Assembly (NCBI GenBank): GCA_964522845.1
Contig: CAZFZQ010000001.1
Span: forward strand, 6,559-69,414
Reading direction: 5' to 3'
Source: an uncultured Gammaproteobacteria bacterium
Lineage (GTDB): Bacteria; Patescibacteriota; Patescibacteriia; GCA-002772895
Length of the DNA: 62,856 nt
In this document: piece by piece, positions 1 through 62,856 of the stretch
Layout: each line of letters starts with the position of its first letter
Position numbering within the stretch: position 1 is the first letter of the stretch
Notes under the pieces: generated by a model
Databases searched by the model: none
Told to the model about the DNA's origin: nothing
The model's input: the letters and a program-made list of their open reading frames with translations, nothing else
Made by a program: the position numbers and the translations under genes

Positions 1-74
1 CGCATTTTTTTAATCAGGATATCCCCGTTTAGTTTTAATATATCCTGAAATTCGGATTTGATGAAATTCATGTC

Positions 75-755
75 ATGGATGATATGTTTTCCACGAATTT
101 GGATAGGGCGAAAGAAATTTGCCGGCTGATTATTAAAAGAAAAATAAAATTTGTCTGGAACGCGCAAGCCGGGCTTCGTGTTGATAGAATTGACGAAGAA
201 CTTCTACGCCTCATGAAAGAAGCCGGCTGTTATGCCACGAGTTTAGGTATTGAATCCGGTAACCAAGATATTTTAAAAATTATCAACAAAGGAATAACTT
301 TGGATCAAGTGCGGAGCGCTGTGGCTTTGGTAAAAAAAGTCGGGCTTCAAACTACGGGATTTTTTATTTTGGGGCTTGATGGTGAAACGGAAGCGACCAT
401 GCAAGACACAATCAATTTTGCCAAAGAATTGAAATTGGATTTTCCCAAAACAGGCATTTTAGTACCATTGCCCGGCACGCCGGTTTTTCAAAAATGGGAT
501 GCGGAGGGGCGCATTAAATCGCGCGATTGGTCTCATTATGTTTTTCATCCGGAACATAATTTGGTCTATGAGCATCCGAATTTAAAGTTTGAAACTATCC
601 TGGCTTATTATAATAAATTTTATAAAGAACTTTATTTTTCGCCGGGATTCGTATGGCAGCATTTCAAAAATAGCGTGAAGACGGGAAAAGTTTTTAGCGA
701 CGGTTATTATTTTTTGAAAGCGATTTTGGGCGGGTGGATAAAATTTAGCGACTAA
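75..755 (+). CDS. radical SAM enzyme fragment: C-terminal ~2/3 of a B12-binding-type radical SAM protein, Cys cluster absent
   Basis: By eye it aligns to the post-cluster part of in-window paralogs 11243..12661 and 26316..27770 (EIHVMDDMF vs EVTFWDDNF; GIESGNQDIL; FILGLDGET). The frame is open back only to nt 39. TAG (30-32) and TAA (36-38) interrupt it. Confidence 0.55.
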   Translation: MDDMFSTNLDRAKEICRLIIKRKIKFVWNAQAGLRVDRIDEELLRLMKEAGCYATSLGIESGNQDILKIINKGITLDQVRSAVALVKKVGLQTTGFFILGLDGETEATMQDTINFAKELKLDFPKTGILVPLPGTPVFQKWDAEGRIKSRDWSHYVFHPEHNLVYEHPNLKFETILAYYNKFYKELYFSPGFVWQHFKNSVKTGKVFSDGYYFLKAILGGWIKFSD

Positions 756-758
756 AAT

Positions 759-1427
759 ATGTCCTCAGTCAAAGAACATTTTAACGAAGTTGCGAAAAAT
801 TACGATTTTTGGAAAAAGAAAAATTGGTACTATTATAATAATTTAAAAAATCTTTATAGAAGTTTAATAACCGATGGCTCGTCGGTGCTGGAGGTTGGTT
901 GCGGCACGGGGGATGTGCTCTCCGCTCTTTTGCCGAAAAGAGGGGTGGGCATTGACTTGAGTGATGAAATGATAAAAATCGCGCAAGAAAAATATCAGAA
1001 GGAAAGAAACCTTAAATTTTTTTCCGCTACCGCAGAATTGTTGTCTGCGGAAGAAAAATTTGATTTTATCATTATGCCGGACGTGATTGAACATTTAGAA
1101 AATGTGATGTCAACGCTTGCGGCTTTGAAAAAATTTTCTAACGAAAAAACAAAAATTATAATTTCCATGATTAACCCATCGTGGGAGCCAATATTTATGA
1201 TTTTGGAAAAACTGCATTTGAAAATGCCGGAAGGGCCTCACGCAAGAATTTCCATAGATTCATTGAAAAAAAATATGGAAGAAGCCGGGTTTGTCCTTAA
1301 TTCCGAAGGATATCGCCTGATTATTCCCGCTTCCATTCCCGTTTTATCATTATTTAATAAATATTTTTATAAAATGCCGCTGTTCCGTCGTCTCGGCGCG
1401 GTATATTTCGGTGTTTTTTCATTATGA
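759..1427 (+). CDS. class I SAM-dependent methyltransferase
   Basis: Motif I VLEVGCGTGD, then IDLSDEM and PDVIEHL (Methyltransf_11/25-like). There is a 3-nt gap to the upstream ORF and an ATGA overlap with the next ORF. Confidence 0.85.
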   Translation: MSSVKEHFNEVAKNYDFWKKKNWYYYNNLKNLYRSLITDGSSVLEVGCGTGDVLSALLPKRGVGIDLSDEMIKIAQEKYQKERNLKFFSATAELLSAEEKFDFIIMPDVIEHLENVMSTLAALKKFSNEKTKIIISMINPSWEPIFMILEKLHLKMPEGPHARISIDSLKKNMEEAGFVLNSEGYRLIIPASIPVLSLFNKYFYKMPLFRRLGAVYFGVFSL

Positions 1428-3079
1428 TTAATAAAATAAAAATTTTTTTCGCGAGCCGTTTCGGCAAAGCACTCTTGGTTTTAGCGGTTTTCATTTTTTC
1501 TTTTGCGGTCAGGGCACTGCCTTTGTTGCAAAAAAAATATCCCATGGATAACGACGCGGTGCAGATGGTTTTGGCGCGCAATATCTATTTCGGTTTGGGC
1601 TATAAAATGGAGACGAAAGACGGCATAATCCTCGCGCCGTCGCTCGTGGCGGAAAGAGCCATGCCCGCTTCCAATCCTTATGTTGGCGTATCTTTGGCAT
1701 ACGCCTTGCTTTTTAAAATTTTTGGTTTTGCAAAAAATTTATTTTTGCCCATGATGACGACACTTTTGGCTCACGCGGCTGTAACCGCTCTTTTATTTCT
1801 TTTGGTGAAAAAAATGTTTAATTGGGGCATGGCTTTAGTTTTCGCGCTATTTGATATTTTTTTGCCCATCATCATAAAGGGATCGCTTGCTCCGGAACTT
1901 TATGAATTTGCTGCGCCAGCGTTTACCGTCGGCCTATTGTTTTATCTTTATACAAAAAGCGCCAAGCCGGCTCCTTGGCGGCTTATTTTTGCCGGCGTAT
2001 TTTTTACACTGGCGATTTTTGCGCGCAATGCCATGATGTTTTCTTACGGCGCTTTTGTGGTCTACGAATTTTATAAAAATCGGTCGTGGAAAAGAGCGCT
2101 TCTTTTTATTTTGCCCGGGATTTTAATTGCCGGCGGCGCGCTTTTGTATGCCATCCCGCGCAATTACGCTACTGGTTTTGCCGGCGGAATGATCGGAAAA
2201 ACAACTTTTCCGTCGCAATTTTATTCCCATATTTTTCCCGATGCTTATACATATAATTATGATCAGACAAATTATTTTGCTTCAGGCGGCGACAAAAGTT
2301 CTGTTTATAATGAGCCGTTTATGGCTTACGGGCGCAAGTATTCTCTTAAGGAATATTTGGCTATTTATGCCAAGCCGGCGACGGGCACAATTTTGGGATT
2401 TTTTCCGCTGATTGTCTGGGGCGGCCCATTGATTTTACTTTTATTTGTTTTTGGCGTCATATTTTTATATCGCGAAAAGCGGGAACTCTTTGAATTGCTG
2501 ATTATTTGGTTCATCGTTTGGTTTGCGGGATTATTTTTTGCCAGAACTGTTAATTGGACGCATTATTTGGAACTGGAATTTATTTTTGTTCTGACAATCA
2601 GCGTAGGATTTTATTGGCTGATGAAATTATTATTGAAGAGCGAGATGAGTAAAAAAATTAAATATGTGCTATTTGTTACGGCTGTTATTTTTACATTAGT
2701 TCATTTGATTGACGCCAACAAATGGATGTTGCATGAAAATTACCGAGGCGATATGCAAGGAGTAATGATCGATGTGGCCGCGCATTTGAACGGCCGGCAA
2801 TTGACGGACAAAGATGTTATTGCCACCGGTTTCGGCACCAGGTCGCAATATATTTTGAACTATTTGACGGGCTTGAATTATATCTATTTTAATCCTGAAA
2901 CTTTACAAAGACTGATTAAAGAAAATCGTCTAACTGACGCTTTTAAAATATATAACGTTAACAAAATTATCGGTTATACCTCTGAATTAAGCGATGCGGT
3001 TGCTAAGGCGGCAAAGGTTGAAAGTTTGGCCACGGATAATCATGTATGGGAAGAAACGCATATTATTGATTATAAATAA
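1424..3079 (+). CDS. polytopic membrane protein, candidate GT-C fold glycosyltransferase (ArnT/PMT-like)
   Basis: 551 aa with many hydrophobic helices over ~400 aa, then a soluble C-terminal domain. An acidic motif (MDNDA) follows TM1. It neighbours polyprenyl-phosphate-sugar synthase-like GT2 genes. Confidence 0.55.
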   Translation: MINKIKIFFASRFGKALLVLAVFIFSFAVRALPLLQKKYPMDNDAVQMVLARNIYFGLGYKMETKDGIILAPSLVAERAMPASNPYVGVSLAYALLFKIFGFAKNLFLPMMTTLLAHAAVTALLFLLVKKMFNWGMALVFALFDIFLPIIIKGSLAPELYEFAAPAFTVGLLFYLYTKSAKPAPWRLIFAGVFFTLAIFARNAMMFSYGAFVVYEFYKNRSWKRALLFILPGILIAGGALLYAIPRNYATGFAGGMIGKTTFPSQFYSHIFPDAYTYNYDQTNYFASGGDKSSVYNEPFMAYGRKYSLKEYLAIYAKPATGTILGFFPLIVWGGPLILLLFVFGVIFLYREKRELFELLIIWFIVWFAGLFFARTVNWTHYLELEFIFVLTISVGFYWLMKLLLKSEMSKKIKYVLFVTAVIFTLVHLIDANKWMLHENYRGDMQGVMIDVAAHLNGRQLTDKDVIATGFGTRSQYILNYLTGLNYIYFNPETLQRLIKENRLTDAFKIYNVNKIIGYTSELSDAVAKAAKVESLATDNHVWEETHIIDYK

Positions 3080-3111
3080 AATGGCTTAATTTAGATATTT
3101 TTATAGGTATT

Positions 3112-3528
3112 TTGAATGGTTATGTTGGTTACGCAGGAGAAGGGGTGTTCGTTAATTTGTTGCCCATTTCATTTGATATTTGGTATAAAGTTAAGGTGGA
3201 ATGGCGTATTTCTGACCATAGAGAAAGATATACGATAAATGACGGTACGCCGAGTGATTGGTTCGTATCGGGCGGAATACAAAATTGGAATAATATTGAT
3301 ACGTTAAGATTAAGAGCGCCAAATGTCGGCAACGTTTCCATGTTTTGGGATACTCTGTCAAGCCCCGTCACTTCATCATATTTGAGTTCAAGTATAGCTA
3401 ATGTTTTTTCTTTTACCGGCTATGTTCCGGGCACGTACAATCTGCAAGCTACGGCCTGCGATCCTTTCAATCTTTGTTCTTCTCTAACAGCTCCGATTCA
3501 CGTGTTTGGCAGCCCCTGCCAGCCGTGA
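3112..3528 (+). CDS. hypothetical protein (138 aa, TTG start, no signal peptide)
   Basis: Supported only by the open frame. The sequence is rich in W/N/S/T, like a beta-sandwich fragment. It could be a remnant of a larger surface protein. Confidence 0.3.
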   Translation: MNGYVGYAGEGVFVNLLPISFDIWYKVKVEWRISDHRERYTINDGTPSDWFVSGGIQNWNNIDTLRLRAPNVGNVSMFWDTLSSPVTSSYLSSSIANVFSFTGYVPGTYNLQATACDPFNLCSSLTAPIHVFGSPCQP

Positions 3529-3546
3529 TGAGCTAAATTCAACCAA

Positions 3547-3578
3547 AATACCTGCTTACTTTGCAGGTATTTTTATTT
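3547..3578 (+). terminator. rho-independent terminator
   Basis: 9-bp stem AATACCTGC / GCAGGTATT with a 7-nt loop, followed by a T-run. Confidence 0.6.
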
Positions 3579-3605
3579 GACTTTATGCTTAAAATTACCT
3601 ACAAT
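3577..3605 (+). promoter_or_regulatory. sigma70-like promoter for asnB
   Basis: TTGACT (3577-3582), a 17-nt spacer, TACAAT (3600-3605), 26 nt upstream of the ATG. Confidence 0.55.
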
Positions 3606-3631
3606 AAATACTAAATAAATAAGTTTATTTT

Positions 3632-5506
3632 ATGTGCGGGATTGCGGGTTTTGTAGGAAAGGGGGACAAGGATGTTTTAAAAAAAATGTCCCAAACGCTA
3701 TATCACCGCGGGCCGGATGATGAGGGTTTTTATTTTGAAAATGGCGTCGGTTTGGGATTTCGGCGGCTCTCAATTATTGATTTAAATACCGGCAGCCAGC
3801 CGATTTTTAATGAAGACAAAAGTATCGCCGTCATTTTTAATGGCGAGATTTATAATTTTAAAGAATTGCGCGAGGGGCTTTTGGCGCGGCATAATTTTTA
3901 TACTAAAACCGACACGGAAGTTATCGTCCACCTTTACGAGGAACTGGGCGAAAAATGTTTTGAAAAATTGAACGGGATGTTCGCCATTGCCATTTGGGAT
4001 AAAAAAAATAAAAAACTGGTTTTGGCGCGCGATCGGATGGGAAAAAAGCCGCTTTATTATTTTTGGGACGAAAAAAATTTTATTTTTGGTTCCGAATTAA
4101 AAGCCATAAAAGCGCACCCGGCATTTGTGGCGGAGCTGGACTTGGCATCGCTTAACAAATATTTTTTGTATGAATACGTGCCCGCGCCGGGCTCCATTTT
4201 TAAAAACACGAAAAAACTTTTACCGGGAAATTATTTGGTATTAAAAGATGGGCGGATAAACACAGAATCTTTTTGGGATACCACTTTTCACAATCATAAA
4301 ATAAATTCGGAAAAAGAAATTTTGGCGCGAATGGATAATTTGATTAATGATGCAGTGAAGATTCGTTTGGTTTCTGATGTACCGCTGGGAGTTTTTCTTT
4401 CAGGCGGACTGGATTCAAGCACCGTGGCTTATTACGCGCAAAAAAATTCCAATCAAAAGATAAACACTTTTTCCATCGGCTTTGATGATCCGTCGTTTGA
4501 TGAAAGCGCGTACGCAAGAAGGGCGGCGAAATTTTTAGGCACTAATCATCATGAGGATGTTTTGACTTCGCGTCAAACGCAAGAATTGGTGCCGCGGATT
4601 TTTGATTTTTTGGATGAACCGCTGGCTGATGCGTCAATTATCCCAACTTATTTTTTATCAAAATTCGCGCGGCAAAATGTAACCGTGGTATTGGGCGGCG
4701 ATGGCGGCGACGAGCTGTTCATGGGCTATCCGACTTTTTTGGCGCATCAATTCTCCGGTATTTACGAAAAGCTGCCGGAGTTTTTACGGAAAAATGTTTT
4801 GGAAGCGCTGGTCGCGTGTTTGCCTGTCAATTTGAATAATATGAGTTTTGATTTTAAAGCGAAGCGGTTTATTAAAGGATTGGGAGTCCGTCCAGAGTAT
4901 CGCAACCAAATTTGGCTTGGTGCTTTTGGCCGCGAAGAGCGCGCCAAACTTTTTCGGCCGGAAATTTGGAATGAACTAAAAAATAAAAACGAGTTTGAAG
5001 ATATTGACCGCGAAGTTGATGTGTTGGGGGCGGAAGCGGCAATCAACAAAATTATTAAATTGTATCAGAAGCATTATTTGGCGGATGAGGTGCTGGTTAA
5101 GGTTGACCGGGCATCAATGGCCGCTTCGCTTGAAGTGCGCGCCCCATTTTTAGATTATCGCCTGGTTGATTTTATGAATTCCGTTTCTTTTGATCAAAAA
5201 ATGAAAAATTTTCAGACAAAATATCTGCTTAAAAAATTAATGGATGGCAAATTGCCGCGGGATATCATTTATCGTCCGAAAAAGGGTTTTGGCGTGCCTT
5301 TGGCCAAGTGGTTTAAAAAAGAATTAAAGCCGTTATTATTAGATTTGTTAAGCCAAGAAAGGATTGACAAGGAAGGATTATTCAACTATCCTTATGTTGA
5401 GAAGTTATTGAATGATCATTTTGAAGGAAAGAAGGATAACAGAAAATTAATTTGGGCATTAGCGGTTTTTGAAATGTGGAGAGAGAAGTGGTTAAAAAAT
5501 ATATAA
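3632..5506 (+). CDS. asnB: asparagine synthase (glutamine-hydrolysing) family amidotransferase
   Basis: N-terminal MCGIAGF (Ntn Cys2 glutaminase), PP-loop SGGLDSS, 624 aa. Confidence 0.9.
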   Translation: MCGIAGFVGKGDKDVLKKMSQTLYHRGPDDEGFYFENGVGLGFRRLSIIDLNTGSQPIFNEDKSIAVIFNGEIYNFKELREGLLARHNFYTKTDTEVIVHLYEELGEKCFEKLNGMFAIAIWDKKNKKLVLARDRMGKKPLYYFWDEKNFIFGSELKAIKAHPAFVAELDLASLNKYFLYEYVPAPGSIFKNTKKLLPGNYLVLKDGRINTESFWDTTFHNHKINSEKEILARMDNLINDAVKIRLVSDVPLGVFLSGGLDSSTVAYYAQKNSNQKINTFSIGFDDPSFDESAYARRAAKFLGTNHHEDVLTSRQTQELVPRIFDFLDEPLADASIIPTYFLSKFARQNVTVVLGGDGGDELFMGYPTFLAHQFSGIYEKLPEFLRKNVLEALVACLPVNLNNMSFDFKAKRFIKGLGVRPEYRNQIWLGAFGREERAKLFRPEIWNELKNKNEFEDIDREVDVLGAEAAINKIIKLYQKHYLADEVLVKVDRASMAASLEVRAPFLDYRLVDFMNSVSFDQKMKNFQTKYLLKKLMDGKLPRDIIYRPKKGFGVPLAKWFKKELKPLLLDLLSQERIDKEGLFNYPYVEKLLNDHFEGKKDNRKLIWALAVFEMWREKWLKNI

Positions 5507-5523
5507 TATGTGATGGAAATTTT

Positions 5524-7428
5524 ATGCTGGCAAAAATAAAAAAAATTATATTTAACAGATATTTTTTGATGAGCGCCGTAGTTTTGGTTGCCATTATTTC
5601 CGCATGGTATTTTACGCGCACCCATTCTTTGTTTGGGACGATTTCCAACGATGACCAGTTTTACTATGATGATATAGCGATGAATATTTTAGATGGCCGG
5701 GGTATTTTTGCCACTTGGGATTTATGGATTTATGCATGCATGAGGGTGCCATTTTACCCCCTTTTACTGTCTTTGATATATTTATTTTTTGGCCACAGTT
5801 TTTTGGCCGCGGAGATATTTCAGTTTATATTGGGTATTTTTACTTGTTTGTTTGTATATTTAATAGTCGAAAGGATATTCAACAAAATCATCGCTTTTTT
5901 TACGGCTATTATTGTTGGTATTTATCCGATATACCTTGCATTTAATTTGCAGCTGATGAGAGAATCATCCTTTATTTTTTTATTTGTTGTTTTTTCCTAT
6001 TTAATTTTAAAGACATTAGATAATCCCGTCTGGAAAAATTTTATTTTAAGCGGATTATTGTTCGGCTTAATGGTGTTAAATAGGCCGACTATATTTTTTG
6101 CCTTGCCGTTAATTTTGTCATGGCTTCTTATCATTTTTCGTAAAAATCGCAAATTATTTTTTCCTTTATCCATAGGGCTGGGACTTATTCCCGCTTTAAT
6201 GATCGGCGGCTGGTTAATACGCGGACAAATCGTAGCTGGCGCACCTAGTATGGAATATCCTGGAACTTTGAATATGTGGGCATACGCAACGAATCACTCC
6301 AAAGAGTATGAGCGAGACAATATGACTGTTAATCCGGAAATTTTATGGGACAAACCTTACGCCAGTGAGGGAGAAAGAGTAAAGAGGCTTACTAACGAAT
6401 CTCTCCAGGGTATTTTTAGAAATCCCGTTGGTCTAATAAAAAAAGGAACGCATAATTTATTTACGATGCATTGTTTTAGCGGTACGTGCTCTACGCTATG
6501 GGAGCCATTTTTAATGATTCTTGGCTTTATCGGGTTATCTTTTGGTCTGATATTATTGCCAATAACAACGATTTATTTTTTGATTTGTATTTTGGCGGTC
6601 GTTGTTCCAAGCGCCATTTTTGGCGGTAGCGGCACTTCACGATTTCGCAATCCTTTGGACTGGATATATATAATGTATGCCCTTTTCTTTATTTATGTTT
6701 TGGGAAAATCTTTAATTAACAGAAGAAGTTTAATGAATTTAATCAGTAATAAAGAATTTGGACAAATTAAACAAAATGAAAATAATATTCTAAAACATGC
6801 AAGGCGATTAATTATCCTGATTGTCGTTGCAACTATCGTTTTTGGATTGTTAAAAATTGGCTATAATAATGTATTTTGCAAAAATACCTATCTATCAGGC
6901 ATTTCTAATCAGGAGGCGGAAGAAATTTTGGCTAAGAATAAATTTCTAATTAACCGTAGCCTTAAAAATTGGGAATCGTTCGAAAATATTAAAAATTATA
7001 TTTTTGGGCACCAGATGAACTTGGATGATTATCGCGGCACGCTTATTAATTGGACGGGTATTATCCGTAACCCCGCATATATTGGCGCTAATCAAAAAAT
7101 GAACAATATGATAGTATTAAGAGCGGATAATATTCATTCGTTTGAATCAACCTTTTTTAATTTTATCATTACTTCAAACACATGTTCTTTGGGCGGGGGA
7201 AATTTTTATGCTATATTCCCCGGCCGTTTGCCTGAAAATTTTAAAGACAAATATGTGGCGGTTTTGGGACAATTAAAACAAAATAACACGCCAGCGGATC
7301 GTTTTGGCATACATGTCATTGCGATTGTACTGATAGACAAACAGGGACAGCTGGATTTTAATCAGTTGGTATTTGCAGAGAATATAACTCAGCTTCAGAA
7401 ACAATCGGATTTTTATAAAAATAAATAA
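5524..7428 (+). CDS. polytopic membrane protein, candidate GT-C fold glycosyltransferase with a large C-terminal domain
   Basis: I prefer the ATG at 5524 because the ORF-track start at 5476 overlaps asnB. There are ~12 hydrophobic helices, an acidic loop NDDQFYYDD after TM1, and a soluble ~200-aa tail. Confidence 0.55.
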   Translation: MLAKIKKIIFNRYFLMSAVVLVAIISAWYFTRTHSLFGTISNDDQFYYDDIAMNILDGRGIFATWDLWIYACMRVPFYPLLLSLIYLFFGHSFLAAEIFQFILGIFTCLFVYLIVERIFNKIIAFFTAIIVGIYPIYLAFNLQLMRESSFIFLFVVFSYLILKTLDNPVWKNFILSGLLFGLMVLNRPTIFFALPLILSWLLIIFRKNRKLFFPLSIGLGLIPALMIGGWLIRGQIVAGAPSMEYPGTLNMWAYATNHSKEYERDNMTVNPEILWDKPYASEGERVKRLTNESLQGIFRNPVGLIKKGTHNLFTMHCFSGTCSTLWEPFLMILGFIGLSFGLILLPITTIYFLICILAVVVPSAIFGGSGTSRFRNPLDWIYIMYALFFIYVLGKSLINRRSLMNLISNKEFGQIKQNENNILKHARRLIILIVVATIVFGLLKIGYNNVFCKNTYLSGISNQEAEEILAKNKFLINRSLKNWESFENIKNYIFGHQMNLDDYRGTLINWTGIIRNPAYIGANQKMNNMIVLRADNIHSFESTFFNFIITSNTCSLGGGNFYAIFPGRLPENFKDKYVAVLGQLKQNNTPADRFGIHVIAIVLIDKQGQLDFNQLVFAENITQLQKQSDFYKNK

Positions 7429-7442
7429 TTCTCGGCTTTTAT

Positions 7443-8387
7443 ATGATTCAACTAAGCGTAGTCGTCCCGGTTTATAATGAAGATGGCAGCTTAAGGAAAC
7501 TTTATGAAAAAATAAAGGAGGTTTGTGATAATTTAAAAAGGGATTATGAAATTATTTTTATAGATGACGGTTCAGGGGATAAAAGTTTTGAAATTTTAAA
7601 AGAAATTGCCGCAAAAGATATCCTCGTGAAAATTATTAAATTCAGAAGGAATTTTGGCCAAACGGCCGCCTTGAGCGCCGGGTTTGACGCAGCGCAAGGT
7701 GAAATTATTATTCCCATGGATGCCGATTTACAAAACGATCCTGCTGATATTCCCCGGCTTTTGGAAAAATTAGATGAGGGGTATGATGTTGTGTCCGGAT
7801 GGAGAAAAAATCGGCAGGATAAGTTTGTGTCGCGGAAGATTCCTTCTTGGATGGCAAACTCTCTTATCGCGTTTATTACGCGGGTAAAAATTCATGATTA
7901 CGGATGTACGTTAAAAGCATACCGGAATGAAGTATTGAAAGATATTAAAATTTACGGCGAAATGCATCGTTTTATCCCGGCTTACGCGGCCTGGCGCGGC
8001 GCAAAGGTTACAGAGATTATTGTGGCGCACCATCCTCGCCAGTTTGGGAAGACAAAATATGGCATCTCGCGCACCTTGAAAGTCGTGCTGGATTTGTTAG
8101 TGGTAAAATTTGTTATTGATTATTCAACTAAGTCTATTTATTTTTTTGGCGGATTAGGATTGGCCTCCATTCTCGGCGGTTTTTGTAGTGGTTTATTAGC
8201 CACTTATTTAAAGTTTTATCACAGCATTCCGTTTATCTCAACCCCGTTACCGCTTTTAACTGCTTTATTATTTCTTGTTGGCATCCAGTTGATTGTGATG
8301 GGATTGCTTTCCGATATCATTTTGCGTTCTTATTATGAAACGAATGATAAGAAAACATATACCACAAAAGAGCGAATTAATTTTTAA
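7443..8387 (+). CDS. GT2 glycosyltransferase, polyprenyl-phosphate sugar synthase type (ArnC/GtrB/DPM1-like)
   Basis: LSVVVPVYNE, IDDGSGD and DADLQNDP motifs, plus two C-terminal TM helices. Confidence 0.85.
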   Translation: MIQLSVVVPVYNEDGSLRKLYEKIKEVCDNLKRDYEIIFIDDGSGDKSFEILKEIAAKDILVKIIKFRRNFGQTAALSAGFDAAQGEIIIPMDADLQNDPADIPRLLEKLDEGYDVVSGWRKNRQDKFVSRKIPSWMANSLIAFITRVKIHDYGCTLKAYRNEVLKDIKIYGEMHRFIPAYAAWRGAKVTEIIVAHHPRQFGKTKYGISRTLKVVLDLLVVKFVIDYSTKSIYFFGGLGLASILGGFCSGLLATYLKFYHSIPFISTPLPLLTALLFLVGIQLIVMGLLSDIILRSYYETNDKKTYTTKERINF

Positions 8388-8465
8388 AATAAACAGTTTT
8401 AATGATATCAAAAGATATCGGCGCGGTTTTAGCGCTTTGGTAAACGGCTGTTTTTATCATAAATT

Positions 8466-9329
8466 ATGCAACATTTTAGCATTATTTTGCCTTCATATAA
8501 TGAGGACGAGGGTATCAAAAGGGTAATAAATGAAATAAGGTCGTTGGGAGAACGGGAAAATTTTGTGTTTGAAATAATTGTTGTTGACGACGGTTCAACA
8601 GACAATACGGCGGAAACCGCTAAGAATCTCGGTGCAAAGATTATTTCTCATCCTATAAACATCGGTTACGGGCGGTCGCTTAAAGACGGCATCATGGCGG
8701 CGGCCAATGACAATATTATTATCGCCGACGCTGACGGTACCTACCCAATAAAAGAAATTTCCAAATTAATAAAAGAATTTGAGCGGGGCTTTGACATGGT
8801 GGTGGGCGCCAGGCAGGGCAAGGAATACCGCGGCACATTCTTTAAGATGCCGGCGCGGTATTTTTTTAAATTATTGTCAGAATTCGCGGCCGGCCAAAAA
8901 ATACCGGATATCAACAGCGGCTTAAGAGTTTTCAAAAAAAGCGTAGCTTTGCAATACTTTGATATTCTATGTAATGGTTTCAGCTTCACCACAACCATCA
9001 CTCTGTCATATCTTTTAACCGGCCGTTTGATTAAGTATGTCCCGATTGAATATCATAAAAGAGTCGGAAATTCTAAGGTGCGATATTTCCGAGACACTTT
9101 AAGAACTTTACAAATAATAGTTGAGGCGATTCTCTATTTTAATCCGATAAAGATTTTTTTGGCTCTGTCGGCGCTGGTGTTGTTGTTTGGATTTTTTATT
9201 TTGATATTTGGAATTATTTTTCACATCCGCACATTCTTTGATTTGTTCGCTTATTCCGTTATTGGTTCGGTAATTATTTTTGCCATGGGGCTTCAAGCTG
9301 ATCTCTTGCGCCGAATTAAAGAAAAATAA
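8466..9329 (+). CDS. GT2 glycosyltransferase, polyprenyl-phosphate sugar synthase type
   Basis: FSIILPSYNE, VDDGSTD and ADADGTYP motifs, with C-terminal TM helices. Confidence 0.85.
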   Translation: MQHFSIILPSYNEDEGIKRVINEIRSLGERENFVFEIIVVDDGSTDNTAETAKNLGAKIISHPINIGYGRSLKDGIMAAANDNIIIADADGTYPIKEISKLIKEFERGFDMVVGARQGKEYRGTFFKMPARYFFKLLSEFAAGQKIPDINSGLRVFKKSVALQYFDILCNGFSFTTTITLSYLLTGRLIKYVPIEYHKRVGNSKVRYFRDTLRTLQIIVEAILYFNPIKIFLALSALVLLFGFFILIFGIIFHIRTFFDLFAYSVIGSVIIFAMGLQADLLRRIKEK

Positions 9330-9336
9330 TTTTTTT

Positions 9337-10518
9337 ATGGAAAGATTATTATTGATCAATCCGCCGGCAAAAGAAAAGATTATCAGAGATTATTATTGCG
9401 GCCACTTCGTGAAGGGGGACTATTTTTGGTCGCCAGTTGATTTAGTGATGTTGTCGCGCCTTGATGATTATGAAATTAAGGTTATTGATTTTATGGTGGA
9501 ATGCGATATTGATGCGGAATTAGAAAAAGCTAAAATGTTCCGCCCCAACGTAATTATCGGTATGGTTTGGGAAAAGATCTACAAAGAAGATGCTGATTTT
9601 TTAAAAAAATTGCAAGAATCAACCGGGGCTGAAAGACTGCTTTTCATCGGCGATGTAACAAAATTCAATTCGCCCAAATTGCAAGAGTTGGGCATAGAAA
9701 GCGATTTTGTAAAAAGTTTTTATCATCTTGAAAATGCCGGTTTGGGGAAATTTTCCTTGCCCAGACACCATCTTTTTCCTCTCGCGAAATATTCAATGCC
9801 TTATTCATTGAGGGGAAAAGTGGCCACGGTTTTAACAGCGTATGCCTGCCCCTTTAAATGTCGGTTTTGCAATTCAGGTTCGTATCCTTACGAGGAGAGG
9901 CCGCTTAGAGAAGTGATGGAAGAATTAAAGGAAATAAAAAAAATGGGAGTCAAAGAAATATATTTTCGCGATTTTACTTTTACGGCAAACGAAGAGAGAG
10001 TACGCGAATTATGTCGGATGATGATTGAAAAAAGGTTTGAGTTTGACTGGAGTTGTGATGGCCGGGTAAATGTATCTTTGGAAACGCTGGAGTTAATGAA
10101 GCGGGCGGGTTGTTATCTTATATTTTTTGGCGTGGAGACGGCGGACGATTGTCTTTTGCTTGAGATGCGCAAGGGGATTACAGTTGCGATGATCAAAGAC
10201 ACTTTTTTGCGGTGTAAAAAATTGGGCATCAAGGTTTTAGCCAGTTTTATTATTGGCCTTCCAAACTCAAACGACAGTGATCTTGAAAAAACTTTGGAGT
10301 TTGCCAAAAAATATTGTGACTACGCAAGTTTTAACGTTTTTGAAAATAGGGTTGGCGCCGATTTAAAATTTGATAAAGGATCGGTTGATCGGACAAGGGC
10401 GATAGAAAAAGAATTTTATTTCCGGCCGGGTTATATTTTCCGCCAGTTATTGTCAATCAAAACGATTTTTCAATTTAAAAATTTTATGAAAAACGGTTTC
10501 GCCATTTTTAAAAAGTAA
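9337..10518 (+). CDS. radical SAM protein with an N-terminal B12-binding-like domain
   Basis: Starts MERLLLINPP at the ATG at 9337, in frame with ORF 9280. Cluster CPFKCRFC (CxxxCxxC). GVETADD motif. Confidence 0.8.
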   Translation: MERLLLINPPAKEKIIRDYYCGHFVKGDYFWSPVDLVMLSRLDDYEIKVIDFMVECDIDAELEKAKMFRPNVIIGMVWEKIYKEDADFLKKLQESTGAERLLFIGDVTKFNSPKLQELGIESDFVKSFYHLENAGLGKFSLPRHHLFPLAKYSMPYSLRGKVATVLTAYACPFKCRFCNSGSYPYEERPLREVMEELKEIKKMGVKEIYFRDFTFTANEERVRELCRMMIEKRFEFDWSCDGRVNVSLETLELMKRAGCYLIFFGVETADDCLLLEMRKGITVAMIKDTFLRCKKLGIKVLASFIIGLPNSNDSDLEKTLEFAKKYCDYASFNVFENRVGADLKFDKGSVDRTRAIEKEFYFRPGYIFRQLLSIKTIFQFKNFMKNGFAIFKK

Positions 10519-10544
10519 ACATAAGAAAATTTAAAATTATATTT

Positions 10545-11237
10545 GTGGAAGATAAATTTTTTAGCAAAATAAAACACAGCACCATGCAAAAAACCCCGCA
10601 GTTTTATGAATTTTTGCGTTATGTTTTTGGTGCGGTTTTTGTGGGCAAGGATGTTGTGGGCGCAATAAAAGAAATACCTTTGAATAGCAAGATTATCAAT
10701 TTAGGATCCGGTGCCAAAAAAGTCAGAAAAGACGTGATAAACGTTGATATTTTTCCTTCAGCAAGAGTGGATGTGGTGGCGGATGCAAAAAATTTGCCGT
10801 TTGCCAATGATTCCATGGATGCGGCTATTGCTGAACAGCTTTTGGAACACGTTTCCGATCCGCAAAAAGTTGTTGATGAAATATACAGAGTCTTGAAACC
10901 TGGCGGCACGGTTTATATTAGCACGCCTTTTATGATTGGTTACCATTCCATGCCGAATGATTATTATCGCTGGACATTAGACGGGCTTAAAGAATTAATG
11001 AAAAACTTTAAAGAGTCGGAATCGGGGATGAGATGCGGTCCCACATCGGCGCTGGTGGCGATTTTAAGCGAGTGGCTGGCGTCATTTTTGTCTTTTGGCA
11101 TAAAATTTTTATATCAAATATTCTTGCCGGTTTTTATTCTTGTTTTGGCGCCGCTTAAAATTCTGGATTTTTTTATTTACAGATATAAAAGTTTTGATAA
11201 AATCGCGTTAGCTTTTTATTTTGTTGGTAAAAAATAA
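10545..11237 (+). CDS. class I SAM methyltransferase with a hydrophobic C-terminal tail
   Basis: INLGSGAKK, AEQLLEHV and LKPGG (Methyltransf_11-like), with ~50 hydrophobic aa at the C-terminus. GTG start; an alternative ATG lies at 10584. It is a paralog of 21490..22365. Confidence 0.75.
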   Translation: MEDKFFSKIKHSTMQKTPQFYEFLRYVFGAVFVGKDVVGAIKEIPLNSKIINLGSGAKKVRKDVINVDIFPSARVDVVADAKNLPFANDSMDAAIAEQLLEHVSDPQKVVDEIYRVLKPGGTVYISTPFMIGYHSMPNDYYRWTLDGLKELMKNFKESESGMRCGPTSALVAILSEWLASFLSFGIKFLYQIFLPVFILVLAPLKILDFFIYRYKSFDKIALAFYFVGKK

Positions 11238-11242
11238 GCTTT

Positions 11243-12661
11243 ATGAAAATATTATTAGTCACGCCGCCATACGACTTATGGAAACAAGGGTATGGCTCAA
11301 AAAGAATATTGAGGGCGGGATTTTTTCCGCCGCTGGGAATCGGTTATTTGGCCGCGCCCTTGCTTAAAAAAGGACATCAGATAAAAATAGTTGACGCCCC
11401 TCCTTTGGCTTACAAAAATGAAGACATCTTGCGCGAGGCGCTTCTGTTTAACGCCAACATTGTTGGAGTTTCATCGCTTACCGCTTCGGCCGCTGAGGCC
11501 TACGATTTGATAAAATTTTTAAAAGAAAAGATGCCCGGCGTTTCAATTATATTAGGAGGCATGCACGCCACTTGTTTTCCGGAAATGACTTTTGAAAAAG
11601 TTCCTAATCTGGACTGCTTGGTTTATGGAGAAGGGGAAAAAGCATTTGAAGAGATTGTGGAATCGATTGAACAGACTGGAAAAATTAGAGACGATATCTC
11701 AAGCACTTGGATGAAATTGCCTTCCGGCGAATTAAGAAAGAATCCGCCGGCCGAGCCCATCATGAATTTGGACGAGATATTGCCGCCGGCTTGGGAGCTT
11801 TATGACCATAAAATTTATCGTCCTTTGCCTTTGCAATATAAAAAGTGGCCGGTTGCCAATATTATTACTTCGCGGGGCTGCCCTTGGGGGCGGTGTACAT
11901 TTTGTTTTGAATCGGGCCGGGCGTCACAGAAATACAGGAGATGCAGCCCCCAAAGAGCCATAGAAGAAATAAAAACACTGGTTTTAAATTTTGGAATACA
12001 AGAAGTGACTTTTTGGGATGATAATTTTTTAATTAATGAGCAGTGGGTTAATGAATTTTGCGATTTATTGGATAAAGAAAAAATAGATATTCCTTGGTCG
12101 GCTTGCGCCCGCGTTAATACGGTAAGCAAGTCAATGCTGGAGCGTGCCAAAAAAGCTGGTTGTTGGTGTATTTTTTATGGATTTGAAACCGGAAACGCGG
12201 ATTTGCTTTTGAGGATAAAAAAAGGCGCGACTTTGGAGCAGGCGGAGCAAGCAGTCGGCTGGACGCACGGGCTTGAAATTGATACGCGCGGTTCGTTCAT
12301 GCTGGCTTTGCCCGGTGAGACGCCGGAAAAAGCCATGAACACCATTAAATTCGCCATTAAGCTTAATGTAACTTTTGCGCAATTTTTGAATACTTATCCG
12401 GAATGGGGAACGGAGCTTCATGACGACGCAATTAAAAGCGGAAAAATAATGCATTTATATAAAGGCAGAACAGCGGTAACTTACGTTCCCGATGGTTATA
12501 AAAATGCCGAGGAAGTCAGGATGATGCAAAAAAAAGCATACCATTTATTTTATTACAGGTGGTCATTTATTGCCAAACATTTGCAAAGATTGATAAAAAA
12601 TCCGCGGCTTATCAAACAATACTGGGATGGCATTAAATACGTTTTGGGAGTAAGCTCGTAA
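11243..12661 (+). CDS. B12-binding-domain radical SAM protein
   Basis: MKILLVTPPY at the N-terminus, cluster region SRGCPWGRCTFC, FWDDNF and FYGFETG motifs. Confidence 0.85.
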   Translation: MKILLVTPPYDLWKQGYGSKRILRAGFFPPLGIGYLAAPLLKKGHQIKIVDAPPLAYKNEDILREALLFNANIVGVSSLTASAAEAYDLIKFLKEKMPGVSIILGGMHATCFPEMTFEKVPNLDCLVYGEGEKAFEEIVESIEQTGKIRDDISSTWMKLPSGELRKNPPAEPIMNLDEILPPAWELYDHKIYRPLPLQYKKWPVANIITSRGCPWGRCTFCFESGRASQKYRRCSPQRAIEEIKTLVLNFGIQEVTFWDDNFLINEQWVNEFCDLLDKEKIDIPWSACARVNTVSKSMLERAKKAGCWCIFYGFETGNADLLLRIKKGATLEQAEQAVGWTHGLEIDTRGSFMLALPGETPEKAMNTIKFAIKLNVTFAQFLNTYPEWGTELHDDAIKSGKIMHLYKGRTAVTYVPDGYKNAEEVRMMQKKAYHLFYYRWSFIAKHLQRLIKNPRLIKQYWDGIKYVLGVSS

Positions 12662-12670
12662 AATTATCGT

Positions 12671-14368
12671 ATGAGGTTTTTAAAAAATAATTGGATTTTG
12701 ATATTGATTTTGGCCACGGCTTTTGTTTTGCGCTTTGTGGGCATTTTTTATGGCTACCCCCTGATTTTAGCTGGCGACGAAACCCCGACTCTGCTGGCGA
12801 GTTTGAAAATGATCGGAACGCATTCGTTACGAGCGGCCACGCCGGGCTATTATTATCCCGCGTTATTATCTTATATTTATTTGCCTTTTTTGGTTATTTT
12901 TTTGGGATTTGGGCGGTTGTTTGGACTTTTTTCTGATATTAAAGCAATGCAAGAAGCGGTATTTTTTAATTTAGGAATTTTTATTCCTGTTGTCAGATTT
13001 GTAAGCGTCTTTTTAGGGACACTATCCGTTTATCTTTCATATAAAATAACGCGCCTGCTGTTTAATGATAAAAAAACAGGTTTGCTCGCGGCTTTTTTTG
13101 TGACCATAAGTTATTTTAATGTAAGCAATGCTCATTTTGCGCAAACCTGGACGGCGCAAACTTTTTTTATCCTTTTGGCACTGTATTTTGCCATAAAATT
13201 TTATAAAAAGGATAATCCTGGGGCAAAGGATTATATTTTTGGAGGACTGATTGTCGGCGTTGCCTTCGGGATTAATTTTGTCGGTATTCTAAGTTATTTT
13301 TGGTTTGTTCTGGCGCATTTTTTGCGAAATAAAAAAGACGGCTTTGTAAAAATTTTTATCAAAAACAAAAGTTTTTGGCTGATGAATTTATTTTTACTGT
13401 TGACGATGATTTTAGTTTATTATTTAAATCCCTACGGATTGAATAATTATCTTTCGAGGATTATGTATCCGAGTGCGGATGCGGCGGTAGGAATCGGGAA
13501 CTCATCATATAAGCCTTTTAGTTTTAGTTTTTTAAAAGTTTTATGGTTTTATATAAAAAATACAGTGATACAAGAACCCGTTTTTTTTGCGCTGGCATTG
13601 GCGGGCAGTGTTTTTTTGTGGTTGCGAAATAAAATTATTTTTTATTTTTTGGTGTTATGGGCTATCCTCTATTATTTAATGATTTCGCCTTTAACGGGAG
13701 CAATGGGAAGGTACATATTACCCGTAGTTCCGCTAATGGCGATTATTACGGCCGGATTTATACAGGCAAGGTTTAGTGGTTTTTTAAATAAAAAAATTGT
13801 TTGGATATGTTTAATTATTATTTCTATCTATTCAATTTATTTTAGTATTTTATTTGATATAAGAATGCTAAAACAAGACACGCGTGTTTTGGCGAGAAAT
13901 TGGATTTTAGAAAATATTCCCTCCGGATCAATTATCAAAAACGAGTATTTCGGCGAAAGCTTGTATCTAATTGAGGATAAGCGGGGCATTAATTTGATAA
14001 AAGATAATCGGCCGGAATTGTTTTCTACAAAAAGAAAATATTTATTGAGTTTGTCGGACAAGGATTATCCGAAATCGAATTATTTTATCTCCGGCCTTTC
14101 TGACATTTCTCGGTTGGTGCCAAAATTTGATTATGTTATTTTGGCCGGTTTTGATAAAAATGATTTAAGCAAACAGGCGGAAGATTTGCCAAAAAACGCG
14201 GAATTGATTAAGGTTTTTTATCCGGTTAAAATTAAAGACAATTTATTACTTCAGCCTTCATTTAAAAAATTACAGTTTACCCCGGATAATTCTCAATTTA
14301 GGCCGTGGTTTCTTTTTGAGCAAGTGGATTATAATGGGCCTTATATAGAAATTTATAAATTGCGATAA
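12671..14368 (+). CDS. polytopic membrane protein, GT39/ArnT-like GT-C glycosyltransferase candidate
   Basis: 565 aa. The AGDETP acidic motif sits in the first loop. There are ~11 helices and a ~170-aa soluble C-terminus. Confidence 0.6.
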   Translation: MRFLKNNWILILILATAFVLRFVGIFYGYPLILAGDETPTLLASLKMIGTHSLRAATPGYYYPALLSYIYLPFLVIFLGFGRLFGLFSDIKAMQEAVFFNLGIFIPVVRFVSVFLGTLSVYLSYKITRLLFNDKKTGLLAAFFVTISYFNVSNAHFAQTWTAQTFFILLALYFAIKFYKKDNPGAKDYIFGGLIVGVAFGINFVGILSYFWFVLAHFLRNKKDGFVKIFIKNKSFWLMNLFLLLTMILVYYLNPYGLNNYLSRIMYPSADAAVGIGNSSYKPFSFSFLKVLWFYIKNTVIQEPVFFALALAGSVFLWLRNKIIFYFLVLWAILYYLMISPLTGAMGRYILPVVPLMAIITAGFIQARFSGFLNKKIVWICLIIISIYSIYFSILFDIRMLKQDTRVLARNWILENIPSGSIIKNEYFGESLYLIEDKRGINLIKDNRPELFSTKRKYLLSLSDKDYPKSNYFISGLSDISRLVPKFDYVILAGFDKNDLSKQAEDLPKNAELIKVFYPVKIKDNLLLQPSFKKLQFTPDNSQFRPWFLFEQVDYNGPYIEIYKLR

Positions 14369-14404
14369 TATTCATGCTTGCATAAAATCAAAATTTGGAT
14401 TAAT

Positions 14405-15577
14405 ATGAAATTACTTTTGGTAAATTACGAATTTCCACCGGTGGGAGGGGGTGCGGGGAGGGTAATGGAAAGCCTCGCCAGGGAATTTGCAAAAAAAAAT
14501 GAAGTAACGGTTTTTACGTCTTGGTATAAAGGTGAAAGAAGATTTGAAGATAAAGATGGATTTGAGATACGCAGGATTAATGTTTTTAGGAAAAGGAAGG
14601 ATTGTTGCGGTTTTTTTGGGATGTTTTTATTTTTAGCTTTAAGTATTTTTCCATTGATTAAATTAGTTAAAAAAAATAGACCGGATGTTATTGTTTGTCA
14701 TTTTGCCGCCCCCGTTGGGCCGCTGGGTTATGTGTTGTACAAATTATTCAAAATTCCCTATGTGATACACACCCATGGTGGTGACATTCCGGGGTTTATA
14801 CCCGAACAGACGGGAGTCGTGTTTTCTTATATAAAATGGTTGATGAAGCCGATATGGGATAACGCAAAAATAGTTATTAATAATAGTTGGGGCGCCGAAA
14901 ATTTGGCTAGAGAAAGTTTTCCTAACGCCAAATTGACACACATTAGAAATGGGATCGATTTGAAGGATTTTCAAAAAATTAAAAGTATTTATCATAGAAA
15001 TAATAATATTGATGATAAGTTGAGATTAATAACAATAGGCCGGATAGCGGTTCAAAAAGGACTCAAATATTTGATTGACGCCCTAAAAGATCTTAAAAAT
15101 AGGGGTAATTATAACATTGAGTGTATAATTATAGGCGATGGAGAGTTGCGGCAAGAGTTGGATAGACAAATTGAAAACGCCGGTTTGCAAGGGATTGTAG
15201 AAATAACGGGATGGCTCAACCACGATGAGGTTATTAGACGCCTGCTTGATTCGGATATATATGTTTCTCCCTCGATTAATGAGGGCATGTCCCTTGCTTT
15301 ATTAGAGGCGATGGCCTGCGATTTGCCGGTTGTTGTTACGGATGTTATAGGGAATAATGAAGTGGTTGAAGACGGTTTGACCGGTTTCTTGGTGCAAGCG
15401 CGCGACTCTGTTGCGATGGCAACTGCATTGCAAAAGTTAATTGAAAATTATGATTTGCAAAATAAATTTATTGATAATATACGAAAAAGTATAGAAAATT
15501 ATTCCTGGGAAATAATAGCGAAGGAACATCTTGTTTTATATGAAAATATCATCTTACGGAGCAATAACAAAGATTAA
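14405..15577 (+). CDS. GT4 (group 1) glycosyltransferase
   Basis: MKLLLVNYEFPPVGGGAG at the N-terminus. C-terminal region EGMSLALLEAMACDLPVVVTD...EDGLTGFLV. Confidence 0.85.
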   Translation: MKLLLVNYEFPPVGGGAGRVMESLAREFAKKNEVTVFTSWYKGERRFEDKDGFEIRRINVFRKRKDCCGFFGMFLFLALSIFPLIKLVKKNRPDVIVCHFAAPVGPLGYVLYKLFKIPYVIHTHGGDIPGFIPEQTGVVFSYIKWLMKPIWDNAKIVINNSWGAENLARESFPNAKLTHIRNGIDLKDFQKIKSIYHRNNNIDDKLRLITIGRIAVQKGLKYLIDALKDLKNRGNYNIECIIIGDGELRQELDRQIENAGLQGIVEITGWLNHDEVIRRLLDSDIYVSPSINEGMSLALLEAMACDLPVVVTDVIGNNEVVEDGLTGFLVQARDSVAMATALQKLIENYDLQNKFIDNIRKSIENYSWEIIAKEHLVLYENIILRSNNKD

Positions 15578-16706
15578 GAGCATAATTTTTTCTAATCGTT
15601 TGCAGGGTATTGGCGACTATGGATTAAGGGACGCATTGTTGGTTGCTTATAAAATTATTCAACTCAAGGGATTTGGGCCAATATTTTCGTATTTAAAATA
15701 TATTATTGTTCCAAAAGAATCGGTCGTGAAAACTTTGCCTTTTGAAATGGTTTGTTATGTTACGTCAAAGTGTAATCTGCAATGTTCTTATTGTTGTTTT
15801 GGCATATCAGAGCAGAGTTTATTGCGCCGAATGGATGGTTTCCAAGAAATTTTAGAAGGTCGTGATATGACGATTGATAATTTTAAGCGGTTGGCGGCGC
15901 TACCCGTCTTTAAAAATGCGGTAGCGTTGGTTTTGTCCGGCGGAGAGCCGCTTCTAAATGTTGATTTTTTTAAAATTGTTAATTATGCAAAAGATAAATT
16001 TCCGCTCATACATTTAACTACAAACGGAACACTGCTTGATATTTTTTTTGAAGAAATATTAAATTCCCCATTGACGCATATTAATATTAGTATGGATGCT
16101 TCCTCGCCGGAAGATTATGAAAAAATGAGACGATGCGATGGGGGGAGGGAGCTATTTAATAAGATTACCGAATCCGTTAAACGGCTGGTAAAAGAGAAAC
16201 AACGGCGAAAGAAAAATCTAAGAATATTATTATCTTTTGTTGTTGGCAAAATGAATTATAAGAAAATTGAAGAAATGGTTAAATTTAGTGAGAATGTGGG
16301 TGCGGATGCGATTAATTTGCAAAATGTCTGCGGATTTAATTGTAAAGAACTGTCTCGCGAGACACTGATGTCGGGAGATGAAGCTGTAAAAAAAGTAATA
16401 GGACAGATTAGGGCGCGGAACACAAAAATTCATATTATATATCCCAAGATCTGCTCATCTGATAAAAGCATCCGCGGATGTCGGCAATGCTTTGATGCTA
16501 TGACGGTAAATGCCGAAGGAGATGTTGGCCCCTGTTCCGTTATTGTACCACGCCGCAATTCCATATATGGTAATGTATTTGACGATACAAATATTTGGAA
16601 TAGCGAATTTTATCAAAAATTAAGGAAACCGCTTTTAGATAAGGATGCGCCGCTTGCTTCCAGCTATTGCGAGGACTGCACTTTTTTACATAGTGATTTT
16701 TTTTAA
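15540..16706 (+). CDS. radical SAM protein with a Cys-rich (SPASM/twitch-like) C-terminus
   Basis: CNLQCSYC cluster and a SGGEPLL motif. C-terminal CRQC...GDVGPC...YCEDC. Confidence 0.8.
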   Translation: MKISSYGAITKIKSIIFSNRLQGIGDYGLRDALLVAYKIIQLKGFGPIFSYLKYIIVPKESVVKTLPFEMVCYVTSKCNLQCSYCCFGISEQSLLRRMDGFQEILEGRDMTIDNFKRLAALPVFKNAVALVLSGGEPLLNVDFFKIVNYAKDKFPLIHLTTNGTLLDIFFEEILNSPLTHINISMDASSPEDYEKMRRCDGGRELFNKITESVKRLVKEKQRRKKNLRILLSFVVGKMNYKKIEEMVKFSENVGADAINLQNVCGFNCKELSRETLMSGDEAVKKVIGQIRARNTKIHIIYPKICSSDKSIRGCRQCFDAMTVNAEGDVGPCSVIVPRRNSIYGNVFDDTNIWNSEFYQKLRKPLLDKDAPLASSYCEDCTFLHSDFF

Positions 16707-16708
16707 AT

Positions 16709-17416
16709 ATGAGAAAAGTAGATTATGAAAATATTTGGCTGAAGAAGTGGGGCGATATGCAGCAATATGGCCCATTCCATAGACATAGGCGGAGAATAAT
16801 GAAAAAAATGCTGGAAGGATTAAGATTTGAGACTGTTTTGGATGCGGGCTGTGGCGAAGGATCAAATTTAAATTTTATTCGAATATTAAATGGGGGGGCA
16901 GAATTGACCGGATGCGATGTGTCGGAGCGGGCTTTGGTTTTGGCGCGAGAAAAGGCGCCATTTGCTGAATTTTATCTTTTTGATTGTGAAAAAGAAAAAT
17001 TAGAAAAATCATTTGATTTGGTCATCTCCAGTGACGTAATGGAACATTTGGAAAATGATGTCGCCGCAATTCAAAATTTATATGATATGACCGCAAGATA
17101 TTGTCTCATTGGAACAATCAGCGGCAGAATGCGTGATTTTGAGGCGGATATAGGGCATAAGAGAAATTATGCGATCGGTGAATTGGAGGAAAAAATGGGA
17201 AGAGCTGGTTTTAAGGTGTTGAAAAGAATTTATTGGGGCTGGCCGTTTTATTCGCCTCTTTATAGGAATTTTTTAAATCTTGGCGGTATTAATCAGTTAG
17301 CGGAAGGAAAGATGGGATTATTAAAAAAAATAGCGGCCATAGTATTGTTTATAATTTTTTTCTTGAATTCTTCGCAACGAGGGGATTCTGTCTTTGTTTT
17401 AGCAGAGAAAAGATAA
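16709..17416 (+). CDS. class I SAM-dependent methyltransferase
   Basis: VLDAGCGEGSN, SSDVMEHL, and a short hydrophobic C-terminal segment. Confidence 0.8.
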   Translation: MRKVDYENIWLKKWGDMQQYGPFHRHRRRIMKKMLEGLRFETVLDAGCGEGSNLNFIRILNGGAELTGCDVSERALVLAREKAPFAEFYLFDCEKEKLEKSFDLVISSDVMEHLENDVAAIQNLYDMTARYCLIGTISGRMRDFEADIGHKRNYAIGELEEKMGRAGFKVLKRIYWGWPFYSPLYRNFLNLGGINQLAEGKMGLLKKIAAIVLFIIFFLNSSQRGDSVFVLAEKR

Positions 17417-17422
17417 GTATTT

Positions 17423-18496
17423 ATGTCAATAATTAAAAAGGTTAAAACAGCTTGTAATTGCATTGCCAAACCGATAGCATCGGGAGTTTTGCCGATTAAA
17501 ATTCAAATTGAAACGGTTAATAATTGCAATCTACGGTGTATTTCTTGCTCGCGCGCCGATGCGGTTCGGACTCCGAAAATAATGGCTTACGAAAATTTTG
17601 TCCGTATCATTGATGAGATCGAGCCGATTTATATAACGCTTTCCGGTTTGGGAGAAAATTTATTAAATCCCAATCTTTGCCGCATGATACGGCATTGTAC
17701 CGATAAAAAAATTTTTGTAAGCTCTATTTCCAACGGCGTTATTTTGGATAAATATTATGCCGAATTATGCGATGCGGGACTTGATTTATTGAGCATTTCT
17801 TTGGACGCAACAGACAGGCAAACGTATTATAATATAAGAAGATTTGATGTTTTTGATCAAGTAACGCACAATGTGCGCCTTCTGACCGACTATAAAAAAA
17901 AGTATCATCTGGTGAAGCCGAAAATCAGGGCAAGTTTTTGTTTGCAGAAGAATAACATTAATCAGGTAAGTGGTTTTTTGTCCCTCTGCCGGCAACTGGG
18001 GGTTGATGAGGCACATTTTCAGCCCTTACTTTTAGCAAATGTAAATGAACGAAAGAGCGATCTCGCCTCAATGCTGACTAAGGATTTATTGCGGGAAAAA
18101 CTTACCTTAGCCGGAGAATTTGGAAAGACCTTGGGCATGGCGAATAATATTAATGAAATTTTAGATTATTTGGATATGTATTGGCGGCAATATGAATATA
18201 AGCCTGGTGATGTTATTAATAAATCAATATGCCTTAATCCCTGGTACGACGCTTTTATTGATGTTGAAGGAAATATAAAGCCTTGTTGCAATTTTAGCTG
18301 GAGGCCGCAAAGCGGTATAATGGGTAATGTTATAAACGAAGGTGTTGTTGCGTGTTTTAATAATAAGCAATATAAATGGTTCAGGGCTGCTATAAAAAGA
18401 GGGGAAAAACCATTTGAGGAATGTGAGGCCTGCAATCCCATAGACATCCGGCGTATTATAAGATGGGCAAGAAATGCTATTTATAATTTTTTTTAA
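17423..18496 (+). CDS. radical SAM/SPASM-domain protein
   Basis: CNLRCISC cluster and SGLGENLL. C-terminal C...GNIKPCC...GNV...CEAC pattern. Confidence 0.85.
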   Translation: MSIIKKVKTACNCIAKPIASGVLPIKIQIETVNNCNLRCISCSRADAVRTPKIMAYENFVRIIDEIEPIYITLSGLGENLLNPNLCRMIRHCTDKKIFVSSISNGVILDKYYAELCDAGLDLLSISLDATDRQTYYNIRRFDVFDQVTHNVRLLTDYKKKYHLVKPKIRASFCLQKNNINQVSGFLSLCRQLGVDEAHFQPLLLANVNERKSDLASMLTKDLLREKLTLAGEFGKTLGMANNINEILDYLDMYWRQYEYKPGDVINKSICLNPWYDAFIDVEGNIKPCCNFSWRPQSGIMGNVINEGVVACFNNKQYKWFRAAIKRGEKPFEECEACNPIDIRRIIRWARNAIYNFF

Positions 18497-18499
18497 TTT

Positions 18500-19501
18500 A
18501 TGCTGCAAGATATAAAACGCAATTATTATTTTAGTATTTTGGCAATGCGATTGCTTATGTTTCGGCCATTTGTCCGCAGTTTTCCATATAGATTTTTTTT
18601 AAAGCGGAAAATGGCGCGAGATATGGCGTATATGAAAAACAATCCCCCCATTTGCTGCATTGAACTTACCAATGCTTGCAATGCTAATTGTAAAATTTGT
18701 GTTAGAAATTCAATGACGCGCGCCATTGGCTTAATGTCCGATGAATTATACAAAAAGATAATTGACGAGCTATCTTCTTGGCCCACGAGTTATAAAGAGA
18801 TAGTTTTGGTTGGTTTTGGCGAAACCGCCTTGGATCCTAAATTGCCGGAAAAAGTCAAATATGCCAAAGAAAAAGGAATAAATAAGGTTCAAATGTTTTC
18901 CAATGGTTCTATGTTAAATCGCCCGCTGATTGATGCTCTAATATCCGCTGGTTTGGACGAAATTATTTTTTCCATTGATAGTATCAATCCCAAGAAATAC
19001 GAAGAGATTAGAAAATTGCATTTTAGCGCGGTACTGGAAAATCTTGAATATTTTATTGAAAAAAGCCGTGGAACAGGAACTTCCGTTTTAATAAATTCCG
19101 TCGCCTACTCCAAGGATTCGTTTTATGACATTAAGGATATATATAAAAAATATAGCGGACGCGTAAAGGATGTGCTTTTTAGCATGGCCACCAATTGGGG
19201 GGGGCTGAAGGATGGCCTTGATTATTCATTATTTAATAATTCTGTTTATACCGGTATTGGAAATCCACCCTGTCCGCATTTGTGGACTTTTTTGCCGATT
19301 CGCTGGAACGGCGACGTTTCTTTATGCTGCAATGATTTTGATTCAAAGGTATCAATTGGAAATCTTAATACGGAAAAATTAATAGATGTGTGGAATGGGG
19401 AGCGACTCGGGAAGTTGCGAAAAATGCATCTTGAAGGAACGGATAATCTTATATCCGTTTGTAAGGATTGTAATTTTTATCGCAATTGGTGGATGAGATA
19501 A
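18500..19501 (+). CDS. radical SAM/SPASM-domain protein
   Basis: CNANCKIC cluster and GFGETALD. C-terminal CPHLW...NGDVSLCCND...IGNL...CKDC. Confidence 0.85.
   Translation: MLQDIKRNYYFSILAMRLLMFRPFVRSFPYRFFLKRKMARDMAYMKNNPPICCIELTNACNANCKICVRNSMTRAIGLMSDELYKKIIDELSSWPTSYKEIVLVGFGETALDPKLPEKVKYAKEKGINKVQMFSNGSMLNRPLIDALISAGLDEIIFSIDSINPKKYEEIRKLHFSAVLENLEYFIEKSRGTGTSVLINSVAYSKDSFYDIKDIYKKYSGRVKDVLFSMATNWGGLKDGLDYSLFNNSVYTGIGNPPCPHLWTFLPIRWNGDVSLCCNDFDSKVSIGNLNTEKLIDVWNGERLGKLRKMHLEGTDNLISVCKDCNFYRNWWMR
19197..19204 (+). repeat. G8 homopolymer inside a radical SAM CDS
   Basis: aat tgg ggg ggg ctg. This is one of three G8 runs in an AT-rich window. Confidence 0.9.
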
Positions 19502-19525
19502 TGCAAAAAAGTTATTGGTTTTTTT

Positions 19526-21490
19526 ATGGTTACCTTTGTTAGTTTAATATTTTTTTTCGGCATTATTTTCTTTTTTGGCTGGCAGTTGGCCATTTTTTTG
19601 CTTAAAGAAAATAGGATCTATGTTTTATTACCCTTTGCGGAATTGCTGGGTGTTTGCGGTTATGTTTTTTTGTTGAATGCTTTAGCTTATTTTATTGACA
19701 TACGGATTTCTTTTTATTTGGTTTTGGGCTTGCTACTGGTTTTGGGATTATTATTTTTACTTTTAAATCGCGGCTGTCAACACTTAAATTTGGGTTTACC
19801 GAAAAAGCAATTTTTAGCAGTTGGTATAATCGCCGTAATTATAATGCTAAGTTCGGGTTTTGTGGCGTTGAGAGCCTTGGAATATGACGATGTGGCCGTA
19901 GGCCACATCAATTTAGCCCCAACAATCAGCGAGGGAAATTTTCCTGTTCGCAACGTTCTTGATCCATCAAACTTATTTGCATATCATTATGCTCCGGATT
20001 TATTTACCGCGGCAATTTTTAGAATAACTAATTTGTCCGTTGAATTTGGCTATGATGTTCAGATGTTTATTTTTTCCGGCCTTATATTTTTGATGGGCTT
20101 CTTATTGATTTATGAATTTACGAACAGTTCTTTTTTGGGGATAGGAGCTTCTTTTTTAATGTTATTTGGTGGCGGGTTTACTTTTGTAAATTTTTTTAAA
20201 GGTTTTTTCGGCCTGTACCAAAAAATTATTTTACATCAACAAGCTTATGCGCCGTGGAAATTTTTAAGTTCAGCCATTAACGCCAATTTATTCAACCCCT
20301 TGATCGCCAATATTCATAATCACAGCGGAGCCATGGGCGTGCCCATGGTTTTGGGAATAGTTTATTTATATTTTAAAGCAATAAAAAATGATCAATATTG
20401 GTTGAGAATTACTATTTTAAGCGGAGTTTTATTCGGTTTTTTAGCTTTAAGCATTGAAACATATTTTGCTGTTTTATTCGTCGTTTTTTTGATTTATCCA
20501 TTCTTAATTTTTATATTTCGAAGAGATCGAAGCCAATTTAAAAAAAATATTAAGGTTTCCGCGATTACTTTATTGATTGGCGTTCCGATAGCTCTGATCC
20601 AAGGAGGGGTAATCACCGAATATATCCGGGGGGGTTTTATTTTGAAGTTATTTTCTTTAGGCGGAACTTCCTCATCAAACTTATTGAAAGAAATGACGGC
20701 GTTATCTTCCTTTGGTGCGTTTGATTTGTTTATGAATTTTGGATTTTTATTGTTGTTATTTCCTTTTGCCGTGTTTTATTTGAAAAGATACCATTATGAA
20801 CTGTTATTTTTCATCTTGATTATTATAATTTCTTTTTCTGCGCCATTTTTGGTTCAATATTCTTTTGCCGCGGCACTGAAAAGATTATTTTTTTTAACTT
20901 TGGCATTTTTAGGTCTAGTGGACGGGCTGTTTTTGGGTCGGTTGATTTTAAAATTTAAAGAAGAGAGGAGAATAAAAATGATGAAATTAATCGGAGTTGT
21001 TTTATTTTTTAGTGTCTTAAGCGGGTTGATTTGGCAAATTGCTTATATAGCATTTCCAATAGGGGACATCGGCAAAAATAAACCACTTTTAGGGCGCGCA
21101 ACGCAAATGCCGGAAATTGAAAAACAAGCTGATCTATGGATAAAAAAGAATACATCCATAAAGGACATTTTTTTCGTTTATTATAAAAAATCAATTTTTA
21201 ATTATTCTACGACGGAATTTTCCGCTCTTCATGGCCGTTTTGCGCCAATGGAAATTTTTAGAGGCGCGGAGAGCCAAACTCAAATGTATGTAGAGGCGCC
21301 TGAATACCATCAATCCGTAAAAGATTGCGACTCGGAGTTTTTTGGGTATCATAAGATAAAATATATTTATATTACGCCTCAGTGGCCGGAAGGCTTGGAG
21401 GAAACTTGTAAGAAAAAACACATTCTTGAGTTGAGATATGAGTTAAAAAAAGGAAATGACCTTAGAAGAATCTATGAAATTAAATCTTGA
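19526..21490 (+). CDS. large polytopic membrane protein (possible GT-C or polymerase-like)
   Basis: 654 aa with >12 hydrophobic helices, an acidic loop LEYDD after the early helices, and a soluble C-terminal ~130 aa. Confidence 0.5.
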   Translation: MVTFVSLIFFFGIIFFFGWQLAIFLLKENRIYVLLPFAELLGVCGYVFLLNALAYFIDIRISFYLVLGLLLVLGLLFLLLNRGCQHLNLGLPKKQFLAVGIIAVIIMLSSGFVALRALEYDDVAVGHINLAPTISEGNFPVRNVLDPSNLFAYHYAPDLFTAAIFRITNLSVEFGYDVQMFIFSGLIFLMGFLLIYEFTNSSFLGIGASFLMLFGGGFTFVNFFKGFFGLYQKIILHQQAYAPWKFLSSAINANLFNPLIANIHNHSGAMGVPMVLGIVYLYFKAIKNDQYWLRITILSGVLFGFLALSIETYFAVLFVVFLIYPFLIFIFRRDRSQFKKNIKVSAITLLIGVPIALIQGGVITEYIRGGFILKLFSLGGTSSSNLLKEMTALSSFGAFDLFMNFGFLLLLFPFAVFYLKRYHYELLFFILIIIISFSAPFLVQYSFAAALKRLFFLTLAFLGLVDGLFLGRLILKFKEERRIKMMKLIGVVLFFSVLSGLIWQIAYIAFPIGDIGKNKPLLGRATQMPEIEKQADLWIKKNTSIKDIFFVYYKKSIFNYSTTEFSALHGRFAPMEIFRGAESQTQMYVEAPEYHQSVKDCDSEFFGYHKIKYIYITPQWPEGLEETCKKKHILELRYELKKGNDLRRIYEIKS

Positions 21491-22365
21491 TGAATAATTT
21501 TTTTATGAAAGGCGTTTTGAGAAATAAATTGATTTGTTTAAAATGCGGGGCTGTTTTATCGGATGATAATAAAAGAATTGTTTGTCCCCATTGTCAGACA
21601 GCGTATCAACGTCGTGGCGATGCTATAATATTATCTCCATTTAAAGAATCTTTTTTTCTCAATAAAGACAGTTCTAATGGTATTGTTGACAAACTTAAAA
21701 ATTTTTTTAAAAAATTCCCCAGTTTATATAAAATTTTTTATTATTGTTTTGGATCTTTTTTAGTTGGAAAATCGATCAAATCTTTATTGAATAACATTCC
21801 GGAAGGAAATTTAATTTTAAATTTAGGGTCAGGCTTTAAAATAATTAGAAAAGATGTTATTAACGTGGATTCGTTCCCGTTCAAGGGTGTTGATGTGGTG
21901 GCGGACATAAAAAAAATACCATTTTTAGACGATTCCGTTGATTTTATAATTTGCGACGCCGTCTTGGAGCATATTGACGAACCTGACGCGGTAATTAAGG
22001 AGATGTCAAGAGTTTTGAGGCCCGGCGGCTTAGTTTATGTAACAATACCATTTATTTTTGGGTTTCATAGCTGTCCGGAAGATTATTATCGTTGGACCGA
22101 AAGCGGTTTGAGAGCTAGAATGAAAGATTTTTGCAAAGCGGAAGTTGGCGTCTGCGTTGGTCCGAGCTCTGCAATGGTGTTTATACTTTCCGAATGGTTG
22201 GCAATTATTTTATCTTTCGGCATAAAGAGAATCTATGAATCATTGATAATATTATTTTTAATAGTTCTATCCCCGCTAAAATTATTAGATTTTTTTTATT
22301 ATAAGTACCCGCCGTCCAAAAATATTGCCGCTGGATTTTATTTCATAGGTTATAAGCAAGATTAA
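21490..22365 (+). CDS. class I SAM methyltransferase with an N-terminal zinc-ribbon and a hydrophobic C-terminal tail
   Basis: CLKCG...CPHCQ ribbon, then LNLGSG, CDAVLEHI and LRPGG. The C-terminal 90 aa align with 10545..11237. The ATG overlaps the upstream TGA by 1 nt. Confidence 0.75.
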   Translation: MNNFFMKGVLRNKLICLKCGAVLSDDNKRIVCPHCQTAYQRRGDAIILSPFKESFFLNKDSSNGIVDKLKNFFKKFPSLYKIFYYCFGSFLVGKSIKSLLNNIPEGNLILNLGSGFKIIRKDVINVDSFPFKGVDVVADIKKIPFLDDSVDFIICDAVLEHIDEPDAVIKEMSRVLRPGGLVYVTIPFIFGFHSCPEDYYRWTESGLRARMKDFCKAEVGVCVGPSSAMVFILSEWLAIILSFGIKRIYESLIILFLIVLSPLKLLDFFYYKYPPSKNIAAGFYFIGYKQD

Positions 22366-22375
22366 AATATATTTT

Positions 22376-23062
22376 ATGCAACAACGTCCAGCTGATTTTG
22401 AAAAATGGAACGAAGAGATGGCTATTAAATATAATCCTGACAATTATCATAATAGTAATAATTTTTTAATTCGATGGATTGAAAGAGCGAGGGCAAGGGC
22501 GATTATAAAATCGTTAGATGTTAAAGATGGTGATAAAGTTTTGGATTTGGGTTGCGGCGCGGGTAATATGTTGGCGCAGATTAACGGGGGCGAACTTTAT
22601 GGAGTGGATATTTCGGATTTTCTTTTAAATATTGCGCAAAACAGAAATTATCAACGTCCAGTCGCTTTTATAAGGGGCGATGTTGAAAATTTACCATTGG
22701 AAATTTCGTGCAGAAAATATGATAAGATTTTTTGCAGCGAGGTTTTGGAGCATGTTTTGCATCCGGAAAAAGTAGTTGATGAAATTTTGAAAGTGAGCCA
22801 TCAAGATACGGTGATAGTTTTTTCTGTGCCTAATGAGAAACTGATAAATAATATAAAATCCGTATTTTTAAAATTACGCGTATTTAATTTCTTTTTTCCA
22901 AAAATTTCTAAACACATGACGGACGAATGGCATTTGAGGGAAGCTGATAAGAAATTTTTAAATGGAATATCTGAAAATAAATTAGTTTGTCACAAAATTG
23001 AGGGCATTCCTTTTAGTTTTTTACCATTGCATTTTGTGGCTAAATATTTGGTCAAGAGATGA
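22376..23062 (+). CDS. class I SAM-dependent methyltransferase
   Basis: VLDLGCGAGN, VDISDFL, CSEVLEHV. Confidence 0.8.
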   Translation: MQQRPADFEKWNEEMAIKYNPDNYHNSNNFLIRWIERARARAIIKSLDVKDGDKVLDLGCGAGNMLAQINGGELYGVDISDFLLNIAQNRNYQRPVAFIRGDVENLPLEISCRKYDKIFCSEVLEHVLHPEKVVDEILKVSHQDTVIVFSVPNEKLINNIKSVFLKLRVFNFFFPKISKHMTDEWHLREADKKFLNGISENKLVCHKIEGIPFSFLPLHFVAKYLVKR

Positions 23063-23092
23063 ACGCACTACGGTTGTTTTATGGCGCAATAA

Positions 23093-24478
23093 GTGGTACA
23101 ATTAAACCCGCTATATATTATGTCATTAGCCGGAAAAATCGGAAAAAATACGGGTATAAAATACGCCCAATCGATCGCTAATATTATTTTTGGCGCGCTG
23201 GCAGGTTATGTTACCTTACGCTATCTGACTGTGCCGCAATTTGGCGCGTTCGCTCTGGCCTTATCGTTCGCCTGGGTGGTTTTACCGTGGATCGATTTGG
23301 GTATCAGCCAGGTTGTTGTCGCGGATGCGGCCGGATATTTCGGGCGGAAAGAAATGGATAAAGTGAAAAGGCTGTTCCGCGGCTTTACATTTTTAAAATT
23401 ATTTTTTGGCGCCATTGTTGCCATAGCCGGTTTGATTTTTTCTTTTTTCTTGAAATATGACGCGCAATTTATTTTGCTTCTGCGGTTGTCCGCCATTTTT
23501 GTTTTTATTCAATGTGTGAGAAGCATCGTTATAACTGTTTTTGAAAGTTTCTCGCGATTTTTTTATTCGGCAGTTTTGAACATCTTGGAATCGTTTTTCA
23601 AACTTGCCGCCATTTTTGTTTTTATTTTTTTGTTGAAAATGCAAGCCGAGGGCGTAATTTTGTCTTATATTTTTTCCACGTTTTTGGCGATCGTATTTTC
23701 TCTGCCGTTTTTTATAAAAGTTATTTTACCGTTTAGAAAAATTATCACATCGCCCGAACCGATATTCAAAAAACTTATTTTTGAACATGGAAAATTTCAA
23801 GCCTTTTCCCAGCCGATAAAGGCTTTGTCGGACAATTTCCAACTGTGGTATATCGGCTGGTCTTTAAATACTTCGGCGGTGGGGTTATATCGTTTAGCTT
23901 CTCAGCTTTTTAATTATATTTCGCTTTTGCCCGCCGTTTCGGAATCAGTTTTAATGCCGATTTTTTCCGAAGAAATGGGATCACGGCCGGGAAAAACGGG
24001 TTTTATAGTTCAGCGAGTCAGTAAATATTTGTTCTGGCTGTCTGTACCGCTCACTCTCGGAGGTTTTTTTGCCGTGCCGCCGGTTTTGTATTTTCTTTTT
24101 GGAACAAAATATAATGCGGCCATGCCCGTTTTTTATATGATGCTCATTTCTTTGCCGGCTATCGCCCTGGGGACCAGTTTGCGTCCGGCATTTTTTGCGT
24201 TTAAAGATCAAAAAACAATTTTAAAGATTCATCTCTGGACGATTTTTGTTTCCTATCCAATTGCCATACTCTGTTCTCTGCGATGGGGACTTCTTGGTTT
24301 TAGTGTTGTCGCGCCTGTTTCAGCCGCCAGTTCGCTTTTTTTCAGAATTTATTATTTGCGGAAAAGGATCAGCGGCCCGATTTTTACAGTAAAAAGTTTT
24401 TTTTCTTTTGACAGGTATGATAGCTTGCTGGCAAGAAGAATTTTTTTTGCCATAAAAAATAAGAAACTAATATCCTAA
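23093..24478 (+). CDS. Wzx-like (MOP superfamily) polysaccharide flippase candidate
   Basis: ~450 aa with 12-14 hydrophobic helices, in a glycan-locus context. GTG start; an alternative ATG lies at 23120. Confidence 0.6.
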   Translation: MVQLNPLYIMSLAGKIGKNTGIKYAQSIANIIFGALAGYVTLRYLTVPQFGAFALALSFAWVVLPWIDLGISQVVVADAAGYFGRKEMDKVKRLFRGFTFLKLFFGAIVAIAGLIFSFFLKYDAQFILLLRLSAIFVFIQCVRSIVITVFESFSRFFYSAVLNILESFFKLAAIFVFIFLLKMQAEGVILSYIFSTFLAIVFSLPFFIKVILPFRKIITSPEPIFKKLIFEHGKFQAFSQPIKALSDNFQLWYIGWSLNTSAVGLYRLASQLFNYISLLPAVSESVLMPIFSEEMGSRPGKTGFIVQRVSKYLFWLSVPLTLGGFFAVPPVLYFLFGTKYNAAMPVFYMMLISLPAIALGTSLRPAFFAFKDQKTILKIHLWTIFVSYPIAILCSLRWGLLGFSVVAPVSAASSLFFRIYYLRKRISGPIFTVKSFFSFDRYDSLLARRIFFAIKNKKLIS

Positions 24479-24479
24479 T

Positions 24480-25085
24480 ATGCAGACAACGTCTGAAGTA
24501 ACACAATATTTATCAAAATATATAAGCGGGAGAACGCTTGATTTTGGCGCAGGCGGTGCCAAATATCGCGATATAATCAAGAGAAATGCAAACGAGTATA
24601 TCGCTTTTGATATGATGCCGGGAAAAAATATTGATGTCGTGGGCGACGTAATGAGCGCGCCATTTGCTGCGGCTGAATTTGACACCGTTATTTCCACGCA
24701 AGTGCTGGAGCATGTGGAAAAGCCGTGGATAATGATCGGCGAAATAAGCCGTATCTTGAAATCCGGCGGGAAGTGCATTTTGACCGCGCCATTTTTACAG
24801 CCGTATCACAATGACCCTGGAGATTATTTTCGTTATACGAAAGATGGCATGGCGTCTCTTTTTAAAAATAGCGGATTTAAAATCGTGGAATGCGGCAGTT
24901 ATGGGAAAATTTTTACCGTTTTGTCCGAATTTATTAAGTTTATTTATTTTGATCCTTATAAAAAACAGAAAAAAGGCGCGCCGCGCATTTTGGTTTTTTT
25001 GCTAAAAATGGCGAGATTTCTTGACAAGTATGCGAAAAATGATAAGATTTATTCCAATGTATATATTGTGGCCGAGAAATTGTAA
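24480..25085 (+). CDS. class I SAM methyltransferase (Methyltransf_11-like)
   Basis: TLDFGAGG, STQVLEHV, LKSGG. Confidence 0.75.
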   Translation: MQTTSEVTQYLSKYISGRTLDFGAGGAKYRDIIKRNANEYIAFDMMPGKNIDVVGDVMSAPFAAAEFDTVISTQVLEHVEKPWIMIGEISRILKSGGKCILTAPFLQPYHNDPGDYFRYTKDGMASLFKNSGFKIVECGSYGKIFTVLSEFIKFIYFDPYKKQKKGAPRILVFLLKMARFLDKYAKNDKIYSNVYIVAEKL

Positions 25086-25088
25086 ATT

Positions 25089-26312
25089 ATGAAAATCGCC
25101 ATTCTACAAGATGAAATGCCGTGGGATTCCGTTGGCGGGGCCGGCGTGGTTGCGCTTGATTTAGCTAAAGCATTGTGCCATCGCGGGCACGATGTTTTTG
25201 TTATTTGCGCCACGCACAGAGATGTGCCTGAATATGAAGAAAGAGGCGGCTTGAGAATATACAATATTAAAAACAGGCCATTTGGTTTTTTAAGATATTA
25301 TTTTTGCCTATATAATCCGCAGATCGTGCCAAAAATCCGTAAGATTTTTGAAAAAGAAAAACCGGATGTTGTTCATTGCCATAATTTGCATTCCGCCTTG
25401 TCGTACCATTCTTTGAAAATCGCCAAAAAAATCGCCAAAAAAATTTTTATTACCACGCATGACGCAATGATGTTTAATTACGGAAAATTGGCCAGTGCAA
25501 GATATTTAAAAAATTTTGATTGTCGGGCGTCTTGGATTGATAACTTTAAAACAGCGGGGAAGCAATATAATCCGCTGCGCAATATTTTAATCAAACATTA
25601 TTTAAAATATGCGGACAAAATTTTTGCAGTCAGCCACGCGCTCGCGGACGCTTTGAATCAAAACGGAATTAAAAATATAGCCGTTGTTTATAATGGCGTG
25701 GACATAGGCTCCTTTCGTGCCGAAGAAGATGATGTTAAAAATTTTAAAAAACATCATAACCTGGAGGGGAAAAAAATTATTTTTTTTGCGGCCAGAATCA
25801 GCCGGGAAAAAGGGCCGGAAACATTATTGCGGGCATTGCCTCATATCTTAAGACGGATTCCTAATGCTGTTTTGCTTATCGCCGGCGACGGCAACGAATC
25901 GTATGTAAAAATTTTGAAAAATATTGCCGCCTCCGCCGGCTTGGAAAATGCCGTTTTGTTTTTAGGCAGAGTTCCTTATGAAGAAATAGACAAATTTTAT
26001 TTTATTGCCGATGTCGCGGTGACGCCGTCAATTTATTTGGATCCGTTTAATTTGACGAATATTGCGGCTATGGCCGCAAAAAAACCGGTCGTGGGCACCT
26101 GCTACGGCGGCACTCCGGAAATTGTTTTAGATGGAAAAACCGGTTTCATAATCAATCCTTTTAATATAGAAATCATGGCTGAAAAAATTTCCAATTTGTT
26201 GGAAGATGAACAATTGTCCGAAGCGTTCGGTGCGGAAGGAAATAAAAGAGTAAAAGAAAAATTTTCTTTGGAAAAGCAGGTTGATGAAACCTTGCGATAT
26301 TATAATGAATAG
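25089..26312 (+). CDS. GT4 (group 1) glycosyltransferase
   Basis: MKIAILQDE...GGAGVVALDLAKAL at the N-terminus. C-terminal region NIAAMAAKKPVVGT..GGTPEIVLDGKTGFII. Confidence 0.85.
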   Translation: MKIAILQDEMPWDSVGGAGVVALDLAKALCHRGHDVFVICATHRDVPEYEERGGLRIYNIKNRPFGFLRYYFCLYNPQIVPKIRKIFEKEKPDVVHCHNLHSALSYHSLKIAKKIAKKIFITTHDAMMFNYGKLASARYLKNFDCRASWIDNFKTAGKQYNPLRNILIKHYLKYADKIFAVSHALADALNQNGIKNIAVVYNGVDIGSFRAEEDDVKNFKKHHNLEGKKIIFFAARISREKGPETLLRALPHILRRIPNAVLLIAGDGNESYVKILKNIAASAGLENAVLFLGRVPYEEIDKFYFIADVAVTPSIYLDPFNLTNIAAMAAKKPVVGTCYGGTPEIVLDGKTGFIINPFNIEIMAEKISNLLEDEQLSEAFGAEGNKRVKEKFSLEKQVDETLRYYNE

Positions 26313-26315
26313 TTT

Positions 26316-27770
26316 ATGTCTGATGTAATTTTATTTTTTCCGAAAGTCAAAGAAGATGGTTCATCGGCTTTTTTGCCGGCCAATCTTTTAATGGTGGCCG
26401 CGCCGCTCGTGGCAAAAGGGGTGTCTGTTAAAATTATCGATCAGCGCACGGATGAAAACTGGCGCGAGATATTATTGGAAGAATTGAAACGAGAGCCGCT
26501 TGTTGCCGGCTTCACGTCTCTTACGGGCAAGCAGTTGCTCTACGCGCTTGAGGCGAGCAAAATCGTCAGAGAAAACAGCCGGGCGAAAATTGTCTGGGGC
26601 GGCATTCACGCTTCTCTTTTACCGGAGCAGACGCTCGAGAACGGCTGCATTGATATAGTGGTCGTGGGAGAGGGCGAGGAAACATTCAGCGAGCTTTACG
26701 GCCGGCTGAAAGACGGGCGTCCGTACGAAGATGTTTTGGGGTTGGCATATAGGAAAGACGGAAAAATTTTTGTAAATCCCCCAAGGAGTTTTATCAATTT
26801 GGATTCATTGCCGGAATTGCCGTATCATTTGATTAAAATGGAAAAGTATATCAGTTCAAAATCTTTCGCTTCCGGCCGGCCGGCAAAAAATATTTTTTTC
26901 TTTACCAGCCGCGGTTGTCCGCATCATTGCGGATTTTGTTACAACGAGGGCTTCAACAAGAGGCGGTGGCGGGGGATGAGCGCGGAACGGACTTTCAAAG
27001 AAATTAAGCGGCTGTATGATGAGTATGGCGTTACGGCTTTCGATATAGAAGATGATGAATTTTTTACTGATTTGGCGCGCGTAAAAAAGTTTTGCGGATT
27101 GGTTATCCAAAACAATTTGAAGATTGAAATTTTTACTTCCTGCCGCCTGAATTATTTAGACAGAATGGATGATGATTATTTGGAATTGATAAAAAAAGCC
27201 GGTTTCTTGATACTATCTTTTGGCGTGGAAACCGGATCGGAGAGAATGCTAAAATTTGTGGATAAGGATATCACAATAGAACAGGTTCTGCGCGGTGTTG
27301 CCCGCCTGCAAAAAGCCGGCATCGGTTCAAAATATTATTTTATGGTCGGTTTTCCCACGGAGACGATAGAAGATATGTATGCGACAACGGATTTAATGCA
27401 AAAAATGAAACAAATTTCACCGGGCATCCGCATTCCGCAATGGCGCGTTTATGCGCCGTATGCCGGTACATTGCTTTACATCTTAAGCCAGGAACACGGT
27501 TTTGTGCCGCCGGTTTCCATTGCGGAGTGGTCAAAGTTTGAATACTCCGTTATCAATACGCCGTGGATTACTCCAAAAATGCGGCGGATTGTGGAAAATG
27601 TTATTTTTCTGTTAAAATATTTGGAGGTAGACAAGAGTGATGGACCAGCATGGCTGACCAAGCTTTACAGTAAAACAATCAATTGGCGATGGAAGCGGCA
27701 TTGGCTCGGTTTTGTGCCGGAGAAAAAAATAATTGAAAAAATTTTATCATTAAAATACGGAGGAAGATAA
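26316..27770 (+). CDS. B12-binding-domain radical SAM protein
   Basis: The N-terminus looks like a flavodoxin/B12-type domain. Cluster CPHHCGFC. IEDDEF and FGVETGS motifs. Confidence 0.85.
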   Translation: MSDVILFFPKVKEDGSSAFLPANLLMVAAPLVAKGVSVKIIDQRTDENWREILLEELKREPLVAGFTSLTGKQLLYALEASKIVRENSRAKIVWGGIHASLLPEQTLENGCIDIVVVGEGEETFSELYGRLKDGRPYEDVLGLAYRKDGKIFVNPPRSFINLDSLPELPYHLIKMEKYISSKSFASGRPAKNIFFFTSRGCPHHCGFCYNEGFNKRRWRGMSAERTFKEIKRLYDEYGVTAFDIEDDEFFTDLARVKKFCGLVIQNNLKIEIFTSCRLNYLDRMDDDYLELIKKAGFLILSFGVETGSERMLKFVDKDITIEQVLRGVARLQKAGIGSKYYFMVGFPTETIEDMYATTDLMQKMKQISPGIRIPQWRVYAPYAGTLLYILSQEHGFVPPVSIAEWSKFEYSVINTPWITPKMRRIVENVIFLLKYLEVDKSDGPAWLTKLYSKTINWRWKRHWLGFVPEKKIIEKILSLKYGGR

Positions 27771-27771
27771 T

Positions 27772-28575
27772 ATGAAAGATTACAAAGTCGGCATAATGGG
27801 GATAGGTATGGTGGGGGGAGCTACGGCGCGTTATTTTGAATCAAAAGGCATAAAACCGTTTCTTTATGATCCGCCGCGGGGCTTGGATTCCAAAGAAGAA
27901 ATCAACAAGGCGGAAATGGTTTTTATTTGCGTGCCTACGCCTTATGACGATGAGAAGGGCGGTTTTGACTTATCTTTTGTCAGGCAGGCAATTTCTATTT
28001 TAAACGGAGAAAAAATTGTTGTTTTGAAATCAACGATTTTGCCCGGCTCAACCGATGATTTGCAGGCCGAATTTCCTCAGCATAAGATTTTATTTAATCC
28101 GGAATTTTTGACCGAAGTCACGGCGGATCAAGATATGAAATTTCCCGACCGCCAGATTGTGGGCTATACGGAAAAAAGTTTTAATGTAGCCAAGGATTTG
28201 ATGTTGCTTTTGCCGCTCGCGCCTTTTGAAAGAATCGTTCCGGCTAAGGTTGCGGAAATTGTAAAATATTTTAATAATACATGGTTCGCGACCAAAGTTA
28301 TTTTTGCCAATCAGGTTTATGATGTTTGTGGAAAATTAAACGCGGATTACGATTTAATCGCCGAATGCGCGTCAGCGGACAAACGCGTTGGGCCATCGCA
28401 TTTGCAAGTTTTACATAAAGGGTATCGGGGTTACGGCGGCAAGTGTTTGCCCAAGGATACGCGCGCTTTCATTCAGCTGGGCGAACGTTTGGGAGTGGAT
28501 TTGAAATTATTAAAAATGGTTGAGGAAATTAATAATGATTTGATTGGCAAACAAGGAATGAACGGAAAAATTTAA
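27772..28575 (+). CDS. UDP-glucose/GDP-mannose dehydrogenase-family protein, short form (no C-terminal UDP-binding domain)
   Basis: Rossmann motif GIMGIGMVGG, NPEFLTE, and catalytic-Cys motif GGKCLPKD. It is only 267 aa. Confidence 0.7.
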   Translation: MKDYKVGIMGIGMVGGATARYFESKGIKPFLYDPPRGLDSKEEINKAEMVFICVPTPYDDEKGGFDLSFVRQAISILNGEKIVVLKSTILPGSTDDLQAEFPQHKILFNPEFLTEVTADQDMKFPDRQIVGYTEKSFNVAKDLMLLLPLAPFERIVPAKVAEIVKYFNNTWFATKVIFANQVYDVCGKLNADYDLIAECASADKRVGPSHLQVLHKGYRGYGGKCLPKDTRAFIQLGERLGVDLKLLKMVEEINNDLIGKQGMNGKI

Positions 28576-28578
28576 ATT

Positions 28579-29484
28579 ATGAAATATCTCGTAACCGGCG
28601 GGGCGGGGTTTATTGGGACGAATTTAGTAAAAGAATTGCTGGCGCAAGGCCACGAGGTTGTTGTGATTGATAATTATGCCGGCGGAAGAAAACCGGAGCG
28701 GATGCAAAACGGCGCCACATATTTTGAGGGCGATATCCGCAAGCCCGAGGATTTGAATAATGTTTGTCGAAACGGTTTTGATGGAATATTTCATTTTGCC
28801 GCTTTGCCCAGAGTGACTTTTTCCGTGGAGCATCCGGCGGAAACGCACGCGGCCAATGCTACTGGTACATTAAATGTTTTAATCGCCGCGCGGGATCATA
28901 AAATAAAACGCGTGATTTTTTCTTCATCGTCGTCGGTTTATGGCAATCAAGAAATTTATCCTTTGAAAGAAGATTTTATTCCGTTGCCCATCAGTCCCTA
29001 TGCTTTGCATAAATTTATCGGCGAACATTATTGCCGGCTGTTTAATAGTCTCTATGGGCTGGAAACCGTCTGCCTCCGGTATTTTAATGTCTATGGCCCG
29101 TATTTTGATCCCGAAGGGGCGTACGCCTTGGTTATTGGCAAGTTTTTAAAACAAAAAAAAGAAGGCACGCCCATGACTGTTTGCGGCGATGGAGAATATT
29201 ATCGCGACTACACGCACGTTTCCGATATCGTGCGCGCCAACATCGCGGCCATGCAGTCGGATAAAGTTGGACGAGGCGATGTATTTAATATCGGAAATAA
29301 TAATCCGCATTCGGTAAACGAATTGGTTAAAATGATCGGCGGAGAATTTGTTTTTGTGCCGCCCCGCCCGGGCGATGTCCGCTTTACTCAAGCTGACAAT
29401 TCTAAAGCCAAAGAAATTTTGGTCTGGGAACCGAAAGTTCGGTTGGAAGAGGGGATAGAAGAATTGAAAAAAATGTATTTATAA
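28579..29484 (+). CDS. NAD-dependent nucleotide-sugar epimerase/dehydratase (extended SDR)
   Basis: VTGGAGFIGTNL, SSSSVYG, YALHK (YxxxK). Confidence 0.85.
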   Translation: MKYLVTGGAGFIGTNLVKELLAQGHEVVVIDNYAGGRKPERMQNGATYFEGDIRKPEDLNNVCRNGFDGIFHFAALPRVTFSVEHPAETHAANATGTLNVLIAARDHKIKRVIFSSSSSVYGNQEIYPLKEDFIPLPISPYALHKFIGEHYCRLFNSLYGLETVCLRYFNVYGPYFDPEGAYALVIGKFLKQKKEGTPMTVCGDGEYYRDYTHVSDIVRANIAAMQSDKVGRGDVFNIGNNNPHSVNELVKMIGGEFVFVPPRPGDVRFTQADNSKAKEILVWEPKVRLEEGIEELKKMYL

Positions 29485-29515
29485 AAAATCAGCCCTGTTA
29501 TCGTGCTGATTTTTA
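29484..29515. terminator. bidirectional hairpin terminator between convergent genes
   Basis: AAAAATCAGC - 11-nt loop - GCTGATTTTT. It overlaps the stop codon of the minus-strand gene. Confidence 0.55.
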
Positions 29516-30895
29516 TCTCCCCCTAAATCTCAAAATAGTATTTATGGTTTTAAGTATGATGGTAGCGTCCAAAAGAAATGACCGATTTTTGATATAAAAA
29601 ATATCGTACTGCAATTTTTTCAGATTCTGTTCCGCGTTTCCGGCGTAAGGATAATTTATTTGCGCCCAGCCGGTCAGCCCGGGCTGCACTAAGTTCCGTA
29701 AAGGATAAAATGGTGCCTTTTCCGTAAATTCCGCCACAAACTCCGGCCGCTCCGGCCGGGGGCCGATAAAGCTCATCTCGCCCAAAAGAACATTTAAAAT
29801 TTGAGGCAGTTCGTCAATTCGCGTCCGCCGCAAAAATTTTCCGAAGCGGGTGATGCGGCTGTCGTTTTCTCCGGCAAATTGCGGCGCGCCCGCTTCCGCG
29901 TTTTTCACCATGGTGCGGAATTTGTAAATTTTGAAAATCCTCCCGTTTTTGCCAACTCTTTTTTGCGTGTAAAAAATCGGCCAGCCGTCGCTCGCCAATT
30001 CCCCAATCGCGACAATCGGAAAAATTGCCACAAACACGACGCCCAAAATTCCGGCCAGAATATAGTCGGTCGCGATTTTACCGCGGTCGTATATCTTTTT
30101 CTCCGCTTCTTGCAAATTATCCAAAAACCATCCTTGGGTTAAATTTTCAATCGGCAATTTGCCCGTCACCTGTTCATATAATTTTAACAAATTGATAAAA
30201 GTGATGTTGGAAAAAATCAGCTGATAGAGCTTGGCGTTCGCGGTTTCATCAATATTTTTTCCATGATGGACGGCGATGGTGTTCACGCCCAATGCTTTTG
30301 CGTTTTGGATCATTTCTTCCATGGCCGGCTGTTTTATGTCCAAGTCCGGAATTTTTTCATCGGCCACCACGCAGACGACTTCATATCCCAGCTGCGGCTC
30401 GTTTTTGAAAGCGGTAATCAGCTCGCGCACTTCTTTGGAATATCCCAAAAAAGCAATGCGGGTTTTAAAAATATATTTCGCGGTTATCAGATTGTAGGCG
30501 GCGCGCCAGATGATGATAAGGAAAGCGGCGATGGCGGCGTCCATGAAAAGAGTTGTTTTTGGCGCAATTCCAAAAATTGGCGTAAGATAGAAGAAGAAAG
30601 AGGCGATAAAAACATTGATGGCAAAACTTTCAAGCAGCGTCCGGAAAAGAACCAAATTATTTTTCAAAAAATTCAGGTTATACAAATTTTGAGAATAAAA
30701 AACCGCCACCCAGATAAGATAAATGATGACAAAGGGATAAAAATGCAATTGCCAGTTTGCGTTTATATAAGCTTGACTGAAACGGAGGTACAGGGTAATA
30801 TAAAGAGAGGCGAAAAGAAGGAATAGATCGCCTAAAAGCAGGATTATTTGTTTAAGCTTAGCGAGAATTAACATAGGTATTGTTAAAAACATCAT
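29513..30895 (-). CDS. polyprenyl-phosphate glycosyl-1-phosphate transferase (bacterial sugar transferase, WbaP/PglB-type initiating enzyme)
   Basis: N-terminal TM helices. C-terminal motifs PIFYTQKRVGKNGRIFKIYKFRTM and DELPQILNVLLGEMSFIGPRPERP. Confidence 0.9.
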   Translation of the reverse strand: MMFLTIPMLILAKLKQIILLLGDLFLLFASLYITLYLRFSQAYINANWQLHFYPFVIIYLIWVAVFYSQNLYNLNFLKNNLVLFRTLLESFAINVFIASFFFYLTPIFGIAPKTTLFMDAAIAAFLIIIWRAAYNLITAKYIFKTRIAFLGYSKEVRELITAFKNEPQLGYEVVCVVADEKIPDLDIKQPAMEEMIQNAKALGVNTIAVHHGKNIDETANAKLYQLIFSNITFINLLKLYEQVTGKLPIENLTQGWFLDNLQEAEKKIYDRGKIATDYILAGILGVVFVAIFPIVAIGELASDGWPIFYTQKRVGKNGRIFKIYKFRTMVKNAEAGAPQFAGENDSRITRFGKFLRRTRIDELPQILNVLLGEMSFIGPRPERPEFVAEFTEKAPFYPLRNLVQPGLTGWAQINYPYAGNAEQNLKKLQYDIFYIKNRSFLLDATIILKTINTILRFRGR

Positions 30896-30925
30896 AGCTT
30901 ATTTTGCGTAAAAAATCAAGGGTCT

Positions 30926-31597
30926 ATGAAAAAAGCAATTATAATTTTAATAATTTTAATTTTATTGGCCGGCGGAGGCATTGTCGGCTATTTTTCTTGG
31001 CAAAAAGCCAAGGAAGCTAAGTTTTTATCAGCCAATCCGCAAACCGCGGAGGCTTACGCGCTAATTCAAAAAAGAGAAACCCAGCTCAAAAAAGATAAAA
31101 ATAACTATGATTACATGATGAGCATTGCTTTTAATTGGAAGGGCATTGGCGAGGTGACGAAAAACAATGAATATTTAAAGCGATCTATAGCGATGTATGA
31201 CCAAGTGATTAAACGCTGGGGCAACAAGGCATACTTGCCGTTTTTGAATCGCGCCAATGTTTATATTGAATTGAAGGATTACATACGCGCCGAGCAAGAT
31301 CTGAAAATTGCCTTGGAAATTGACCGCGGCGAGCAAAATCTTTATATCGCTTTGGCGAATTTGTACAAAGACTACATGAAGAAAAGTAATGATGAGGTTA
31401 AAGCAGTATACACAAACGCCATGCAAATAATAGTGGGAGGCGGCAATTTGGTTAACAATTACGCCAGTTTCTTGAATGAAATTGGAGACTATAAAGAAGC
31501 TTTGAAGTATTATAAAATGTTAAAACAGGCTTATCCTAACAATCTCGGTTTTGATGAAGCGATTAAAGAGCTTGAAGAAAAACTTCCAAAAATATAA
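30926..31597 (+). CDS. membrane-anchored TPR-repeat protein
   Basis: N-terminal TM segment (IIILIILILLAGGGIVGYF) followed by repeats typical of TPR (A..Y..A). Confidence 0.6.
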   Translation: MKKAIIILIILILLAGGGIVGYFSWQKAKEAKFLSANPQTAEAYALIQKRETQLKKDKNNYDYMMSIAFNWKGIGEVTKNNEYLKRSIAMYDQVIKRWGNKAYLPFLNRANVYIELKDYIRAEQDLKIALEIDRGEQNLYIALANLYKDYMKKSNDEVKAVYTNAMQIIVGGGNLVNNYASFLNEIGDYKEALKYYKMLKQAYPNNLGFDEAIKELEEKLPKI

Positions 31598-31616
31598 TAA
31601 CAAGATAAATAAAGAA

Positions 31617-31680
31617 GTGAGTAGTAAATAGTGAGTAGTGTTTTTCCTAACTACTAACTACTAACTACCAACTACTCGCT
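31617..31680 (+). repeat. imperfect hairpin whose 3' arm is a heptamer tandem repeat (TAACTAC x4, 31648-31675)
   Basis: GTGAGTAGT (31617-25) pairs with ACTACTCGC (31671-79), including one G:U. The 3' arm has 7-nt periodicity. Confidence 0.7.
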
Positions 31681-31690
31681 ATTAACTATT

Positions 31691-32686
31691 ATGGCCAAGG
31701 AAAATGTTCTCGTGACCGGCGGCGCCGGTTTTATCGGTTCGCACTTATGCGAACGGCTTTTAAAAGATTATAACGTTGTTTGTTTGGATGATTTTTTGAC
31801 CAGCAGCGAGAAAAATATCAACCACTTGGTCCAGCTCCCAAATTTTGAATTTATAAAACAAAACTTGTCGGACGATTTTGACTTGGAGGCGGTGCCGGAA
31901 TTGGCCAAATTTCAAATAAATGTTAAGGGATTTAAGGCGATTTTTAATTTATCTTGCCCCACCTCGGCCAAAAATTTTGACGCATTAAGGATTACCACAT
32001 TGGATTCTAACAGTGTGGCTATGAAAAATGTTTTGGAGCTTGTGAGAAAATATAAATCAAAATTTGTCCATATTTCTTCATCTGTGGTTTATGGCGGCAG
32101 GGATAAAATGAAAGGAAAGGTAACGGAAGACGAAGAGGGGATCGTAAACCATTTATCCCCGCGCGGCTGTTATGATGAGGGAAAGCGTTTTGCGGAAACC
32201 GCGGTCGCGACTTATCACCAGGTTTATAAAACCGATTATAAAATCGCCCGCGTTTTCCGGACATACGGCCCGCGCGAACGCCTTTTTGACGGCGAGATGG
32301 TGCCGGATTTCGTGGTTGACGCGGCCAATAACAAAGATTTGATAATTTATGGCGACAAAAATTTTCAAACCTCTCTGGTTTATGTGTCTGACGTGGTGGA
32401 TGCGCTTGTAAAATTGATGAGCGCGCGCGCGGATATCGGTCCGGTGAATATCGGTTCGGACGTGGATTTAAAAATCGTTGATGTGGCTAAAAAAATTATT
32501 GAAATGACCGGATCAAAATCCAAAATTGTTTTTGACAAACCTCTGCCGTTTATTACCGAGCTGGTTTTGCCCGATATTACCAAAGCTAAAGAAGAACTGA
32601 GCTGGCTGCCCCTCGTTCGCCTGGAAGACGGATTGAAGAAGACTATTGATTATACTTTGGCGCATAAAGAACTGCTGGGAATTTAA
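31691..32686 (+). CDS. UDP-glucuronate decarboxylase (UDP-xylose synthase)-like SDR
   Basis: VTGGAGFIGSHLCERL and catalytic YDEGKRFAE, typical of UXS-type enzymes. Confidence 0.75.
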   Translation: MAKENVLVTGGAGFIGSHLCERLLKDYNVVCLDDFLTSSEKNINHLVQLPNFEFIKQNLSDDFDLEAVPELAKFQINVKGFKAIFNLSCPTSAKNFDALRITTLDSNSVAMKNVLELVRKYKSKFVHISSSVVYGGRDKMKGKVTEDEEGIVNHLSPRGCYDEGKRFAETAVATYHQVYKTDYKIARVFRTYGPRERLFDGEMVPDFVVDAANNKDLIIYGDKNFQTSLVYVSDVVDALVKLMSARADIGPVNIGSDVDLKIVDVAKKIIEMTGSKSKIVFDKPLPFITELVLPDITKAKEELSWLPLVRLEDGLKKTIDYTLAHKELLGI

Positions 32687-32714
32687 TTACTAATTACTAA
32701 TTACTAATTACTAA
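32687..32714 (+). repeat. heptamer tandem repeat TTACTAA x4, immediately after the stop codon
   Basis: Exact 7-nt periodicity. It is related to the upstream TAACTAC repeat. Confidence 0.85.
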
Positions 32715-32735
32715 TTTTCAAGAGTTTTTGGATGA

Positions 32736-33422
32736 ATGAATATATTTGTTGTTATTCCCGCTTATAACGAAGAAAAAGCTATTGGCCAGACCGTTTCTGA
32801 TGTACGCAAAATTCTTGCCCCGCGGAGTCTTGGCGAAGTGGGGTGTTCAAATATTATCGTTGTTGATGACGGCTCCGGCGACAAAACCGCTGAGGCGGCC
32901 GAGGTTGCCGGCGCAACTATTTTGCGGCATATTGTGAACCGCGGACAGGGAGCGGCGCTTCGCACGGGGATAAATTACGCGCTGGCGCAGGGCGCAGACG
33001 CAGTTGTTACTTTTGACGCTGACGGCCAATTTGAAGCCGAAGAAATTGGAAAAATTTGCGCGCCGCTCGCGGATGGGTTTTGCGACGTTGTCTTGGGTTC
33101 AAGATTTTTAACTCAAAATAAAATTCCGTTTATAAAAAGATTAATTCTTGCTCCGGCGATTTTTTTTACACGGTTGCTTACGGGTTTAAATTTGTCCGAT
33201 ACGCATAACGGTTTTCGCGCTATGAGCCGCGGGGCGGCGGAAAAAATAAATATCCGCCAAGACAGAATGGCGCATTCGTCGGAAATAATCCATGAAATAG
33301 CCCGGCTGAAACTCAAATTCAAAGAAATTCCCGTTACGGTTAAATATACAGAGTATTCTAAGCGTAAAGGACAAAAAATTTCGGGAGCACTCAAAATTTT
33401 ATTTGATTTGATAATGAAGTAG
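32736..33422 (+). CDS. GT2 glycosyltransferase (polyprenyl-phosphate sugar synthase-like, soluble form)
   Basis: IFVVIPAYNEE, VDDGSGDKT and FDADGQ. It contains an in-frame copy of a repeat at 32814-32843. Confidence 0.85.
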   Translation: MNIFVVIPAYNEEKAIGQTVSDVRKILAPRSLGEVGCSNIIVVDDGSGDKTAEAAEVAGATILRHIVNRGQGAALRTGINYALAQGADAVVTFDADGQFEAEEIGKICAPLADGFCDVVLGSRFLTQNKIPFIKRLILAPAIFFTRLLTGLNLSDTHNGFRAMSRGAAEKINIRQDRMAHSSEIIHEIARLKLKFKEIPVTVKYTEYSKRKGQKISGALKILFDLIMK

Positions 33423-33423
33423 T

Positions 33424-33756
33424 ATGGTATTAATTCAATATATCCTGATTCTCGTCATTATTTGCGTCTTGTTGCAAACGCTGGCCAAATTTCGGGCGAA
33501 AAATATTAGCTCGCGGGAGTTTCTGTTTTGGGTGGTTTTTTGGCTCGCGGTAGGCACGGCGATTTTGATGCCGAAGTTTACGGTTTTTTTGGCAAACTAT
33601 TTGGGCGTTGGCCGCGGCGCCGATCTTGTGGTCTATGCCTCACTTATCTTTGTTTTTTATATGATTTTTCGCGTTTTTTCCCGGCAGAATAAAATAGAAA
33701 AAGATATATCAAAAATAGTTGAAAAATTGGCGATTAAAAATAAGGATCAAAAATAA
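33424..33756 (+). CDS. small 3-4 TM membrane protein (DUF2304-like GT2 partner, recalled from memory)
   Basis: 110 aa, hydrophobic, with a 1-nt gap after the GT2 gene. Confidence 0.55.
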   Translation: MVLIQYILILVIICVLLQTLAKFRAKNISSREFLFWVVFWLAVGTAILMPKFTVFLANYLGVGRGADLVVYASLIFVFYMIFRVFSRQNKIEKDISKIVEKLAIKNKDQK

Positions 33757-33758
33757 TT

Positions 33759-33896
33759 ATGGATAAAAAGAAAAAAATAAAAAAAATCAGAACGCTGGTT
33801 AAGAATATTATAAAGTTGGAGAAGGAGATTGGCGATTTGGATGCTTATAAAGAAAAATTAGATAAAGTTAGGTCTAAATATGATAGAAAAGTTTAA
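33759..33896 (+). CDS. possible 45-aa lysine-rich micro-ORF
   Basis: ATG at 33759; MDKKKKIKKIRTLVKNIIKLEKEIGDLDAYKEKLDKVRSKYDRKV. It overlaps the next ORF start by 17 nt and is not in the ORF track (<60 aa). Confidence 0.25.
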   Translation: MDKKKKIKKIRTLVKNIIKLEKEIGDLDAYKEKLDKVRSKYDRKV

Positions 33897-35397
33897 ATTG
33901 TCCACCGCCGAAGCCGTTCCAAAATCGCAAGAAGAAGGCGAGAAATTAAAAGCAGAGGTTTTAGATATGTCACCCAGAGAATTGGTTGATTATTTTAAAT
34001 TTTTAGAAAAAGAAGGCAAGTTATTAAAATTTTTGGAAGACAACTTAGAGGATGACGCCGTAATGGCGCATTTCAGTTATTGGGAAAAATGGTTGAAGAA
34101 AGACCATCGCCGACTCGTGGACGAAGCGGTGGAGAAAAAGAAACAATTATATCCTGGAAATTCCGAGTCCCTGCCTTTGAATTTGGATAAAAAATTTTCC
34201 CAACAAGAATTGGATTTGATTTTTAAAAATCTTGGCGCCATACAATTAACTTTTGGATGTTCCAAGGGCTGTCCGTTTTGTGGTTTTGACGCTATCAAGG
34301 GAGTAAGGGAGGCAATCCCTTATTCGCAATTGGCTAATTTATTCAAAAATCATGGAGATAAGTTAAAAAGAAATGAACCTTTACTTTATTGGGCGTCCGA
34401 GCCATCCGACTATGCATCAAAAGAAGGGTTAGAAGATAAAACTTATGCAGATGTTCATCAATTGGCGGTAGAATATGCCGGATATAATCCCCATATAACA
34501 AGCAAGGAAACCACTGATGAAAAATGGGTAGATTTTTTACAGACCGGGCCGATAAATAACCCGAGAGTCAGTGTTTATGGATTGGACGCAAAGGCATTGG
34601 TCGTAGTAGAGAAAAATTTTTCTATTTCCGGTAAATCTGTCCGAAACGCAATGACAGCAGTTGGAGAGGGAGAAAAACATAAGAAAGGGATGGGCATTTC
34701 TGCCGAAAAAAATGATATGCCGAATGAATTTGGCATCGGTTGTTTTAATGGCACTCTTTTGACGCCAAGGGGATTGTATAATGTAATCCAGGTGCCGATT
34801 TCTAAAAAATATCCGCAGGGACAGATGATGGTTCCGATTGAAAAAATTGAGACCGGGGAAATAAAAATAGGAGATTATTTGCCGGATATTTTAAAGGCAG
34901 GCGCCATAGTTAAGCATAAAAGAGACCGTTCAATAATGGATAATTTAGAATATTTTACTTTGAAATCCGGCGGCAGTACCTATGATGTTGCCATTGATGA
35001 AAATTTTATTATTACAGATATGCTTTGTTGGGATGAGAAAGAAGAGAATGCTGATAAAATGGGGCTCGCAGTGGGAGCTAGGGGTGTAAGCGGTAGTGAA
35101 GAACACATAAAAAGACGAAGGGATCTCCAGAATGCCAATGGAATATCAAATGGTTATTTCCCGCGGTTATCTAATTTTTTGTCGGTTTTTAAAAGCTTGT
35201 CTCCGATAGGAGGACAAGCTGAGGTTACTTTTGGAGACTTTCATCTTCAGCCCGTTGATATGGAAAAAGCAGAGGAACTCTTGATGGCTCCAATGGACAT
35301 TTATCGCGCGATAATAACACACAAACAACTTCCAGTAAATCCGAAATTAACTTTGAAATTTGAAGGAAATGTGGTCACGGTATTTTATGAAGTATAA
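33880..35397 (+). CDS. orphan protein with a radical SAM-type CxxxCxxC motif
   Basis: C127-x3-C131-x2-C134 (FGCSKGCPFCGF, nt 34258-34281) and YWASEPSD downstream. A ~120-aa helical N-terminus and ~350 aa of unrecognisable C-terminus. Confidence 0.55.
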   Translation: MIEKFKLSTAEAVPKSQEEGEKLKAEVLDMSPRELVDYFKFLEKEGKLLKFLEDNLEDDAVMAHFSYWEKWLKKDHRRLVDEAVEKKKQLYPGNSESLPLNLDKKFSQQELDLIFKNLGAIQLTFGCSKGCPFCGFDAIKGVREAIPYSQLANLFKNHGDKLKRNEPLLYWASEPSDYASKEGLEDKTYADVHQLAVEYAGYNPHITSKETTDEKWVDFLQTGPINNPRVSVYGLDAKALVVVEKNFSISGKSVRNAMTAVGEGEKHKKGMGISAEKNDMPNEFGIGCFNGTLLTPRGLYNVIQVPISKKYPQGQMMVPIEKIETGEIKIGDYLPDILKAGAIVKHKRDRSIMDNLEYFTLKSGGSTYDVAIDENFIITDMLCWDEKEENADKMGLAVGARGVSGSEEHIKRRRDLQNANGISNGYFPRLSNFLSVFKSLSPIGGQAEVTFGDFHLQPVDMEKAEELLMAPMDIYRAIITHKQLPVNPKLTLKFEGNVVTVFYEV

Positions 35398-35408
35398 TTG
35401 TTGATTTT

Positions 35409-36503
35409 ATGCCTCCAAAAGTCGGCGTGGTGATGGTCAATTATAATAATTACGCAAAATATTTTGAAGATTTATTTTTTTCTTTAAAAAAATCCCAATA
35501 TCCTAATTGGGAAATTGTTTTTATAGACAATGCCTCAACCGACGGAAGCGTGGATTATCTGAAAGAAAAGTTTGCTCCGCAATTTCCCAACCTGACAATA
35601 ATAAAAGTTGATAAAAATTCCGGTTTTGCCACGGGAAATAATATCGGATTAAAATATTTGCAAGATAAAGATTTTGATTATGCCTACTTATTGAATTTGG
35701 ACACGACGGTCGCGCCTGATTTTTTAGAACGCGCGCTCGCGAAAGCGGGGGATGATGTCGGCTCCGTGCAGTCGCTTATTCTTTTGCATCCTTCGGTTGC
35801 AAAAGCGGGAGCGGCAATGTTATCAAATACTTTAGGCAACGCCATTCATTACCTTGGTTTTGGATATTGTTACGGATACGGCTGGGAAAAAGAAAAATGG
35901 GAAAAATACCTGGTTGATTGGCGCGTACGCGATCCGGAATTGAATATCGCCTATGGTTCAGGCGCGGGAATCCTCCTGAATATGCGCGCCCTGCGTGAAA
36001 CGGGTTTTTTTGACGACATATATTTTATGTATCACGAAGATTTGGACTTGGGCTGGCGCTTGCGGCTCGCGGGCTACAAAAATATTTTGGCGCCGGAGTC
36101 GGTGATTTATCACAAATATGAATTTTCCAAGTCCATTAAAAAATATTATTGGATGGAGCGCAACCGTTTTATCACCATGATGAAAAATTATTCAGGGCTG
36201 ACGCTGATTTTAATTTTTCCGGCGCTGGTAATAATGGAATTCGGGCTTTTGCTGTTCTCATTCCGTTCGGGATGGTGGCGGGAAAAGCTTCGCGTGTATG
36301 AATATTTTTTACATCCGAAGCGTTGGCGCGTGATTGCTTCCGGCCGGCACCGGGCGCAAAAATTGCGCAAGGCCTCGGATCGTCAAATCGCAAAACATTT
36401 TGTCGGGGAAATTTTATTTCAGGATATGGACAGTCCGCTTCTCACGAAAATTGCCAACCCGATTTTTAATTTGTATTGGAAAATTATTCAAAGATTGATA
36501 TAG
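35409..36503 (+). CDS. GT2 glycosyltransferase (rhamnosyl/galactofuranosyl-transferase-like subgroup)
   Basis: VGVVMVNYNN, IDNASTDGS, LNLDT, and YHEDLDLGWRLRLAGY with a C-terminal TM segment. Confidence 0.8.
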   Translation: MPPKVGVVMVNYNNYAKYFEDLFFSLKKSQYPNWEIVFIDNASTDGSVDYLKEKFAPQFPNLTIIKVDKNSGFATGNNIGLKYLQDKDFDYAYLLNLDTTVAPDFLERALAKAGDDVGSVQSLILLHPSVAKAGAAMLSNTLGNAIHYLGFGYCYGYGWEKEKWEKYLVDWRVRDPELNIAYGSGAGILLNMRALRETGFFDDIYFMYHEDLDLGWRLRLAGYKNILAPESVIYHKYEFSKSIKKYYWMERNRFITMMKNYSGLTLILIFPALVIMEFGLLLFSFRSGWWREKLRVYEYFLHPKRWRVIASGRHRAQKLRKASDRQIAKHFVGEILFQDMDSPLLTKIANPIFNLYWKIIQRLI

Positions 36504-36510
36504 GGGGGGG
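36503..36510 (+). repeat. G8 homopolymer between a stop codon and the repeat element
   Basis: taGGGGGGGG. The first G is the last base of the TAG stop. Confidence 0.9.
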
Positions 36511-36515
36511 CTTGA

Positions 36516-36649
36516 CCCAGTAAGACCAACTTTGGCTGTTTTTTCTCTAAATTTAGCTAAAATAAAGATTTGAGTTTGTAGAAATCAACTAACTTTTATC
36601 CAAAATCAAACTTTAAAAAAGACTTAATTTCCAAAGTTGTCTTACTGGG
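36516..36649. mobile_element. 134-bp ORF-less element with terminal inverted repeats (MITE-like), same TIR as the GIY-YIG element
   Basis: CCCAGTAAGACCAACTTTGG (36516-35) and CCAAAGTTGTCTTACTGGG (36631-49). Flanking direct repeat CTTGA (36511-15 and 36650-54). Confidence 0.5.
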
Positions 36650-36650
36650 C

Positions 36651-36679
36651 TTGACAAAAGAGCGAAAATGTGCTATACT
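36651..36679 (+). promoter_or_regulatory. sigma70 consensus-like promoter
   Basis: TTGACA (36651-56), a 17-nt spacer, TATACT (36674-79), 27 nt upstream of the ATG at 36707. Confidence 0.6.
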
Positions 36680-36706
36680 TCTCGCATATTTCAATAATGC
36701 TCAAAT

Positions 36707-37675
36707 ATGCTTAAATTAGGCAAAATAGCACTCTTTTTAGCCATATTCGCGGTTTTCGCCGCCGGTATTTTTGCATACAAAACAAAAGCCGAGGCCGCAA
36801 GCTGTGATTCCCCCTTTCAATATATAGATAAGACGGATGAGGTGTATAATCGCTTCATTTGCGATAAAAACGTCCAGGTTTATTATTTTCCCGTAGTTTC
36901 CGACGGCCGCAAATATACGATTACTTTGAAGGACTTGTCCGGCGACCAGAAGCTTTATGCCAGCCGCTATAAGGGCGAAGTTGATAAAATTGACAATCTG
37001 TTAAATTGGCGCTGCAAGGGATATCATTGCGACAGCGCGACGAGCTATGGAGATACGAAGTTTGTAACTTTTGCCGCGCCGGAAGGAGAGCGGGATTATT
37101 ACAGCTGGTTTGCGGTTTATGGCGCAACCGCCGGCCGATACCAAGTTGGCGTTTCCAATGGCGGCGTGATTCAGTTTGCCTCCGCCGACAACCCCGTCAT
37201 TTCAAATACTTCAAACATAGCTTATAATTCATACTTAACCGGCGACTTGCCTTCCATTGTTTGGAAAACCATGCCGCTCGCGAGCAATTATTCTTTTTTC
37301 AATAATTATTGGACCAGTATTTATTTTAACGACAATGATTGGTCCTACATATCGTTGCCGGATAACGGCTGGGGATGCGAACATTGTTATCGCGCGTATC
37401 GCGGAACTTTTTATTTGGACGCGGTGCCAAGCAATTTACAAATGCATTTTGCAAGCGATGACGGAGCGCAAATTTTTGTAAATGGCCAATCCATCGGCAA
37501 CTGGGGGGGGCAAAACAAGGATGGCGCCGGCGGCTGTGTGAACAATAGCAATTGCGCGGCTAATATAAATATCGGCGATATTCCACTTACCAATTTAGTG
37601 AAGGGGAAAAATGTAATTTCCGCGTTTGTTGTGAACGGCCCGCATGGTTCATATTTTAATTTTAATTTGAAATAA
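36707..37675 (+). CDS. secreted protein with beta-sandwich domains (C-terminal PA14/GLEYA-like, tentative)
   Basis: Signal peptide MLKLGKIALFLAIFAVFAAGIFAYKTKAEA. FASDDGAQIFVNGQ segment. Contains a G8 run. Confidence 0.65.
   Translation: MLKLGKIALFLAIFAVFAAGIFAYKTKAEAASCDSPFQYIDKTDEVYNRFICDKNVQVYYFPVVSDGRKYTITLKDLSGDQKLYASRYKGEVDKIDNLLNWRCKGYHCDSATSYGDTKFVTFAAPEGERDYYSWFAVYGATAGRYQVGVSNGGVIQFASADNPVISNTSNIAYNSYLTGDLPSIVWKTMPLASNYSFFNNYWTSIYFNDNDWSYISLPDNGWGCEHCYRAYRGTFYLDAVPSNLQMHFASDDGAQIFVNGQSIGNWGGQNKDGAGGCVNNSNCAANINIGDIPLTNLVKGKNVISAFVVNGPHGSYFNFNLK
37503..37510 (+). repeat. G8 homopolymer inside the secreted-protein CDS
   Basis: aac tgg ggg ggg caa (NWGGQ). Confidence 0.9.
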
Positions 37676-37707
37676 AAGGCAGTTTGGGGTAGAATCGTAT
37701 TTATATG

Positions 37708-38016
37708 CCCGGTAAGACCAACTTTGACCTCTTGCTATGTTCTACGCTTACGTGCTTTTAAGCTTGAAAGATAAAGAAAAATATATCGGCTATACTGCCG
37801 ACTTAATAAAACGCATGGAAGAACATAGCAAGGGATTGAATTTTTCCACAAAATACAGAAGACCATTGAAACTTATTTATTACGAAGCATGTCTTGATGA
37901 AAGAGATGCTAAGCAAAGAGAAAAATATCTAAAAACGACAGCTGGACGAAGATTTTTAGCCAAAAGATTAAAATATTATCTTTTTTACTGATTATTTTCA
38001 AAGTTGTCTTACCGGG
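37708..38016. mobile_element. 309-bp TIR-bounded element carrying only a GIY-YIG nuclease gene
   Basis: CCCGGTAAGACCAACTTTGA (37708-27) and TCAAAGTTGTCTTACCGGG (37998-38016). Flanking direct repeat TATG (37704-07 and 38017-20). Confidence 0.55.
37737..37991 (+). CDS. stand-alone GIY-YIG nuclease domain protein (YhbQ/COG2827-like)
   Basis: 84 aa with YAYVL...KYIGYT (GIY...YIG), R/E/N core residues, and KRLKYY at the end. Confidence 0.85.
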   Translation: MFYAYVLLSLKDKEKYIGYTADLIKRMEEHSKGLNFSTKYRRPLKLIYYEACLDERDAKQREKYLKTTAGRRFLAKRLKYYLFY

Positions 38017-38017
38017 T

Positions 38018-39163
38018 ATGAAGATTGCCCAAGTTGTTTGCACCTTTCCGCCATATCGGGGCGGGATTGGCAATTCCGCGTACAATTTAGCTAAAAATTT
38101 CGCCTTGCAGGGCGAGGAGGTCTGTGTTTTTACGCCGGACTATAATACCGCAGGCTTCCCGACCCCCTACAGCGAGGGATTTAAAATTGAGAGGATAAGA
38201 CCTCTTTTTTCGTCTGGAAACGCAGCCGTCTTGCCTCAGCTTATGTGGCGGCCAAGAGGTTTTGATGTCATCCATCTTCATCTGCCGTTTTTGGGCGCCA
38301 CGCTTCCCATCTTCTGGTTTTCTATTTTCCATCCAAAAATCAAGCTGATCGTTACTTATCATATGGATTTGGCCGGAACGGGATTGAAGAAATCTATTTT
38401 TGATTTGTATAAAAAAATTGCCCTTCCCTTAATTTTTCACCGCGCCAATAAAATTATTGTCAGTTCGTATGATTACGCGGAGAACTCCGATATTAAAAAT
38501 TTTTTAGCCAAACATAAAAATAAATTTGTGGAAATTCCTTTCGGCGTTGATGAACACAAATTTTGTCCAACGGAAAAAAACGCCGCGCTCGCGGAAAAAT
38601 ATTTTATTGACGCGGAAACTAAGACGCTTCTTTTTGTCGGGGGCTTGGACGCGGCGCATTATTTTAAGGGCCTGGATATTTTATTGCGCGCTTTAAAAAA
38701 AGTGGCGGAGTCGGGTTTGGAAAATATAAAACTTATCGTCGTGGGCGACGGGGAACTGAAATCCGAATATCAAAATCAGGCCGAGTTTTTGCATTTGCGG
38801 GATAAAATTATTTTTGCGGGAAATATTTCCGATGCCGAACTCCCGGATTATTACAATTTGGCGGACGCGTTTGTCCTGCCGTCAATTGATAAGTCCGAGG
38901 CCTTCGGCTTGGTTTTGCTTGAGGCGGCCGCTTGCGCAAAGCCCGCGATCGCGTCGGATTTGCCCGGCGTGCGCATGGTGGTAAAAAATAATCAGACCGG
39001 ATTTTTATCCAAGCCGGCTGATGTTGACGATTTAGCGGAAAAAATCAAACAATTATTTTCCGATAGCGAGATGATAAAAAAAATGGGCAAGTCCGCCCGT
39101 GAAATGGTTTTGGAAAAATATAGCTGGGAAAAAGTTGCAGAGGTTTATTTAAAAAATTTTTAA
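38018..39163 (+). CDS. GT4 (group 1) glycosyltransferase
   Basis: MKIAQVVCTFPPYRGGIGN at the N-terminus. C-terminal SEAFGLVLLEAAACAKPAIASDLPG...NNQTGFL. Confidence 0.85.
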   Translation: MKIAQVVCTFPPYRGGIGNSAYNLAKNFALQGEEVCVFTPDYNTAGFPTPYSEGFKIERIRPLFSSGNAAVLPQLMWRPRGFDVIHLHLPFLGATLPIFWFSIFHPKIKLIVTYHMDLAGTGLKKSIFDLYKKIALPLIFHRANKIIVSSYDYAENSDIKNFLAKHKNKFVEIPFGVDEHKFCPTEKNAALAEKYFIDAETKTLLFVGGLDAAHYFKGLDILLRALKKVAESGLENIKLIVVGDGELKSEYQNQAEFLHLRDKIIFAGNISDAELPDYYNLADAFVLPSIDKSEAFGLVLLEAAACAKPAIASDLPGVRMVVKNNQTGFLSKPADVDDLAEKIKQLFSDSEMIKKMGKSAREMVLEKYSWEKVAEVYLKNF

Positions 39164-39613
39164 CAATTCTTTCAAGTGCCCCAGCCGTTTATAAAATCCC
39201 GCGGAATGAATTGATCGCGCGAGCCCCAGTTTTTTGTAATCATAATGGTGCAGCCATTCGTGAAGCAGGGTGTCCAAAAAAGTTTTCGGCGCCAGGATTT
39301 GCCCGCGCGCGGCCGTGCGGTTGTAAATATAAATATAGTTCGTGCCCGGTTTGTAGTATCCATACTGCTTGGATACTATTTTGTTTTGAACTCTTTTATG
39401 ATATTGCCTGGCGGGGGATATTTTTAATTTTACAATGTCAATTTGGGCGGCGTCGGAGAGTTCGTCCAAAAGCGCTTCGCCGAATTTTTGCCGCTCATAT
39501 TCTTCGCCGCTATCCAAAAGCGTGCGCGTGAAAAGCAGAATATTGTCCGACGGCCGGACATCAACCGTCAAAATCCGGTTGCTTTTTTCGTAATTTTTAT
39601 CTTGAAATGGCAT
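39149..39613 (-). CDS. small HExxH-motif protein (putative Zn-metallopeptidase-like)
   Basis: LLHEWLHHYD motif. I prefer the ATG at 39613; the ORF is open to 39643. Its 3' end overlaps the convergent GT4 gene by 15 nt. Confidence 0.5.
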   Translation of the reverse strand: MPFQDKNYEKSNRILTVDVRPSDNILLFTRTLLDSGEEYERQKFGEALLDELSDAAQIDIVKLKISPARQYHKRVQNKIVSKQYGYYKPGTNYIYIYNRTAARGQILAPKTFLDTLLHEWLHHYDYKKLGLARSIHSAGFYKRLGHLKELLKIF

Positions 39614-39742
39614 ATTTTTCCTTATATTTATATTACCACACATTACCGGGAAATAGTTGATTTTTTTATATAATTATGCTTAGATGGATATAGGGGGAAG
39701 CAAGAACTTTGACAACCAAACCCCATAAAAAGGGAGAGGAAG

Positions 39743-42166
39743 ATGTCTGAAAATAAGACCGCAAGAGTAAGGGTAAGTTTGCTGCCGGCTATTATTTTGC
39801 CGGAGAAGGCGTTTTTACCATTGTCTTTTTGGTTGAAGTTGAAGGCGGAGACAGTCACAGATTATTTGGCTCTTCGCTATATTGCCAAAGGCGAGATCAC
39901 GGGCATCCATCAAGCGGATTATTTTGGCGGCCCGGTGGTTTTGATTCCCGGAAAACTTCGGCCGGCCGTGGACAAAACGGTTTCGTCTTCACGCAAGACC
40001 TTTGACGGAATTGCGGTTTTGGCAAAAATTAGAGAATGTATCAAGCTTGCCGATGGAGTTGAATACCGCGCGGCAATCTATCAAAAAATCCATGTTAAGC
40101 GATTGGTTTTTACCAACAATATGCATTTCGCGGAAATCAAAAATGCGTTTTTCCACGACGATGTTGATTCGGATGAAGCCAAAGAAATAAAGAGAATGAT
40201 CATCCGAATGCTTAACGAGCTTCAGCCATTTCAGTGTTTTATTAATGAGAAGCGGGTGCAAAAAATATGCGAAGCGGATAGCCCGCTGATTTTTTCTGAA
40301 CGGATGATTTATCATTTTAATAAACATTTGTTCAAAGAAGCGGGTGAGATTTTTAGCGATGAGGAGCTGGTCCGGTATTTTAACGAACCGAATACGGTAA
40401 AAAAATTAAAGGCGATTCTGAAAAAGCTGTCCATCGTTCTTACTAGCCAAAAGACAAAACTGGAAATTAATAAAAAAGTCGCGGCGGTAGCGGGATCTGA
40501 ACAAAGGAAATACCTACTGCGCCAAAGCGCGCAAACACTGCAAAATGAGCTGGATGAGCTTCAGCAGAAAGACCGGCCCGTAGACGATATTATGGAAAAG
40601 CTCAAAGCGCGTATCGAAGCGGCCGAAATGCCGGAAGAAGCTGAGAAAATGGCTAAGAAACAGCTTGAACGCCTAAAAATGATTCCGCGGGAATCTCCGG
40701 AATACGCTATGACCTTGACTTATCTGGATTGGCTCTGCGACTTGCCGTGGAATGGCAAAACCGAAGAAACCGTTGACATTATTTGGGCAAGGCAGATTTT
40801 GAACGGCGATCATTATGGGCTTGAAAAAGTAAAACGGCGGATTATTGAGCATTTGGCGATTTTGAAATTGAAACCCAATAAAAAGCCGCCGATTCTCTGT
40901 TTCGTCGGCCCTCCGGGTGTCGGAAAAACGTCTCTCGGAAAATCCATCGCTCATGCCATGGGCAGAAAATTTGTCCGCATTTCTTTGGGCGGTGTCCGCG
41001 ACGAAGCGGAAATCCGCGGGCATCGCCGGACCTATGTCGGCGCTCTTCCCGGACGGATTTTGCAGAACATAAAAAGAGCCGGAACAAAGAATGCGGTTTT
41101 CATGCTGGATGAAATTGACAAGCTTGCTTCGGATTTCAGCGGCGATCCAGCGTCCGCCTTGCTGGAAGTGCTGGATCCGGAGCAAAATTTCGCCTTCTCC
41201 GACCACTACTTGGAAGTTTCGTATGATTTGTCGCCAATATTTTTCATTTGCACGGCCAATCTTGAGGATCCCATTCCTCCGGCGTTGCACGACAGAATGG
41301 AATTTATCCGTTTGGCGGGATATACGCCCCAGGAAAAATACGAAATCGCCAAAAGGTTTTTGATCCCCAAGCAGATGGAAGAAAATGGCGTGGAAAAAAA
41401 GGGATTGAAAATTACCGATGGCGCGCTATATTCTTTGGTTGATAATTACACGCGGGAAGCCGGCGTACGCAATCTGGAACGGGAAATCGCTTCAGCCATC
41501 AGAAACCGCGCTGTTCTGATCGCGCAGAACAAAGAGTTCAAGACCGAAATTTGGGCAAGCGACCTTTTGGAAATTTTTGGTCCGGCGCGCTTTGAAATTA
41601 CCGGTGGCGTTGACATTCATATTCCGGGCGTGGTCACGGGTTTGGCCTGGACTGAAGTTGGCGGCTGCACTTTGATCATTGAATCGAGTAAAATGCCAAG
41701 AGCCGGCAATGAAGAAAATCTGAAATACACCGGCCGTCTGGGCGATGTGATGAAGGAATCAATTGAAGTGGCGTGGGATGTCGCTCGCGACAAGAGTAAT
41801 GTTAATGCATCGCTTTGGCAAAATTCCAGAATTCATCTGCATGTGCCTGAAGGCGCAACGCCCAAAGATGGCCCGTCTGCCGGAGTAGCTATGACCATAT
41901 CATTGATTTCGACACTTTCCAGCCGTTTAGTGCGTCCTGATTTGGCTATGACCGGCGAAATTACATTGCGTGGCGGCGGTACGATTCTGCCTGTGGGCGG
42001 AATCAAGGAAAAGCTTTTGGCTGCGCATCGCGCCGGCTATAAGTACGCGTTCATTCCTTCGCAAAACGAAAAAGATTTGTCCGAGGTCCCTGATGATGTC
42101 AAGCGGGAAATGGAAATCATGTTGGCGAAAAATATTGACGAAGTGATTAATTTTGCTCTTCAGTAA
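39743..42166 (+). CDS. lon: ATP-dependent Lon protease
   Basis: Walker A GPPGVGKTS, MLDEIDK, and protease-domain PKDGPSAGVAM with a downstream Lys. GGGAGAGG-type RBS. Confidence 0.95.
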   Translation: MSENKTARVRVSLLPAIILPEKAFLPLSFWLKLKAETVTDYLALRYIAKGEITGIHQADYFGGPVVLIPGKLRPAVDKTVSSSRKTFDGIAVLAKIRECIKLADGVEYRAAIYQKIHVKRLVFTNNMHFAEIKNAFFHDDVDSDEAKEIKRMIIRMLNELQPFQCFINEKRVQKICEADSPLIFSERMIYHFNKHLFKEAGEIFSDEELVRYFNEPNTVKKLKAILKKLSIVLTSQKTKLEINKKVAAVAGSEQRKYLLRQSAQTLQNELDELQQKDRPVDDIMEKLKARIEAAEMPEEAEKMAKKQLERLKMIPRESPEYAMTLTYLDWLCDLPWNGKTEETVDIIWARQILNGDHYGLEKVKRRIIEHLAILKLKPNKKPPILCFVGPPGVGKTSLGKSIAHAMGRKFVRISLGGVRDEAEIRGHRRTYVGALPGRILQNIKRAGTKNAVFMLDEIDKLASDFSGDPASALLEVLDPEQNFAFSDHYLEVSYDLSPIFFICTANLEDPIPPALHDRMEFIRLAGYTPQEKYEIAKRFLIPKQMEENGVEKKGLKITDGALYSLVDNYTREAGVRNLEREIASAIRNRAVLIAQNKEFKTEIWASDLLEIFGPARFEITGGVDIHIPGVVTGLAWTEVGGCTLIIESSKMPRAGNEENLKYTGRLGDVMKESIEVAWDVARDKSNVNASLWQNSRIHLHVPEGATPKDGPSAGVAMTISLISTLSSRLVRPDLAMTGEITLRGGGTILPVGGIKEKLLAAHRAGYKYAFIPSQNEKDLSEVPDDVKREMEIMLAKNIDEVINFALQ

Positions 42167-42174
42167 GAGTTGCA

Positions 42175-42203
42175 AGAGGCCCCCAAATCGGCCTCTTTTT
42201 TTA
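42175..42203 (+). terminator. rho-independent terminator of lon
   Basis: AGAGGCC - loop - GGCCTCT followed by T7. Confidence 0.7.
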
Positions 42204-42217
42204 TTTATTGAATTATT

Positions 42218-42303
42218 CCTCCCCTTAAGATAAGGGGAGGTTAGGTGGGGTTATGAATCTTTAACATAACTCCCCCCTAACCCCCTCTTACCTTAAGAGG
42301 GGG
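42218..42303. repeat. two inverted copies of a ~40-nt C5/G5 palindromic repeat family
   Basis: CCTCCCCTTAAGATAAGGGGAGGTTAGGTGGGGTTATGAAT (42218-58) and its inverted relative at 42265-42303. The same family occurs at 45196, inside thrS, and inside pheT. Confidence 0.7.
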
Positions 42304-42344
42304 TGCAGTAGCAATATTTTTTTGCTTATGATAATATTAATATT

Positions 42345-43526
42345 ATGCTAACTACTATATTATTATTCGTAATAATCTTAGGGCTTTTGGTTTTTGTCCA
42401 TGAATTCGGGCATTTTATTGTTGCCAAGAAAATGGGCGTGGGAGTGGAGGAATTTGGGTTCGGATTTCCTCCGCGTATGATTGGCGTCTACAAAGTCGGG
42501 AAAAAACTCCACTGGGTTTTTAAAAAGACGCCGTCTTTTGACGAAAGTATCGCCGGCGCCATGAAAAGAACGATTTATTCTTTGAATTGGATTCCGCTCG
42601 GCGGTTTTGTGAAAATCAAAGGCGAGGAAGGCGGCAGCCGTACGGAAGCCGACAGTTTTGCCTCCAAAGCCATTTGGAAAAGAATTGTCATTGTGGCTGC
42701 GGGCGTGACCATGAATTTGATTTTGGCGGCCGTGATTTTGTCCGTGGGTTTTGGCATCGGCATGCCTCAGGCCCTGGACAGGGACATGTCCGGCGCCAAA
42801 GTGAAAAATCAAAGCATGCAAATTATTTCCGTGGCAAAAAAATCCGCGGCGGACGCGGCCGGACTGCAAGCCGGCGACGAGATTTTATCCGTTGACGGCA
42901 AGAAATTAAATTTTAAAGAATTGCAGGCCTACGCCACGAGCCGGGTGGGCGAGCAAATTAATTATTCCATAAAAAGAGGCGGCGCAATATTGGATAAAAA
43001 AATTATTCCCGCGATTTTGCCGGAAACGGGTTATGGCGGCGTGGGCGTTGGTTTGATTGAAACCGGCATCGTTTCTTATCCGTGGTATTTGGCAATTTGG
43101 AAAGGAATTTTGGAAACAGGGTATTTGCTCAAAGAAATCGTGCTGGCGTTTTATACGCTCTTGCGCGATCTTATTTTGGGGCATGGCGCGGCTGTGGATT
43201 TGTCCGGTCCCGTGGGCATCGCGGTTTTGACCGGGCGCGTGGCGCGGCTTGGTTTTTCTTACATTTTGCAGTTTGCGGCCGTGCTCTCGGTTAATTTGGC
43301 CGTGGTAAATATTTTGCCTTTGCCCGCGCTGGATGGCGGACGGATTGTTTTTTTCATCGTGGAAAAAATCCGCCGCCGGCCAATAAATCAAAAAATAGAA
43401 TCCGCGGTGCACAACATCGGCTTCGCGCTTTTAATGCTCTTGGTCGCGGTTATCACTTATCGCGATTTTGTAAAATTCGGCGACAAGTTTCAGCATTTGT
43501 GGCAAAATATAATTAATAAGATATAA
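42345..43526 (+). CDS. rseP: RIP metalloprotease RseP (site-2 protease, M50)
   Basis: HEFGHFIVAK at the N-terminus, a central PDZ-like segment, and NILPLPALDGG. Confidence 0.9.
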   Translation: MLTTILLFVIILGLLVFVHEFGHFIVAKKMGVGVEEFGFGFPPRMIGVYKVGKKLHWVFKKTPSFDESIAGAMKRTIYSLNWIPLGGFVKIKGEEGGSRTEADSFASKAIWKRIVIVAAGVTMNLILAAVILSVGFGIGMPQALDRDMSGAKVKNQSMQIISVAKKSAADAAGLQAGDEILSVDGKKLNFKELQAYATSRVGEQINYSIKRGGAILDKKIIPAILPETGYGGVGVGLIETGIVSYPWYLAIWKGILETGYLLKEIVLAFYTLLRDLILGHGAAVDLSGPVGIAVLTGRVARLGFSYILQFAAVLSVNLAVVNILPLPALDGGRIVFFIVEKIRRRPINQKIESAVHNIGFALLMLLVAVITYRDFVKFGDKFQHLWQNIINKI

Positions 43527-43530
43527 AATT

Positions 43531-43640
43531 CCAATCTACGGATGAATCCAAATCTACGGATACCTACGGATAAATCATCCGAATAATTCGGATAAAATTC
43601 GTAATTTTATTTGTAGATTAGGATGAATTTGTAGATTAGG
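43531..43640 (+). other. ~110-nt imperfect long hairpin (candidate structured RNA, attenuator or repeat)
   Basis: AATCTACGGAT x2 on the left pairs with TTTGTAGATT x2 on the right. The apex is ATCCGAATAATTCGGAT. Several G:T positions pair only as G:U in + strand RNA. Confidence 0.5.
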
Positions 43641-43654
43641 ATTTTGATGTAATT

Positions 43655-44032
43655 ATGCCAGATAATTTGACGCCGGAAGAAACAAAAGACAACGAGCATT
43701 CTAAGGGCAGTTTGGATGAGGACACTGAAGGCACGGGTGTTGACGAGCCAAATCTTGACGAGGCGAGCTGGGATGATGAAGTTGAGCCCGAAGACCGCGA
43801 AGATTTTACCGCGGCAAAAATTAAATTTGAAGAATTGACGGACGAGGACCGCGAAATTTATTTGGAAATGGTTTCTTTGCGTGAAGAATTCGGCGAAGGC
43901 AGCGCGGAAAAAGAGGGGATGGAGGATATAAAAAAGTTAATCAGGAGATGTGAAGATATAAAATCAGAACTGATGGAAGGCACGCGGCCCAAATTTTTAG
44001 ATTTGATGATTAAAAAGTTAAAGGAATTATAA
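43655..44032 (+). CDS. highly acidic hypothetical protein (125 aa)
   Basis: Open frame with D/E-rich composition. No recognisable motif. Confidence 0.5.
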   Translation: MPDNLTPEETKDNEHSKGSLDEDTEGTGVDEPNLDEASWDDEVEPEDREDFTAAKIKFEELTDEDREIYLEMVSLREEFGEGSAEKEGMEDIKKLIRRCEDIKSELMEGTRPKFLDLMIKKLKEL

Positions 44033-44099
44033 TCCTCACTCTTGGTACTCCAAGGGGGAGGCGGCCTCTTGGCCGGTGGGGGATTTTTACCCTTTAGTA

Positions 44100-45184
44100 T
44101 GAAAACAAAACTGGAACAATTAAAAAATGACGCGAGCGCAGAACTCCAAAAAATCGCAACCGCGGAAGAATTGCGGGATTTTGAAATTAAAATTTTCGGG
44201 CGAAAAGGCAAGTTTAATGATTTGACTAAAGAATTGGGAACGCTTGCCATTGCGGAAAGAAAAGAAATGGGGCGCTTGGCAAACGAGGTGCGAGCTGTGT
44301 TGGAAAAAGCAATCGGCGAACGCCGGCAGGAGTTTGAATCGGCGCGTTTGAATGATTTGGCGAAAACCGAGTGGATTGACAAAACTTTACCCGGAGTAAA
44401 ACCCGAGCTGGGGCATTTGCATTTGATGACGCAGGCGATTGATGAAATTTCGGACATATTTATCCGATTGGGGTTTGTCCGCCGCCGATATCCGGAAATT
44501 GAATGGGATTGGTATGCTTTTGAATCATTGAATATGCCAAAGGACCATCCGGCGCGCGACGAATGGGAGACATTTTTTATTGATTTGCCCGAAGGGAATC
44601 CTTCTTCGCACAAGGCTACGAAGGACAGGGGGAAAATAGTTTTGACGCCGCACACGTCAAGCGGCCAGGTACGTGAAATGGAGCGCGGCGAACTTCCTAT
44701 TAGGATGATGAATATTTCCAAATGCTACCGCCGGCAAGCGGATGTGACGCACGTACCAATGTTTCATCAGTTTGAAGGGTTATTGATTGATAAAGGAGTT
44801 TCCATCGCGCACCTAAAAGGCACACTGGATTATTTCGCGCGTGAATTTTTTGGCGCGTCACGGAAAACGCGTTTGCGCCCGTTTCATTTTCGTTTTACCG
44901 AACCGTCATTTGAAATTGATATTTCCTGCGATGTTTGCAATGGTACGGGAAAATTATCAAATGGCGACAAATGCCGTGTTTGCAAACAGGGCTGGTTGGA
45001 ATTGGGCGGCGCGGGCATGGTTCATCCGAATGTTTTGCGCGCCGGGGGCATTGATCCGAAAAAATACAACGGCTTTGCTTTTGGCTGGGGCGTGGAGCGC
45101 ACCTTTATGATGAAAGAAGGAATGAAAATTGACGACCTCCGCATACTTTATAAAAATGATTTGAGGTTTATCAGGCAGTTTTGA
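44100..45184 (+). CDS. pheS: phenylalanine--tRNA ligase alpha subunit
   Basis: ATG at 44100 (MKTKLEQLK). Class II motifs, including HPARDEWETFF and FRFTEPSFEIDI. Confidence 0.95.
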
Positions 45185-45195
45185 TTCCGACTTTT

Positions 45196-45236
45196 CTCCC
45201 CCTTAAGGTAAGGGGGAGTTAGAGGGGGTTATGAAT
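45196..45236 (+). repeat. copy of the C5/G5 palindromic repeat
   Basis: CTCCCCCTTAAGGTAAGGGGGAGTTAGAGGGGGTTATGAAT with a 10-bp perfect stem. Its ATG supplies the first in-frame start of the next ORF. Confidence 0.75.
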
Positions 45237-46847
45237 ATGGAAAAATTACCTAAAAAAGAACAGCCCGAACAAACCGTTAATTATACTGTGGAAGGAATTT
45301 TTGAAACCGAAGACGGCGGAAAATTTGAACGGCGGAAGTATGAATATCGCGATGCCGCGGGCGAAGTTCAGGCCGAAGGCGTAGTGGAATTATTTGAAGG
45401 CGAGGCGGCGATAAGCGAGGAATTAGCGGATGAGAAAAAAAACGGAATAGGCAGAGCGTTAAAGAGTTTTATTTTGAGAAGTAAGCAAGCGGAAGAGGGG
45501 AGCGAAGAATTTGATTTGATGAAAGTTGCCAATTCTCCGGGTGTTAATGTGATAGTTGCCGACCGGCCGCTGAAAAATTATCGTTATGGGGATACGAGCC
45601 GGTGCGTAACATCGCCTCCGCTTGATTCCCCGTTTAATATCGCCATATTGCTTCACGAGCTTGGACATGCCGGGCAATTCGAAGATGGGCGCGAGGCGAA
45701 AAAAACAGGCAGGGAAGAAAGCAAAGTGGAAAAATTTTTGCCTGCCGCTTCGTGGGCAAGGGATTTGAAAGCCGGAAAGCTAACGGCTGACGCAAAAACC
45801 GTTGCGGCAAATATTAAAAAAATTTTTGAAATAGATCCTGACGCGCGGTTGCTCATTCCTCCGGAAACGTTCCAAGCCGCCATAAAAAAATTGCGCGACA
45901 TAGAAGGAAAAATAATGAAAGTTGAAAATGATAAAGCGGGAATAAAAAATGAGCAGGATGAAAAAAAAGAATATCAGAGCTATGCTTTGATTGATGTTAT
46001 CGGCAAAGGAATGAAAGAAAGATTTTTTCCGCTGGATGAAATGATAGAGCGGGTAAAGCGCGAACTTAACGAGGGAGGTTTTGATGATGAGACAGTTATG
46101 CAGGACTGGAAAGCAAGACTGGAAGCCGCAGGAATTTTTTTAAGCCATCAAAAAAAAGAAGCCAAAGAAGAAGAAAAAGAAAAGCATTGGCGTTTTGGAG
46201 AAGAAAGACCCGAGCCGCCGGAACTCGGCGCGGAAGATATAAAAAATTTGCACGACATAAAAACGGTTCTTAAGACAATAAGAAGTTTGCGCTACGATGA
46301 GTCAAAGATAAATTATGAAGGAGGAAAACGGCAAATGACGGTTCGGTTTCCATTGGGACTGGATATCGGCGATAAATTTTCCGCTAACCTGCTATTAGAT
46401 GTTGAACCCGAGGATTTTGCGGATTTTGAAGTAAGAATCAGCGAATTAGAGCAGGAAACGGGTGAATTGGAAAGAAAAAAATCTCCCATTGATGAAAAAA
46501 TAAAAAATTTGGAATCCGAATATCAAAAGGTTTTAGACGAGCTGGAAGGCGTTATCAAATTGCCCGTTAAAGTTGAGGAGCGCGACGCCACTTATCGCGC
46601 TATGCGGTGGCTCACGCAATTAAGAGATAAAAGCGGCATTGACTTTTTGCATAAAGAATTTATTCCGCCAGTCGGAGGTACGCCGAAGAGCGATTGCGGC
46701 GACTCGGTCCGGGGCGGCGTCCACGAATTGTTGGAAAAAGAAAGACCGCATAAGCCGCGGGTGATATTGAAAAAAGCGCTCGGCACATACAAAGCCGAAC
46801 ACCCGCCGCATACGCAGAGTTTTTGGGGGAAGAAGGTAAAAAAATAA
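45231..46847 (+). CDS. hypothetical 538-aa protein with an HExxH motif and coiled-coil, charged regions
   Basis: NIAILLHELGHAGQ motif with E/K-rich stretches. An alternative start lies at 45237. Confidence 0.55.
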   Translation: MNMEKLPKKEQPEQTVNYTVEGIFETEDGGKFERRKYEYRDAAGEVQAEGVVELFEGEAAISEELADEKKNGIGRALKSFILRSKQAEEGSEEFDLMKVANSPGVNVIVADRPLKNYRYGDTSRCVTSPPLDSPFNIAILLHELGHAGQFEDGREAKKTGREESKVEKFLPAASWARDLKAGKLTADAKTVAANIKKIFEIDPDARLLIPPETFQAAIKKLRDIEGKIMKVENDKAGIKNEQDEKKEYQSYALIDVIGKGMKERFFPLDEMIERVKRELNEGGFDDETVMQDWKARLEAAGIFLSHQKKEAKEEEKEKHWRFGEERPEPPELGAEDIKNLHDIKTVLKTIRSLRYDESKINYEGGKRQMTVRFPLGLDIGDKFSANLLLDVEPEDFADFEVRISELEQETGELERKKSPIDEKIKNLESEYQKVLDELEGVIKLPVKVEERDATYRAMRWLTQLRDKSGIDFLHKEFIPPVGGTPKSDCGDSVRGGVHELLEKERPHKPRVILKKALGTYKAEHPPHTQSFWGKKVKK

Positions 46848-46875
46848 TTTGAGGTTTATTAAACAATTTTAAAAT
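46839..46875 (+). repeat. decayed duplicate of the pheS 3' end
   Basis: AAAAATAATTTGAGGTTTATTAAACAATTTTAA here versus AAAAATGATTTGAGGTTTATCAGGCAGTTTTGA at 45152-45184. All differences are G/C to A/T transitions. Confidence 0.6.
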
Positions 46876-46888
46876 TAATTTTTTGAAT

Positions 46889-47368
46889 ATGTCCAAACAA
46901 GAACAAGTGCCAACAATGTCCGACGAAGAAATGGCGCAGAGAGAAAAAGAAGCTGCGCAATTATTATCGCCAGAGGATGAATTAGACCCTGAAAAACAAG
47001 AAATGCGCGGAAGATTCTTAGAATCTTTAAAGCGCGGCAGCATTCAAGAGTTGAAAAAGTTTTTATATCATCGCGGAACAGACCGGTATGATTTTATAGA
47101 TTTTGAAAATCCCGAAGTTATGGAGGCGGCACAGATCGGCCTTGAATACGTGAAAGAAAACGAACATAAATTGGGATTGAGCCGCACGCTTGATTTTATA
47201 AAAATGATGAAAGAAGAGGGGATTGAAGAAGAGAACGAAGAAGAAAAGACGGAAAGAATCGGCGATATAAGAGCGGAAATAAAAGGCAGTGGTGAAGAGA
47301 ATAGTTTAGATTCTGAAAAAACTAAAAAAGCGGCTAGAAAATGGAAAGCCAGAAGAGGATTGCGTTAA
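46889..47368 (+). CDS. acidic hypothetical protein (159 aa)
   Basis: ATG at 46889 (MSKQEQV). E/K-rich with no recognisable motif. Confidence 0.5.
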   Translation: MSKQEQVPTMSDEEMAQREKEAAQLLSPEDELDPEKQEMRGRFLESLKRGSIQELKKFLYHRGTDRYDFIDFENPEVMEAAQIGLEYVKENEHKLGLSRTLDFIKMMKEEGIEEENEEEKTERIGDIRAEIKGSGEENSLDSEKTKKAARKWKARRGLR

Positions 47369-47385
47369 AAAAATTATAAATTTAT

Positions 47386-47706
47386 ATGCGCTGGATTTTA
47401 CCTTTATCGCTTTTGATTGTTTTTGAAATTATTGCGGATATTTTCGCCAAAGAGTATTCAATCCACGGAACATGGTTGAGGTGGCTTGCGGCAATTAGCG
47501 CATATGTGATTGCCAATATTTTTTGGCTTATAGCCATTCGGCATGGCTCCGGTTTAGCGCGAGGCGCGATAATTTTTTCTGTCTCGTCCGCAGTTATTGC
47601 CGTTGTCCTGGGGCTGCTTTTGTATAAAGAGCAAGTGGGCAAAGCACAAATTGCAGGCGCAGTTTTAGGTATTATTTCCTTAATTTTGATATTTTGGAAC
47701 GATTAA
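47386..47706 (+). CDS. 4-TM SMR/DMT-like small membrane transporter (EmrE/ArnE-like)
   Basis: 106 aa with four hydrophobic helices and a conserved Glu in TM1 (FEIIADIFAK). Confidence 0.6.
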   Translation: MRWILPLSLLIVFEIIADIFAKEYSIHGTWLRWLAAISAYVIANIFWLIAIRHGSGLARGAIIFSVSSAVIAVVLGLLLYKEQVGKAQIAGAVLGIISLILIFWND

Positions 47707-47710
47707 TTTT

Positions 47711-47752
47711 ATGAACATTCTTGTTTCCTACAATTGGCTGAAAATAAAATGA
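47711..47752 (+). repeat. displaced duplicate of the pheT 5' end (13 codons then a stop)
   Basis: ATGAACATTCTTGTTTCCTACAATTGGCTGAA matches 49360-49391 with 1 mismatch. Confidence 0.8.
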
Positions 47753-47756
47753 TATT

Positions 47757-48098
47757 ATGCCGATAAAAATTATAAAAGATAAAATTACTTTGGATGAGTT
47801 AAAAATTTTAGCCAAAGAACGCTACGGCGATATGGTTAAAGTGGTTTTAGATATTGAAAAAGAAATTATGGCCGCCGGTGCAGAAATGCATGTTGATGAA
47901 GAACAGCTTTTGCTGGAGAACGGATCAGAGCAGAAAAATTTATGGGGTATAAATTTGTATCCGGATGGAAAAGAGTTTGTAGAGTTTGATTCAATGATAA
48001 ACATCAGGCCTTGGCAGCATAATCGTTCGCGGGGAGTGGAAGATAAAGATACGCAAAATAAAATCAAAAAAATTATTGATAAATTAGTTGATAAATAA
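47757..48098 (+). CDS. small conserved-looking hypothetical protein (113 aa)
   Basis: Open frame, with a 1-nt gap to the next small ORF. No catalytic motif recognised. Confidence 0.55.
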   Translation: MPIKIIKDKITLDELKILAKERYGDMVKVVLDIEKEIMAAGAEMHVDEEQLLLENGSEQKNLWGINLYPDGKEFVEFDSMINIRPWQHNRSRGVEDKDTQNKIKKIIDKLVDK

Positions 48099-48099
48099 C

Positions 48100-48429
48100 A
48101 TGGAATATAACTTTCAACATAAGGAGCTCGCCGCCGGCCGATGGAAAAAATTTACTTTTGCTGAACAGATGGGGAATATCGGCAGTGAAGTAAGCCGAGC
48201 AATAAAGTGGCGCGGGCGAGAAGAAAAATATTTTAATAATGCAGTTGATCGCGCGCTGGAGTTGATTGATTTAACGATTGCCGACCGGCGCTGGAGAAGC
48301 CGACTAAAAGAAATTTTACTTTTGCGAGAGGTTTTGTGCGACATTGTCTTTGGCGAGAAACAATATAAAACCGATTTGGTGGATTTAGATAAATATTTAT
48401 TTAATTTCGCGGTTCTGGCGCGCAGATAA
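48100..48429 (+). CDS. small all-helical hypothetical protein (109 aa)
   Basis: ATG at 48100 (MEYNF). The AEQMGNIGSEVSRAI segment vaguely resembles MazG-like helical NTP-PPases (weak). Confidence 0.5.
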   Translation: MEYNFQHKELAAGRWKKFTFAEQMGNIGSEVSRAIKWRGREEKYFNNAVDRALELIDLTIADRRWRSRLKEILLLREVLCDIVFGEKQYKTDLVDLDKYLFNFAVLARR

Positions 48430-48436
48430 GTTTAAT

Positions 48437-49363
48437 ATGTTGAAAAGTTTATTCAACAAATTGATAGAATCTTACATTTTCGTTTTGTTGACGGCTCTTT
48501 TGGTCGGCATAATTTTTTCAAAGTACGCGGTTAAGGTTGCGCCGTATAATACGATTTTTTTGGGAATAATTTTTTTCTTCAGCGCGCTCAAGATTGACTT
48601 GAAAGAGGTTGCGGGATATCTTAAGGATAAAAAGATGATTGTCGTAGTTAATTTGTTCATGTTGTTCTTTTTACCTATTATCGTTTATTATCTGACACTC
48701 GGGGTCTATCCGGATTTGGCAATTGCATTTTTGATTTTAGCCGCCATGCCCTGCGGTATGACAACTCCGCTTTTATCGGAAATATGCGGAGGCCGGCAAG
48801 GTCTTGCCCTGGTCTTAGTTGTTACAACATCGCTTTTAGCTCCGTTTACCGCGCCTTTGGTAATTAAATTGGTTGCGGGAACGGCCGTTACGGTTAGTTT
48901 TTACACAATGTTCCTTTCTTTGGCAAAAGTTATTTTTATCCCTTTTGTTCTGGCCAACATCATAAAATTTTTCTGGCATCATAGGATAAAGGCGACTTAT
49001 TTTACTTTTAAGCCGATTTCCATAATTTTTCTCGCGCTTTTGATTATGGGCACGGTGGCGCAAAAAGCCGCCGTAATAATGAACGGATTGCAGGGAAAAT
49101 TTTTGATTTATGTTGTTTTGCTTTTTGCGCTGTTTGTGGTTTTGCACTTTTTTGGATATTTCACCATTTTTTGGCGCGAGAAAAAAGACAGGGTGACGGT
49201 TACGATTTGTCTCACATATATGAATTTTACTCTGGCAATATATCTTGCGGGTAATTTCTTTAATGAACCGAATGTTATCGTGCCGGTTGTACTTTCCATT
49301 TTACCCTGGTCGCTAATGATACTCCCGTTCAAATATTTAATGAAAAAATATAAATTTATATGA
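48437..49363 (+). CDS. 9-10 TM transporter, bile acid:Na+ symporter (BASS)/ACR3-like
   Basis: 308 aa, polytopic. The family assignment is from overall topology and length only. Its stop overlaps the pheT ATG. Confidence 0.5.
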   Translation: MLKSLFNKLIESYIFVLLTALLVGIIFSKYAVKVAPYNTIFLGIIFFFSALKIDLKEVAGYLKDKKMIVVVNLFMLFFLPIIVYYLTLGVYPDLAIAFLILAAMPCGMTTPLLSEICGGRQGLALVLVVTTSLLAPFTAPLVIKLVAGTAVTVSFYTMFLSLAKVIFIPFVLANIIKFFWHHRIKATYFTFKPISIIFLALLIMGTVAQKAAVIMNGLQGKFLIYVVLLFALFVVLHFFGYFTIFWREKKDRVTVTICLTYMNFTLAIYLAGNFFNEPNVIVPVVLSILPWSLMILPFKYLMKKYKFI

Positions 49364-51927
49364 ACATTCTTGTTTCCTACAATTGGTTGAAGGAATATCT
49401 GAAAACCGACTTGCCGCCGGAAGAATTTGCGGCCAAAGTTTCGCTTTGCGGGCCGTCGGTGGAGCGTATCCATCATCAGGGAACTGATTTGGATAAAATT
49501 GTTGTGGGAAAAATTTTGGGAGTGGAAAAACATCCTAATGCTGATAAATTGCGTTTGGTAGAAGTTGATATCGGCCCCACTTCGCCAAGGCTTCGCGGGA
49601 CAAGCCATAAACTCAAAGTGGTTTGTGGCGGGTCAAATTTGCAGGGCGGGATGAAAGTGGCGGTGGCGCTTTCCGGCGCAAAAATAAAATGGCACGGAGA
49701 AGGGGAGCTTGTGGAATTGAAACCAACAGAAATCCGCGGCGTGAAAAGCGAGGGAATGATCTGCGCGGCCGAAGAAATCGGGCTTGGCGCCGAGTTTCCA
49801 AAAAAAGATGAAAAAGAAATTTTAGATTTGTCGGATTTGTACGCGAAGCCGGGCACGCCCGGTAGTGAAACTTTGGTTCGCCGCTCTGGCGGCGCAAGAT
49901 TGGAATCTACCAAAGTTCTACTACCGGGCACGCCGCTTGCGGAAGCATTAAATTTGAAAGATGTTGTTTTTGATATTGAAGTGACAACCAACCGGCCGGA
50001 CATGATGTCAATTTTGGGAATTGCGCGCGAGGCGGGAACGATTTTGAAATCGCCGTTTACGATGCCGAAAATTGCGTCGCTAAAAGGTAGGGATGGCGGC
50101 GTTTCTTTGAAGGTAAAAAATGAAGAGCCGGAATTGTGCTATCGCTATCAGGCAATTGTGATAGAAGGCGTAAAAATAAAAAATTCTCCATGGTGGCTGA
50201 AACAAAAATTGGCCGCCGCGGGTACGCGCTCAATAAATAATGTCGTGGATATTACTAATTTTGTTTTGTGGGAAATGGGTCAGCCGCTGCACGCTTTTGA
50301 TTATGAAAAATTGGAAGGGAAAAATATTATTATCCGCAAGGCAAAAAAGGGCGAAAAAATAAAAGCGCTGGATGGATTGGATTATAAATTAAAAGAAGAA
50401 ATGCTCGTGATTGCCGACGGCAAAAAACCCGTGGCCATTGCCGGTGTTATGGGCGGAGAGGCGACGGGCGTGACGGATGGCACGCACACGATTGTGCTGG
50501 AAGCCGCGACTTTTGACCCCGTGTCCGTTCGCAGGACTTCGCGAGCTCTAAATTTGCGTAGCGATTCATCTAATCTATTTGAAAAAGGATTATCCACCGA
50601 GGCAACTAGCGTTGCTTTGGCGCGGGCGGCGGAACTGGTGATTCAACTTGCTGGCGGAGGAATTGCGAGCAAAGTTTTTGATTTGCGTGAAAAAGATTTT
50701 AAACCAAATGCCGTGGTCATGTCCGTGGAAAAAGCCAATAAAATAATGGGCATAGAGTTGGAGGCCGAGGCAATGGCGGATATTTTGAAACGGCTGGGAT
50801 TTGCCGTGAGCGTTAAAGGTAATGAGATAAAAGCCAAAGCGCCCTATTGGCGCGAAAATGATATGGAGATAGAAGAGGACTTGATTGAAGAAATAGCGCG
50901 GGTTTACGGCTACCATCGGTTGCCGTCCGTGCTTCCGGCCGGATCTCCTCCTTTTGGAAAAGGGAGGGACGGAGGGATGTTCCAATGGGAAAAAACCGCC
51001 AAACAGCTCGCTGCATCCGCGGGCTATGACGAAATTATTTCTTATGGAATGATTAGCAAAGGCATGATGGACGCGGCGGGCGAAAAAGACGCCATAAAGA
51101 TCGCCAATCCATTATCGGTGGATTTGGAATATATGCGCACCTGTCTTATGCCCGGACTTTTGCAAGCTGTGGCGCAAAATGAAAATAATTTTCCATCTGC
51201 AAAAATTTTTGAACTTTCCCGCGTTTACACGCCCGCCAAAAAAGGCGTCCGCCAGCTGGCGGATTTGCCGAAAGAAGAATTGCATTTTGCGGGGATAAAT
51301 TATGGCAAGTCGTCCAAGGGTGAATTATTTTATGAAGCCAAGGGTTTTGCGGAAATGATTTTGGAAAAATTTGGCATTTTTTCGTCTGTCATTCCCGCGG
51401 AGGCGGGAATCCAGTTCCATGAATCCGACGATAAAAATTTTCATCCCGCGCGCTCCGTTGATATATATTTCAAAAAAGATTGGATTGGCGCTTATGGCGA
51501 AGTGCACCCCATAACGGCTAAAAATTTTGGCCTATCCTGCGAAGCCGGACTTTTCTATTTTGATTTTGACGCCCTGCTCGCTCATGCCAAATCGCACAAA
51601 GCATACGCGCCCATTCCGGAATTTCCGGGCGTGAAGCGCGACATTTCTTTTATTGTTGATAAAAAAATGGAATACGAAAAAATAAAACAAACCGTGGCGT
51701 CGGCCCACGCGCTCGTCGCCGAAGTGGAGCCGTTTGATGTGTATGAACCATCCTTCGCTAAAGCTTCGGATGGCAGGGGGCAAATTCCTATGGGTAAGAA
51801 AAGTATTGCGCTTCATATTCTTTTCCAATCTGCCAATCGCACATTGGAAGCCAAAGAAGCGGACGAGGCATTTGAAAAAATAGTTTCCGCATTGAAAAAG
51901 GATTTTGGCGCGGAAATCAGAATGTGA
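49360..51927 (+). CDS. pheT: phenylalanine--tRNA ligase beta subunit
   Basis: MNILVSYNWLKEYL start, tRNA-binding domain, B3/4 and B5 regions, TTNRPD. 855 aa including several repeat-derived insertions. Confidence 0.95.
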   Translation: MNILVSYNWLKEYLKTDLPPEEFAAKVSLCGPSVERIHHQGTDLDKIVVGKILGVEKHPNADKLRLVEVDIGPTSPRLRGTSHKLKVVCGGSNLQGGMKVAVALSGAKIKWHGEGELVELKPTEIRGVKSEGMICAAEEIGLGAEFPKKDEKEILDLSDLYAKPGTPGSETLVRRSGGARLESTKVLLPGTPLAEALNLKDVVFDIEVTTNRPDMMSILGIAREAGTILKSPFTMPKIASLKGRDGGVSLKVKNEEPELCYRYQAIVIEGVKIKNSPWWLKQKLAAAGTRSINNVVDITNFVLWEMGQPLHAFDYEKLEGKNIIIRKAKKGEKIKALDGLDYKLKEEMLVIADGKKPVAIAGVMGGEATGVTDGTHTIVLEAATFDPVSVRRTSRALNLRSDSSNLFEKGLSTEATSVALARAAELVIQLAGGGIASKVFDLREKDFKPNAVVMSVEKANKIMGIELEAEAMADILKRLGFAVSVKGNEIKAKAPYWRENDMEIEEDLIEEIARVYGYHRLPSVLPAGSPPFGKGRDGGMFQWEKTAKQLAASAGYDEIISYGMISKGMMDAAGEKDAIKIANPLSVDLEYMRTCLMPGLLQAVAQNENNFPSAKIFELSRVYTPAKKGVRQLADLPKEELHFAGINYGKSSKGELFYEAKGFAEMILEKFGIFSSVIPAEAGIQFHESDDKNFHPARSVDIYFKKDWIGAYGEVHPITAKNFGLSCEAGLFYFDFDALLAHAKSHKAYAPIPEFPGVKRDISFIVDKKMEYEKIKQTVASAHALVAEVEPFDVYEPSFAKASDGRGQIPMGKKSIALHILFQSANRTLEAKEADEAFEKIVSALKKDFGAEIRM
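49858..49928. mobile_element. 71-bp TIR element inserted in frame in pheT (75 nt with the duplicated CACG)
   Basis: CCCGGTAGTGAAACTTTGG (49858-76) and CCAAAGTTCTACTACCGGG (49910-28). CACG flanks it at 49854-57 and 49929-32. It encodes PGSETLVRRSGGARLESTKVLLPGT. Confidence 0.55.
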
Positions 51928-51939
51928 TATAATTAATTT

Positions 51940-52224
51940 ATGTATCCGGAGGACATACTAAATTACATATTAGCCGGTTCCATCGCCATACTGACGATAA
52001 TGTTGGCGGTTTTATTGTTTTATCTTATTTCCATCGCCCGCAATGTCCGCTGGTTTGTAAAAGGCGCCAAAGACAAAGTGGAAAAAATTACTGACGGCAT
52101 TGATTTTATTAAAGATAAGATAGGGCACAGCGCCTCTCAGCTTGGTTTTATCGCCCAAGCCGTGGAACGCCTGATTGGCTCTTTTGTCACTTCCAGCCCG
52201 GGAAAGAAGAAAAAAAAGAAATGA
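51940..52224 (+). CDS. small membrane-anchored protein with a poly-Lys tail
   Basis: 94 aa with one N-terminal TM helix, then a helical region and GKKKKKK at the C-terminus. Confidence 0.5.
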   Translation: MYPEDILNYILAGSIAILTIMLAVLLFYLISIARNVRWFVKGAKDKVEKITDGIDFIKDKIGHSASQLGFIAQAVERLIGSFVTSSPGKKKKKK

Positions 52225-52230
52225 CATTTC

Positions 52231-52264
52231 TGTGTCATCCCGGACTACGATCCGGGATCCAGTT
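52231..52264 (+). repeat. palindromic repeat TGTCATCCCGGA..TCCGGGATCCAGTT
   Basis: 8-bp stem ATCCCGGA/TCCGGGAT. The same family is copied inside pheT at 51385-51416. Confidence 0.65.
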
Positions 52265-52265
52265 T

Positions 52266-52284
52266 CCGCCATGGGCGGTTTTTT
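52266..52284 (+). terminator. rho-independent terminator
   Basis: CCGCC-ATG-GGCGG followed by T6. Confidence 0.65.
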
Positions 52285-52288
52285 GATG

Positions 52289-52316
52289 CAAAAAAAATCA
52301 GCGGGGCGGCGCTGAT
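52289..52316 (-). terminator. rho-independent terminator for the minus-strand gene pair
   Basis: ATCAGCG-GGGCGG-CGCTGAT, with an A8 run on the + strand that reads as a T-run on the - strand. Confidence 0.6.
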
Positions 52317-52376
52317 TTGAATTAGTATTTGTGGTGATCCTAAGAAAGAAAATTTTCCATGTTATCGGCTATTGGG

Positions 52377-52691
52377 TCATCGCAATCCAGAATATAAGTT
52401 CAGCCCTTCCAGAATAAATATGTGGCCGATCAATAGCAACGCGGAGATATAATAGATGGGATTTACGAACCCTTCCATCACATTTTCCGGCGTAATTATT
52501 TGGCTCTCGGCAAGTTCTTGGATGCCCCGCGCAATTTCCGCCAGATCGCCAAAAATGAATTGTATTTTTTCGGCAGCGAGCAACATCGTTTTATCTAAAA
52601 GATGAGCCACTCCTGATAGCGCCAGCAACGTTAGCGCTATGCCCAGAACGGATATGGCTAAGCCGAAAATGATTTGCAGCGCGCGGCGCAT
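52377..52691 (-). CDS. small membrane protein (104 aa)
   Basis: Two or three hydrophobic segments. Supported only by the open frame. Confidence 0.45.
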   Translation of the reverse strand: MRRALQIIFGLAISVLGIALTLLALSGVAHLLDKTMLLAAEKIQFIFGDLAEIARGIQELAESQIITPENVMEGFVNPIYYISALLLIGHIFILEGLNLYSGLR

Positions 52692-52776
52692 GTTTTCCTC
52701 TCCTTTTGCTACTTAATGTAGCAGAAAAAATGATGATTGTCAAATATAAAAAAAACAGAGCAATTGGGCCCTGTGT

Positions 52777-53160
52777 TTAGTATTTTTCGCATTGTAGAAT
52801 GAGCCTGGAGAGTTTTTCCGATAATTCCGGAGAAAGATTTTTCGGATCCACCCGTTTAAGGCATACTTGGGCGGCGAGAACATCGGCGGCGGTAAGATAA
52901 TGGTCTACGGAAGAAATGCCGGATAGGAGGCCTTTGGCAGCCCGCAGATTAACGTCCTGGAATTCCGTCCGCAGTTCGGCATCCTCCAAAGTCTGCGGTT
53001 TATGAAAAAGAGCATCAACTTCTTTTATCCATCCGCTCCAACCGTCTTGTGATTCTATAAGACATCGCCAGATCGCTTCTTTGTAATCCCTCTGCGCGAT
53101 TAAGCCACGCGCCTCTCTTATCAAAAATCCTATGTAATTATAGAGCCCTTCTTTTGTCAT
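52777..53160 (-). CDS. hypothetical helical protein (127 aa)
   Basis: Open frame upstream of the small membrane protein on the same strand. Confidence 0.45.
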   Translation of the reverse strand: MTKEGLYNYIGFLIREARGLIAQRDYKEAIWRCLIESQDGWSGWIKEVDALFHKPQTLEDAELRTEFQDVNLRAAKGLLSGISSVDHYLTAADVLAAQVCLKRVDPKNLSPELSEKLSRLILQCEKY

Positions 53161-53279
53161 TTTTTTTCTCCGCCTGCGATAAATATAGTGTCGCAGTATT
53201 TTTTGCGCTTGTCAAACAACATTTGATTATATTTTAAAAATATGATAAGAATAAGTCAGCCCTTTGACAGGAGAAAAAC

Positions 53280-54320
53280 ATGAAATACCAACAGCGTATC
53301 TTGTCTTGTATTCTTTTTCCGGCATTATTTTTTGGATGTGCTGATGATCCTGCGGTTGTTCCGGACAGCGGAATGGCGGATAGCCGCGCGGCAGATAATC
53401 TCGCGCACAATGTCGTCAAATGGCAAGCCGGATACCAAAAACCGAGCGTGTCCTTGAAAGAAAAGAAAGTTTTTTGGAAAGAGCTTTATAACGACGCTAC
53501 GATGAAAGTGAACGCTGTTTGGGGAGTTACCGCGAACGATATGTATGCCGTGGGCTCCGGCGGGCTCATTATGCACTATGACGGCAAGACTTGGCAGTAT
53601 ATGCAGGGCGTCAATCACGCCTTTCTTATGTCTACAAAATTTCATGGCGTTTGCGGCACCAATACTAATAACGTTTATGTTATCAGCGATTACGACGTGA
53701 TTTACTTTGACGGAATCATGTGGCGCAAGAGCAAATGGATTTGGGGGCAGTTTTTTGCCATCTGGGGATCGTCCATGACTGATATGTGGGTTACTTCTTC
53801 CGATGGGATGCTTTGGAGCCATGGAGCGAGAAACGATTGGGATTTGGTTATGCTTCCTAAAGACATGCAGGCAAATTATTACGCCATTTACGGATTTTCT
53901 TCCGGCGAGATATTTGTCGCCGGTGAAAACGGAAAAATGCTCAAAGGCCATGATTACAAATTTACGCGTGTTGAAACCGGAACGACTGAAAACATCCGCG
54001 CTCTTTGGGGGACTTCTCCCAAAGATTTGTATGCCGCCGGAGATAATGGCCTTCTCATGCACTATGACGGCCAAGCTTGGCAGCGCCTGTATTTGAGCAA
54101 TAGTTATTTCAAAAGCATTTCCGGAAGTTCGTCCGGCGAACTGTTCGTAGTCGGCCATCCGTGGTTCAAATCAGATGAGTCGGTCTTGCACTTTTCCGGC
54201 GGCAAATGGAAAAGAGAACCGCCACCGGTGGATTCTTTCTTGAATGCCGTGATCTATATTTCTCCAAGCGACATTTACGCTTTTGGCGATTACAACGGCC
54301 TAAAGTACATCAACCCTTGA
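53280..54320 (+). CDS. lipoprotein with repeated W/G-rich blades (beta-propeller-like)
   Basis: AGGAG RBS. Signal plus Cys (ALFFGC). The unit WG.s..D.YAvG..G...HYDG..W recurs about 6 times. Confidence 0.65.
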   Translation: MKYQQRILSCILFPALFFGCADDPAVVPDSGMADSRAADNLAHNVVKWQAGYQKPSVSLKEKKVFWKELYNDATMKVNAVWGVTANDMYAVGSGGLIMHYDGKTWQYMQGVNHAFLMSTKFHGVCGTNTNNVYVISDYDVIYFDGIMWRKSKWIWGQFFAIWGSSMTDMWVTSSDGMLWSHGARNDWDLVMLPKDMQANYYAIYGFSSGEIFVAGENGKMLKGHDYKFTRVETGTTENIRALWGTSPKDLYAAGDNGLLMHYDGQAWQRLYLSNSYFKSISGSSSGELFVVGHPWFKSDESVLHFSGGKWKREPPPVDSFLNAVIYISPSDIYAFGDYNGLKYINP

Positions 54321-54335
54321 AATCAAGGGTTTTTT
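54313..54335 (+). terminator. hairpin terminator overlapping the stop codon
   Basis: ACCCTTGA-AA-TCAAGGGT followed by T5. Confidence 0.5.
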
Positions 54336-54352
54336 AATAAAAAAAAGCGCCA

Positions 54353-54379
54353 AACAATGGACGAACTCCATTGTTTTTT
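54353..54379 (+). terminator. second hairpin terminator just upstream of the dnaE -10 region
   Basis: AACAATGGA-CGAAC-TCCATTGTT followed by T-run; an extended -10 TGtTAGAAT sits at 54379-54387. Confidence 0.55.
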
Positions 54380-54398
54380 GTTAGAATAGGGTTAGCTT

Positions 54399-57300
54399 AT
54401 GTTTATTCATCTTCATTGCCACTCTCATTACTCACTCTTAGACGGTCTCCCAAAGATACCGGATCTTGTTAATCGTGCCAAGGAATTGGGTATGACGAGT
54501 TTGGCGTTGACCGATCATGGTGTGATGTATGGCATTATTGATTTTTATAAAGCGTGTAAGAAAGCGGGGATTAAGCCCATCTTGGGCGTTGAGGCATACG
54601 TGGCGCCGCGCAAACATACGGACAAAGAATCCGGCGTGGACACCAAGCCATATCACTTGGTTTTGCTCGCGAAAAATGAAACCGGCTATAAAAATCTTTT
54701 GAAACTCACTTCCATCGCGCATTTGGATGGCTACTATTATAAACCGCGCGTGGATAAAGAATTGCTAAAACAATACAGCGAGGGGATTATTGCCACCTCC
54801 GCTTGTTTGAATGGCGAAGTGGCGCGCCAGCTTTTATCCGGCAATTACGAAAACGCGGAAAATTCTCTCCGCGAATACAAAGAAATTTTTGGCGAAGGAA
54901 ATTTTTATTTGGAAGTCCAACCGCAAACTTCAACAGAAAATAACGAACAGCAAATTGTGAACGATCGTTTGATTGAATTGGCAAGAAAAACCAATACGCC
55001 GCTCGTGGCCACCAAAGACGTGCATTATGTTTTGAAAGAAGATGCCGAGGCGCAAGACGCGCTTCTCTGTATTCAAACCGGTACGCAACTCGCCAATACT
55101 GACCGGCTTACCATGCGCGCGATTGATTGTTCGTTTTCTTCGGAAGAAGAAATGCGCGCTTTTTTTCCAAATTTGCCCGAGGCCATAGACAACACTGTAA
55201 AAATTGCCGAGGCCTGCAATGTGGAGCTCGTCCTCGGCACAAACATTTTGCCAAAATTTGTCGTGCCGTCCGGCACGACGGACGTGGAATATTTGAGCGA
55301 GCTGTGCGAAATTGGCCTTGCTAAACGCTATAAAGAAATTACAAAAGAAATTCGTGATCGTTTGGAGTGGGAGCTTTCCATTATTAACCGCATGGGGTTT
55401 GCGTCTTATTTTTTAATCGTTGACGATTTAATTAAATTTGCCAAAAATCAAGGCATTGTCGTTGGCCCGGGCAGGGGATCGGCCGCCGGTTCCATTATTT
55501 CTTATGTTTTAGGCATCACGGATTTGGACCCGATTCATTACAAATTACTTTTTGAAAGATTTTTGAATCCCGATCGCATTTCCATGCCTGATATTGATCT
55601 GGATTTTTCCGACACGCGCCGGCATGAAGTTATTGAATACGTGCAGGAAAAATATGGCAAGGATCGGGTCGCCGGCATCATTACTTTTGGAACCATGATG
55701 GCGCGCGCCGTACTGCGCGACGTAGGCAGGGTGATGGGAATGCCTTACACGGATGTTGACCGCATCGCCAAAATGATTCCGCCTCCGGTGCAGGGCAAGC
55801 ACACTCCGCTTTCAAAACATATCCAAGAAATTACGGAGCTTAGAGAATTGTACGAAAAAAATGGCGAGATCCGGCAGCTTTTTGATTTATCCGTAAAGTT
55901 GGAAGGCACGGTGCGCCATGCTTCCCAGCACGCTTGCGGAGTTATTATCGGTGACCGGCCGCTTACCGAACACGCGCCTTTGCAAAAAGCTCAAGGCGGA
56001 GATGTTGAAATTGTGTCGCAATATTCTCTGCATCCGATTGAAGACGTTGGTCCGTTAAAAATTGATTTTTTGGGTTTGGCAAATCTTTCTATTATTCAAG
56101 ACACGATAGAAATCGCGCAAGCTGTGGAAAAAAATTTGGGCCGCGAAATAAAAATAAATATTGAAGAAATTCCCCTAAACGACAAAAAAACATTTCAACT
56201 TTTAGCGCGCGCGGAAACGACTGGTGTGTTTCAATTGGAATCCGCGGGAATGAAACGATACATCAAAGAATTGAAACCAAATAATATTGAAGATATTATT
56301 GCCATGGTCGCGCTTTACCGTCCGGGGCCGATGCAGTTTATTGACAGTTTTATTAAACGCAAACACGGCAAGGAAAGAATTACTTACGCGCATCCGTCAA
56401 TGGAAAACGCCACTAAGAACACTTATGGCATGACCATCTATCAGGAGCAAGTCATGCAAATTTCCAAAGATATGGCGGGATTTACCGGCGGCGAGGCGGA
56501 CACTTTGCGCAAAGCCATCGGTAAAAAAATTCCGGAATTAATGGCAAAAATGAGAGCTAAGTTTGTTGAAGGGTCGGTAAAGAACGGCGTGGAAAAAAAA
56601 CTGGCTGAAGAAATTTTTACGCAATTTGAAGATTTTGCCGCCTACTCGTTCAATCGTTCGCACGCCGCCTGTTACGCCATGATTGCTTACCGCACGGCCT
56701 ACCTCAAAGCGCGCTGGCCGGATTGTTTTATGGCCGCGCTCATGAATGCCGACTCCGGCGATTTGGATAGAATTACAATTGAAGTTGAAGAATGCAAATC
56801 GTTGGGACTGGAAGTTTTGCCGCCGGACATCAACGAATCGTTTCCTCGTTTTGCCGTGGTGCCCGGAACTAATAAAATCCGTTTCGGGCTGGAAGCGGTG
56901 AAAAATATCGGATCGGAGATCGCGAAAAATATTATTGCCGAGCGCAAAGAGAATGGAAAATTTGATTCGCTGGAAAATTTGCTGGAACGCGTGCAGGATA
57001 AAAATTTGAATAAAAAATCTTTGGAGTCGTTTATAAAATGCGGAGCGCTGGATTCTTTCGGCGAGCGGGGAATGATGCTTGCCAATGTGCAAAAAATGCT
57101 TGATTTCCATCGCGATGTAAAGACCGCGGCGAAACCGCAAAATTCGCTTTTTGGCGGATCGGGTATTGCGCTTAGCCGCGCGATTTTGCGATTGGAGCCC
57201 GCGCCTGAGGCGGAATTCAAACAAAAATTGGCTTGGGAAAAAGAACTTTTGGGGCTTTATATTTCCGCCCATCCTTTTTCCCATCTCGCGCCGTATGCTA

Positions 57301-57935
57301 AAGATTTGGCCACCCCGTCTTCGGATCTTAAAAATTTGCGCGAAGGGGCGTGGACTGTGGTCTGCGGCGTGGTTACCATCACAAAACAAATCCGTACCAA
57401 AAAAAATAATGAGCTGATGTGTTTTGCCACGCTGGAAGATGCCAAAGGCGCGTTTGAAGTTTTGGTTTTCCCCGGAGTTTTTGAAAAAACAAAAGATTTG
57501 TGGCAGGCGGACAGGGCGGTTGTGGTCAAAGGCAGAGTTTCTTTCAAAGAAGGGGAGACTAAGATTTTAGCAAGCAAGGCTGCGGAATTTTTTCCTGAAA
57601 AGATTGAAGAATTGAAGAAAGAATTCGCTTCTAAAGACACTATCGGATTTCCGACTTCCGATAGTGGTAAATTTAGCCAATTCGGAAGTCGGAAATCCGA
57701 TAGTGAGAAGGCCGATAATGGCGAAACCATGAAGCAGTTTTTTAATGGCAATCTGATAATGAAGGATAATGCAATTTATATTACGGTTCCGGCAAAGATG
57801 ACCAAAATGCACGCCGATACCATAAAAGAATATTTACAAAAACACCCGGGGGGCACCCAAGTGTTTTTGCGCGTGGCGGAGTCCGAGAAACTCATTCCCA
57901 CGACTTATAAGGTTGATGAAAAAAAGTTTATTTAA
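54399..57935 (+). CDS. dnaE: DNA polymerase III alpha subunit
   Basis: PHP domain FIHLHCHSHYSLLDG and polymerase core motifs (PDIDLDF, GLLKIDFLGL-like). 1178 aa. Confidence 0.95.
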   Translation: MFIHLHCHSHYSLLDGLPKIPDLVNRAKELGMTSLALTDHGVMYGIIDFYKACKKAGIKPILGVEAYVAPRKHTDKESGVDTKPYHLVLLAKNETGYKNLLKLTSIAHLDGYYYKPRVDKELLKQYSEGIIATSACLNGEVARQLLSGNYENAENSLREYKEIFGEGNFYLEVQPQTSTENNEQQIVNDRLIELARKTNTPLVATKDVHYVLKEDAEAQDALLCIQTGTQLANTDRLTMRAIDCSFSSEEEMRAFFPNLPEAIDNTVKIAEACNVELVLGTNILPKFVVPSGTTDVEYLSELCEIGLAKRYKEITKEIRDRLEWELSIINRMGFASYFLIVDDLIKFAKNQGIVVGPGRGSAAGSIISYVLGITDLDPIHYKLLFERFLNPDRISMPDIDLDFSDTRRHEVIEYVQEKYGKDRVAGIITFGTMMARAVLRDVGRVMGMPYTDVDRIAKMIPPPVQGKHTPLSKHIQEITELRELYEKNGEIRQLFDLSVKLEGTVRHASQHACGVIIGDRPLTEHAPLQKAQGGDVEIVSQYSLHPIEDVGPLKIDFLGLANLSIIQDTIEIAQAVEKNLGREIKINIEEIPLNDKKTFQLLARAETTGVFQLESAGMKRYIKELKPNNIEDIIAMVALYRPGPMQFIDSFIKRKHGKERITYAHPSMENATKNTYGMTIYQEQVMQISKDMAGFTGGEADTLRKAIGKKIPELMAKMRAKFVEGSVKNGVEKKLAEEIFTQFEDFAAYSFNRSHAACYAMIAYRTAYLKARWPDCFMAALMNADSGDLDRITIEVEECKSLGLEVLPPDINESFPRFAVVPGTNKIRFGLEAVKNIGSEIAKNIIAERKENGKFDSLENLLERVQDKNLNKKSLESFIKCGALDSFGERGMMLANVQKMLDFHRDVKTAAKPQNSLFGGSGIALSRAILRLEPAPEAEFKQKLAWEKELLGLYISAHPFSHLAPYAKDLATPSSDLKNLREGAWTVVCGVVTITKQIRTKKNNELMCFATLEDAKGAFEVLVFPGVFEKTKDLWQADRAVVVKGRVSFKEGETKILASKAAEFFPEKIEELKKEFASKDTIGFPTSDSGKFSQFGSRKSDSEKADNGETMKQFFNGNLIMKDNAIYITVPAKMTKMHADTIKEYLQKHPGGTQVFLRVAESEKLIPTTYKVDEKKFI
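57638..57705. repeat. perfect 23-nt inverted repeat (68-nt palindromic unit) inside the dnaE CDS
   Basis: CACTATCGGATTTCCGACTTCCG (57638-60) and CGGAAGTCGGAAATCCGATAGTG (57683-705). Confidence 0.85.
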
Positions 57936-58795
57936 ATTTCTTCCAGCTCTTGTATAATTCTATTTTTTTCAGATAGTTTTTTCAATTTTTTGTATTCCTC
58001 GTCCGTTAAATCTTCAATTTCTTCCCCAAGTTCCCTAACCTTATTTATTTCCATTTGTTTATCTGACAGTGTTTGGAGTTCGCCCACCTCTTCTTTGGTA
58101 AGCCGCAAATTTAGTCCAAGATATTCATTTTTAAAATCAATCATTTTGGTTTTATAATTTTGTTCAAGAGGATTTAATATTTGCGCGCCCAGGCGGTTTT
58201 TTTCTTCTTGGCTTGCGTCCGTGTTGGCAAGCTCGTTTAATATTTGCCGCTTGTCTTTTTTATATTTTGCATCTAAAAAATTATGTATTTCTTCAAAAAT
58301 ATCCCTTCTTGTTTGGAGATTTTTAAAATTTTTAGCGCGTGAAATAACGAGCAAGGTTTTAATCTTGTCGTAAATATCTTTATCGCCTTCTATAATTTCA
58401 CCAACTTCATCCCTGTCAATATTCACGCCCACAATTGCTTGCAAGCGGATGACTAAATCTTCCAAAAATTTTTCTTGTTTTTTCTCGTCAGGAACTTCTT
58501 TTTCAAGAAAATGCGCAGGTGCTTCCGGCTCCGCGTTTATTTGCGCCCGGATTTCTTTTTGTTCTTCCAGCTCTTCCGGTTCGTCATACATCCCAAACCG
58601 TTCTAAAAATTCTTCTTTCTCAGTCTTTGGATGCACAACAACACCAGGACCCTTTTCGGTTACGGGCGCGGGTTCTTCAGGATGGCGCATAATTGTATCA
58701 GCTGCCTCTATTGGTTGGGCGACTTGTGTATCCTCGGTTCCTTCTTTCTGCGGCCGCGTGATTTTTTTAGTTGTATCCATTGACTCAATGCGCAT
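57932..58795 (-). CDS. acidic coiled-coil hypothetical protein (287 aa)
   Basis: Open frame preceded by a perfect consensus promoter. E/K/D-rich. Confidence 0.55.
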   Translation of the reverse strand: MRIESMDTTKKITRPQKEGTEDTQVAQPIEAADTIMRHPEEPAPVTEKGPGVVVHPKTEKEEFLERFGMYDEPEELEEQKEIRAQINAEPEAPAHFLEKEVPDEKKQEKFLEDLVIRLQAIVGVNIDRDEVGEIIEGDKDIYDKIKTLLVISRAKNFKNLQTRRDIFEEIHNFLDAKYKKDKRQILNELANTDASQEEKNRLGAQILNPLEQNYKTKMIDFKNEYLGLNLRLTKEEVGELQTLSDKQMEINKVRELGEEIEDLTDEEYKKLKKLSEKNRIIQELEEI

Positions 58796-58819
58796 ATTTT
58801 AAGCTTAATTTATAAAGGT

Positions 58820-58848
58820 ATTATAGCACATTTCGGCCGATTTGTCAA
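58820..58848 (-). promoter_or_regulatory. consensus sigma70 promoter (minus strand)
   Basis: On the reverse complement: TTGACA, a 17-nt spacer, TATAAT. Confidence 0.65.
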
Positions 58849-58870
58849 GTCCGGATAATCTTGATAAAAT
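58842..58870 (+). promoter_or_regulatory. sigma70-like promoter (plus strand)
   Basis: TTGTCA, a 17-nt spacer, TAAAAT. Its -35 box overlaps the -35 box of the divergent promoter. Confidence 0.5.
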
Positions 58871-58895
58871 GAATACAGCTAAGTAAACTCACTAT

Positions 58896-60023
58896 ATGTT
58901 CAATACGGAAAAACCGCCGTCGCGCGTTTATCGCCGAATCGGCTTTGCTTTTATATCTTCTACCGTCATCATGCTCTGCGTGGTGATGTATATGGCGCTC
59001 TCCAAAGCGACGATTATTGTCGCGCCTAAAGAAGAGACGGTTTCCGCCGATCTTTTGGTCGCGGCTAAAGAAAAAGATTTGCGGGGTGGTGATATTTTGG
59101 GAAAAGTGGGGATGGTAACGGTTTCGCGTGAGGCATCATTTCCGTCTTCCGGCGCGGGGGAAGAATCGCCGGCTAAAGCCGTTGGTACGGTTACAATATA
59201 TAATAGCGCCGGAAAAAGCCAAACGCTTGTTGCCACCACGCGGTTTTTATCAAAGAGTGGTATTTTGTTTCGATTGAAAAAGACCGTAACCGTTCCGGCT
59301 GGCGGACAAATTAAAGGCGAAATTATCGCGGATAAAGAAGGCAAATCAGGGGAAGTCGGCCCCACAACTTTTACCATTCCCGGGCTGGCCGCGAGTTTGC
59401 AAACGCAAATTTATGGCAAAAGCACAGAAGTCACAACCGGCGGCATAACGCGCATGGGAATTGTCACGGAAAAAGATATAAATGGCGCGGTGGAAAATAT
59501 GCGCTCATCGCTTTTATCCGAAGCCTCCGCCCAATTGAAAACAACATTAAATAGCGATGGAAAATTTGCCGGCGTTGTTTTTACGGATTCAATTAAAACT
59601 AAAACCGTGGGCGTCCAGCCCGGCGAGAAAGTAAGCGAATTCAAAGTCAAAATAGAATTGGATGTTATAGGCGCGGCATATTCTTCCGCCCTGCAAGACC
59701 AGGCCGCGCAAACGCTGGCCGGCATGATATCTTCGGATAGAAAATTGGTTTCTTCCAATATTTTAGATGCCGTGCCGGTGATAGAAAAATATGATTTGAC
59801 GGACGGTTCGGCAAATTTGAAGGTCGGGCTGGAAGGTAAAACGATTATCAGCGCGGATTCCCCGGTTTTTGACCGGGAAAAAATGGCGGGATTTTCCGGA
59901 GATGAGGTAAAAAGCTATTTGGAAAAATATGCCGGCATTAAAAATGTGGAAGTAAAATTTTTCCCATTTTGGCTGGATAGGGTGCCGAAGCTGAGAGATC
60001 ATATAAAAGTTATTGTTCAATAA
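58896..60023 (+). CDS. membrane-anchored hypothetical protein (375 aa)
   Basis: One N-terminal TM helix (IGFAFISSTVIMLCVVMYMAL) followed by a beta-rich ectodomain. Confidence 0.55.
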   Translation: MFNTEKPPSRVYRRIGFAFISSTVIMLCVVMYMALSKATIIVAPKEETVSADLLVAAKEKDLRGGDILGKVGMVTVSREASFPSSGAGEESPAKAVGTVTIYNSAGKSQTLVATTRFLSKSGILFRLKKTVTVPAGGQIKGEIIADKEGKSGEVGPTTFTIPGLAASLQTQIYGKSTEVTTGGITRMGIVTEKDINGAVENMRSSLLSEASAQLKTTLNSDGKFAGVVFTDSIKTKTVGVQPGEKVSEFKVKIELDVIGAAYSSALQDQAAQTLAGMISSDRKLVSSNILDAVPVIEKYDLTDGSANLKVGLEGKTIISADSPVFDREKMAGFSGDEVKSYLEKYAGIKNVEVKFFPFWLDRVPKLRDHIKVIVQ

Positions 60024-60024
60024 T

Positions 60025-61866
60025 ATGCCTAAAAAAATAGAGAATAATGAAAGCAGTTTAGAGATGATGCGACATTCAGCCGCCCACTTGATGGCGGCGG
60101 CGGTGCAAGAAATTTATCCCAAAACAAAATTTGGCGTGGGTCCGGCCGTGGAAAACGGCTTCTATTATGATATGGAAGTGTTGGACGCATCGGGAAAAGA
60201 AGTAAAGCTTGGTGATGAAGATTTGAAAAAAATTGAAAAAAAGATGAAGGAATTGAAAGGGCGCGGAGAAAAATTTACGCGCAAAGAAATAACCATCGCG
60301 GCGGCCATAAAACTATTTAAAGAAATGGGGCAGGATTATAAAGTGGAATTATTGCAAGATTTGAAAAAGAAGGGGACGACGGTGATGAAAGAGATAGAAG
60401 GCGAGTCATCCCCCTTTGAAAAAGGGGGAAAGAGGGGGATTTTAAACGTTTCTATTTATGAAACCGGCAAATTTGTTGATTTGTGCCGCGGACCGCACGT
60501 GGAATCCACCGGAAAAATAAAGGTTTTTAAATTGCAAAAACTCGCGGGCGCGTATTGGCGCGGAAATGAAAAAAATAAAATGCTCACCCGCGTTTACGGC
60601 GTAGCTTTTGAAACAGAAAAAGAGATGGCCGATTATCTTAGCATGTTGAAAGAAGCTGAAAGGCGCGACCACAGGAAAATCGGGGAAGAAATGGAACTTT
60701 TTGCTTTTTCGCCCGTTATCGGCCCGGGCCTTGTGCTTTGGATGCCGAACGGCAACATCATAAAAGAAGAATTGGAAAATTGGGCCAAAGAAACTGAGGA
60801 AAAATGGGGTTACGTGCGCGTGACTACGCCAATTATTACCAAAGAAGATTTGTTTTACGTTTCCGAGCATCTTCCGCACTACAAAGACAGTATGTACAGC
60901 CCCATGGATATTGATGGTGAAAAATATTACATCAAGCCCATGAATTGCCCGTTTCATCATACGATTTTTAAAAATAGAAAAAGAAGCTACCGCGAATTGC
61001 CGCTGCGCCTCGCGGAATACGGCTGGTGCCATCGGTATGAAGATTCCGGATCGCTTTTTGGTTTGATGCGCGTGCGCGGAATGATGATGAATGACGCGCA
61101 TATTTATTGTACCAAAGAGCAAGCGGTAAAAGAATTTATTGATGTTATCAGGTTGCACGAGTATTATTATAAAATTTTAGGCATTAAGGATTATTACATG
61201 GAGCTCTGTTTGCGCAATCCGGAAAATAAAAAATATCACGGCGACGACAAAATGTGGAACGAGGCGGAAAAATTAATGCGCGAGGCAATGGAAAAATCAG
61301 GCGTTCCATACAAAGTGCAAAATGACGGCGCGGCTTTTTACGGTCCTAAGGTGGATTTTCAAATTAAGTCGGTGACGGGCAGAATTTTTACGGCTTCCAC
61401 AAACCAAATTGATTTGTTTATGCCGAAAAAGTTTGATCTGAAATATATTGATAATGAGGGCAAGGAACAATACGTGGTTTGTATTCATCGCGCGCCCTTG
61501 GGTACGCACGAACGGTTTATCGGTTTTTTGATTGAGCATTTCGCGGGCGCGTTTCCCACCTGGCTTCATCCTGTTCAAGTTCAAGTTATTCCTGTTGGAC
61601 AAGACCATATAAAGCCCGCGGAAAAATTGGCGGAAAGTTTCAAAGCTCAAGGCGTGCGCGTTTCGGTTGACAGCGCGGATGAAACCGTTGGTTACAAAAT
61701 CCGCAAAGCGGAAAAATTTAAGGTTCCATACATGCTCGTGATTGGCGACAAAGAAAAAGATTTAGAAGAATTGTCCGTGCGCGAGCGGGGGGTAAAAGAA
61801 CAATATAAAATGCCCGCAAAGAAATTTTTGGAAAAAATAACGGAAGAGATAAAGAATAAGGATTAA
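60025..61866 (+). CDS. thrS: threonine--tRNA ligase (no N-terminal TGS domain)
   Basis: Editing-domain HSAAHLMA at residue ~20. DLCRGPH, class II core, and an anticodon-binding C-terminus. Confidence 0.95.
   Translation: MPKKIENNESSLEMMRHSAAHLMAAAVQEIYPKTKFGVGPAVENGFYYDMEVLDASGKEVKLGDEDLKKIEKKMKELKGRGEKFTRKEITIAAAIKLFKEMGQDYKVELLQDLKKKGTTVMKEIEGESSPFEKGGKRGILNVSIYETGKFVDLCRGPHVESTGKIKVFKLQKLAGAYWRGNEKNKMLTRVYGVAFETEKEMADYLSMLKEAERRDHRKIGEEMELFAFSPVIGPGLVLWMPNGNIIKEELENWAKETEEKWGYVRVTTPIITKEDLFYVSEHLPHYKDSMYSPMDIDGEKYYIKPMNCPFHHTIFKNRKRSYRELPLRLAEYGWCHRYEDSGSLFGLMRVRGMMMNDAHIYCTKEQAVKEFIDVIRLHEYYYKILGIKDYYMELCLRNPENKKYHGDDKMWNEAEKLMREAMEKSGVPYKVQNDGAAFYGPKVDFQIKSVTGRIFTASTNQIDLFMPKKFDLKYIDNEGKEQYVVCIHRAPLGTHERFIGFLIEHFAGAFPTWLHPVQVQVIPVGQDHIKPAEKLAESFKAQGVRVSVDSADETVGYKIRKAEKFKVPYMLVIGDKEKDLEELSVRERGVKEQYKMPAKKFLEKITEEIKNKD
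60406..60445 (+). repeat. in-frame copy of the C5/G5 palindromic repeat inside thrS
   Basis: TCCCCCTTT-GAA-AAAGGGGGA (9-bp stem, 60409-29), then AGAGGGGG. Encodes SSPFEKGGKRGI. Confidence 0.7.
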
Positions 61867-61901
61867 TGCGAATGCGCTCGCGCGCCACGAATAACACTAA
61901 T

Positions 61902-61935
61902 AAAAAGACCTCGGAAATTTTTCCGGGGCTTTTTA
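61902..61935. terminator. bidirectional hairpin terminator between convergent genes
   Basis: A-run, then CCTCGG-loop-CCGGGG, then a T-run. It is embedded between imperfect ~35-nt inverted repeats (61861-61902 and 61951-61982). Confidence 0.5.
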
Positions 61936-61988
61936 TATTTATTCGCGTCATTAGTGGGCGTAGTCGCCATTCGTGTAATCCTTTGATT

Positions 61989-62843
61989 TTATCTTCCGCG
62001 TACTCTGGGCAACTTTTCGGAGCTTAATCCTCTCGGCTCTAAGCGAAATGTTGTGCCGGATTCACGCACTTCTTCCAATTTGCTGAATCTCTTTGTGTGG
62101 GAGGCGAGCATGTTGTTATAAAACTTTAATTTATCTTGATAGTCGCTCCGCATAACTTCAAATTCGTCCCATTTGTCGCCAAGCTGTTTTTTTAGTTTGC
62201 GATCGGAAAAGAAATTTTTTATTCCGCCGAAGAGCCCGTTTTTTTCCAATCCGGCCTTATCTCCGGCCATATCAAGCAATTGCCGTTCCAGCCCGCCAGC
62301 TGCTTTTTTCTTGCCCGGCACCTGTTCGCCCCAAAGCTCCTGCGATGTTTCTATTAATGATTCTTGGGATGTGTAATATTGTTTTACCAAGTCATTAACA
62401 TAGCCGTCCACGGCCGCTTGCGCCCGTTCAATTATTTCCTCGGATTTTTTTATTTTATCCTGTGCCGATTTTTTCGCGTTGCCTTTATTTTGTTCAATTA
62501 TATTTTCATTCTTTGCGATGGTCTGTAAGTTCTTTTTTATTTCCGGCTGTAATAATTCCGGATAATCAAGAAGATTCGCGCGCAAATGTCTTTTTATGTC
62601 CGAACCGCCCCGCGCCTCATGTTTATCTTCCGGTTTTGTTTCAACCAATTCTTTGCGTATTTTCTTTTTTTCTTTCTTTTCTTCCACATCTACATCGCTA
62701 AAATCAAATTTATCGTCAATGTCCGCCGTCGCTTCTTTAATATTCTCCGGTTCTTCTTCTAGCCGTTTTTTTGCTTCTTTAATCGCTTCATCCCAGCCGG
62801 CTTCCTCTTCTTTTGCCTTTTTTCGTTTTTTGAAGCCCTCCAC
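61989..62843 (-). CDS. K/E-rich coiled-coil hypothetical protein (the 5' end may lie beyond the window)
   Basis: Open frame to within 13 nt of the window end, with a GTG as first candidate start. No motif recognised. Confidence 0.45.
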   Translation of the reverse strand: MEGFKKRKKAKEEEAGWDEAIKEAKKRLEEEPENIKEATADIDDKFDFSDVDVEEKKEKKKIRKELVETKPEDKHEARGGSDIKRHLRANLLDYPELLQPEIKKNLQTIAKNENIIEQNKGNAKKSAQDKIKKSEEIIERAQAAVDGYVNDLVKQYYTSQESLIETSQELWGEQVPGKKKAAGGLERQLLDMAGDKAGLEKNGLFGGIKNFFSDRKLKKQLGDKWDEFEVMRSDYQDKLKFYNNMLASHTKRFSKLEEVRESGTTFRLEPRGLSSEKLPRVRGR

Positions 62844-62856
62844 CCACTCAGCGTGG

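Follow-up and report, generated by a model that had tools for sequence, protein, structure and literature searches.

Gene content of the pheS-pheT interval

The window analyzed here is a 62,856-nt stretch of a contig from an uncultured Patescibacteria genome, in which the two phenylalanyl-tRNA synthetase genes are separated by 4.2 kb. The alpha-chain gene, pheS (44099-45184; Pfam tRNA-synt_2d, 1.7e-80), most likely starts at the ATG at 44099, judging from alignment with relatives, and the beta-chain gene, pheT (49360-51927), carries five Pfam PheT domains. Both genes are intact and single-copy in the genome, and all features described below lie on the same (+) strand. Related genomes are referred to by short handles (e.g., L057, G002).

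The pheS stop codon is followed by a C5/G5 hairpin mini-element of ~50 nt (45187-45236; CTCCCCCTT/AAGGGGGAG), a member of a multi-copy family in this genome. Its insertion separated the pheS stop from the ATG at which the next gene originally began (45237) and gave that gene a new in-frame ATGAAT. A similar hairpin occupies the equivalent spot in L068, and none is present in L057, which reads TGATTTATGGAAAAATTACC there. The gene it precedes, ORF538 (45231-46847), encodes a protein that contains the motif HExxH (LLHELGH) and, in Pfam, weakly matches the metallopeptidase family DUF6782 (E=0.0019, under the cut-off). ORF538 belongs to a fast-evolving family found directly 3' of pheS in L066 and L067, with 28% identity to L067 ORF547 over 531 aa (1.6e-41) and 34% to the L066 gene over 239 aa. 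Its first ~30 nt are common to L057 ORF451, and a paralogue is present on contig C7 of the same genome.

Next come an acidic protein gene, ORF161 (46889-47368), which had no match in Pfam, NCBIfam, or PADLOC, and a small transporter gene (47386-47706; 106 aa). The latter was initially annotated as SMR-like, but it encodes a half-size EamA/DMT-type protein instead (Pfam EamA, 1e-6). The transporter is accessory and patchy, occurring in 23 of 401 genomes of the class, with homologues near pheS in L072 and L073; a weak 19-aa motif of ORF161 matches an acidic ORF 3' of the EamA gene in L072. The following DUF5674 gene (47757-48098; Pfam 3.7e-37) is present in 83 of the 401 genomes and is the first half of a conserved two-gene module, since an ORF113 homologue followed it at all 30 of 30 loci. 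The partner in the window (48100-48429) starts at ATG 48100, giving 109 aa, and has no family or PDB match. It shares 64% amino acid identity with its L069 homologue, which abuts pheT and overlaps the pheT ATG.

The last gene before pheT encodes an SBF/BASS-family transporter (48437-49363; 308 aa; Pfam SBF, 1.9e-18), whose native stop (TTTATATGA) overlaps the pheT ATG. Its nucleotide homology to the L057 gene (83%) begins near codon 6 and ends precisely with the stop codon, and its closest homologues (90% amino acid identity for L057, then 73% and 71%) have different neighbours in every case. From these comparisons, the transporter appears to have been acquired as a single-gene unit. The stretch at 46800-49400 is mildly AT-rich (37-40% GC vs. 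43.7% for the genome). Of its genes, just two, DUF5674 and ORF161, lie in the low-GC tail of the genome's genes.

Duplicated ends of pheS and pheT

The last 33 nt of pheS (45152-45184), which end in IRQF*, recur at 46840-46872 with 27 of 33 positions identical. The initial annotation had reported this copy at 46839-46875, after the 538-aa ORF, with a repeat spacing of 1687 nt; the repeat is borne out at the best placement given above, with a corrected spacing of 1688 nt. The displaced pheS 3' end reads KNNLRFIKQF* and overlaps the ORF538 stop codon, its left edge lying in an A-rich microhomology (AAAAAT[A/G]A). From the working copy to the remnant, all six differences run from G/C to A/T, as had been noted, and such a pattern would also be expected from neutral decay. 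The explanation of the copy as decayed is not supported, however, as five of the six differences are alleles carried by the working pheS genes of relatives. Only the GAT to AAT change (Asp to Asn) looks like decay after displacement. Moreover, of the working pheS ends, that of L110 matches the remnant better (30/33, 3 mismatches) than the window's own does (6 mismatches).

A second pair involves pheT, the first 36 nt of which are duplicated at 47711-47746. The single mismatch between 49360-49391 and 47711-47742 and the resulting 13-codon stub were seen as first described, and the homology could be extended. Positions 47707-47742 match 49356-49391 at 34 of 36 sites, with a spacing of 1649 nt, and the similarity continues to AAA/AAG at 47743-47745, so that the displaced start spans 47707-47746 and its working counterpart 49356-49395. 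The stub encodes MNILVSYNWLKIK* (ATG at 47711, end at 47752). Its two differences from the working gene (CTG/TTG and AAA/AAG) are synonymous and equal the working pheT alleles of L065 and L069. Lying directly 3' of the EamA gene, it seems to mark the former start point of pheT.

Both duplicates are real and well beyond chance. In 2,000 first-order Markov shuffles of the 4.2-kb interval, neither match was equalled (0/2000 each; best 24/33 for the pheS end and 22/32 for the pheT start). Each duplicated sequence was found at its two sites only in the 0.9-Mb genome. An independent Logan contig (run SRR8863431) is 100% identical over 46623-49602, a range that takes in the pheS remnant, the stub, and the start of the working pheT, and the structure is therefore not an artefact of one assembly. 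The analysis supports reading both short repeats as true scars left by DNA entering the interval.

A Pfam search found no recombinase or integrase gene anywhere in the pheS-pheT island, extending the initial observation that both proposed cassettes lack an integrase. The wider genome does contain one tyrosine recombinase (PF00589), which lies outside the island, on contig C10, and is Xer-like. Small GIY-YIG nucleases are also encoded in the genome. Similar scars occur elsewhere in it, at the ends of the genes for GlyRS (contig C42) and FtsH (C11), at the start of a DUF262 gene (C26), and, as two stubs, at the MraY end (C39).

The same interval in related genomes

Relatives share the flanks Lon-RseP-acidic ORF-pheS and pheT but hold different content between them. 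In G002, which belongs to the same family, pheT follows pheS with no gene in between. Elsewhere, unrelated genes intervene: one ORF in G001; a bAvd-like gene with terminal inverted repeats on both sides in L110; ORF430, ORF111, a DUF5674 remnant, and ORF113 in L069; an MmeI-type restriction-modification (RM) gene and a Fic gene in L065; and ORF451, SBF, ORF218, GH1, and AbiEii in L057. Because the two genes are adjacent in G002 and separated by other genes in other relatives, we consider the 4.2 kb to be accessory DNA that entered here.

Stubs of the flanking genes also recur. In L065, where the RM and Fic genes each have a pheT-start stub 5', the order is stub1 (~53 nt), ORF113 remnant, RM gene, stub2 (61 nt), Fic gene, pheT; only the last ~66 nt of ORF113 are left (10255-10321), fused to a pheT stub. 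L067 has ORF547, a pheT-start stub (60 nt, with an in-frame TAG), and an AbiE-type cassette, and L074 has a 74-nt pheS-end stub, EamA, ORF102, a second pheS-end stub (~12 nt), and ORF161. Across these cases and the window, breakpoints differ: they lie ~36, 53, 60, and 61 nt into pheT and, on the other side, ~12, 33-37, and 74 nt before pheS ends. Junctions show short microhomologies. Where stub1 is fused in L065, the shared sequence is AAAACYGAYTTGG, which occurs in pheT and ORF113 alike, and TATGA lies between the native SBF stop and pheT. The L065 stub2 and the L067 stub share an end point, GGCGCC(G), which could point to preferential cutting at this site or to common descent instead of random joining.

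The stubs resemble alleles, not merely decayed copies. Beyond the L110 match, stub1 and stub2 of L065 are identical over 49 nt, and both differ from the working start at three synonymous sites. Over nine stub/gene pairs, differences at codon positions 1, 2, and 3 numbered 12, 8, and 30 (chi-square ~16.5, p ~3e-4 by our own arithmetic), although by our estimate this third-position bias is only marginally (p ~0.05) above that of a single-duplication model with selection on the working copy.

Recombination as the proposed source of the scars

Our best explanation is that this Patescibacteria clade has a hotspot between pheS and pheT, at which accessory genes appear to be swapped between related lineages by recombination. 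We further suggest, with a probability of roughly 0.55, that the scars arose by homology-facilitated illegitimate recombination (HFIR) of imported DNA anchored in pheS or pheT. The conserved pheS and pheT genes would serve as homology anchors, and most exchanges would leave no trace. A scar would form when just one side of the imported DNA, lying within pheS or pheT, recombined homologously and the opposite end was joined illegitimately at a microhomology of a few bases in the extreme end of the same gene. The recipient's gene end would then be displaced as a stub, and the donor's complete end, attached to the incoming genes, would take over function. The product of such an event would be an "insertion with long target duplication", a class already described and compared with the window below. 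This agrees with the initial proposal of a replacement gene end insofar as a complete end is kept or supplied next to each insert.

For the window, the ancestral order would have been pheS (ending IKQF*), ORF161, EamA, and pheT. ORF161 was probably directly 3' of pheS before ORF538 arrived, as suggested by the stub, spacer, and ORF161 start common to the window and L074; the remnant tail, spacer, and ORF161 start are 92% identical over 39 nt. A pheS-anchored event may have brought the 3' part of pheS with ORF538 from an L066/L067-type lineage, leaving the old end at 46840-46872, and a pheT-anchored event may have brought DUF5674, ORF113, SBF, and a new pheT start, leaving the old start at 47707-47746. 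For the pheS-side event, both "parents" are extant: pheS is adjacent to an ORF5xx gene, at equal spacing, in L057, L066, and L067, and the stub-ORF161 junction is found in L074. No mosaic breakpoint was detected inside the window's pheS, whose distances to L065 and to L066 are much the same from one end of the gene to the other. Among the relatives compared, none was found that could have donated SBF placed immediately 5' of pheT, so the pheT-side event may have needed extra steps. We infer the order of the two events, the donor and recipient roles, and DNA uptake by competence. Natural transformation is a putative uptake route in these organisms, and the genome encodes ComEC and DprA.

Alternative explanations

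The class to which our best explanation assigns the scars, "insertion with long target duplication", is known from earlier work (Nobusato et al. 2000; Furuta, Abe & Kobayashi 2010, NAR, PMC2853133) and covers variable-length repeats >30 bp without a mobility gene, mostly in naturally competent species. As here, those repeats are direct, >30 bp, genome-unique, variable in length by event, and overlapping with neighbouring gene ends; no transposase or integrase is present, and relatives have empty sites. L065 even has its RM gene between two pheT-start copies. By contrast, the window's cargo is not RM but two transporters, the DUF5674 pair, an HExxH protein, and an acidic ORF, and the events are stacked at both ends between two essential aminoacyl-tRNA synthetase (aaRS) genes of a CPR bacterium. 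The original reading of this class was a target duplication by staggered cutting. Applied here, a gene end would have suffered a double-strand break with nicks staggered 30-75 nt, made by a restriction enzyme or one of the genome's small GIY-YIG nucleases, for example, and would have been filled in around a captured foreign fragment, with both copies deriving from resident sequence. The variable, unique repeats, the missing mobility gene, and the bracketed RM gene would all follow, as would two stubs of different lineages ending at the palindrome GGCGCC and an SBF right border that is its own stop codon, joined to pheT by a 5-nt overlap only. Yet several relatives have the pheS-ORF5xx junction as their native arrangement, and one side of the pheS-side event was therefore homologous. 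The copies also resemble different alleles rather than a copied target: the remnant is nearer another lineage's working allele than the window's own, the L065 stubs match each other and not the working start, and the differences favour third codon positions. We therefore regard true target-site duplication as unlikely.

More doubtful is the original proposal of attL/attR-type duplications, under which two small integrative elements, mobilized by a recombinase in trans, would have used att sites in the pheS 3' and pheT 5' ends, each bringing a replacement gene end in the manner of e14 or phage 21 at icd. In Escherichia coli, e14 and phage 21 insert in icd (icdC pseudogene), and other islands insert in tRNA genes; these elements have their own integrase and one fixed crossover site, and gene-end copies in elements targeting tRNA genes or icd vary in length. 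At icd, as in the window, the essential gene works via a replacement end beside the insert and the displaced end is a short pseudogene. The repeats here likewise lie exactly at gene ends, the genes remain intact, and a tyrosine recombinase is available elsewhere in the genome. However, this sole PF00589 gene is explicable as an Xer-type housekeeping recombinase, and no recombinase was found in or next to the island in the window, L065, L067, or L074. Neither an own integrase nor a fixed crossover site was seen in the window: breakpoints vary from event to event, and the borders have microhomology instead of a common core or inverted repeats. The cargo is always different and unrelated, and the supposed discrete cassettes, including a 1.65-kb three-gene one, are composites of modules that occur in other combinations in relatives, such as the DUF5674-ORF113 pair directly 5' of pheT in L069, of which L065 keeps a remnant.

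A single event is more improbable still. In this case, a foreign fragment (33-nt pheS end, ORF161, EamA, 36-nt pheT start) would have landed in mid-island at a resident pheS-ORF538-DUF5674-ORF113-SBF-pheT locus, by illegitimate recombination at both of its ends. The nested structure, with working ends outside and stubs inside, agrees with this, as do the somewhat AT-rich inner block and outer genes (ORF5xx by pheS, ORF113 by pheT) that are common residents of the clade. Still, it requires two illegitimate joints and no homologous one, and in natural transformation such double illegitimate insertion is orders of magnitude rarer than HFIR. A fragment with both gene ends would sooner replace the island by ordinary homologous recombination, its termini just inside both flanking genes would go unexplained, and the serial stubs in L065 and L074 are not accounted for.

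Finally, a chimeric contig chaining island variants of different strains at short shared sequences is very improbable: the contigs of G002, L057, L066, and L068 do break exactly here, suggesting strain heterogeneity, but the remnant differs from the working pheS end at 6 of 33 positions and so cannot be a shared k-mer, the two pheT copies have no identical stretch longer than 27 nt, the Logan contig spans all inner junctions at 100% identity, and similar stubs are present in four other independent assemblies.

Comparison with known recombination systems

HFIR in natural transformation (de Vries & Wackernagel 2002; Prudhomme et al. 2002; Meier & Wackernagel 2003, as cited in PMC5361080 and PMC3240628) resembles the process proposed here in having one homologous anchor, one short-microhomology joint, and no mobility enzyme, and ComEC and DprA are encoded here as well. 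HFIR is known from laboratory crosses, in which recipient DNA is usually deleted, whereas our process is deduced from sequence alone. The illegitimate joint here would also lie inside the anchor gene itself, hence the duplication.

An HFIR model has been proposed for serial displacement arrays at Vibrio T6SS and Rhs loci (Kirchberger et al. 2017, PMC5361080). In the orphan immunity genes of the Vibrio cholerae T6SS and in orphan Rhs/CDI toxin tips, as here, the incoming module is anchored on conserved upstream sequence and older modules are pushed downstream with a gene-end remnant, resulting in an array of stubs (PMC5361080). By contrast, those arrays lie behind polymorphic toxin genes under toxin/immunity selection (PMC5361080), while here housekeeping aaRS genes provide the anchors and the stubs measure just 12-75 nt. 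Our results thus point to gene exchange between two essential aaRS genes in tiny uncultured CPR/Patescibacteria, apparently integrase-free and with spare gene ends left behind as scars.

Results

In the window, 4.2 kb of additional DNA (the island) separates pheS and pheT, the genes for the alpha and beta subunits of phenylalanyl-tRNA synthetase. The genome is of the CPR/Patescibacteria type, 0.9 Mb in 90 contigs, and the window is C1:6559-69414. All genes of the locus lie on the forward strand: RseP and an acidic ORF precede pheS (44099-45184), followed by ORF538 (45231-46847), with an HExxH motif and a DUF6782 match below the Pfam threshold, ORF161 (46889-47368), a small EamA-type transporter of 106 aa (47386-47706), a DUF5674 gene (47757-48098), its partner ORF113/109 (48100-48429), a small SBF/BASS transporter (48437-49363), and pheT (49360-51927). 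No forward-strand terminator was found inside the island, and promoter and terminator sites were no more numerous there than in shuffled sequence, so pheS to pheT probably still form a single transcription unit. Between pheS and ORF538 lies a 50-nt hairpin element with a C5/G5 stem (45187-45236), which sits exactly on the ORF538 start codon and adds an upstream ATG (ATGAAT+ATGG). It is absent from the same spot in one relative (L057), and a related hairpin is found there in another (L068).

Both gene-end duplications reported in the initial annotation are real. A second copy of the last 33 nt of pheS lies at 46840-46872 (the remnant; 27/33 identical, a repeat pair of 33-34 nt), and the pheT start is repeated at 47707-47742 (34/36 identical, with homology extending to 47745). 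The best matches among 2,000 Markov shuffles of the interval reached only 24/33 for the pheS end and 22/32 for the pheT start. Each duplicated sequence occurs just twice in the genome, in which pheS and pheT are single copy. The direct repeats bracket inserts of 1.65 kb and 1.69 kb, and a Logan contig from a separate assembly is identical over 46623-49602, spanning all inner junctions. The proposal that the insertions spared essential gene ends without an integrase also held, as a Pfam scan of the six island ORFs returned no recombinase and no transposase or integrase domains. The only PF00589 gene in the genome lies far from the locus, on contig C10. We set GC and codon usage aside as a sign of foreign DNA: the low outliers were limited to the DUF5674 gene and ORF161, and ORF538, ORF113, and SBF (by GC3) were ordinary.

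To place the island among relatives, we searched with PheS and collected loci at 76-86% aa identity. The flanks (Lon-RseP-acidic ORF-pheS on one side and pheT on the other) are kept across these relatives, whereas the content between pheS and pheT is different in every lineage, making the interval a hotspot. The two genes are separated by 2 nt in G002, a genome of the same family, and by a single 111-aa ORF in G001. Other intervals hold ORF430, ORF111, a decayed DUF5674 gene, and an ORF113 homologue adjoining pheT (L069/L071); an ORF538 homologue right after pheS (L066, L067); ORF451, an SBF protein 90% identical to that of the window, ORF218, a GH1 glycosidase, and an AbiEii pair (L057); ORF194, an EamA homologue, and an acidic ORF (L072/L073); or an MmeI-type restriction-modification (RM) gene with a Fic gene (L065, GCA_017973895.1). 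In L110 (8510-8978), the interval contains one bAvd/23S-rRNA-IVP-like gene of 114 aa flanked by inverted repeats of ~35 nt (AGAATTTAGAAAATAGAAA...). This is a single-gene element of the terminal-inverted-repeat type, another kind of element at the same hotspot. L065 carries a ~140-nt palindromic, MITE-like element with a long stem (CCGCTGGATTTTTCCG...CGAAAAAATCCAGCGG, 10057-10206) between the pheS stop and its first pheT stub.

The cassette boundaries drawn in the initial annotation did not hold up, because island modules recur in other combinations among relatives. The SBF module is shared by the window and L057, the AbiE cassette by L057 and L067, the DUF5674/ORF113 module by the window and L069 (L065 keeps a remnant of it), the gene family of ORF538 (ORF5xx) by the window, L066, and L067, and the EamA module by the window, L072, and L074. 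Contigs of four relatives (G002, L057, L066, and L068) terminate exactly at the interval, which fits strain-level heterogeneity. Several arrangements lack any stub or remnant, namely the ORF113-pheT junction of L069, the pheS-ORF5xx junctions of L066 and L067, and the adjacent pheS and pheT of G002. PheS in these four is at most 86% identical to that of the window, so none represents an isogenic empty site. A donor with SBF adjoining pheT was not found among the relatives' loci. In JGI metagenomes, an exact-pattern search for the pheT start matched the L069 lineage alone, and two such searches of GTDB genomes returned none and then five single-copy matches, one of which (L105) has a 3.8-kb island without stubs. 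We also considered and rejected pheS-EamA-pheT as a class-wide ancestral order: the ~340-nt gaps seen elsewhere in the class are not filled by EamA homologues, and EamA is patchy (23 of 401 genomes) and mostly located elsewhere.

Stubs of pheS or pheT recur at this interval in other lineages. Three copies of the pheT start are present in L065, in the order stub1 (10207-~10262, joined to the 3'-terminal ~66 nt of an ORF113-type gene), RM gene, stub2 (13516-13587, with 61 coding nt), Fic gene, and the real pheT. In L067, ORF547 is followed by a 60-nt pheT stub with an in-frame TAG and then by an AbiE-type cassette whose left border is promoter-like and shared with L057. The L074 locus runs from non-pheS DNA through a 74-nt pheS-end stub (93% identical to the window's working pheS end), EamA (76% aa identity), and ORF102 to a short pheS-end stub and the start of ORF161; the short stub, spacer, and ORF161 start match those of the window (39 nt, 92%). 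The total is seven stubs in four lineages. The pheT stubs break off ~36 nt into the gene in the window, at ~53 and 61 nt in L065, and at 60 nt in L067, and the pheS stubs are ~12, 33-37, and 74 nt long. Breakpoints as scattered as these are not what a site-specific recombinase acting at a single core site would give, and no recombinase was called beside the stubs in L065, L067, or L074. The ends of L065 stub2 (13587) and the L067 stub (3294) lie at most 1 nt apart, at the palindrome GGCGCC, in lineages with different cargo. This common end may reflect a stub of shared ancestry or a preferred breakage site.

Several joints could be read at nucleotide level. The fusion of L065 stub1 to ORF113 falls in a 12-13-nt microhomology, AAAACYGAYTTGG, for which both parental sequences are known from relatives (GAAAACCGAYTTG in pheT and AAAACCGATTTGG in the ORF113 3' region). 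The joint between the ORF538 stop and the remnant is an overlap within AAAAAT[A/G]A; the Lys-rich C-terminus of ORF538 is native, because its homologues have the same ending. The SBF ending TTTATATGA is common to the window and to L057, where a different gene comes next, and the SBF/pheT junction is therefore a 5-nt overlap, TATGA.

The alleles carried by the stubs were also informative. The initial annotation had taken the remnant for a decayed copy of the pheS end, yet the remnant has six mismatches to the window's own pheS end, only three to the working end of L110, and five each to those of L065 and G001. It reads ATT-AAA-CAA-TTT-TAA, the "IKQF*" allele of L110, L065, and G001, and "RQF*" is the allele wherever an ORF5xx-type gene follows pheS. 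Judged by these alleles, simple decay from the present pheS end does not account for the remnant, in which only the GAT-to-AAT change (Asp to Asn, where the codon is otherwise invariant) has the look of decay. At the pheT stub (47707-47746), both differences from the working start are synonymous and match working alleles of L065 and L069. The two L065 stubs are identical over 49 nt, and the working start differs from both by three synonymous substitutions. When nine stub/gene pairs were pooled (four from this locus and L065, five from other loci of the window's genome), differences at codon positions 1, 2, and 3 numbered 12, 8, and 30, and most stubs still encoded the same peptide. By our own arithmetic, this bias departs from an even spread (chi-square ~16.5, p ~3e-4), but against the expectation for duplication followed by decay the p value is only ~0.05. 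Sliding-window identity along pheS gave no clear signal of a mosaic breakpoint inside the gene.

Self-comparison of the genome revealed scars of the same kind at four further loci. On contig C42, ~150 nt of the GlyRS 3' end has a ~84% copy beyond a 2.7-kb insert of five small ORFs (2940-3099 and 5737-5946); GlyRS is a second aminoacyl-tRNA synthetase gene of this genome with a gene-end scar. A 63-nt segment of the FtsH C-terminus has a second copy 2.1 kb downstream (C11, 7959-8021 and 10065-10127), and the last ~70 nt of MraY occurs three times with cargo between the copies (C39, 447-534, 5394-5466, and 6395-6448). The C39 cargo comprises a 661-aa HExxH/vWA-like ORF, a MoxR-like AAA ATPase, and a pair of small genes, one of them for a DTG aspartic-protease-like protein. 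On C26, two 61-nt copies of a DUF262 gene start (8582-8642 and 9597-9657; 95%, all three differences synonymous) flank a 321-aa ORF. Among 30 DUF5674/ORF113 loci sampled from other genomes of the class, at least 2 have long flanking repeats or gene-end stubs: 140-nt direct repeats on both sides of the pair in L079 (928-1060 and 2034-2171), and, just upstream of the pair in L100, a 58-nt copy (600-657 and 1403-1460) of a CxC-rich C-terminal gene end (KVGRNDPCPCGSGKKYKK), which we take to be that of SecA.

The DUF5674 gene and ORF113 were paired in all 30 loci, and the pair is found in 21% of class genomes. Residues 52-89 of the DUF5674 protein match a single blade of a Nostoc WD40-repeat protein (PDB 2ymu, E 8e-10; motif LWGINLYPDGK), and the protein may contain a WD40-like beta-strand unit. 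PADLOC defence models did not match the island cargo at a meaningful level, and NCBIfam, PADLOC, and PDB sequence searches added no function to the Pfam assignments. A possible homology among ORF538, ORF161, and the 111-aa ORF of G001 was discarded, the hits being weak and driven by composition. Gene starts and bodies are uncoupled in two cases. From codon ~6 through the stop, the SBF genes of the window and L057 share 83% identity, and their first five codons differ (48437-48452 in the window, 1402-1420 in L057); ORF538 (45237-45267) and ORF451 of L057 (39-68) share their first ~30 nt and nothing detectable after. Such uncoupling would be the expected product of recombination joints just inside gene starts.

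Discussion

The comparative evidence favours homology-anchored illegitimate recombination as the best-fitting origin of these scars. The simplest account from sequence comparison would be one-sided homologous recombination coupled to an illegitimate joint, that is, homology-facilitated illegitimate recombination (HFIR). A linear fragment carrying cargo followed by the 5' part of pheT would enter the cell and cross over by homology inside the recipient pheT. Upstream of the crossover, its free left end would join the recipient gene at a microhomology a few dozen bases in, giving a recipient stub, the cargo, and a complete pheT with a donor-type start, in that order. Events at the pheS 3' end would be the mirror image. 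Where intergenic DNA is almost absent, joints just inside a gene end are among the few harmless ones, provided that a complete copy follows. Relatives supply both parental arrangements for the pheS-side event: in L057, L066, and L067, pheS is followed directly by ORF5xx at a conserved spacing, and the stub-ORF161 junction common to the window and L074 implies that ORF161 once adjoined pheS. Uptake of DNA by this uncultivated host is plausible, because its genome encodes ComEC and DprA.

True target duplication through staggered breakage is possible, if unlikely. The RM gene among the L065 inserts and the two stubs ending at GGCGCC speak for it; the junctions, and stub alleles that match working genes of other lineages, count against it. 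The model of the initial annotation, in which an integrase duplicates an att site at the gene end, appears improbable. Direct repeats do bracket the window inserts as they do integrase-borne elements, but such elements carry their own recombinase and one crossover core, whereas this locus has no recombinase and its stub offsets vary. Thus, insertions that spare the gene ends without an integrase stand from that earlier interpretation, and att-type site specificity falls along with the cassette boundaries and the decay of the pheS copy. Integron cassettes were rejected as well, with no IntI-type gene at the locus, borders that are gene-end copies, and no attC-like imperfect palindromes in a repeat search. 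More generally, integron, transposon, and prophage readings found no supporting genes and no terminal repeats at the borders. The same junction and allele evidence makes it highly improbable that a foreign pheS-pheT intergenic fragment was inserted once, by illegitimate joints at both ends. Misassembly is extremely improbable given these data and the independent Logan contig, which also counts against the other three alternatives.

The locus is closest to two described classes. "Insertion with long target duplication" (ILTD) events have repeats of >30 bp and variable length, carry no mobility gene, and come mostly from competent species (PMC2853133). By the criteria of Furuta et al. (2010), the window resembles them in its unique flanking repeats of >30 bp (36 nt and 33-34 nt) and in inserts of <20 kb without mobility genes. 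The difference lies in the cargo, which is RM in ILTD and consists of transporters and unknown proteins in the window; among the loci compared, only L065 has RM cargo. HFIR was proposed for serial displacement arrays at Vibrio T6SS and Rhs loci (PMC5361080), and the likeness here is in joints at short microhomology (L065 stub1, ORF538/remnant, and SBF/pheT). We regard the window locus as a well-documented new example of the known ILTD class, whose mechanism is unsettled, in an uncultivated phylum.

A broader reading, which we consider quite unlikely, is that stub-tagged cassettes are a general recombinase-free route of gene gain in CPR/Patescibacteria, with a conserved gene end as the "address label." A module adjoining such an end (pheS, pheT, glyS, ftsH, or mraY) would travel with it, and any related cell that took up the fragment could use homology to fix it in place and insert it next to its own copy of the gene, with serial stubs as the trace. 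The abundant small nuclease and hairpin elements of this genome, which insert at start codons, might initiate these events by supplying breaks.

The genomes of CPR bacteria are tiny and densely packed and hold few mobile elements of the classical kinds, but they vary widely in gene content. The interval described here lies between two essential genes and was traced over ~10 lineages. It bears seven scars at six or more breakpoints; parental arrangements are known for one event, and a 12-nt microhomology marks another. As a natural record of how such variation can arise, it is unusually complete. Stubs of this kind are a source of false short ORFs and broken metagenome assemblies, and a split pheS/pheT should not be taken as operon loss. 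The record shows integrase-free shuffling, at core-gene ends, of defence-type genes (RM, Fic, and AbiE), transporters, and modules of unknown function, and it widens ILTD beyond RM genes to include ordinary cargo and the Patescibacteria.

Follow-up and report, generated by a model that had tools for sequence, protein, structure and literature searches.

Protein-coding palindromic repeats are known from Rickettsia and a few proteobacteria. RPEs are selfish palindromic repeats found in frame in many unrelated housekeeping genes, and in the parts of the literature drawn on here their peptides are judged to be compatible with the protein fold (Ogata et al., 2000, 2002; PMC10969869). The CGTC-1 family of REPs, as described in the relevant sections of the survey, comprises Neisseria dRS3 and R. 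conorii RPE-6 (Di Nocera et al., 2013, PMC3733652). The same sections list intragenic REPs in tRNA synthetase genes, uvrA, uvrB, uvrD, recBCD and dnaE, and place CGTC repeats in five phyla, chiefly alphaproteobacteria, with Patescibacteria not named there (PMC3733652). NTS and SRM hairpins have been tied to Ssn GIY-YIG single-strand nucleases, whose published role is the modulation of transformation, with mobility only hypothesised (Chenal et al., 2025, PMC11893778). REPs and RPEs within genes, among them aaRS and repair genes, are already published; what is new here is the phylum and the unusual density, as protein-coding palindromic repeats are extended to an ultra-small CPR genome. Literature searches found neither the encoded peptides (VIPAKAGIQ, SRLRGND and related strings) nor anything relevant on in-frame palindromes in CPR.

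The window, a stretch of 62,856 nt, belongs to a ~0.9 Mb genome of the Patescibacteria/CPR type with ~90% coding density. It contains an intact gene for the phenylalanyl-tRNA synthetase beta subunit, whose coordinates and length agree with the initial annotation and whose domain set is complete (tRNA_bind, B3_4, B5, CLM and FDX-ACB). The protein exceeds the clade baseline for PheT of ~796–802 aa, and six sites in the gene carry repeat sequence or an extra segment (Table 1).

Table 1 Features of pheT and related elements in the window
Feature	Position	Strand	DNA	Encoded residues	Remarks
pheT	49360–51927	+	intact ORF	855 aa	phenylalanyl-tRNA synthetase beta subunit
S1	49576–49602	+	27-nt insertion CCCACTTCGCCAAGGCTTCGCGGGACA	PTSPRLRGT, aa 73–81	S1/S5 hairpin superfamily
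S2	49854–49932	+	71-nt MITE at 49858–49928 plus 4-nt direct repeat CACG	75 nt = 25 codons	
S3	50945–50981	+	C/G-run hairpin plus GGAGGGAT module	SPPFGKGRDGG	+2 aa
S6	51247–51261	+	15-nt insertion; 16-nt perfect palindrome TCCGCCAGCTGGCGGA at 51248–51263	VRQLA	CGTC in front
S4	51385–51414	+	TCTGTCATTCCCGCGGAGGCGGGAATCCAG	SSVIPAEAGIQ	CGTC-1-type REP / NTS-like hairpin
S5	51748–51783	+	36-nt hairpin element CCATCCTTCGCTAAAGCTTCGGATGGCAGGGGGCAA		9 native nt replaced; net +27 nt, PSFAKASDGRGQ
Predicted junction peptides				DIGPTSPR, SSVIPAEAGIQFH	examples across pheT insert junctions
TIR relatives	36631–36649; 37998–38016				resemble S2 ends
TIR-bounded element	37708–38016	+	308 nt; ends CCCGGTAAGACCAACTTTGA resemble S2 ends		putative autonomous partner of the MITE family
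ORF of 308-nt element	37737–37991			84 aa	GIY-YIG nuclease
S1-family copy	32814–32843	−		LAPRSLGEVG	within a 228-aa ORF

The initial annotation had described five repeat-derived, in-frame insertions in this gene. All five segments lie where it placed them, and four of them (S1, S2, S4 and S5, of 9, 25, ~8–9 and 9 aa) stand as insertions, while S3 is a length-neutral replacement. Gaps fall exactly at these four sites in 28/28 class relatives, the four are also insertions relative to the PheRS chains in the PDB, and they are absent from most of 115 closer homologs. The expectation that an ortholog alignment would show them to be lineage-specific was confirmed, with no extra residues in the 28 distant relatives. 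VRQLA (S6), which had not been listed, is a further insertion, unique among 116 orthologs. The inserts are in frame, stop-free, situated in a conserved gene and missing from orthologs, and the evidence supports the view that, S3 excepted, the pheT segments derive from repeats, are specific to the lineage and were inserted in frame, in the manner of Rickettsia RPEs.

As in Rickettsia, in-frame repeats of several families occupy housekeeping genes of a small genome (PMC10969869, in the portion cited above). The units here are mostly 27–36 nt (9–12 codons) plus one 71-nt MITE, unlike RPE-1, for which the same portion gives ~100–150 bp, and the host belongs to a free-standing CPR/Patescibacteria lineage, whereas Rickettsia is an alphaproteobacterium. 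A further difference is that a single gene here holds 5–6 inserts from 4–5 families.

Filled and empty alleles were compared at codon level in orthologs with 68–81% nucleotide identity. The S1 site is empty in P0003 to P0006; the insert measures 27 nt in P0001 and P0002, and P0009 has a version of 30 nt at the same codon. S5 is present in P0001, P0003 and P0006 and absent from P0002, P0004 and P0005; its P0001 and P0006 copies are identical at 34/36 nt, against a gene-wide third-codon identity of 47%. An assembly artefact could be ruled out because independent assemblies share inserts, namely S1, S2 and S4 (P0002) or S5 (P0003, P0006). The PheT loops at ~575, ~650 and 674–686 hold different repeat families in P0002, P0004, P0007 and P0010. 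The PheT orthologs form a natural filled/empty series with different repeats at the same loops. Such a series could address what share of the ‘CPR-specific’ insertions in conserved proteins is repeat-derived; inserts of this kind inflate alignments and can mislead the annotation of CPR proteins.

In the AlphaFold2 model of PheT (mean pLDDT 90.7), all six sites are predicted to be coil between secondary-structure elements, with local dips in pLDDT. The suggestion that the segments might map to surface loops is therefore borne out by the model, in which six of six sites fall in predicted loops: S1 in a beta-hairpin loop of the tRNA-binding OB domain, S2 between the B2 and B3 domains, and S5 in a beta-hairpin loop of the FDX-ACB domain.

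It is probable, in our judgement, that small GC-rich repeats copy into new sites and that the in-frame, loop-located survivors are translated as extra peptide loops. The families involved are the CGTC-tagged REPs, the S1/S5-type superfamily, the C/G-run hairpins and the MITE family, all present in the genome. Such elements would copy themselves into new genomic sites, sometimes cleanly (27 nt for S1; 71 nt plus a 4-nt duplication for S2) and elsewhere by swapping out a few native bases at sites resembling the element end. Since ~90% of the genome is coding, many insertions would hit genes, and those surviving in essential genes would be the ones with a length change that is a multiple of three, no stop codon and a loop position. 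The surviving inserts would then be translated as extra peptide loops, and pheT may in this manner have accumulated five insertions and one replacement. The segments are presumably neutral rather than useful.

On this reading the pheT segments would be part of the mature protein. Were they cut from the mRNA or bypassed by the ribosome, they would be missing from the mature protein, and the stable mRNA hairpins predicted for S2 and S4 are at least compatible with this, though nothing direct speaks for it. Yet all intragenic copies examined alter the length by whole codons and contain no stop in the reading frame of the host gene, the orthologous inserts of P0002 stay in frame despite nucleotide changes that are mostly non-synonymous, and for both S1 and S5 the better-pairing strand is the pheT antisense strand. 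We know of no splicing system for bacterial inserts of 27 nt, and we regard removal or bypass as highly improbable.

Orthologs show the exact empty sites of S1 and S2, which are clean additions. At S3, S4 and S5 native bases have been lost, hence these are not simple additions; S4, for example, has ~33 nt in place of ~9 native nt. Such loss is as readily explained by templated repair or gene conversion as by transposition. S3 is not a clean insertion because it adds only 2 aa relative to orthologs; it is common to P0003, P0004 and P0008 and is read as a replacement or an old insertion. By sequence it is repeat-derived, and it matches its family consensus at 32/37 nt, tied third best among ~1.8 million genome windows. 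One could go further and suppose that old PheT loops were overwritten by gene conversion from dispersed repeats, with no new insertion and with conservation reflecting concerted evolution. This would agree with the replacement of native bases at S3, S4 and S5, where the site is similar to the element, with inserts that are more conserved than synonymous sites, and with the compensatory change in S2 between P0001 and P0002 (GGT/ACC to GGC/GCC), a variant also found in the genomic copy at C28. However, the clean addition of S1 and S2, the target-site duplication of S2 and the lack of extra residues at four sites in 28 distant relatives all speak for insertion, and homogenisation as the whole account is improbable.

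S2 shows the features of a MITE, with termini that form 19-nt terminal inverted repeats (TIRs), the CACG target duplication and no ORF of its own. It folds far better than shuffled sequence (z = −8.9), and its site is empty in P0004 (AAG/CCCGGTACGCC). The genome contains 19 paired elements of the S2 family, among which the pheT copy is the shortest (71 nt, half of the usual 128–150 nt) and the only intragenic one; other copies carry 4-nt direct repeats, TATG or CATA, at their ends. Relatives of the S2 TIR had been noted elsewhere in the window and are indeed present, with 4 matches against 0.09 expected. One of them closes the 308-nt element, whose TIRs are similar to those of S2 at 16/19 positions and whose only ORF is the GIY-YIG gene; this GIY-YIG-only element is the putative autonomous partner of the S2 family. 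S2 resembles ERIC, BOX and other MITEs, as far as these are covered in the cited parts of PMC10969869, in its TIRs, short target duplication, absence of an ORF and putative larger partner with similar ends. In contrast to known MITEs, this putative partner codes for an 84-aa GIY-YIG nuclease alone, with no transposase recognised.

The S4 hairpin consists of a TGTC tag followed by a stem ATTCCCGC, the loop GGAG, a stem GCGGGAAT and the tail CCA, and it fits the definition of a CGTC-1 REP (accepted TGTC tag variant, 8-bp stem starting with AT, 4-nt loop, CCA tail). In most of 25 genome copies the stem is preceded by TGTC, as it is in the pheT copy, whose predicted fold has −10.3 kcal/mol (z = −4.3). 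The genome consensus GTCATTCCCGCGAAGGCGGGAATCCAG differs from the NTS consensus CGTCATTCCCGCGMAVGCGGGAATCYRG only in its first base (T in place of C), and the pheT copy has G at position M of the NTS consensus. Judged by its sequence, the VIPAEAGIQ segment is a CGTC-tagged REP of the same type as Neisseria dRS3/NTS. There are 26–27 copies of this type in the 0.9 Mb genome (none for a reversed-pattern control), and the pattern was found in 60/151 genomes of the class. Half of the copies (13/26) lie within long ORFs and the other half outside; most CGTC-1 copies described in the cited part of PMC3733652 are intergenic, and only 2% of NTS in N. meningitidis are inside genes (PMC11893778). A non-coding relative of this hairpin had been reported from the window, but a window-wide search gave the pheT copy as the only match. 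A 13-nt match at 56241–56253 was considered as a second NTS hairpin and rejected as a chance half-site inside a gene.

In the Ssn/SRM system a small single-domain GIY-YIG gene of the cd10448 type is flanked by its own SRM hairpins. Candidate counterparts in this genome, beside the NTS-fitting consensus, are four small single-domain GIY-YIG genes (C18:9965, C55:2411, C2:23218 and 37737–37991 in the window), and there is also one Y1_Tnp-like ORF. One GIY-YIG gene (C55:2411–2632) is flanked on both sides by SRM-like hairpins (GTCATTGCGAGG..GCAATC), and another is the one between the TIRs shared with S2. Unlike in the Ssn/SRM system, a CCCGC-type NTS was found beside 0/4 of the small GIY-YIG genes in this 94%-complete draft. 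The segments could be mobilised via single-stranded DNA by GIY-YIG (Ssn-like) or Y1 enzymes. The PheT series could help to address whether CGTC/NTS hairpins still move and through which agent, a question since 2013 for which the Ssn nucleases became a candidate in 2025.

S1 and S5 form one superfamily, in which a 14-nt loop, TTCGCYAARGCTNC, is conserved and the 6-bp stems covary. The genome holds at least 19 copies of S1, including an identical 33-nt copy in alaS, and the relative in opposite orientation that had been reported from the window was recovered (30 nt, 90% complementary). The hairpin status of S1 and S5 rests on stem covariation and on the asymmetry of A.C versus G.T across 59 superfamily copies, because thermodynamic support is not significant: the pheT copies fold no better than shuffled sequence (z = +1.0 and −0.6). 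The description of the segments as palindromic repeats consequently holds well for S2 and S4 and does not extend to S1 and S5 as single copies. Segments of this TTCGC..GCTTCG type had also been thought to occur only inside genes, which is wrong genome-wide, as 4/22 S1-type and 4/16 S5-type copies lie outside ORFs. S1 and S5 open with CC and close with CARG, lack a terminal GTAG and do not conform to GTAG-tagged REPs of the RAYT type; the sole Y1_Tnp-like ORF of the genome (C30:2243) has a different hairpin, CTATAGGGAGTTTCACTTCCTATAG, in front of it.

Repeats were counted across the genome as words of k = 14 that occur in 4 or more copies and contain 6 or more G+C, as a census at k = 12 was swamped by AT-rich low-complexity words. 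Families were defined by core motifs because single-linkage clustering chained most hairpin families, through nested and composite copies, into one cluster of 198. Hairpin-repeat intervals lie inside long ORFs in 133/234 cases, an approximate share, as ORFs were called by a crude longest-ORF proxy, and 86 of the 661 long ORFs (~13%, about one in eight) carry at least one. Given that the same repeats sit in about one in eight long genes, the pheT inserts add a strong new case to a known phenomenon and are not peculiar to pheT.

The proposal that pheT is a hotspot is only weakly supported. Under the uniform k-mer criterion, 3 repeat intervals fall in pheT where 0.47 would be expected (P = 0.013), but ~8 genes at this level are expected among 661, other genes carry 4–6, and pheT ranks ~13th; what does favour the proposal is that sister lineages reuse PheT loops with other repeats. 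Nor is the idea of several unrelated families borne out in that form, with S1 and S5 in one superfamily, S2 sharing its TIRs with the GIY-YIG-only element and S4 belonging to an Ssn-linked hairpin type. If the elements were placed at particular motifs by an enzyme with site specificity, an Ssn-like GIY-YIG nuclease for instance, pheT would be a true hotspot because its DNA would offer several target motifs; loop tolerance would then be secondary. S1 and S5 occur at the same codon in lineages with empty-site lineages between them, the empty site GGCAAGGG resembles the element tail GGCAGG, the S2 target CCCGGTACG resembles the TIR end CCCGGTA, and repeats are overdispersed among genes (8 genes with at least 3 intervals versus 1.5 expected). 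Against targeting, the same PheT loops hold different families, for which selection for permissive loops is the simpler account; recombination or loss could give the patchiness in a four-taxon clade without resolved branching; and the flanks of 24 S1 and 25 NTS copies have no clear target consensus, apart from a pyrimidine-rich 5′ flank in the latter. Targeted insertion is a possible but rather doubtful explanation. Somewhat more doubtful still is the idea that Ssn-type GIY-YIG nucleases and their hairpins are an active, site-selective mobile system in Patescibacteria that repeatedly writes the same 27–36-nt cassettes into the same essential-gene codons in independent lineages. If it were true, the hairpins would keep supplying CPR proteomes with new protein loops, and the ‘transposase’ so far missing for CGTC-type REPs would have been found in the GIY-YIG proteins.

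Survival of in-frame, loop-located copies, the reading preferred here, is also supported by other genes. Inserts are found with the domains kept in AlaRS, ProRS, a UvrD-like helicase, RecG, RecJ, RecO and SecA, and further in PrmC, Alr, a MiaB-like protein, ThyX and MgsA. A functional motif at the protein level was considered and rejected because the repeat DNA is read in several frames and also occurs outside ORFs; as many as five frames or orientations are used for one DNA repeat in different genes, giving VIPAKAGIQ, SFPRRRES, HSREGGN, DSRLRGND and WIPAFAGMT.

In this draft genome (906,894 bp, 90 contigs, 43.7% G+C), the product of pheT is 855 aa long and has the complete set of five expected domains; its homologs carry the database labels Patescibacteria or Parcubacteria. 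The initial annotation proposed that five repeat-derived segments (S1 to S5) are in-frame insertions in this gene. This PheT was aligned with its counterparts from 28 genomes of the class, of which the nearest is from the same family and another genus (58% identity). All 28 lack S1 (9 aa), S2 (25 aa), S4 (9 aa) and S5 (9 aa), and solved PheRS chains have matching gaps. These four are lineage-specific insertions, but S3, only 2 aa longer than its counterparts in the 28 relatives, does not stand as one. The proposed list also lacked a VRQLA insertion at residue 630 (S6), which was returned together with S1, S2, S4 and S5 when 116 PheT orthologs were screened for rare insertions 5 aa or longer. 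Among closer orthologs obtained by database search (80, 80, 74, 72, 70, 68, 66 and 62% identity; 796 to 870 aa), S1 is confined to P0002 and P0009, the latter with a 10-aa version; P0002 alone has S2 and S4; S5 occurs in P0003 and P0006, not in P0002, P0004 or P0005; and P0003, P0004 and P0008 have S3-like sequence.

The S2 empty site is preserved in P0004 as AAG/CCCGGTACGCC. The inserts are better conserved than pheT itself: S5 of this genome and of P0006 is identical at 34 of 36 nt, with pheT overall at 71% and third codon positions at 47%. An AlphaFold2 model of PheT built on 116 sequences has a mean pLDDT of 90.7 with dips that coincide with the insert sites, and the structural mapping envisaged for the segments places every site in predicted coil between secondary-structure elements.

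Features in and around pheT, model confidence by block, and repeat-associated loci elsewhere in the genome (plain coordinates are window positions; C numbers are contigs)
Feature	Position	Description
pheT ORF	49360..51927 (+)	
pheT start; upstream copy	49356-49391; 47707-47742	94% identity
Membrane-protein ORF	48437-49363	308 aa
308-nt element bounded by terminal inverted repeats (TIRs)	37708-38016	sole gene an 84-aa GIY-YIG ORF; ends in common with S2
S1		clean 27-nt addition, GGC/CCCACTTCGCCAAGGCTTCGCGGGACA/AGC
S2		71-nt element, 19-nt TIRs, CACG duplicated at flanks (71 + 4 = 75 nt)
S3		~24 nt in, ~18 nt out
S4		~33 nt in, ~9 nt out
S5		36 nt in, 9 nt out
S6		15 nt added, giving perfect palindrome TCCGCCAGCTGGCGGA
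Block pLDDT	residues 71-80	74
Block pLDDT	residues 161-190	40-68
Block pLDDT	residues 521-540	about 60
Block pLDDT	residues 631-640	68
Block pLDDT	residues 671-680	73
Block pLDDT	residues 791-810	60-76
Y1_Tnp-like ORF	C30:2243-2488	IS200/IS605-type
CTATAGGGAGTTTCACTTCCTATAG hairpin copies	C30:1867-2004	precede the Y1_Tnp-like ORF
GIY-YIG gene with near-identical hairpin	C18:9965-10186	hairpin follows the gene
Region of small GIY-YIG gene	C2:23000-23500	between partial tRNA-like sequence and tRNA gene apparently intact by eye
242-aa ORF	C6:2453-3181	NTS read as WIPAFAGMT, S1-type copy read as PHSAEASRDK
Recurring contig-end sequences	e.g. starts of C29, C67, C86, C11; C36, C43, C54, C46, C61	26-43 nt, exact, e.g. 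ATATGTCTCAACCGGAGACAGCAAAGTTAC, CTATTTGGCTCTACTATGAAATTATCATTTGGCTACGACA

The first ~32 nt of pheT and its start codon are duplicated 1649 nt upstream, where the copy just precedes the membrane-protein ORF adjoining pheT. The arrangement has the appearance of a gene insertion between pheS and pheT that duplicated the 5' end of the latter.

Repeats were counted across the whole genome by a uniform k-mer criterion, with the longest ORF as proxy for gene calls and ORFs of at least 150 aa counted as long. Long ORFs enclose 133 of the 234 hairpin-type intervals (0.185 per kb), and 81 fall outside ORFs (0.95 per kb). At least one is present in 86 of the 661 long ORFs, and three or more in eight, against 1.5 expected at random placement. 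By this criterion pheT holds three intervals (P = 0.013, rank about 13th), and its description as a hotspot is only modestly borne out within this genome. Heavier loads are found, for example, in PrmC (5), RecO (4), a UvrD-like helicase-nuclease (4) and a 658-aa protein whose family is unknown (6). In AlaRS there is a 33-nt copy identical to S1. Repeats are likewise present in ProRS, RecG, RecJ, SecA, alanine racemase, a MiaB-like enzyme, ThyX and MgsA, which keep their Pfam domains. A single DNA repeat is read in up to five of the six frames across different genes, and the repeated unit is therefore DNA, not a peptide motif. The 242-aa ORF on C6, also decorated, is one we take by eye to resemble a reverse transcriptase.

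What holds of the hotspot claim is the reuse of PheT loops across the clade. Near residue 575 there is an S1-type insert in P0002 and an NTS hairpin in P0004; near residue 650, three different families occupy P0004, P0007 and P0010; and residues 674-686 hold a C/G-run element in P0004 and an NTS in this genome. In a PheT tree built without insert columns, empty-site lineages separate carriers of S1 or S5, and hence some same-site gains were independent, or alleles recombined. Loop tolerance accounts most simply for this reuse; the sites may instead be chosen by sequence targeting, a reading kept because empty pheT sites resemble element ends. The P0002 gene has seven repeat inserts, including SPTSHKASRDKG, RVPRSLGEVG and DPTSREASRGA, and that of P0004 has two PSSILPLSKGEEGG copies, a differently placed NTS and an unassigned insert of 23 aa.

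S1 and S5 are built alike: CC is followed by a 6-nt stem, the TTCGCYAARGCTNC loop and the other arm of the stem, with CARG at the end. Neither carries a GTAG or CGTC tag. The loop has 59 matches in the genome, with covarying stems, and occurs in 39 of 151 class genomes. Counted on the strand as given here, mismatches in the stems of the 59 copies comprise 54 A.C and 6 G.T, so that the complementary strand alone keeps (wobble) pairing. Such asymmetry is expected for a single-stranded functional form, and here points to a single-stranded intermediate rather than to structure in pheT mRNA. S2 is the shortest of 19 TIR-bounded elements in the genome, most of 128-150 nt; the 308-nt element with the GIY-YIG ORF is another member, and the family has 4-nt direct repeats at the ends. 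S3 is a C/G-run hairpin followed by a GGAGGGAT module.

The consensus of the 26 S4-type copies in the genome, GTCATTCCCGCGAAGGCGGGAATCCAG, agrees with the definition of the Neisseria NTS, CGTCATTCCCGCGMAVGCGGGAATCYRG, and with CGTC-1 REP anatomy, in which a CGTC or TGTC tag precedes an 8-bp stem that opens with AT and encloses a 4-nt loop, and CCA forms the tail. The NTS pattern was found in 60 of 151 class genomes, with up to 48 copies (reversed control, 0), and in neither of two genomes of the window's own family; this patchiness suggests horizontal spread. Di Nocera et al. (PMC3733652) equate the CGTC-1 family with Neisseria dRS3 and R. conorii RPE-6, and note that no transposase is known for CGTC repeats.

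NTS/SRM hairpins have been tied to Ssn nucleases (Chenal et al., PMC11893778), and this genome contains four small GIY-YIG genes and one Y1_Tnp-like ORF. The candidate GIY-YIG gene on C55 has SRM-like hairpins on both sides, the arrangement of NTS-ssnA-NTS, for which an IS-like reading was raised (Chenal et al., PMC11893778). The CTATAGGGAGTTTCACTTCCTATAG hairpins and their neighbouring candidate enzyme may form a REPtron-like pair, and particular hairpin families are candidate partners of particular enzymes. Members of the CTATAGGGAGTTTCACTTCCTATAG family also lie in the genes for the UvrD-like helicase, SecA, ThyX and PrmC, whose reading frames render them as IGSETPYS or IGSFTSYS. On C2, the partial tRNA-like sequence is interrupted by CCCGCCTCGACTCGC..GCGAGGCGGG repeats, and the nuclease element could have inserted beside or within a tRNA gene.

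RPEs are the classic in-frame palindromes (PMC10969869), and Di Nocera et al. had already listed GTAG and CGTC REPs lying within genes for tRNA synthetases and DNA repair in several species (PMC3733652). Just 2% of NTS copies are intragenic in N. meningitidis (Chenal et al., PMC11893778). Our literature search found no paper on in-frame hairpin repeats in CPR bacteria, and the pheT inserts are therefore a real, well-developed instance of a known phenomenon. We infer that they are translated and that the elements are mobile today. The exact recurrence of short sequences at contig termini means that the assembly ends contigs where larger repeats were left unresolved, which may be IS elements or rRNA/tRNA clusters.

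What the first reader, a model, noticed from the sequence alone, without database searches (positions are those of the whole stretch)
49854..49932. 75-nt TIR element (relative of the GIY-YIG element ends) inserted in frame in pheT
CCCGGTAGTGAAACTTTGG and CCAAAGTTCTACTACCGGG share the CCCGGTA...ACTTTGG ends of the GIY-YIG element. They enclose 33 nt containing a further CGCCGC/GCGGCG hairpin, and they are flanked by duplicated CACG (within a longer GGGCACGCC repeat). Element plus duplication is exactly 75 nt, or 25 codons (PGSETLVRRSGGARLESTKVLLPGT). Removing it leaves AKPGTPLAEALNLKD, a plausible uninterrupted PheT sequence.
Basis: seen in the sequence. Interest (0 to 1): 0.7.

Follow-up and report, generated by a model that had tools for sequence, protein, structure and literature searches.

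The report
Mobile hairpin element inside pheT
A 71-base mobile hairpin element has landed inside the essential gene pheT of an uncultured Patescibacteria bacterium without breaking the reading frame, and it belongs to a large, apparently undescribed family that is built around a tiny GIY-YIG nuclease gene and normally inserts exactly on the start codons of genes.

Summary
pheT (49360-51927) carries a 71-nt element (49858-49928) with 19-nt inverted ends (17/19), two small inner hairpins and a duplicated CACG. Element plus duplication is 75 nt, or 25 codons.

- Of 116 PheT orthologs, only the window and one ~84%-identical relative carry the 25 residues. Two equally close relatives have the uninterrupted site.
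- A metagenome scan found 66 distinct insertions with the same two asymmetric ends (size classes ~37, ~70, ~130 and ~305 nt), nearly all with 4-bp duplications.
- The ~305-nt members encode an ~85-aa GIY-YIG nuclease that is 58-60% identical to the one in the window.
- Most copies sit on TATG, where the ATG is a gene's start codon. Minor classes sit on -35 boxes (TTGA) and on stop codons.

The pheT copy is therefore a rare near-cognate, intragenic landing. It survived because it is a multiple of 3 in length, has no stop codon in the frame these ends are normally read in, and lies in a disordered loop.

Mobilisation by the nuclease is inferred, not shown. The kind of event (in-frame MITE) is known, for example from Rickettsia; the element family appears new.

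The parts
49360..51927 (+). pheT (phenylalanyl-tRNA synthetase beta subunit), the host gene, 855 aa
   Evidence: The ORF was found, translated and matches five PheT Pfam domains. The AlphaFold2 model has mean pLDDT 90.8 and TM-scores of 0.72-0.79 to bacterial PheRS beta structures.
49854..49857 (+). Left copy of the 4-bp target-site duplication, CACG
   Evidence: Read directly from the sequence. The 4-bp duplication length is set by the family: TATG/CATA in 34 of 66 insertions.
49858..49876 (+). Left terminal inverted repeat, the 'GTGA' end: CCCGGTAGTGAAACTTTGG
   Evidence: The first 18 nt are identical in dozens of copies elsewhere.
49879..49894 (+). Internal hairpin 1: CGCCGC-TCTG-GCGGCG
   Evidence: It is conserved in L001 and L028.
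49897..49908 (+). Internal hairpin 2: AGAT-TGGA-ATCT
   Evidence: Predicted in the minimum-free-energy folds.
49910..49928 (+). Right terminal inverted repeat, the 'GTAG' end: CCAAAGTTCTACTACCGGG
   Evidence: The same asymmetric pairing of a GTGA end with a GTAG end is seen in nearly all family members.
49929..49932 (+). Right copy of the target-site duplication, CACG
   Evidence: Read directly from the sequence.
49849..49859 (+). Left copy of the 11-nt direct repeat CCGGGCACGCC. The right copy is at 49924-49934. It consists of the 4-bp duplication plus 7 nt where the target happens to match the element termini.
   Evidence: In L001 the left copy reads CCGGGCATGCC.
37708..38016 (+). Relative in the window: a 309-nt element with terminal inverted repeats that carries an 84-aa GIY-YIG ORF (37737-37991). 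It is flanked by TATG on both sides, and the right TATG holds the start codon of a glycosyltransferase gene (38018-39163).
36516..36649 (+). Relative in the window: a 134-nt ORF-less element (CCCAGTAAGACCAACTTTGG ... CCAAAGTTGTCTTACTGGG), flanked by CTTGA, sitting on the -35 box of a TTGACA-17-TATACT promoter-like site.

Best explanation
The 71-nt block is a non-autonomous, MITE-like copy of a family of small elements with terminal inverted repeats. The full-length members (~305 nt) carry a single gene, an ~85-aa GIY-YIG nuclease of the UPF0213 type.

The family inserts with a 4-bp target duplication, overwhelmingly at TATG. The ATG of that TATG is usually the start codon of a host gene, so the inverted repeat is normally read by ribosomes in the frame ATG|CCC GGT AGT..., and it is free of stop codons in that frame.

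In pheT the element landed on a near-cognate site, CACG, which differs from TATG by two transitions. It has the same orientation and codon phase (ACG|CCC GGT AGT) as a canonical start-codon insertion. Three things let the insertion survive in an essential gene:
- 71 + 4 = 75 nt is a multiple of 3.
- The frame is open throughout.
- The site is a flexible loop between the N-terminal tRNA-binding module and the B3/4 domain.

The result adds 25 residues (PGSETL...KVLLPGT) instead of inactivating the gene.

Shown: mobility of the family, the empty sites, the target rules, the shared ends with GIY-YIG elements, and the loop location. Inferred: that the GIY-YIG nuclease is what mobilises these elements, that the insert is translated, and that it is tolerated rather than useful.
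For: Insertion in pheT
- The 25 aa are present in 2 of 116 PheT sequences.
- Empty sites are seen at the DNA level in L002 and L123.
- The filled site occurs in two independent assemblies and differs at 4 positions within the element, plus 1 in the left TSD copy, so it is not an assembly artefact.

Family
- 66 distinct insertions share the same asymmetric ends, in size classes of ~37, 68-77, 115-162 and 303-309 nt.
- L028 is ~90% identical to the pheT copy, sits at another locus and has the duplication TCAA.

Partner gene
- pheT-type ends flank GIY-YIG ORFs in L067/L113 and L013. These proteins are 58-60% identical to the window's GIY-YIG protein.
- 2261 homologs were found with E <= 1e-5. About 75 of the top 120 have called N-termini of the form MP[SGR]xxT..., which is the duplicated ATG plus the inverted repeat read in frame into the nuclease.

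Target
- 34 of 66 duplications are TATG/CATA.
- 36 of 66 insertions meet a strict start-codon criterion, against 11.8% of all TATG sites in the same loci.

Tolerance
- In the AlphaFold2 model (mean pLDDT 90.8) the only long stretch with pLDDT < 50 is residues 165-183, inside the insert.
- Solved PheRS beta chains align to residues 4-149 and 188-240 and skip the insert.
- Five other PheT lineages carry unrelated 10-15-aa inserts 6 residues upstream.
Against: - No GIY-YIG element with the exact pheT-type ends is in the window. The window's own copy belongs to a sister subfamily (AAGAC(C) instead of GTGA/GTAG), so the partner is known only from other metagenomes.
- No known transposase is a lone ~85-aa GIY-YIG domain, and nothing here shows catalysis.
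- CACG is not the canonical target.
- 7 of the 11 repeated nucleotides come from an unexplained match between the target (CCGGG...CC) and the element tips.
- Between the window and L001 the insert is far better conserved than the gene around it: third codon positions 96% against 63%, and only 0.6% of 25-codon windows are as similar. A neutral passenger would not show this.
- Translation of the insert is not demonstrated.
Confidence: 0.85

Rival explanations
1. The insert is not a neutral passenger. It is kept by selection at the nucleotide level, either as a structured RNA/DNA hairpin that modulates pheT expression, or as a still-recognisable element that is corrected against other genomic copies by gene conversion.
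For: - Nucleotide identity between window and L001 is 94.7% in the insert against 80.4% for the gene. Among codons that encode the same residue in both, 95.5% are identical codons in the insert against 66% elsewhere.
- Both 18-nt ends are still identical to the family consensus.
- The only change next to the stem is compensatory: T..A in the window, C..G in L001 and L028. The same two pairs covary across subfamilies, with 7 double changes each.
- Other embedded repeats in pheT are also nearly identical between the two lineages (27/30 and 33/33).
Against: - Three of the four substitutions inside the insert change the amino acid, so the peptide itself is not strongly constrained.
- No regulatory role can be read from the sequence.
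- Two equally close relatives do well without the insert.
- This reading is compatible with the main explanation rather than exclusive of it.
Confidence: 0.3
2. The window and L001 acquired the element independently at the same spot, because the pheT site imitates an element end (CCGGG|CACG|CC; the empty site in L123 even reads CCCGGTAcG) and is therefore a hot spot. Under this reading there was no single ancestral insertion.
For: - The four closest PheT lineages form an unresolved quartet: informative amino-acid sites 14/12/5 and nucleotide sites 52/60/53.
- The element is much less diverged than the flanking synonymous sites.
- The two copies differ by a paired T-A versus C-G change that also distinguishes free copies such as L028.
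- The 7 extra repeated nucleotides match the element termini.
Against: - Both copies have the same orientation, the same junctions and the same 71-nt length, whereas relatives elsewhere are 68-73 nt.
- The window and L001 also share two other insertions in pheT.
- No third independent hit at this site was found among 116 PheT sequences.
Confidence: 0.15
3. The hairpin is removed from the pheT transcript by cleavage at the base of the stem and religation, so the protein is made without the 25 residues. In that case the element behaves like a minimal intron.
For: - The stem brings the two copies of the direct repeat together at its base, so precise removal would restore the ancestral reading frame.
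- The strong conservation of the stem would fit an RNA-level requirement.
Against: - No such pathway is known in bacteria, and nothing in the window points to one.
- If the element were spliced out there would be no need for it to be a multiple of 3 and free of stops, yet it is both.
- Family members at start codons show no frame constraint (frames 0/1/2 = 11/17/13), so the multiple-of-3 length of the only intragenic copy looks like a filter imposed by translation.
Confidence: 0.04
4. The block is not an insertion at all. It is a native lineage-specific loop, a local duplication or an assembly chimera.
For: The flanking 11-nt direct repeat could in principle arise by slippage. The region is a loop that varies in length among PheT lineages.
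Against: - The ends are identical over 18 nt to dozens of elements in unrelated contexts and organisms.
- Clean empty sites exist in relatives.
- Two independent assemblies contain it.
Confidence: 0.01

Closest known systems
Rickettsia palindromic elements (RPEs)
   Same: Short palindromic repeats inserted in frame into unrelated, often essential protein-coding genes. They add a peptide segment that is compatible with the fold (review PMC10969869, read).
   Different: - RPEs are ~100-150 bp, are restricted to Rickettsia, and have no known autonomous partner or clear TIR/TSD signature. Nearly half of the copies of some RPE families are intragenic.
- Here the element is 71 nt with sharp 19-nt TIRs and a 4-bp TSD, and it shares its ends with a nuclease-encoding element.
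- Intragenic copies of this family are the exception: 1 site among 66.
Bacterial MITEs derived from insertion sequences (for example Correia elements of Neisseria, MITEAba12)
   Same: Small size, terminal inverted repeats, target-site duplication, many copies, whole-element hairpin when transcribed, and frequent location next to gene starts where they can affect expression.
   Different: - Known MITEs share their ends with DDE-type (or IS200/IS605 HUH-type) insertion sequences.
- Here the only associated gene is an ~85-aa GIY-YIG nuclease.
- The target is a functional punctuation mark (the ATG of start codons; also TTGA of -35 boxes and TAA stop codons) rather than a simple TA or AT-rich site.
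Free-standing and intron-encoded GIY-YIG homing endonuclease genes (for example I-TevI, phage T4 seg genes)
   Same: A selfish element whose only product is a GIY-YIG nuclease. Its insertion is arranged so that host gene function is preserved.
   Different: - Homing endonucleases copy themselves into one cognate allele through double-strand-break repair. They have no terminal inverted repeats, no target-site duplication and no miniature derivatives, and they carry DNA-binding domains.
- This family has TIRs, a 4-bp TSD and MITEs, inserts at many unrelated genes, and its protein is little more than the catalytic domain.
UPF0213 / COG2827 small GIY-YIG proteins (BH0048, PDB 1zg2; EF2693, PDB 1ywl)
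   Same: These are the nearest solved relatives of the nuclease encoded by the full-length elements (E = 4e-4 and 1e-3). They have the same single-domain size.
   Different: The similarity is weak. Those proteins have no assigned function, and I found no report describing them as mobile.
IS200/IS605-type palindrome-associated elements and REP/RAYT systems
   Same: Hairpin-forming ends with conserved imperfections (here an invariant G.T pair and an A/C mismatch) and a short specific target tetranucleotide.
   Different: Those systems insert without a target duplication, have subterminal hairpins rather than terminal inverted repeats, and depend on an HUH (Y1) transposase. None of these features applies here.

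Membership tests
MITE (miniature inverted-repeat transposable element) | Small element with no coding capacity for its own mobilising enzyme | tested here: met
   The element is 71 nt and contains no ORF of its own; it is read only as part of pheT.
MITE (miniature inverted-repeat transposable element) | Terminal inverted repeats | tested here: met
   The ends are 19 nt and 17/19 complementary. The stem is invariant in 14 short-class copies.
MITE (miniature inverted-repeat transposable element) | Target-site duplication of fixed length | tested here: met
   CACG flanks the pheT copy on both sides. 4-bp duplications occur in the large majority of the 66 insertions.
MITE (miniature inverted-repeat transposable element) | Multiple copies at unrelated loci, and filled/empty site polymorphism | tested here: met
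   66 distinct insertions were found. L028 is ~90% identical to the pheT copy at another locus. Empty pheT sites exist in L002 and L123.
MITE (miniature inverted-repeat transposable element) | Ends shared with an autonomous element whose enzyme mobilises it in trans | tested here: inconclusive
   Identical ends flank GIY-YIG ORFs in L067/L113 and L013. Whether this nuclease performs or triggers transposition was not testable.
Rickettsia palindromic elements | In-frame insertion into a protein-coding gene with a translated peptide | tested here: met
   75 nt = 25 codons with an open frame. Translation itself is inferred.
Rickettsia palindromic elements | Membership of one of the RPE sequence families of Rickettsia, ~100-150 bp, with frequent intragenic copies | tested here: not met
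   The host is a Patescibacteria bacterium (names). The size is 71 nt. Only 1 intragenic site was found among 66. Rfam gave no family hit. No direct sequence comparison with RPE consensus sequences was run.
GIY-YIG homing endonuclease element | Element encodes a GIY-YIG nuclease | tested here: not met
   The pheT copy has no such ORF. Only its ~305-nt relatives do (PF01541, E = 1e-13).
GIY-YIG homing endonuclease element | Spreads to one cognate empty allele by break repair, without TIRs or TSD | tested here: not met
   Insertions occur at the starts of many unrelated genes, with TIRs and 4-bp duplications.
IS200/IS605-derived palindromic elements / REP | No target duplication; subterminal hairpins; associated HUH transposase | tested here: not met
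   A TSD is present, the repeats are terminal, and the associated gene is GIY-YIG.
Intein or intron | Self-splicing motifs, or removal from the transcript or protein | not testable with these tools
   25 aa is far below intein size. There is no Rfam intron hit. Removal at the RNA level cannot be tested from sequence alone.

The most novel reading that the evidence does not exclude
The pheT copy is an off-target footprint of a new class of prokaryotic mobile element. Its full-length members are ~300-bp units with CCCRGTA... inverted ends whose only gene is an ~85-aa GIY-YIG nuclease. They insert with a 4-bp duplication exactly on the ATG of host genes, so that the host's ribosome-binding site and start codon are read through the inverted repeat into the nuclease (called N-termini MPGS.../MPSN...), while the duplicated ATG restores the host gene. 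Miniature derivatives use the same rule, and also use -35 boxes and stop codons. The ends have therefore evolved to be translatable, and that is what let one copy become part of an essential protein.
Probability: 0.5. Interest if true: 0.85.

Novelty: new variant of a known kind. Interest (0 to 1): 0.66.

Why it matters
In-frame survival of a mobile hairpin in an essential aminoacyl-tRNA synthetase shows how selfish DNA can lengthen proteins in the very small genomes of Patescibacteria. PheT in this clade is peppered with such inserts.

The pheT copy also gives a handle on a widespread element family that I could not find described. The family has thousands of GIY-YIG homologs and dozens of miniature copies, and it places itself on start codons, -35 boxes and stop codons.

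If the small GIY-YIG protein is the mobilising enzyme, this would be a transposition-like system based on a nuclease fold not used by any known insertion-sequence family. It would also be a natural system that targets the first codon of genes.

The family is a practical annotation problem too. Gene callers fuse the inverted repeat to the nuclease or to host genes, producing N-termini such as MPGS.../MPSN....

Tried and rejected
- **Peptide search in the 5.8-billion protein index.** I searched with the three open-frame translations of the element, looking for other in-frame copies. It returned no candidates, not even the known PheT pair, so it is uninformative.
- **30-aa window peptide against 1.84 billion representative proteins.** 0 hits at E <= 0.001. 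This argues that intragenic copies of this subfamily are rare, but the query is short and the library is clustered at 50% identity.
- **Rfam scan of 36000-52500.** Only sub-threshold microRNA-like hairpin matches.
- **Viral-contig scan for the end sequence.** One hit, which on inspection was a chance match with no partner end.
- **Translational coupling or frame constraint in copies at start codons.** None found. The frames of the upstream ATG relative to the gene ATG are 11/17/13, and the short upstream reading frames stop at variable distances.
- **L112 as a second intragenic copy.** Rejected. Its 71-nt element sits on the tsaD start codon, and the orthologous copy in L004 is 70 nt.
- **Order of events among the four closest PheT lineages.** The quartet is unresolved.
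- **Literature.** Searches combining GIY-YIG with inverted repeats, target-site duplication, MITE, Patescibacteria/CPR and UPF0213/YhbQ found no description of this family. The searchable library lacks most subscription journals, so absence is not proof.
Full report
**1. What is in the sequence**

The window is from a Patescibacteria (CPR) bacterium; the closest named PheT homologs are from Patescibacteria/Parcubacteria. The ORF at 49360-51927 is pheT: 855 aa with all five PheT Pfam domains.

- Left end CCCGGTAGTGAAACTTTGG at 49858-49876.
- Right end CCAAAGTTCTACTACCGGG at 49910-49928. The two are inverted repeats, 17/19 complementary.
- 33 nt between them, holding the hairpin CGCCGC-TCTG-GCGGCG and a second small hairpin.
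- CACG on both sides.

The direct repeat is in fact 11 nt long (CCGGGCACGCC, 49849-49859 and 49924-49934), because the target happens to match the element tips on both sides of CACG. Element plus duplication is 75 nt, or 25 codons, with an open frame (residues 167-191).

Chance does not explain this. The end motif is expected 0.03 times in the window. The 79-nt stretch folds into a three-way junction at -43.6 kcal/mol as RNA (z = -8.0) and -28.7 kcal/mol as DNA (z = -8.45). Rfam has nothing like it.

**2. It is an insertion**

- In alignments of 16 and then 116 PheT sequences, only the window protein and P0002 have the 25 residues. P0002 reads PGSETLARRSGGVRLESAKVLLPGT. Every other sequence reads AKPGTPLAxAL straight through.
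- At the DNA level, the relative L001 has the same 71-nt element at the same junctions, with 4 substitutions. The equally close relatives L002 and L123 have clean empty sites: GCCAAACCCGGCGCGCTG and GCCAAGCCCGGTACGCCA.
- Two independent assemblies therefore contain the filled allele, which rules out an assembly artefact.
- The four lineages are about 84% identical to one another and their branching order is unresolved. I cannot say whether there was one ancestral insertion followed by precise loss (the 11-nt repeats around a strong hairpin would favour that) or two insertions.

**3. It belongs to a mobile family**

- The window holds two relatives. One is a 309-nt element at 37708-38016 that encodes an 84-aa GIY-YIG protein (PF01541, E = 1e-13). 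The other is a 134-nt ORF-less element at 36516-36649.
- A paired-end pattern scan of one genome per species found two more short copies, in other CPR-like contigs.
- A metagenome scan for the 18-nt end found 118 contig stretches.
- Pairing ends in these loci gave 79 elements, or 66 distinct insertions. Nearly every one has one 'GTGA' end and one 'GTAG' end.
- Lengths fall into four classes: 37-38 nt (just the two ends), 68-77 nt, 115-162 nt and 303-309 nt.
- L028 (73 nt) has the same internal hairpin and spacer as the pheT copy (alignment A3, about 90% column identity). It lies in an intergenic promoter region with the duplication TCAA. The same element at an unrelated site is direct evidence of mobility.
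- In 14 short copies the stem is invariant, including a G.T pair at position 10 and an A/C mismatch at position 11. The two pairs just inside the stem covary, with 7 double changes each.

**4. The partner gene**

- The 303-309-nt members (L013, L067 = L113) carry the exact pheT-type ends around an 85-87-aa GIY-YIG ORF. These proteins are 58-60% identical to the window's GIY-YIG protein.
- The nearest solved structures are the function-unknown UPF0213 proteins BH0048 and EF2693. NCBIfam gives only sub-threshold matches to group I intron endonucleases.
- The protein family is large: 2261 homologs at E <= 1e-5.
- About 75 of the 120 best homologs have called N-termini such as MPSNKTSQ-, MPGSTTSN- or MPGNSTPM-. 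That is an ATG followed by the inverted repeat, read in frame into the nuclease.
- In loci L124-L133 this is explicit. A host GGAGG ribosome-binding site and ATG sit directly after an ABC ATPase gene and run into CCCAGTAAC... and on into the nuclease. In some samples a second, ORF-less element follows in tandem. Each unit is separated by TATG, and the last TATG starts the permease gene.

**5. Target rules**

- Duplications are 4 bp in the great majority. 34 of 66 are TATG/CATA, and several more are ATG-centred (ATGA, ATG, CATG).
- In nearly all of these the ATG begins a long ORF that reads away from the element. By a strict criterion 36 of 66 are start-codon insertions, against 11.8% of all TATG sites in the same loci.
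- The window's own GIY-YIG element follows the rule. Its right-hand TATG contains the start codon of a GT4 glycosyltransferase gene at 38018.
- Minor classes are equally orderly. TTGA/TCAA copies sit on -35 hexamers followed by 17 nt and a -10 box; this includes the window's 134-nt element next to TTGACA-17-TATACT at 36651-36679. TAA/TTA copies sit on stop codons.
- The pheT site CACG is two transitions from TATG. It has the commoner orientation (GTGA end first, 31 of 44) and the same codon phase as a start-codon insertion (ACG|CCC GGT AGT against ATG|CCC GGT AGT).
- I therefore read the pheT copy as a near-cognate, off-target landing. It is the only clearly intragenic insertion among the 66.
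- Peptide searches for further in-frame copies found none, but they were weak tests.

**6. Why pheT tolerates it**

- The family's ends are open in the frame that follows the duplicated codon. This fits their normal exposure to ribosomes that start at the captured ATG.
- 71 + 4 is a multiple of 3, whereas sibling copies are 68-73 nt. Copies at start codons show no frame bias (frames 11/17/13). The multiple-of-3 length of the intragenic copy therefore looks like a survival filter, not a property of the family.
- The AlphaFold2 model of PheT is confident overall (mean pLDDT 90.8). Its only long low-confidence stretch is residues 165-183, inside the insert.
- The model superposes on bacterial PheRS beta structures with TM-scores of 0.72-0.79. 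Sequence alignment to the solved chain 2rhs_B covers residues 4-149 and 188-240 and skips the insert.
- Five other PheT lineages carry unrelated 10-15-aa inserts six residues upstream.
- This PheT also carries several other short GC-rich repeat inserts, each of which shows up as a dip in model confidence.

**7. What does not fit a simple neutral-passenger story**

- Between the window and L001 the insert is 94.7% identical at the nucleotide level, against 80.4% for the gene. Third codon positions are 96% identical against 63%. Only 0.6% of 25-codon windows are as similar.
- Both ends still match the family consensus exactly.
- The one change beside the stem is compensatory: T..A in the window against C..G in L001.
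- Two other embedded repeats behave in the same way.
- Possible causes are selection on the hairpin, correction against other genomic copies, or more recent or independent acquisition at a site that mimics an element end. I cannot separate these possibilities.

**8. Comparison with known systems, and novelty**

- As an event, this is what Rickettsia palindromic elements are known for: in-frame palindromic insertions in housekeeping genes (PMC10969869).
- As an element, it meets every structural criterion of a MITE.
- It is not an RPE, and it is not an IS200/IS605 or REP-type element. Its family does not behave like GIY-YIG homing endonuclease genes, because it has TIRs, a TSD, many target genes and miniature derivatives.
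- I found no paper describing TIR/TSD elements or MITEs tied to a small GIY-YIG nuclease in prokaryotes, nor insertion on start codons. The searchable library is incomplete.
The kind of event is known; the element family and its target logic appear new. The role of the nuclease remains an inference.

Noticed in passing
Loci L004-L122; window 37708-38020: Family-wide rule: most copies carry a TATG/CATA duplication whose ATG is the start codon of a host gene reading away from the element. 36 of 66 meet a strict criterion, against 11.8% of control TATG sites. The window's GIY-YIG element sits on the start codon of the glycosyltransferase gene 38018-39163.
   Followed up: yes
Window 36516-36679; L015, L028, L064, L077, L115: Copies with a TTGA/TCAA duplication sit exactly on -35 hexamers (TTGACA or TTGATT, then 17 nt, then a TATAAT-like box). 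The duplication regenerates the -35 box next to its -10 box. In the window this is TTGACA-17-TATACT at 36651-36679.
   Followed up: partly
L008:6288-6363; L038:5702-5835: Copies with a TAA/TTA duplication sit exactly on the stop codon of the upstream ORF.
   Followed up: partly
P0122-P0240; L124:1480-1985: About 75 of the 120 closest GIY-YIG homologs have called N-termini MP[SGR]xxT..., which is the host ATG plus the inverted repeat read in frame into the nuclease. In L124 the host GGAGG + ATG drives this fusion. A second, ORF-less 157-nt element sits in tandem, with units separated by TATG, so each insertion recreates its own target.
   Followed up: partly
Window 49576-49605, 51382-51414, 51748-51789; also 32814-32843: pheT carries other short in-frame GC-rich repeat inserts: PTSPRLRGTS, SSVIPAEAGIQ and PSFAKASDGRGQIP. 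They are present or absent patchily among relatives, and sometimes the same insert is at the same site in distant lineages (P0009, P0006). The first recurs in reverse orientation, in frame, in a GT2 glycosyltransferase gene at 32814-32843 (LAPRSLGEVG). Between the window and L001 these repeats are 27/30 and 33/33 identical, although the gene overall is 80% identical.
   Followed up: partly
Window 47707-47742 and 49356-49391: The first 32 nt of pheT plus 4 upstream bases are duplicated (36 nt, 94% identical) 1.65 kb upstream, leaving a remnant MNILVSYNWLKIK*. Three genes lie between the copies: DUF5674, an unknown ORF and an SBF-family transporter. This looks like a cassette inserted at the pheT start. 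pheS (44042-45184) lies 4.2 kb upstream of pheT; in the relatives it is closer, with two or three other genes in between.
   Followed up: no
Window 42216-42305 and 45194-45236: Another palindromic repeat, unrelated to the pheT element: TCCTCCCCTTAAGATAAGGGGAGGTTAGGTGGGGTTATGAAT and its inverted partner. A half copy ends at the ATG of ORF 45231. It gave only spurious microRNA-like Rfam matches.
   Followed up: no
L068:1240-1760; L062:640-1240: Other small GIY-YIG ORFs in the fetched contigs lack these inverted repeats. They are bracketed instead by a duplicated tRNA 5' half (L068), or lie next to a tRNA gene with repeated flanks (L062). This suggests that different small GIY-YIG genes in these bacteria are mobile in different ways.
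   Followed up: no
L049:4455-4492; L054:4923-4959 (= L069): There are 37-38-nt copies consisting of only the two inverted ends back to back, flanked by TATA. They may be the minimal unit or footprints of internal deletion.
   Followed up: no
L004:1800-1869 and L112:1940-2010: Orthologous insertions on the tsaD start codon in two related organisms differ in length (70 and 71 nt). The 71-nt version is in frame and would add a 25-aa N-terminal extension if translated from the upstream ATG.
   Followed up: partly
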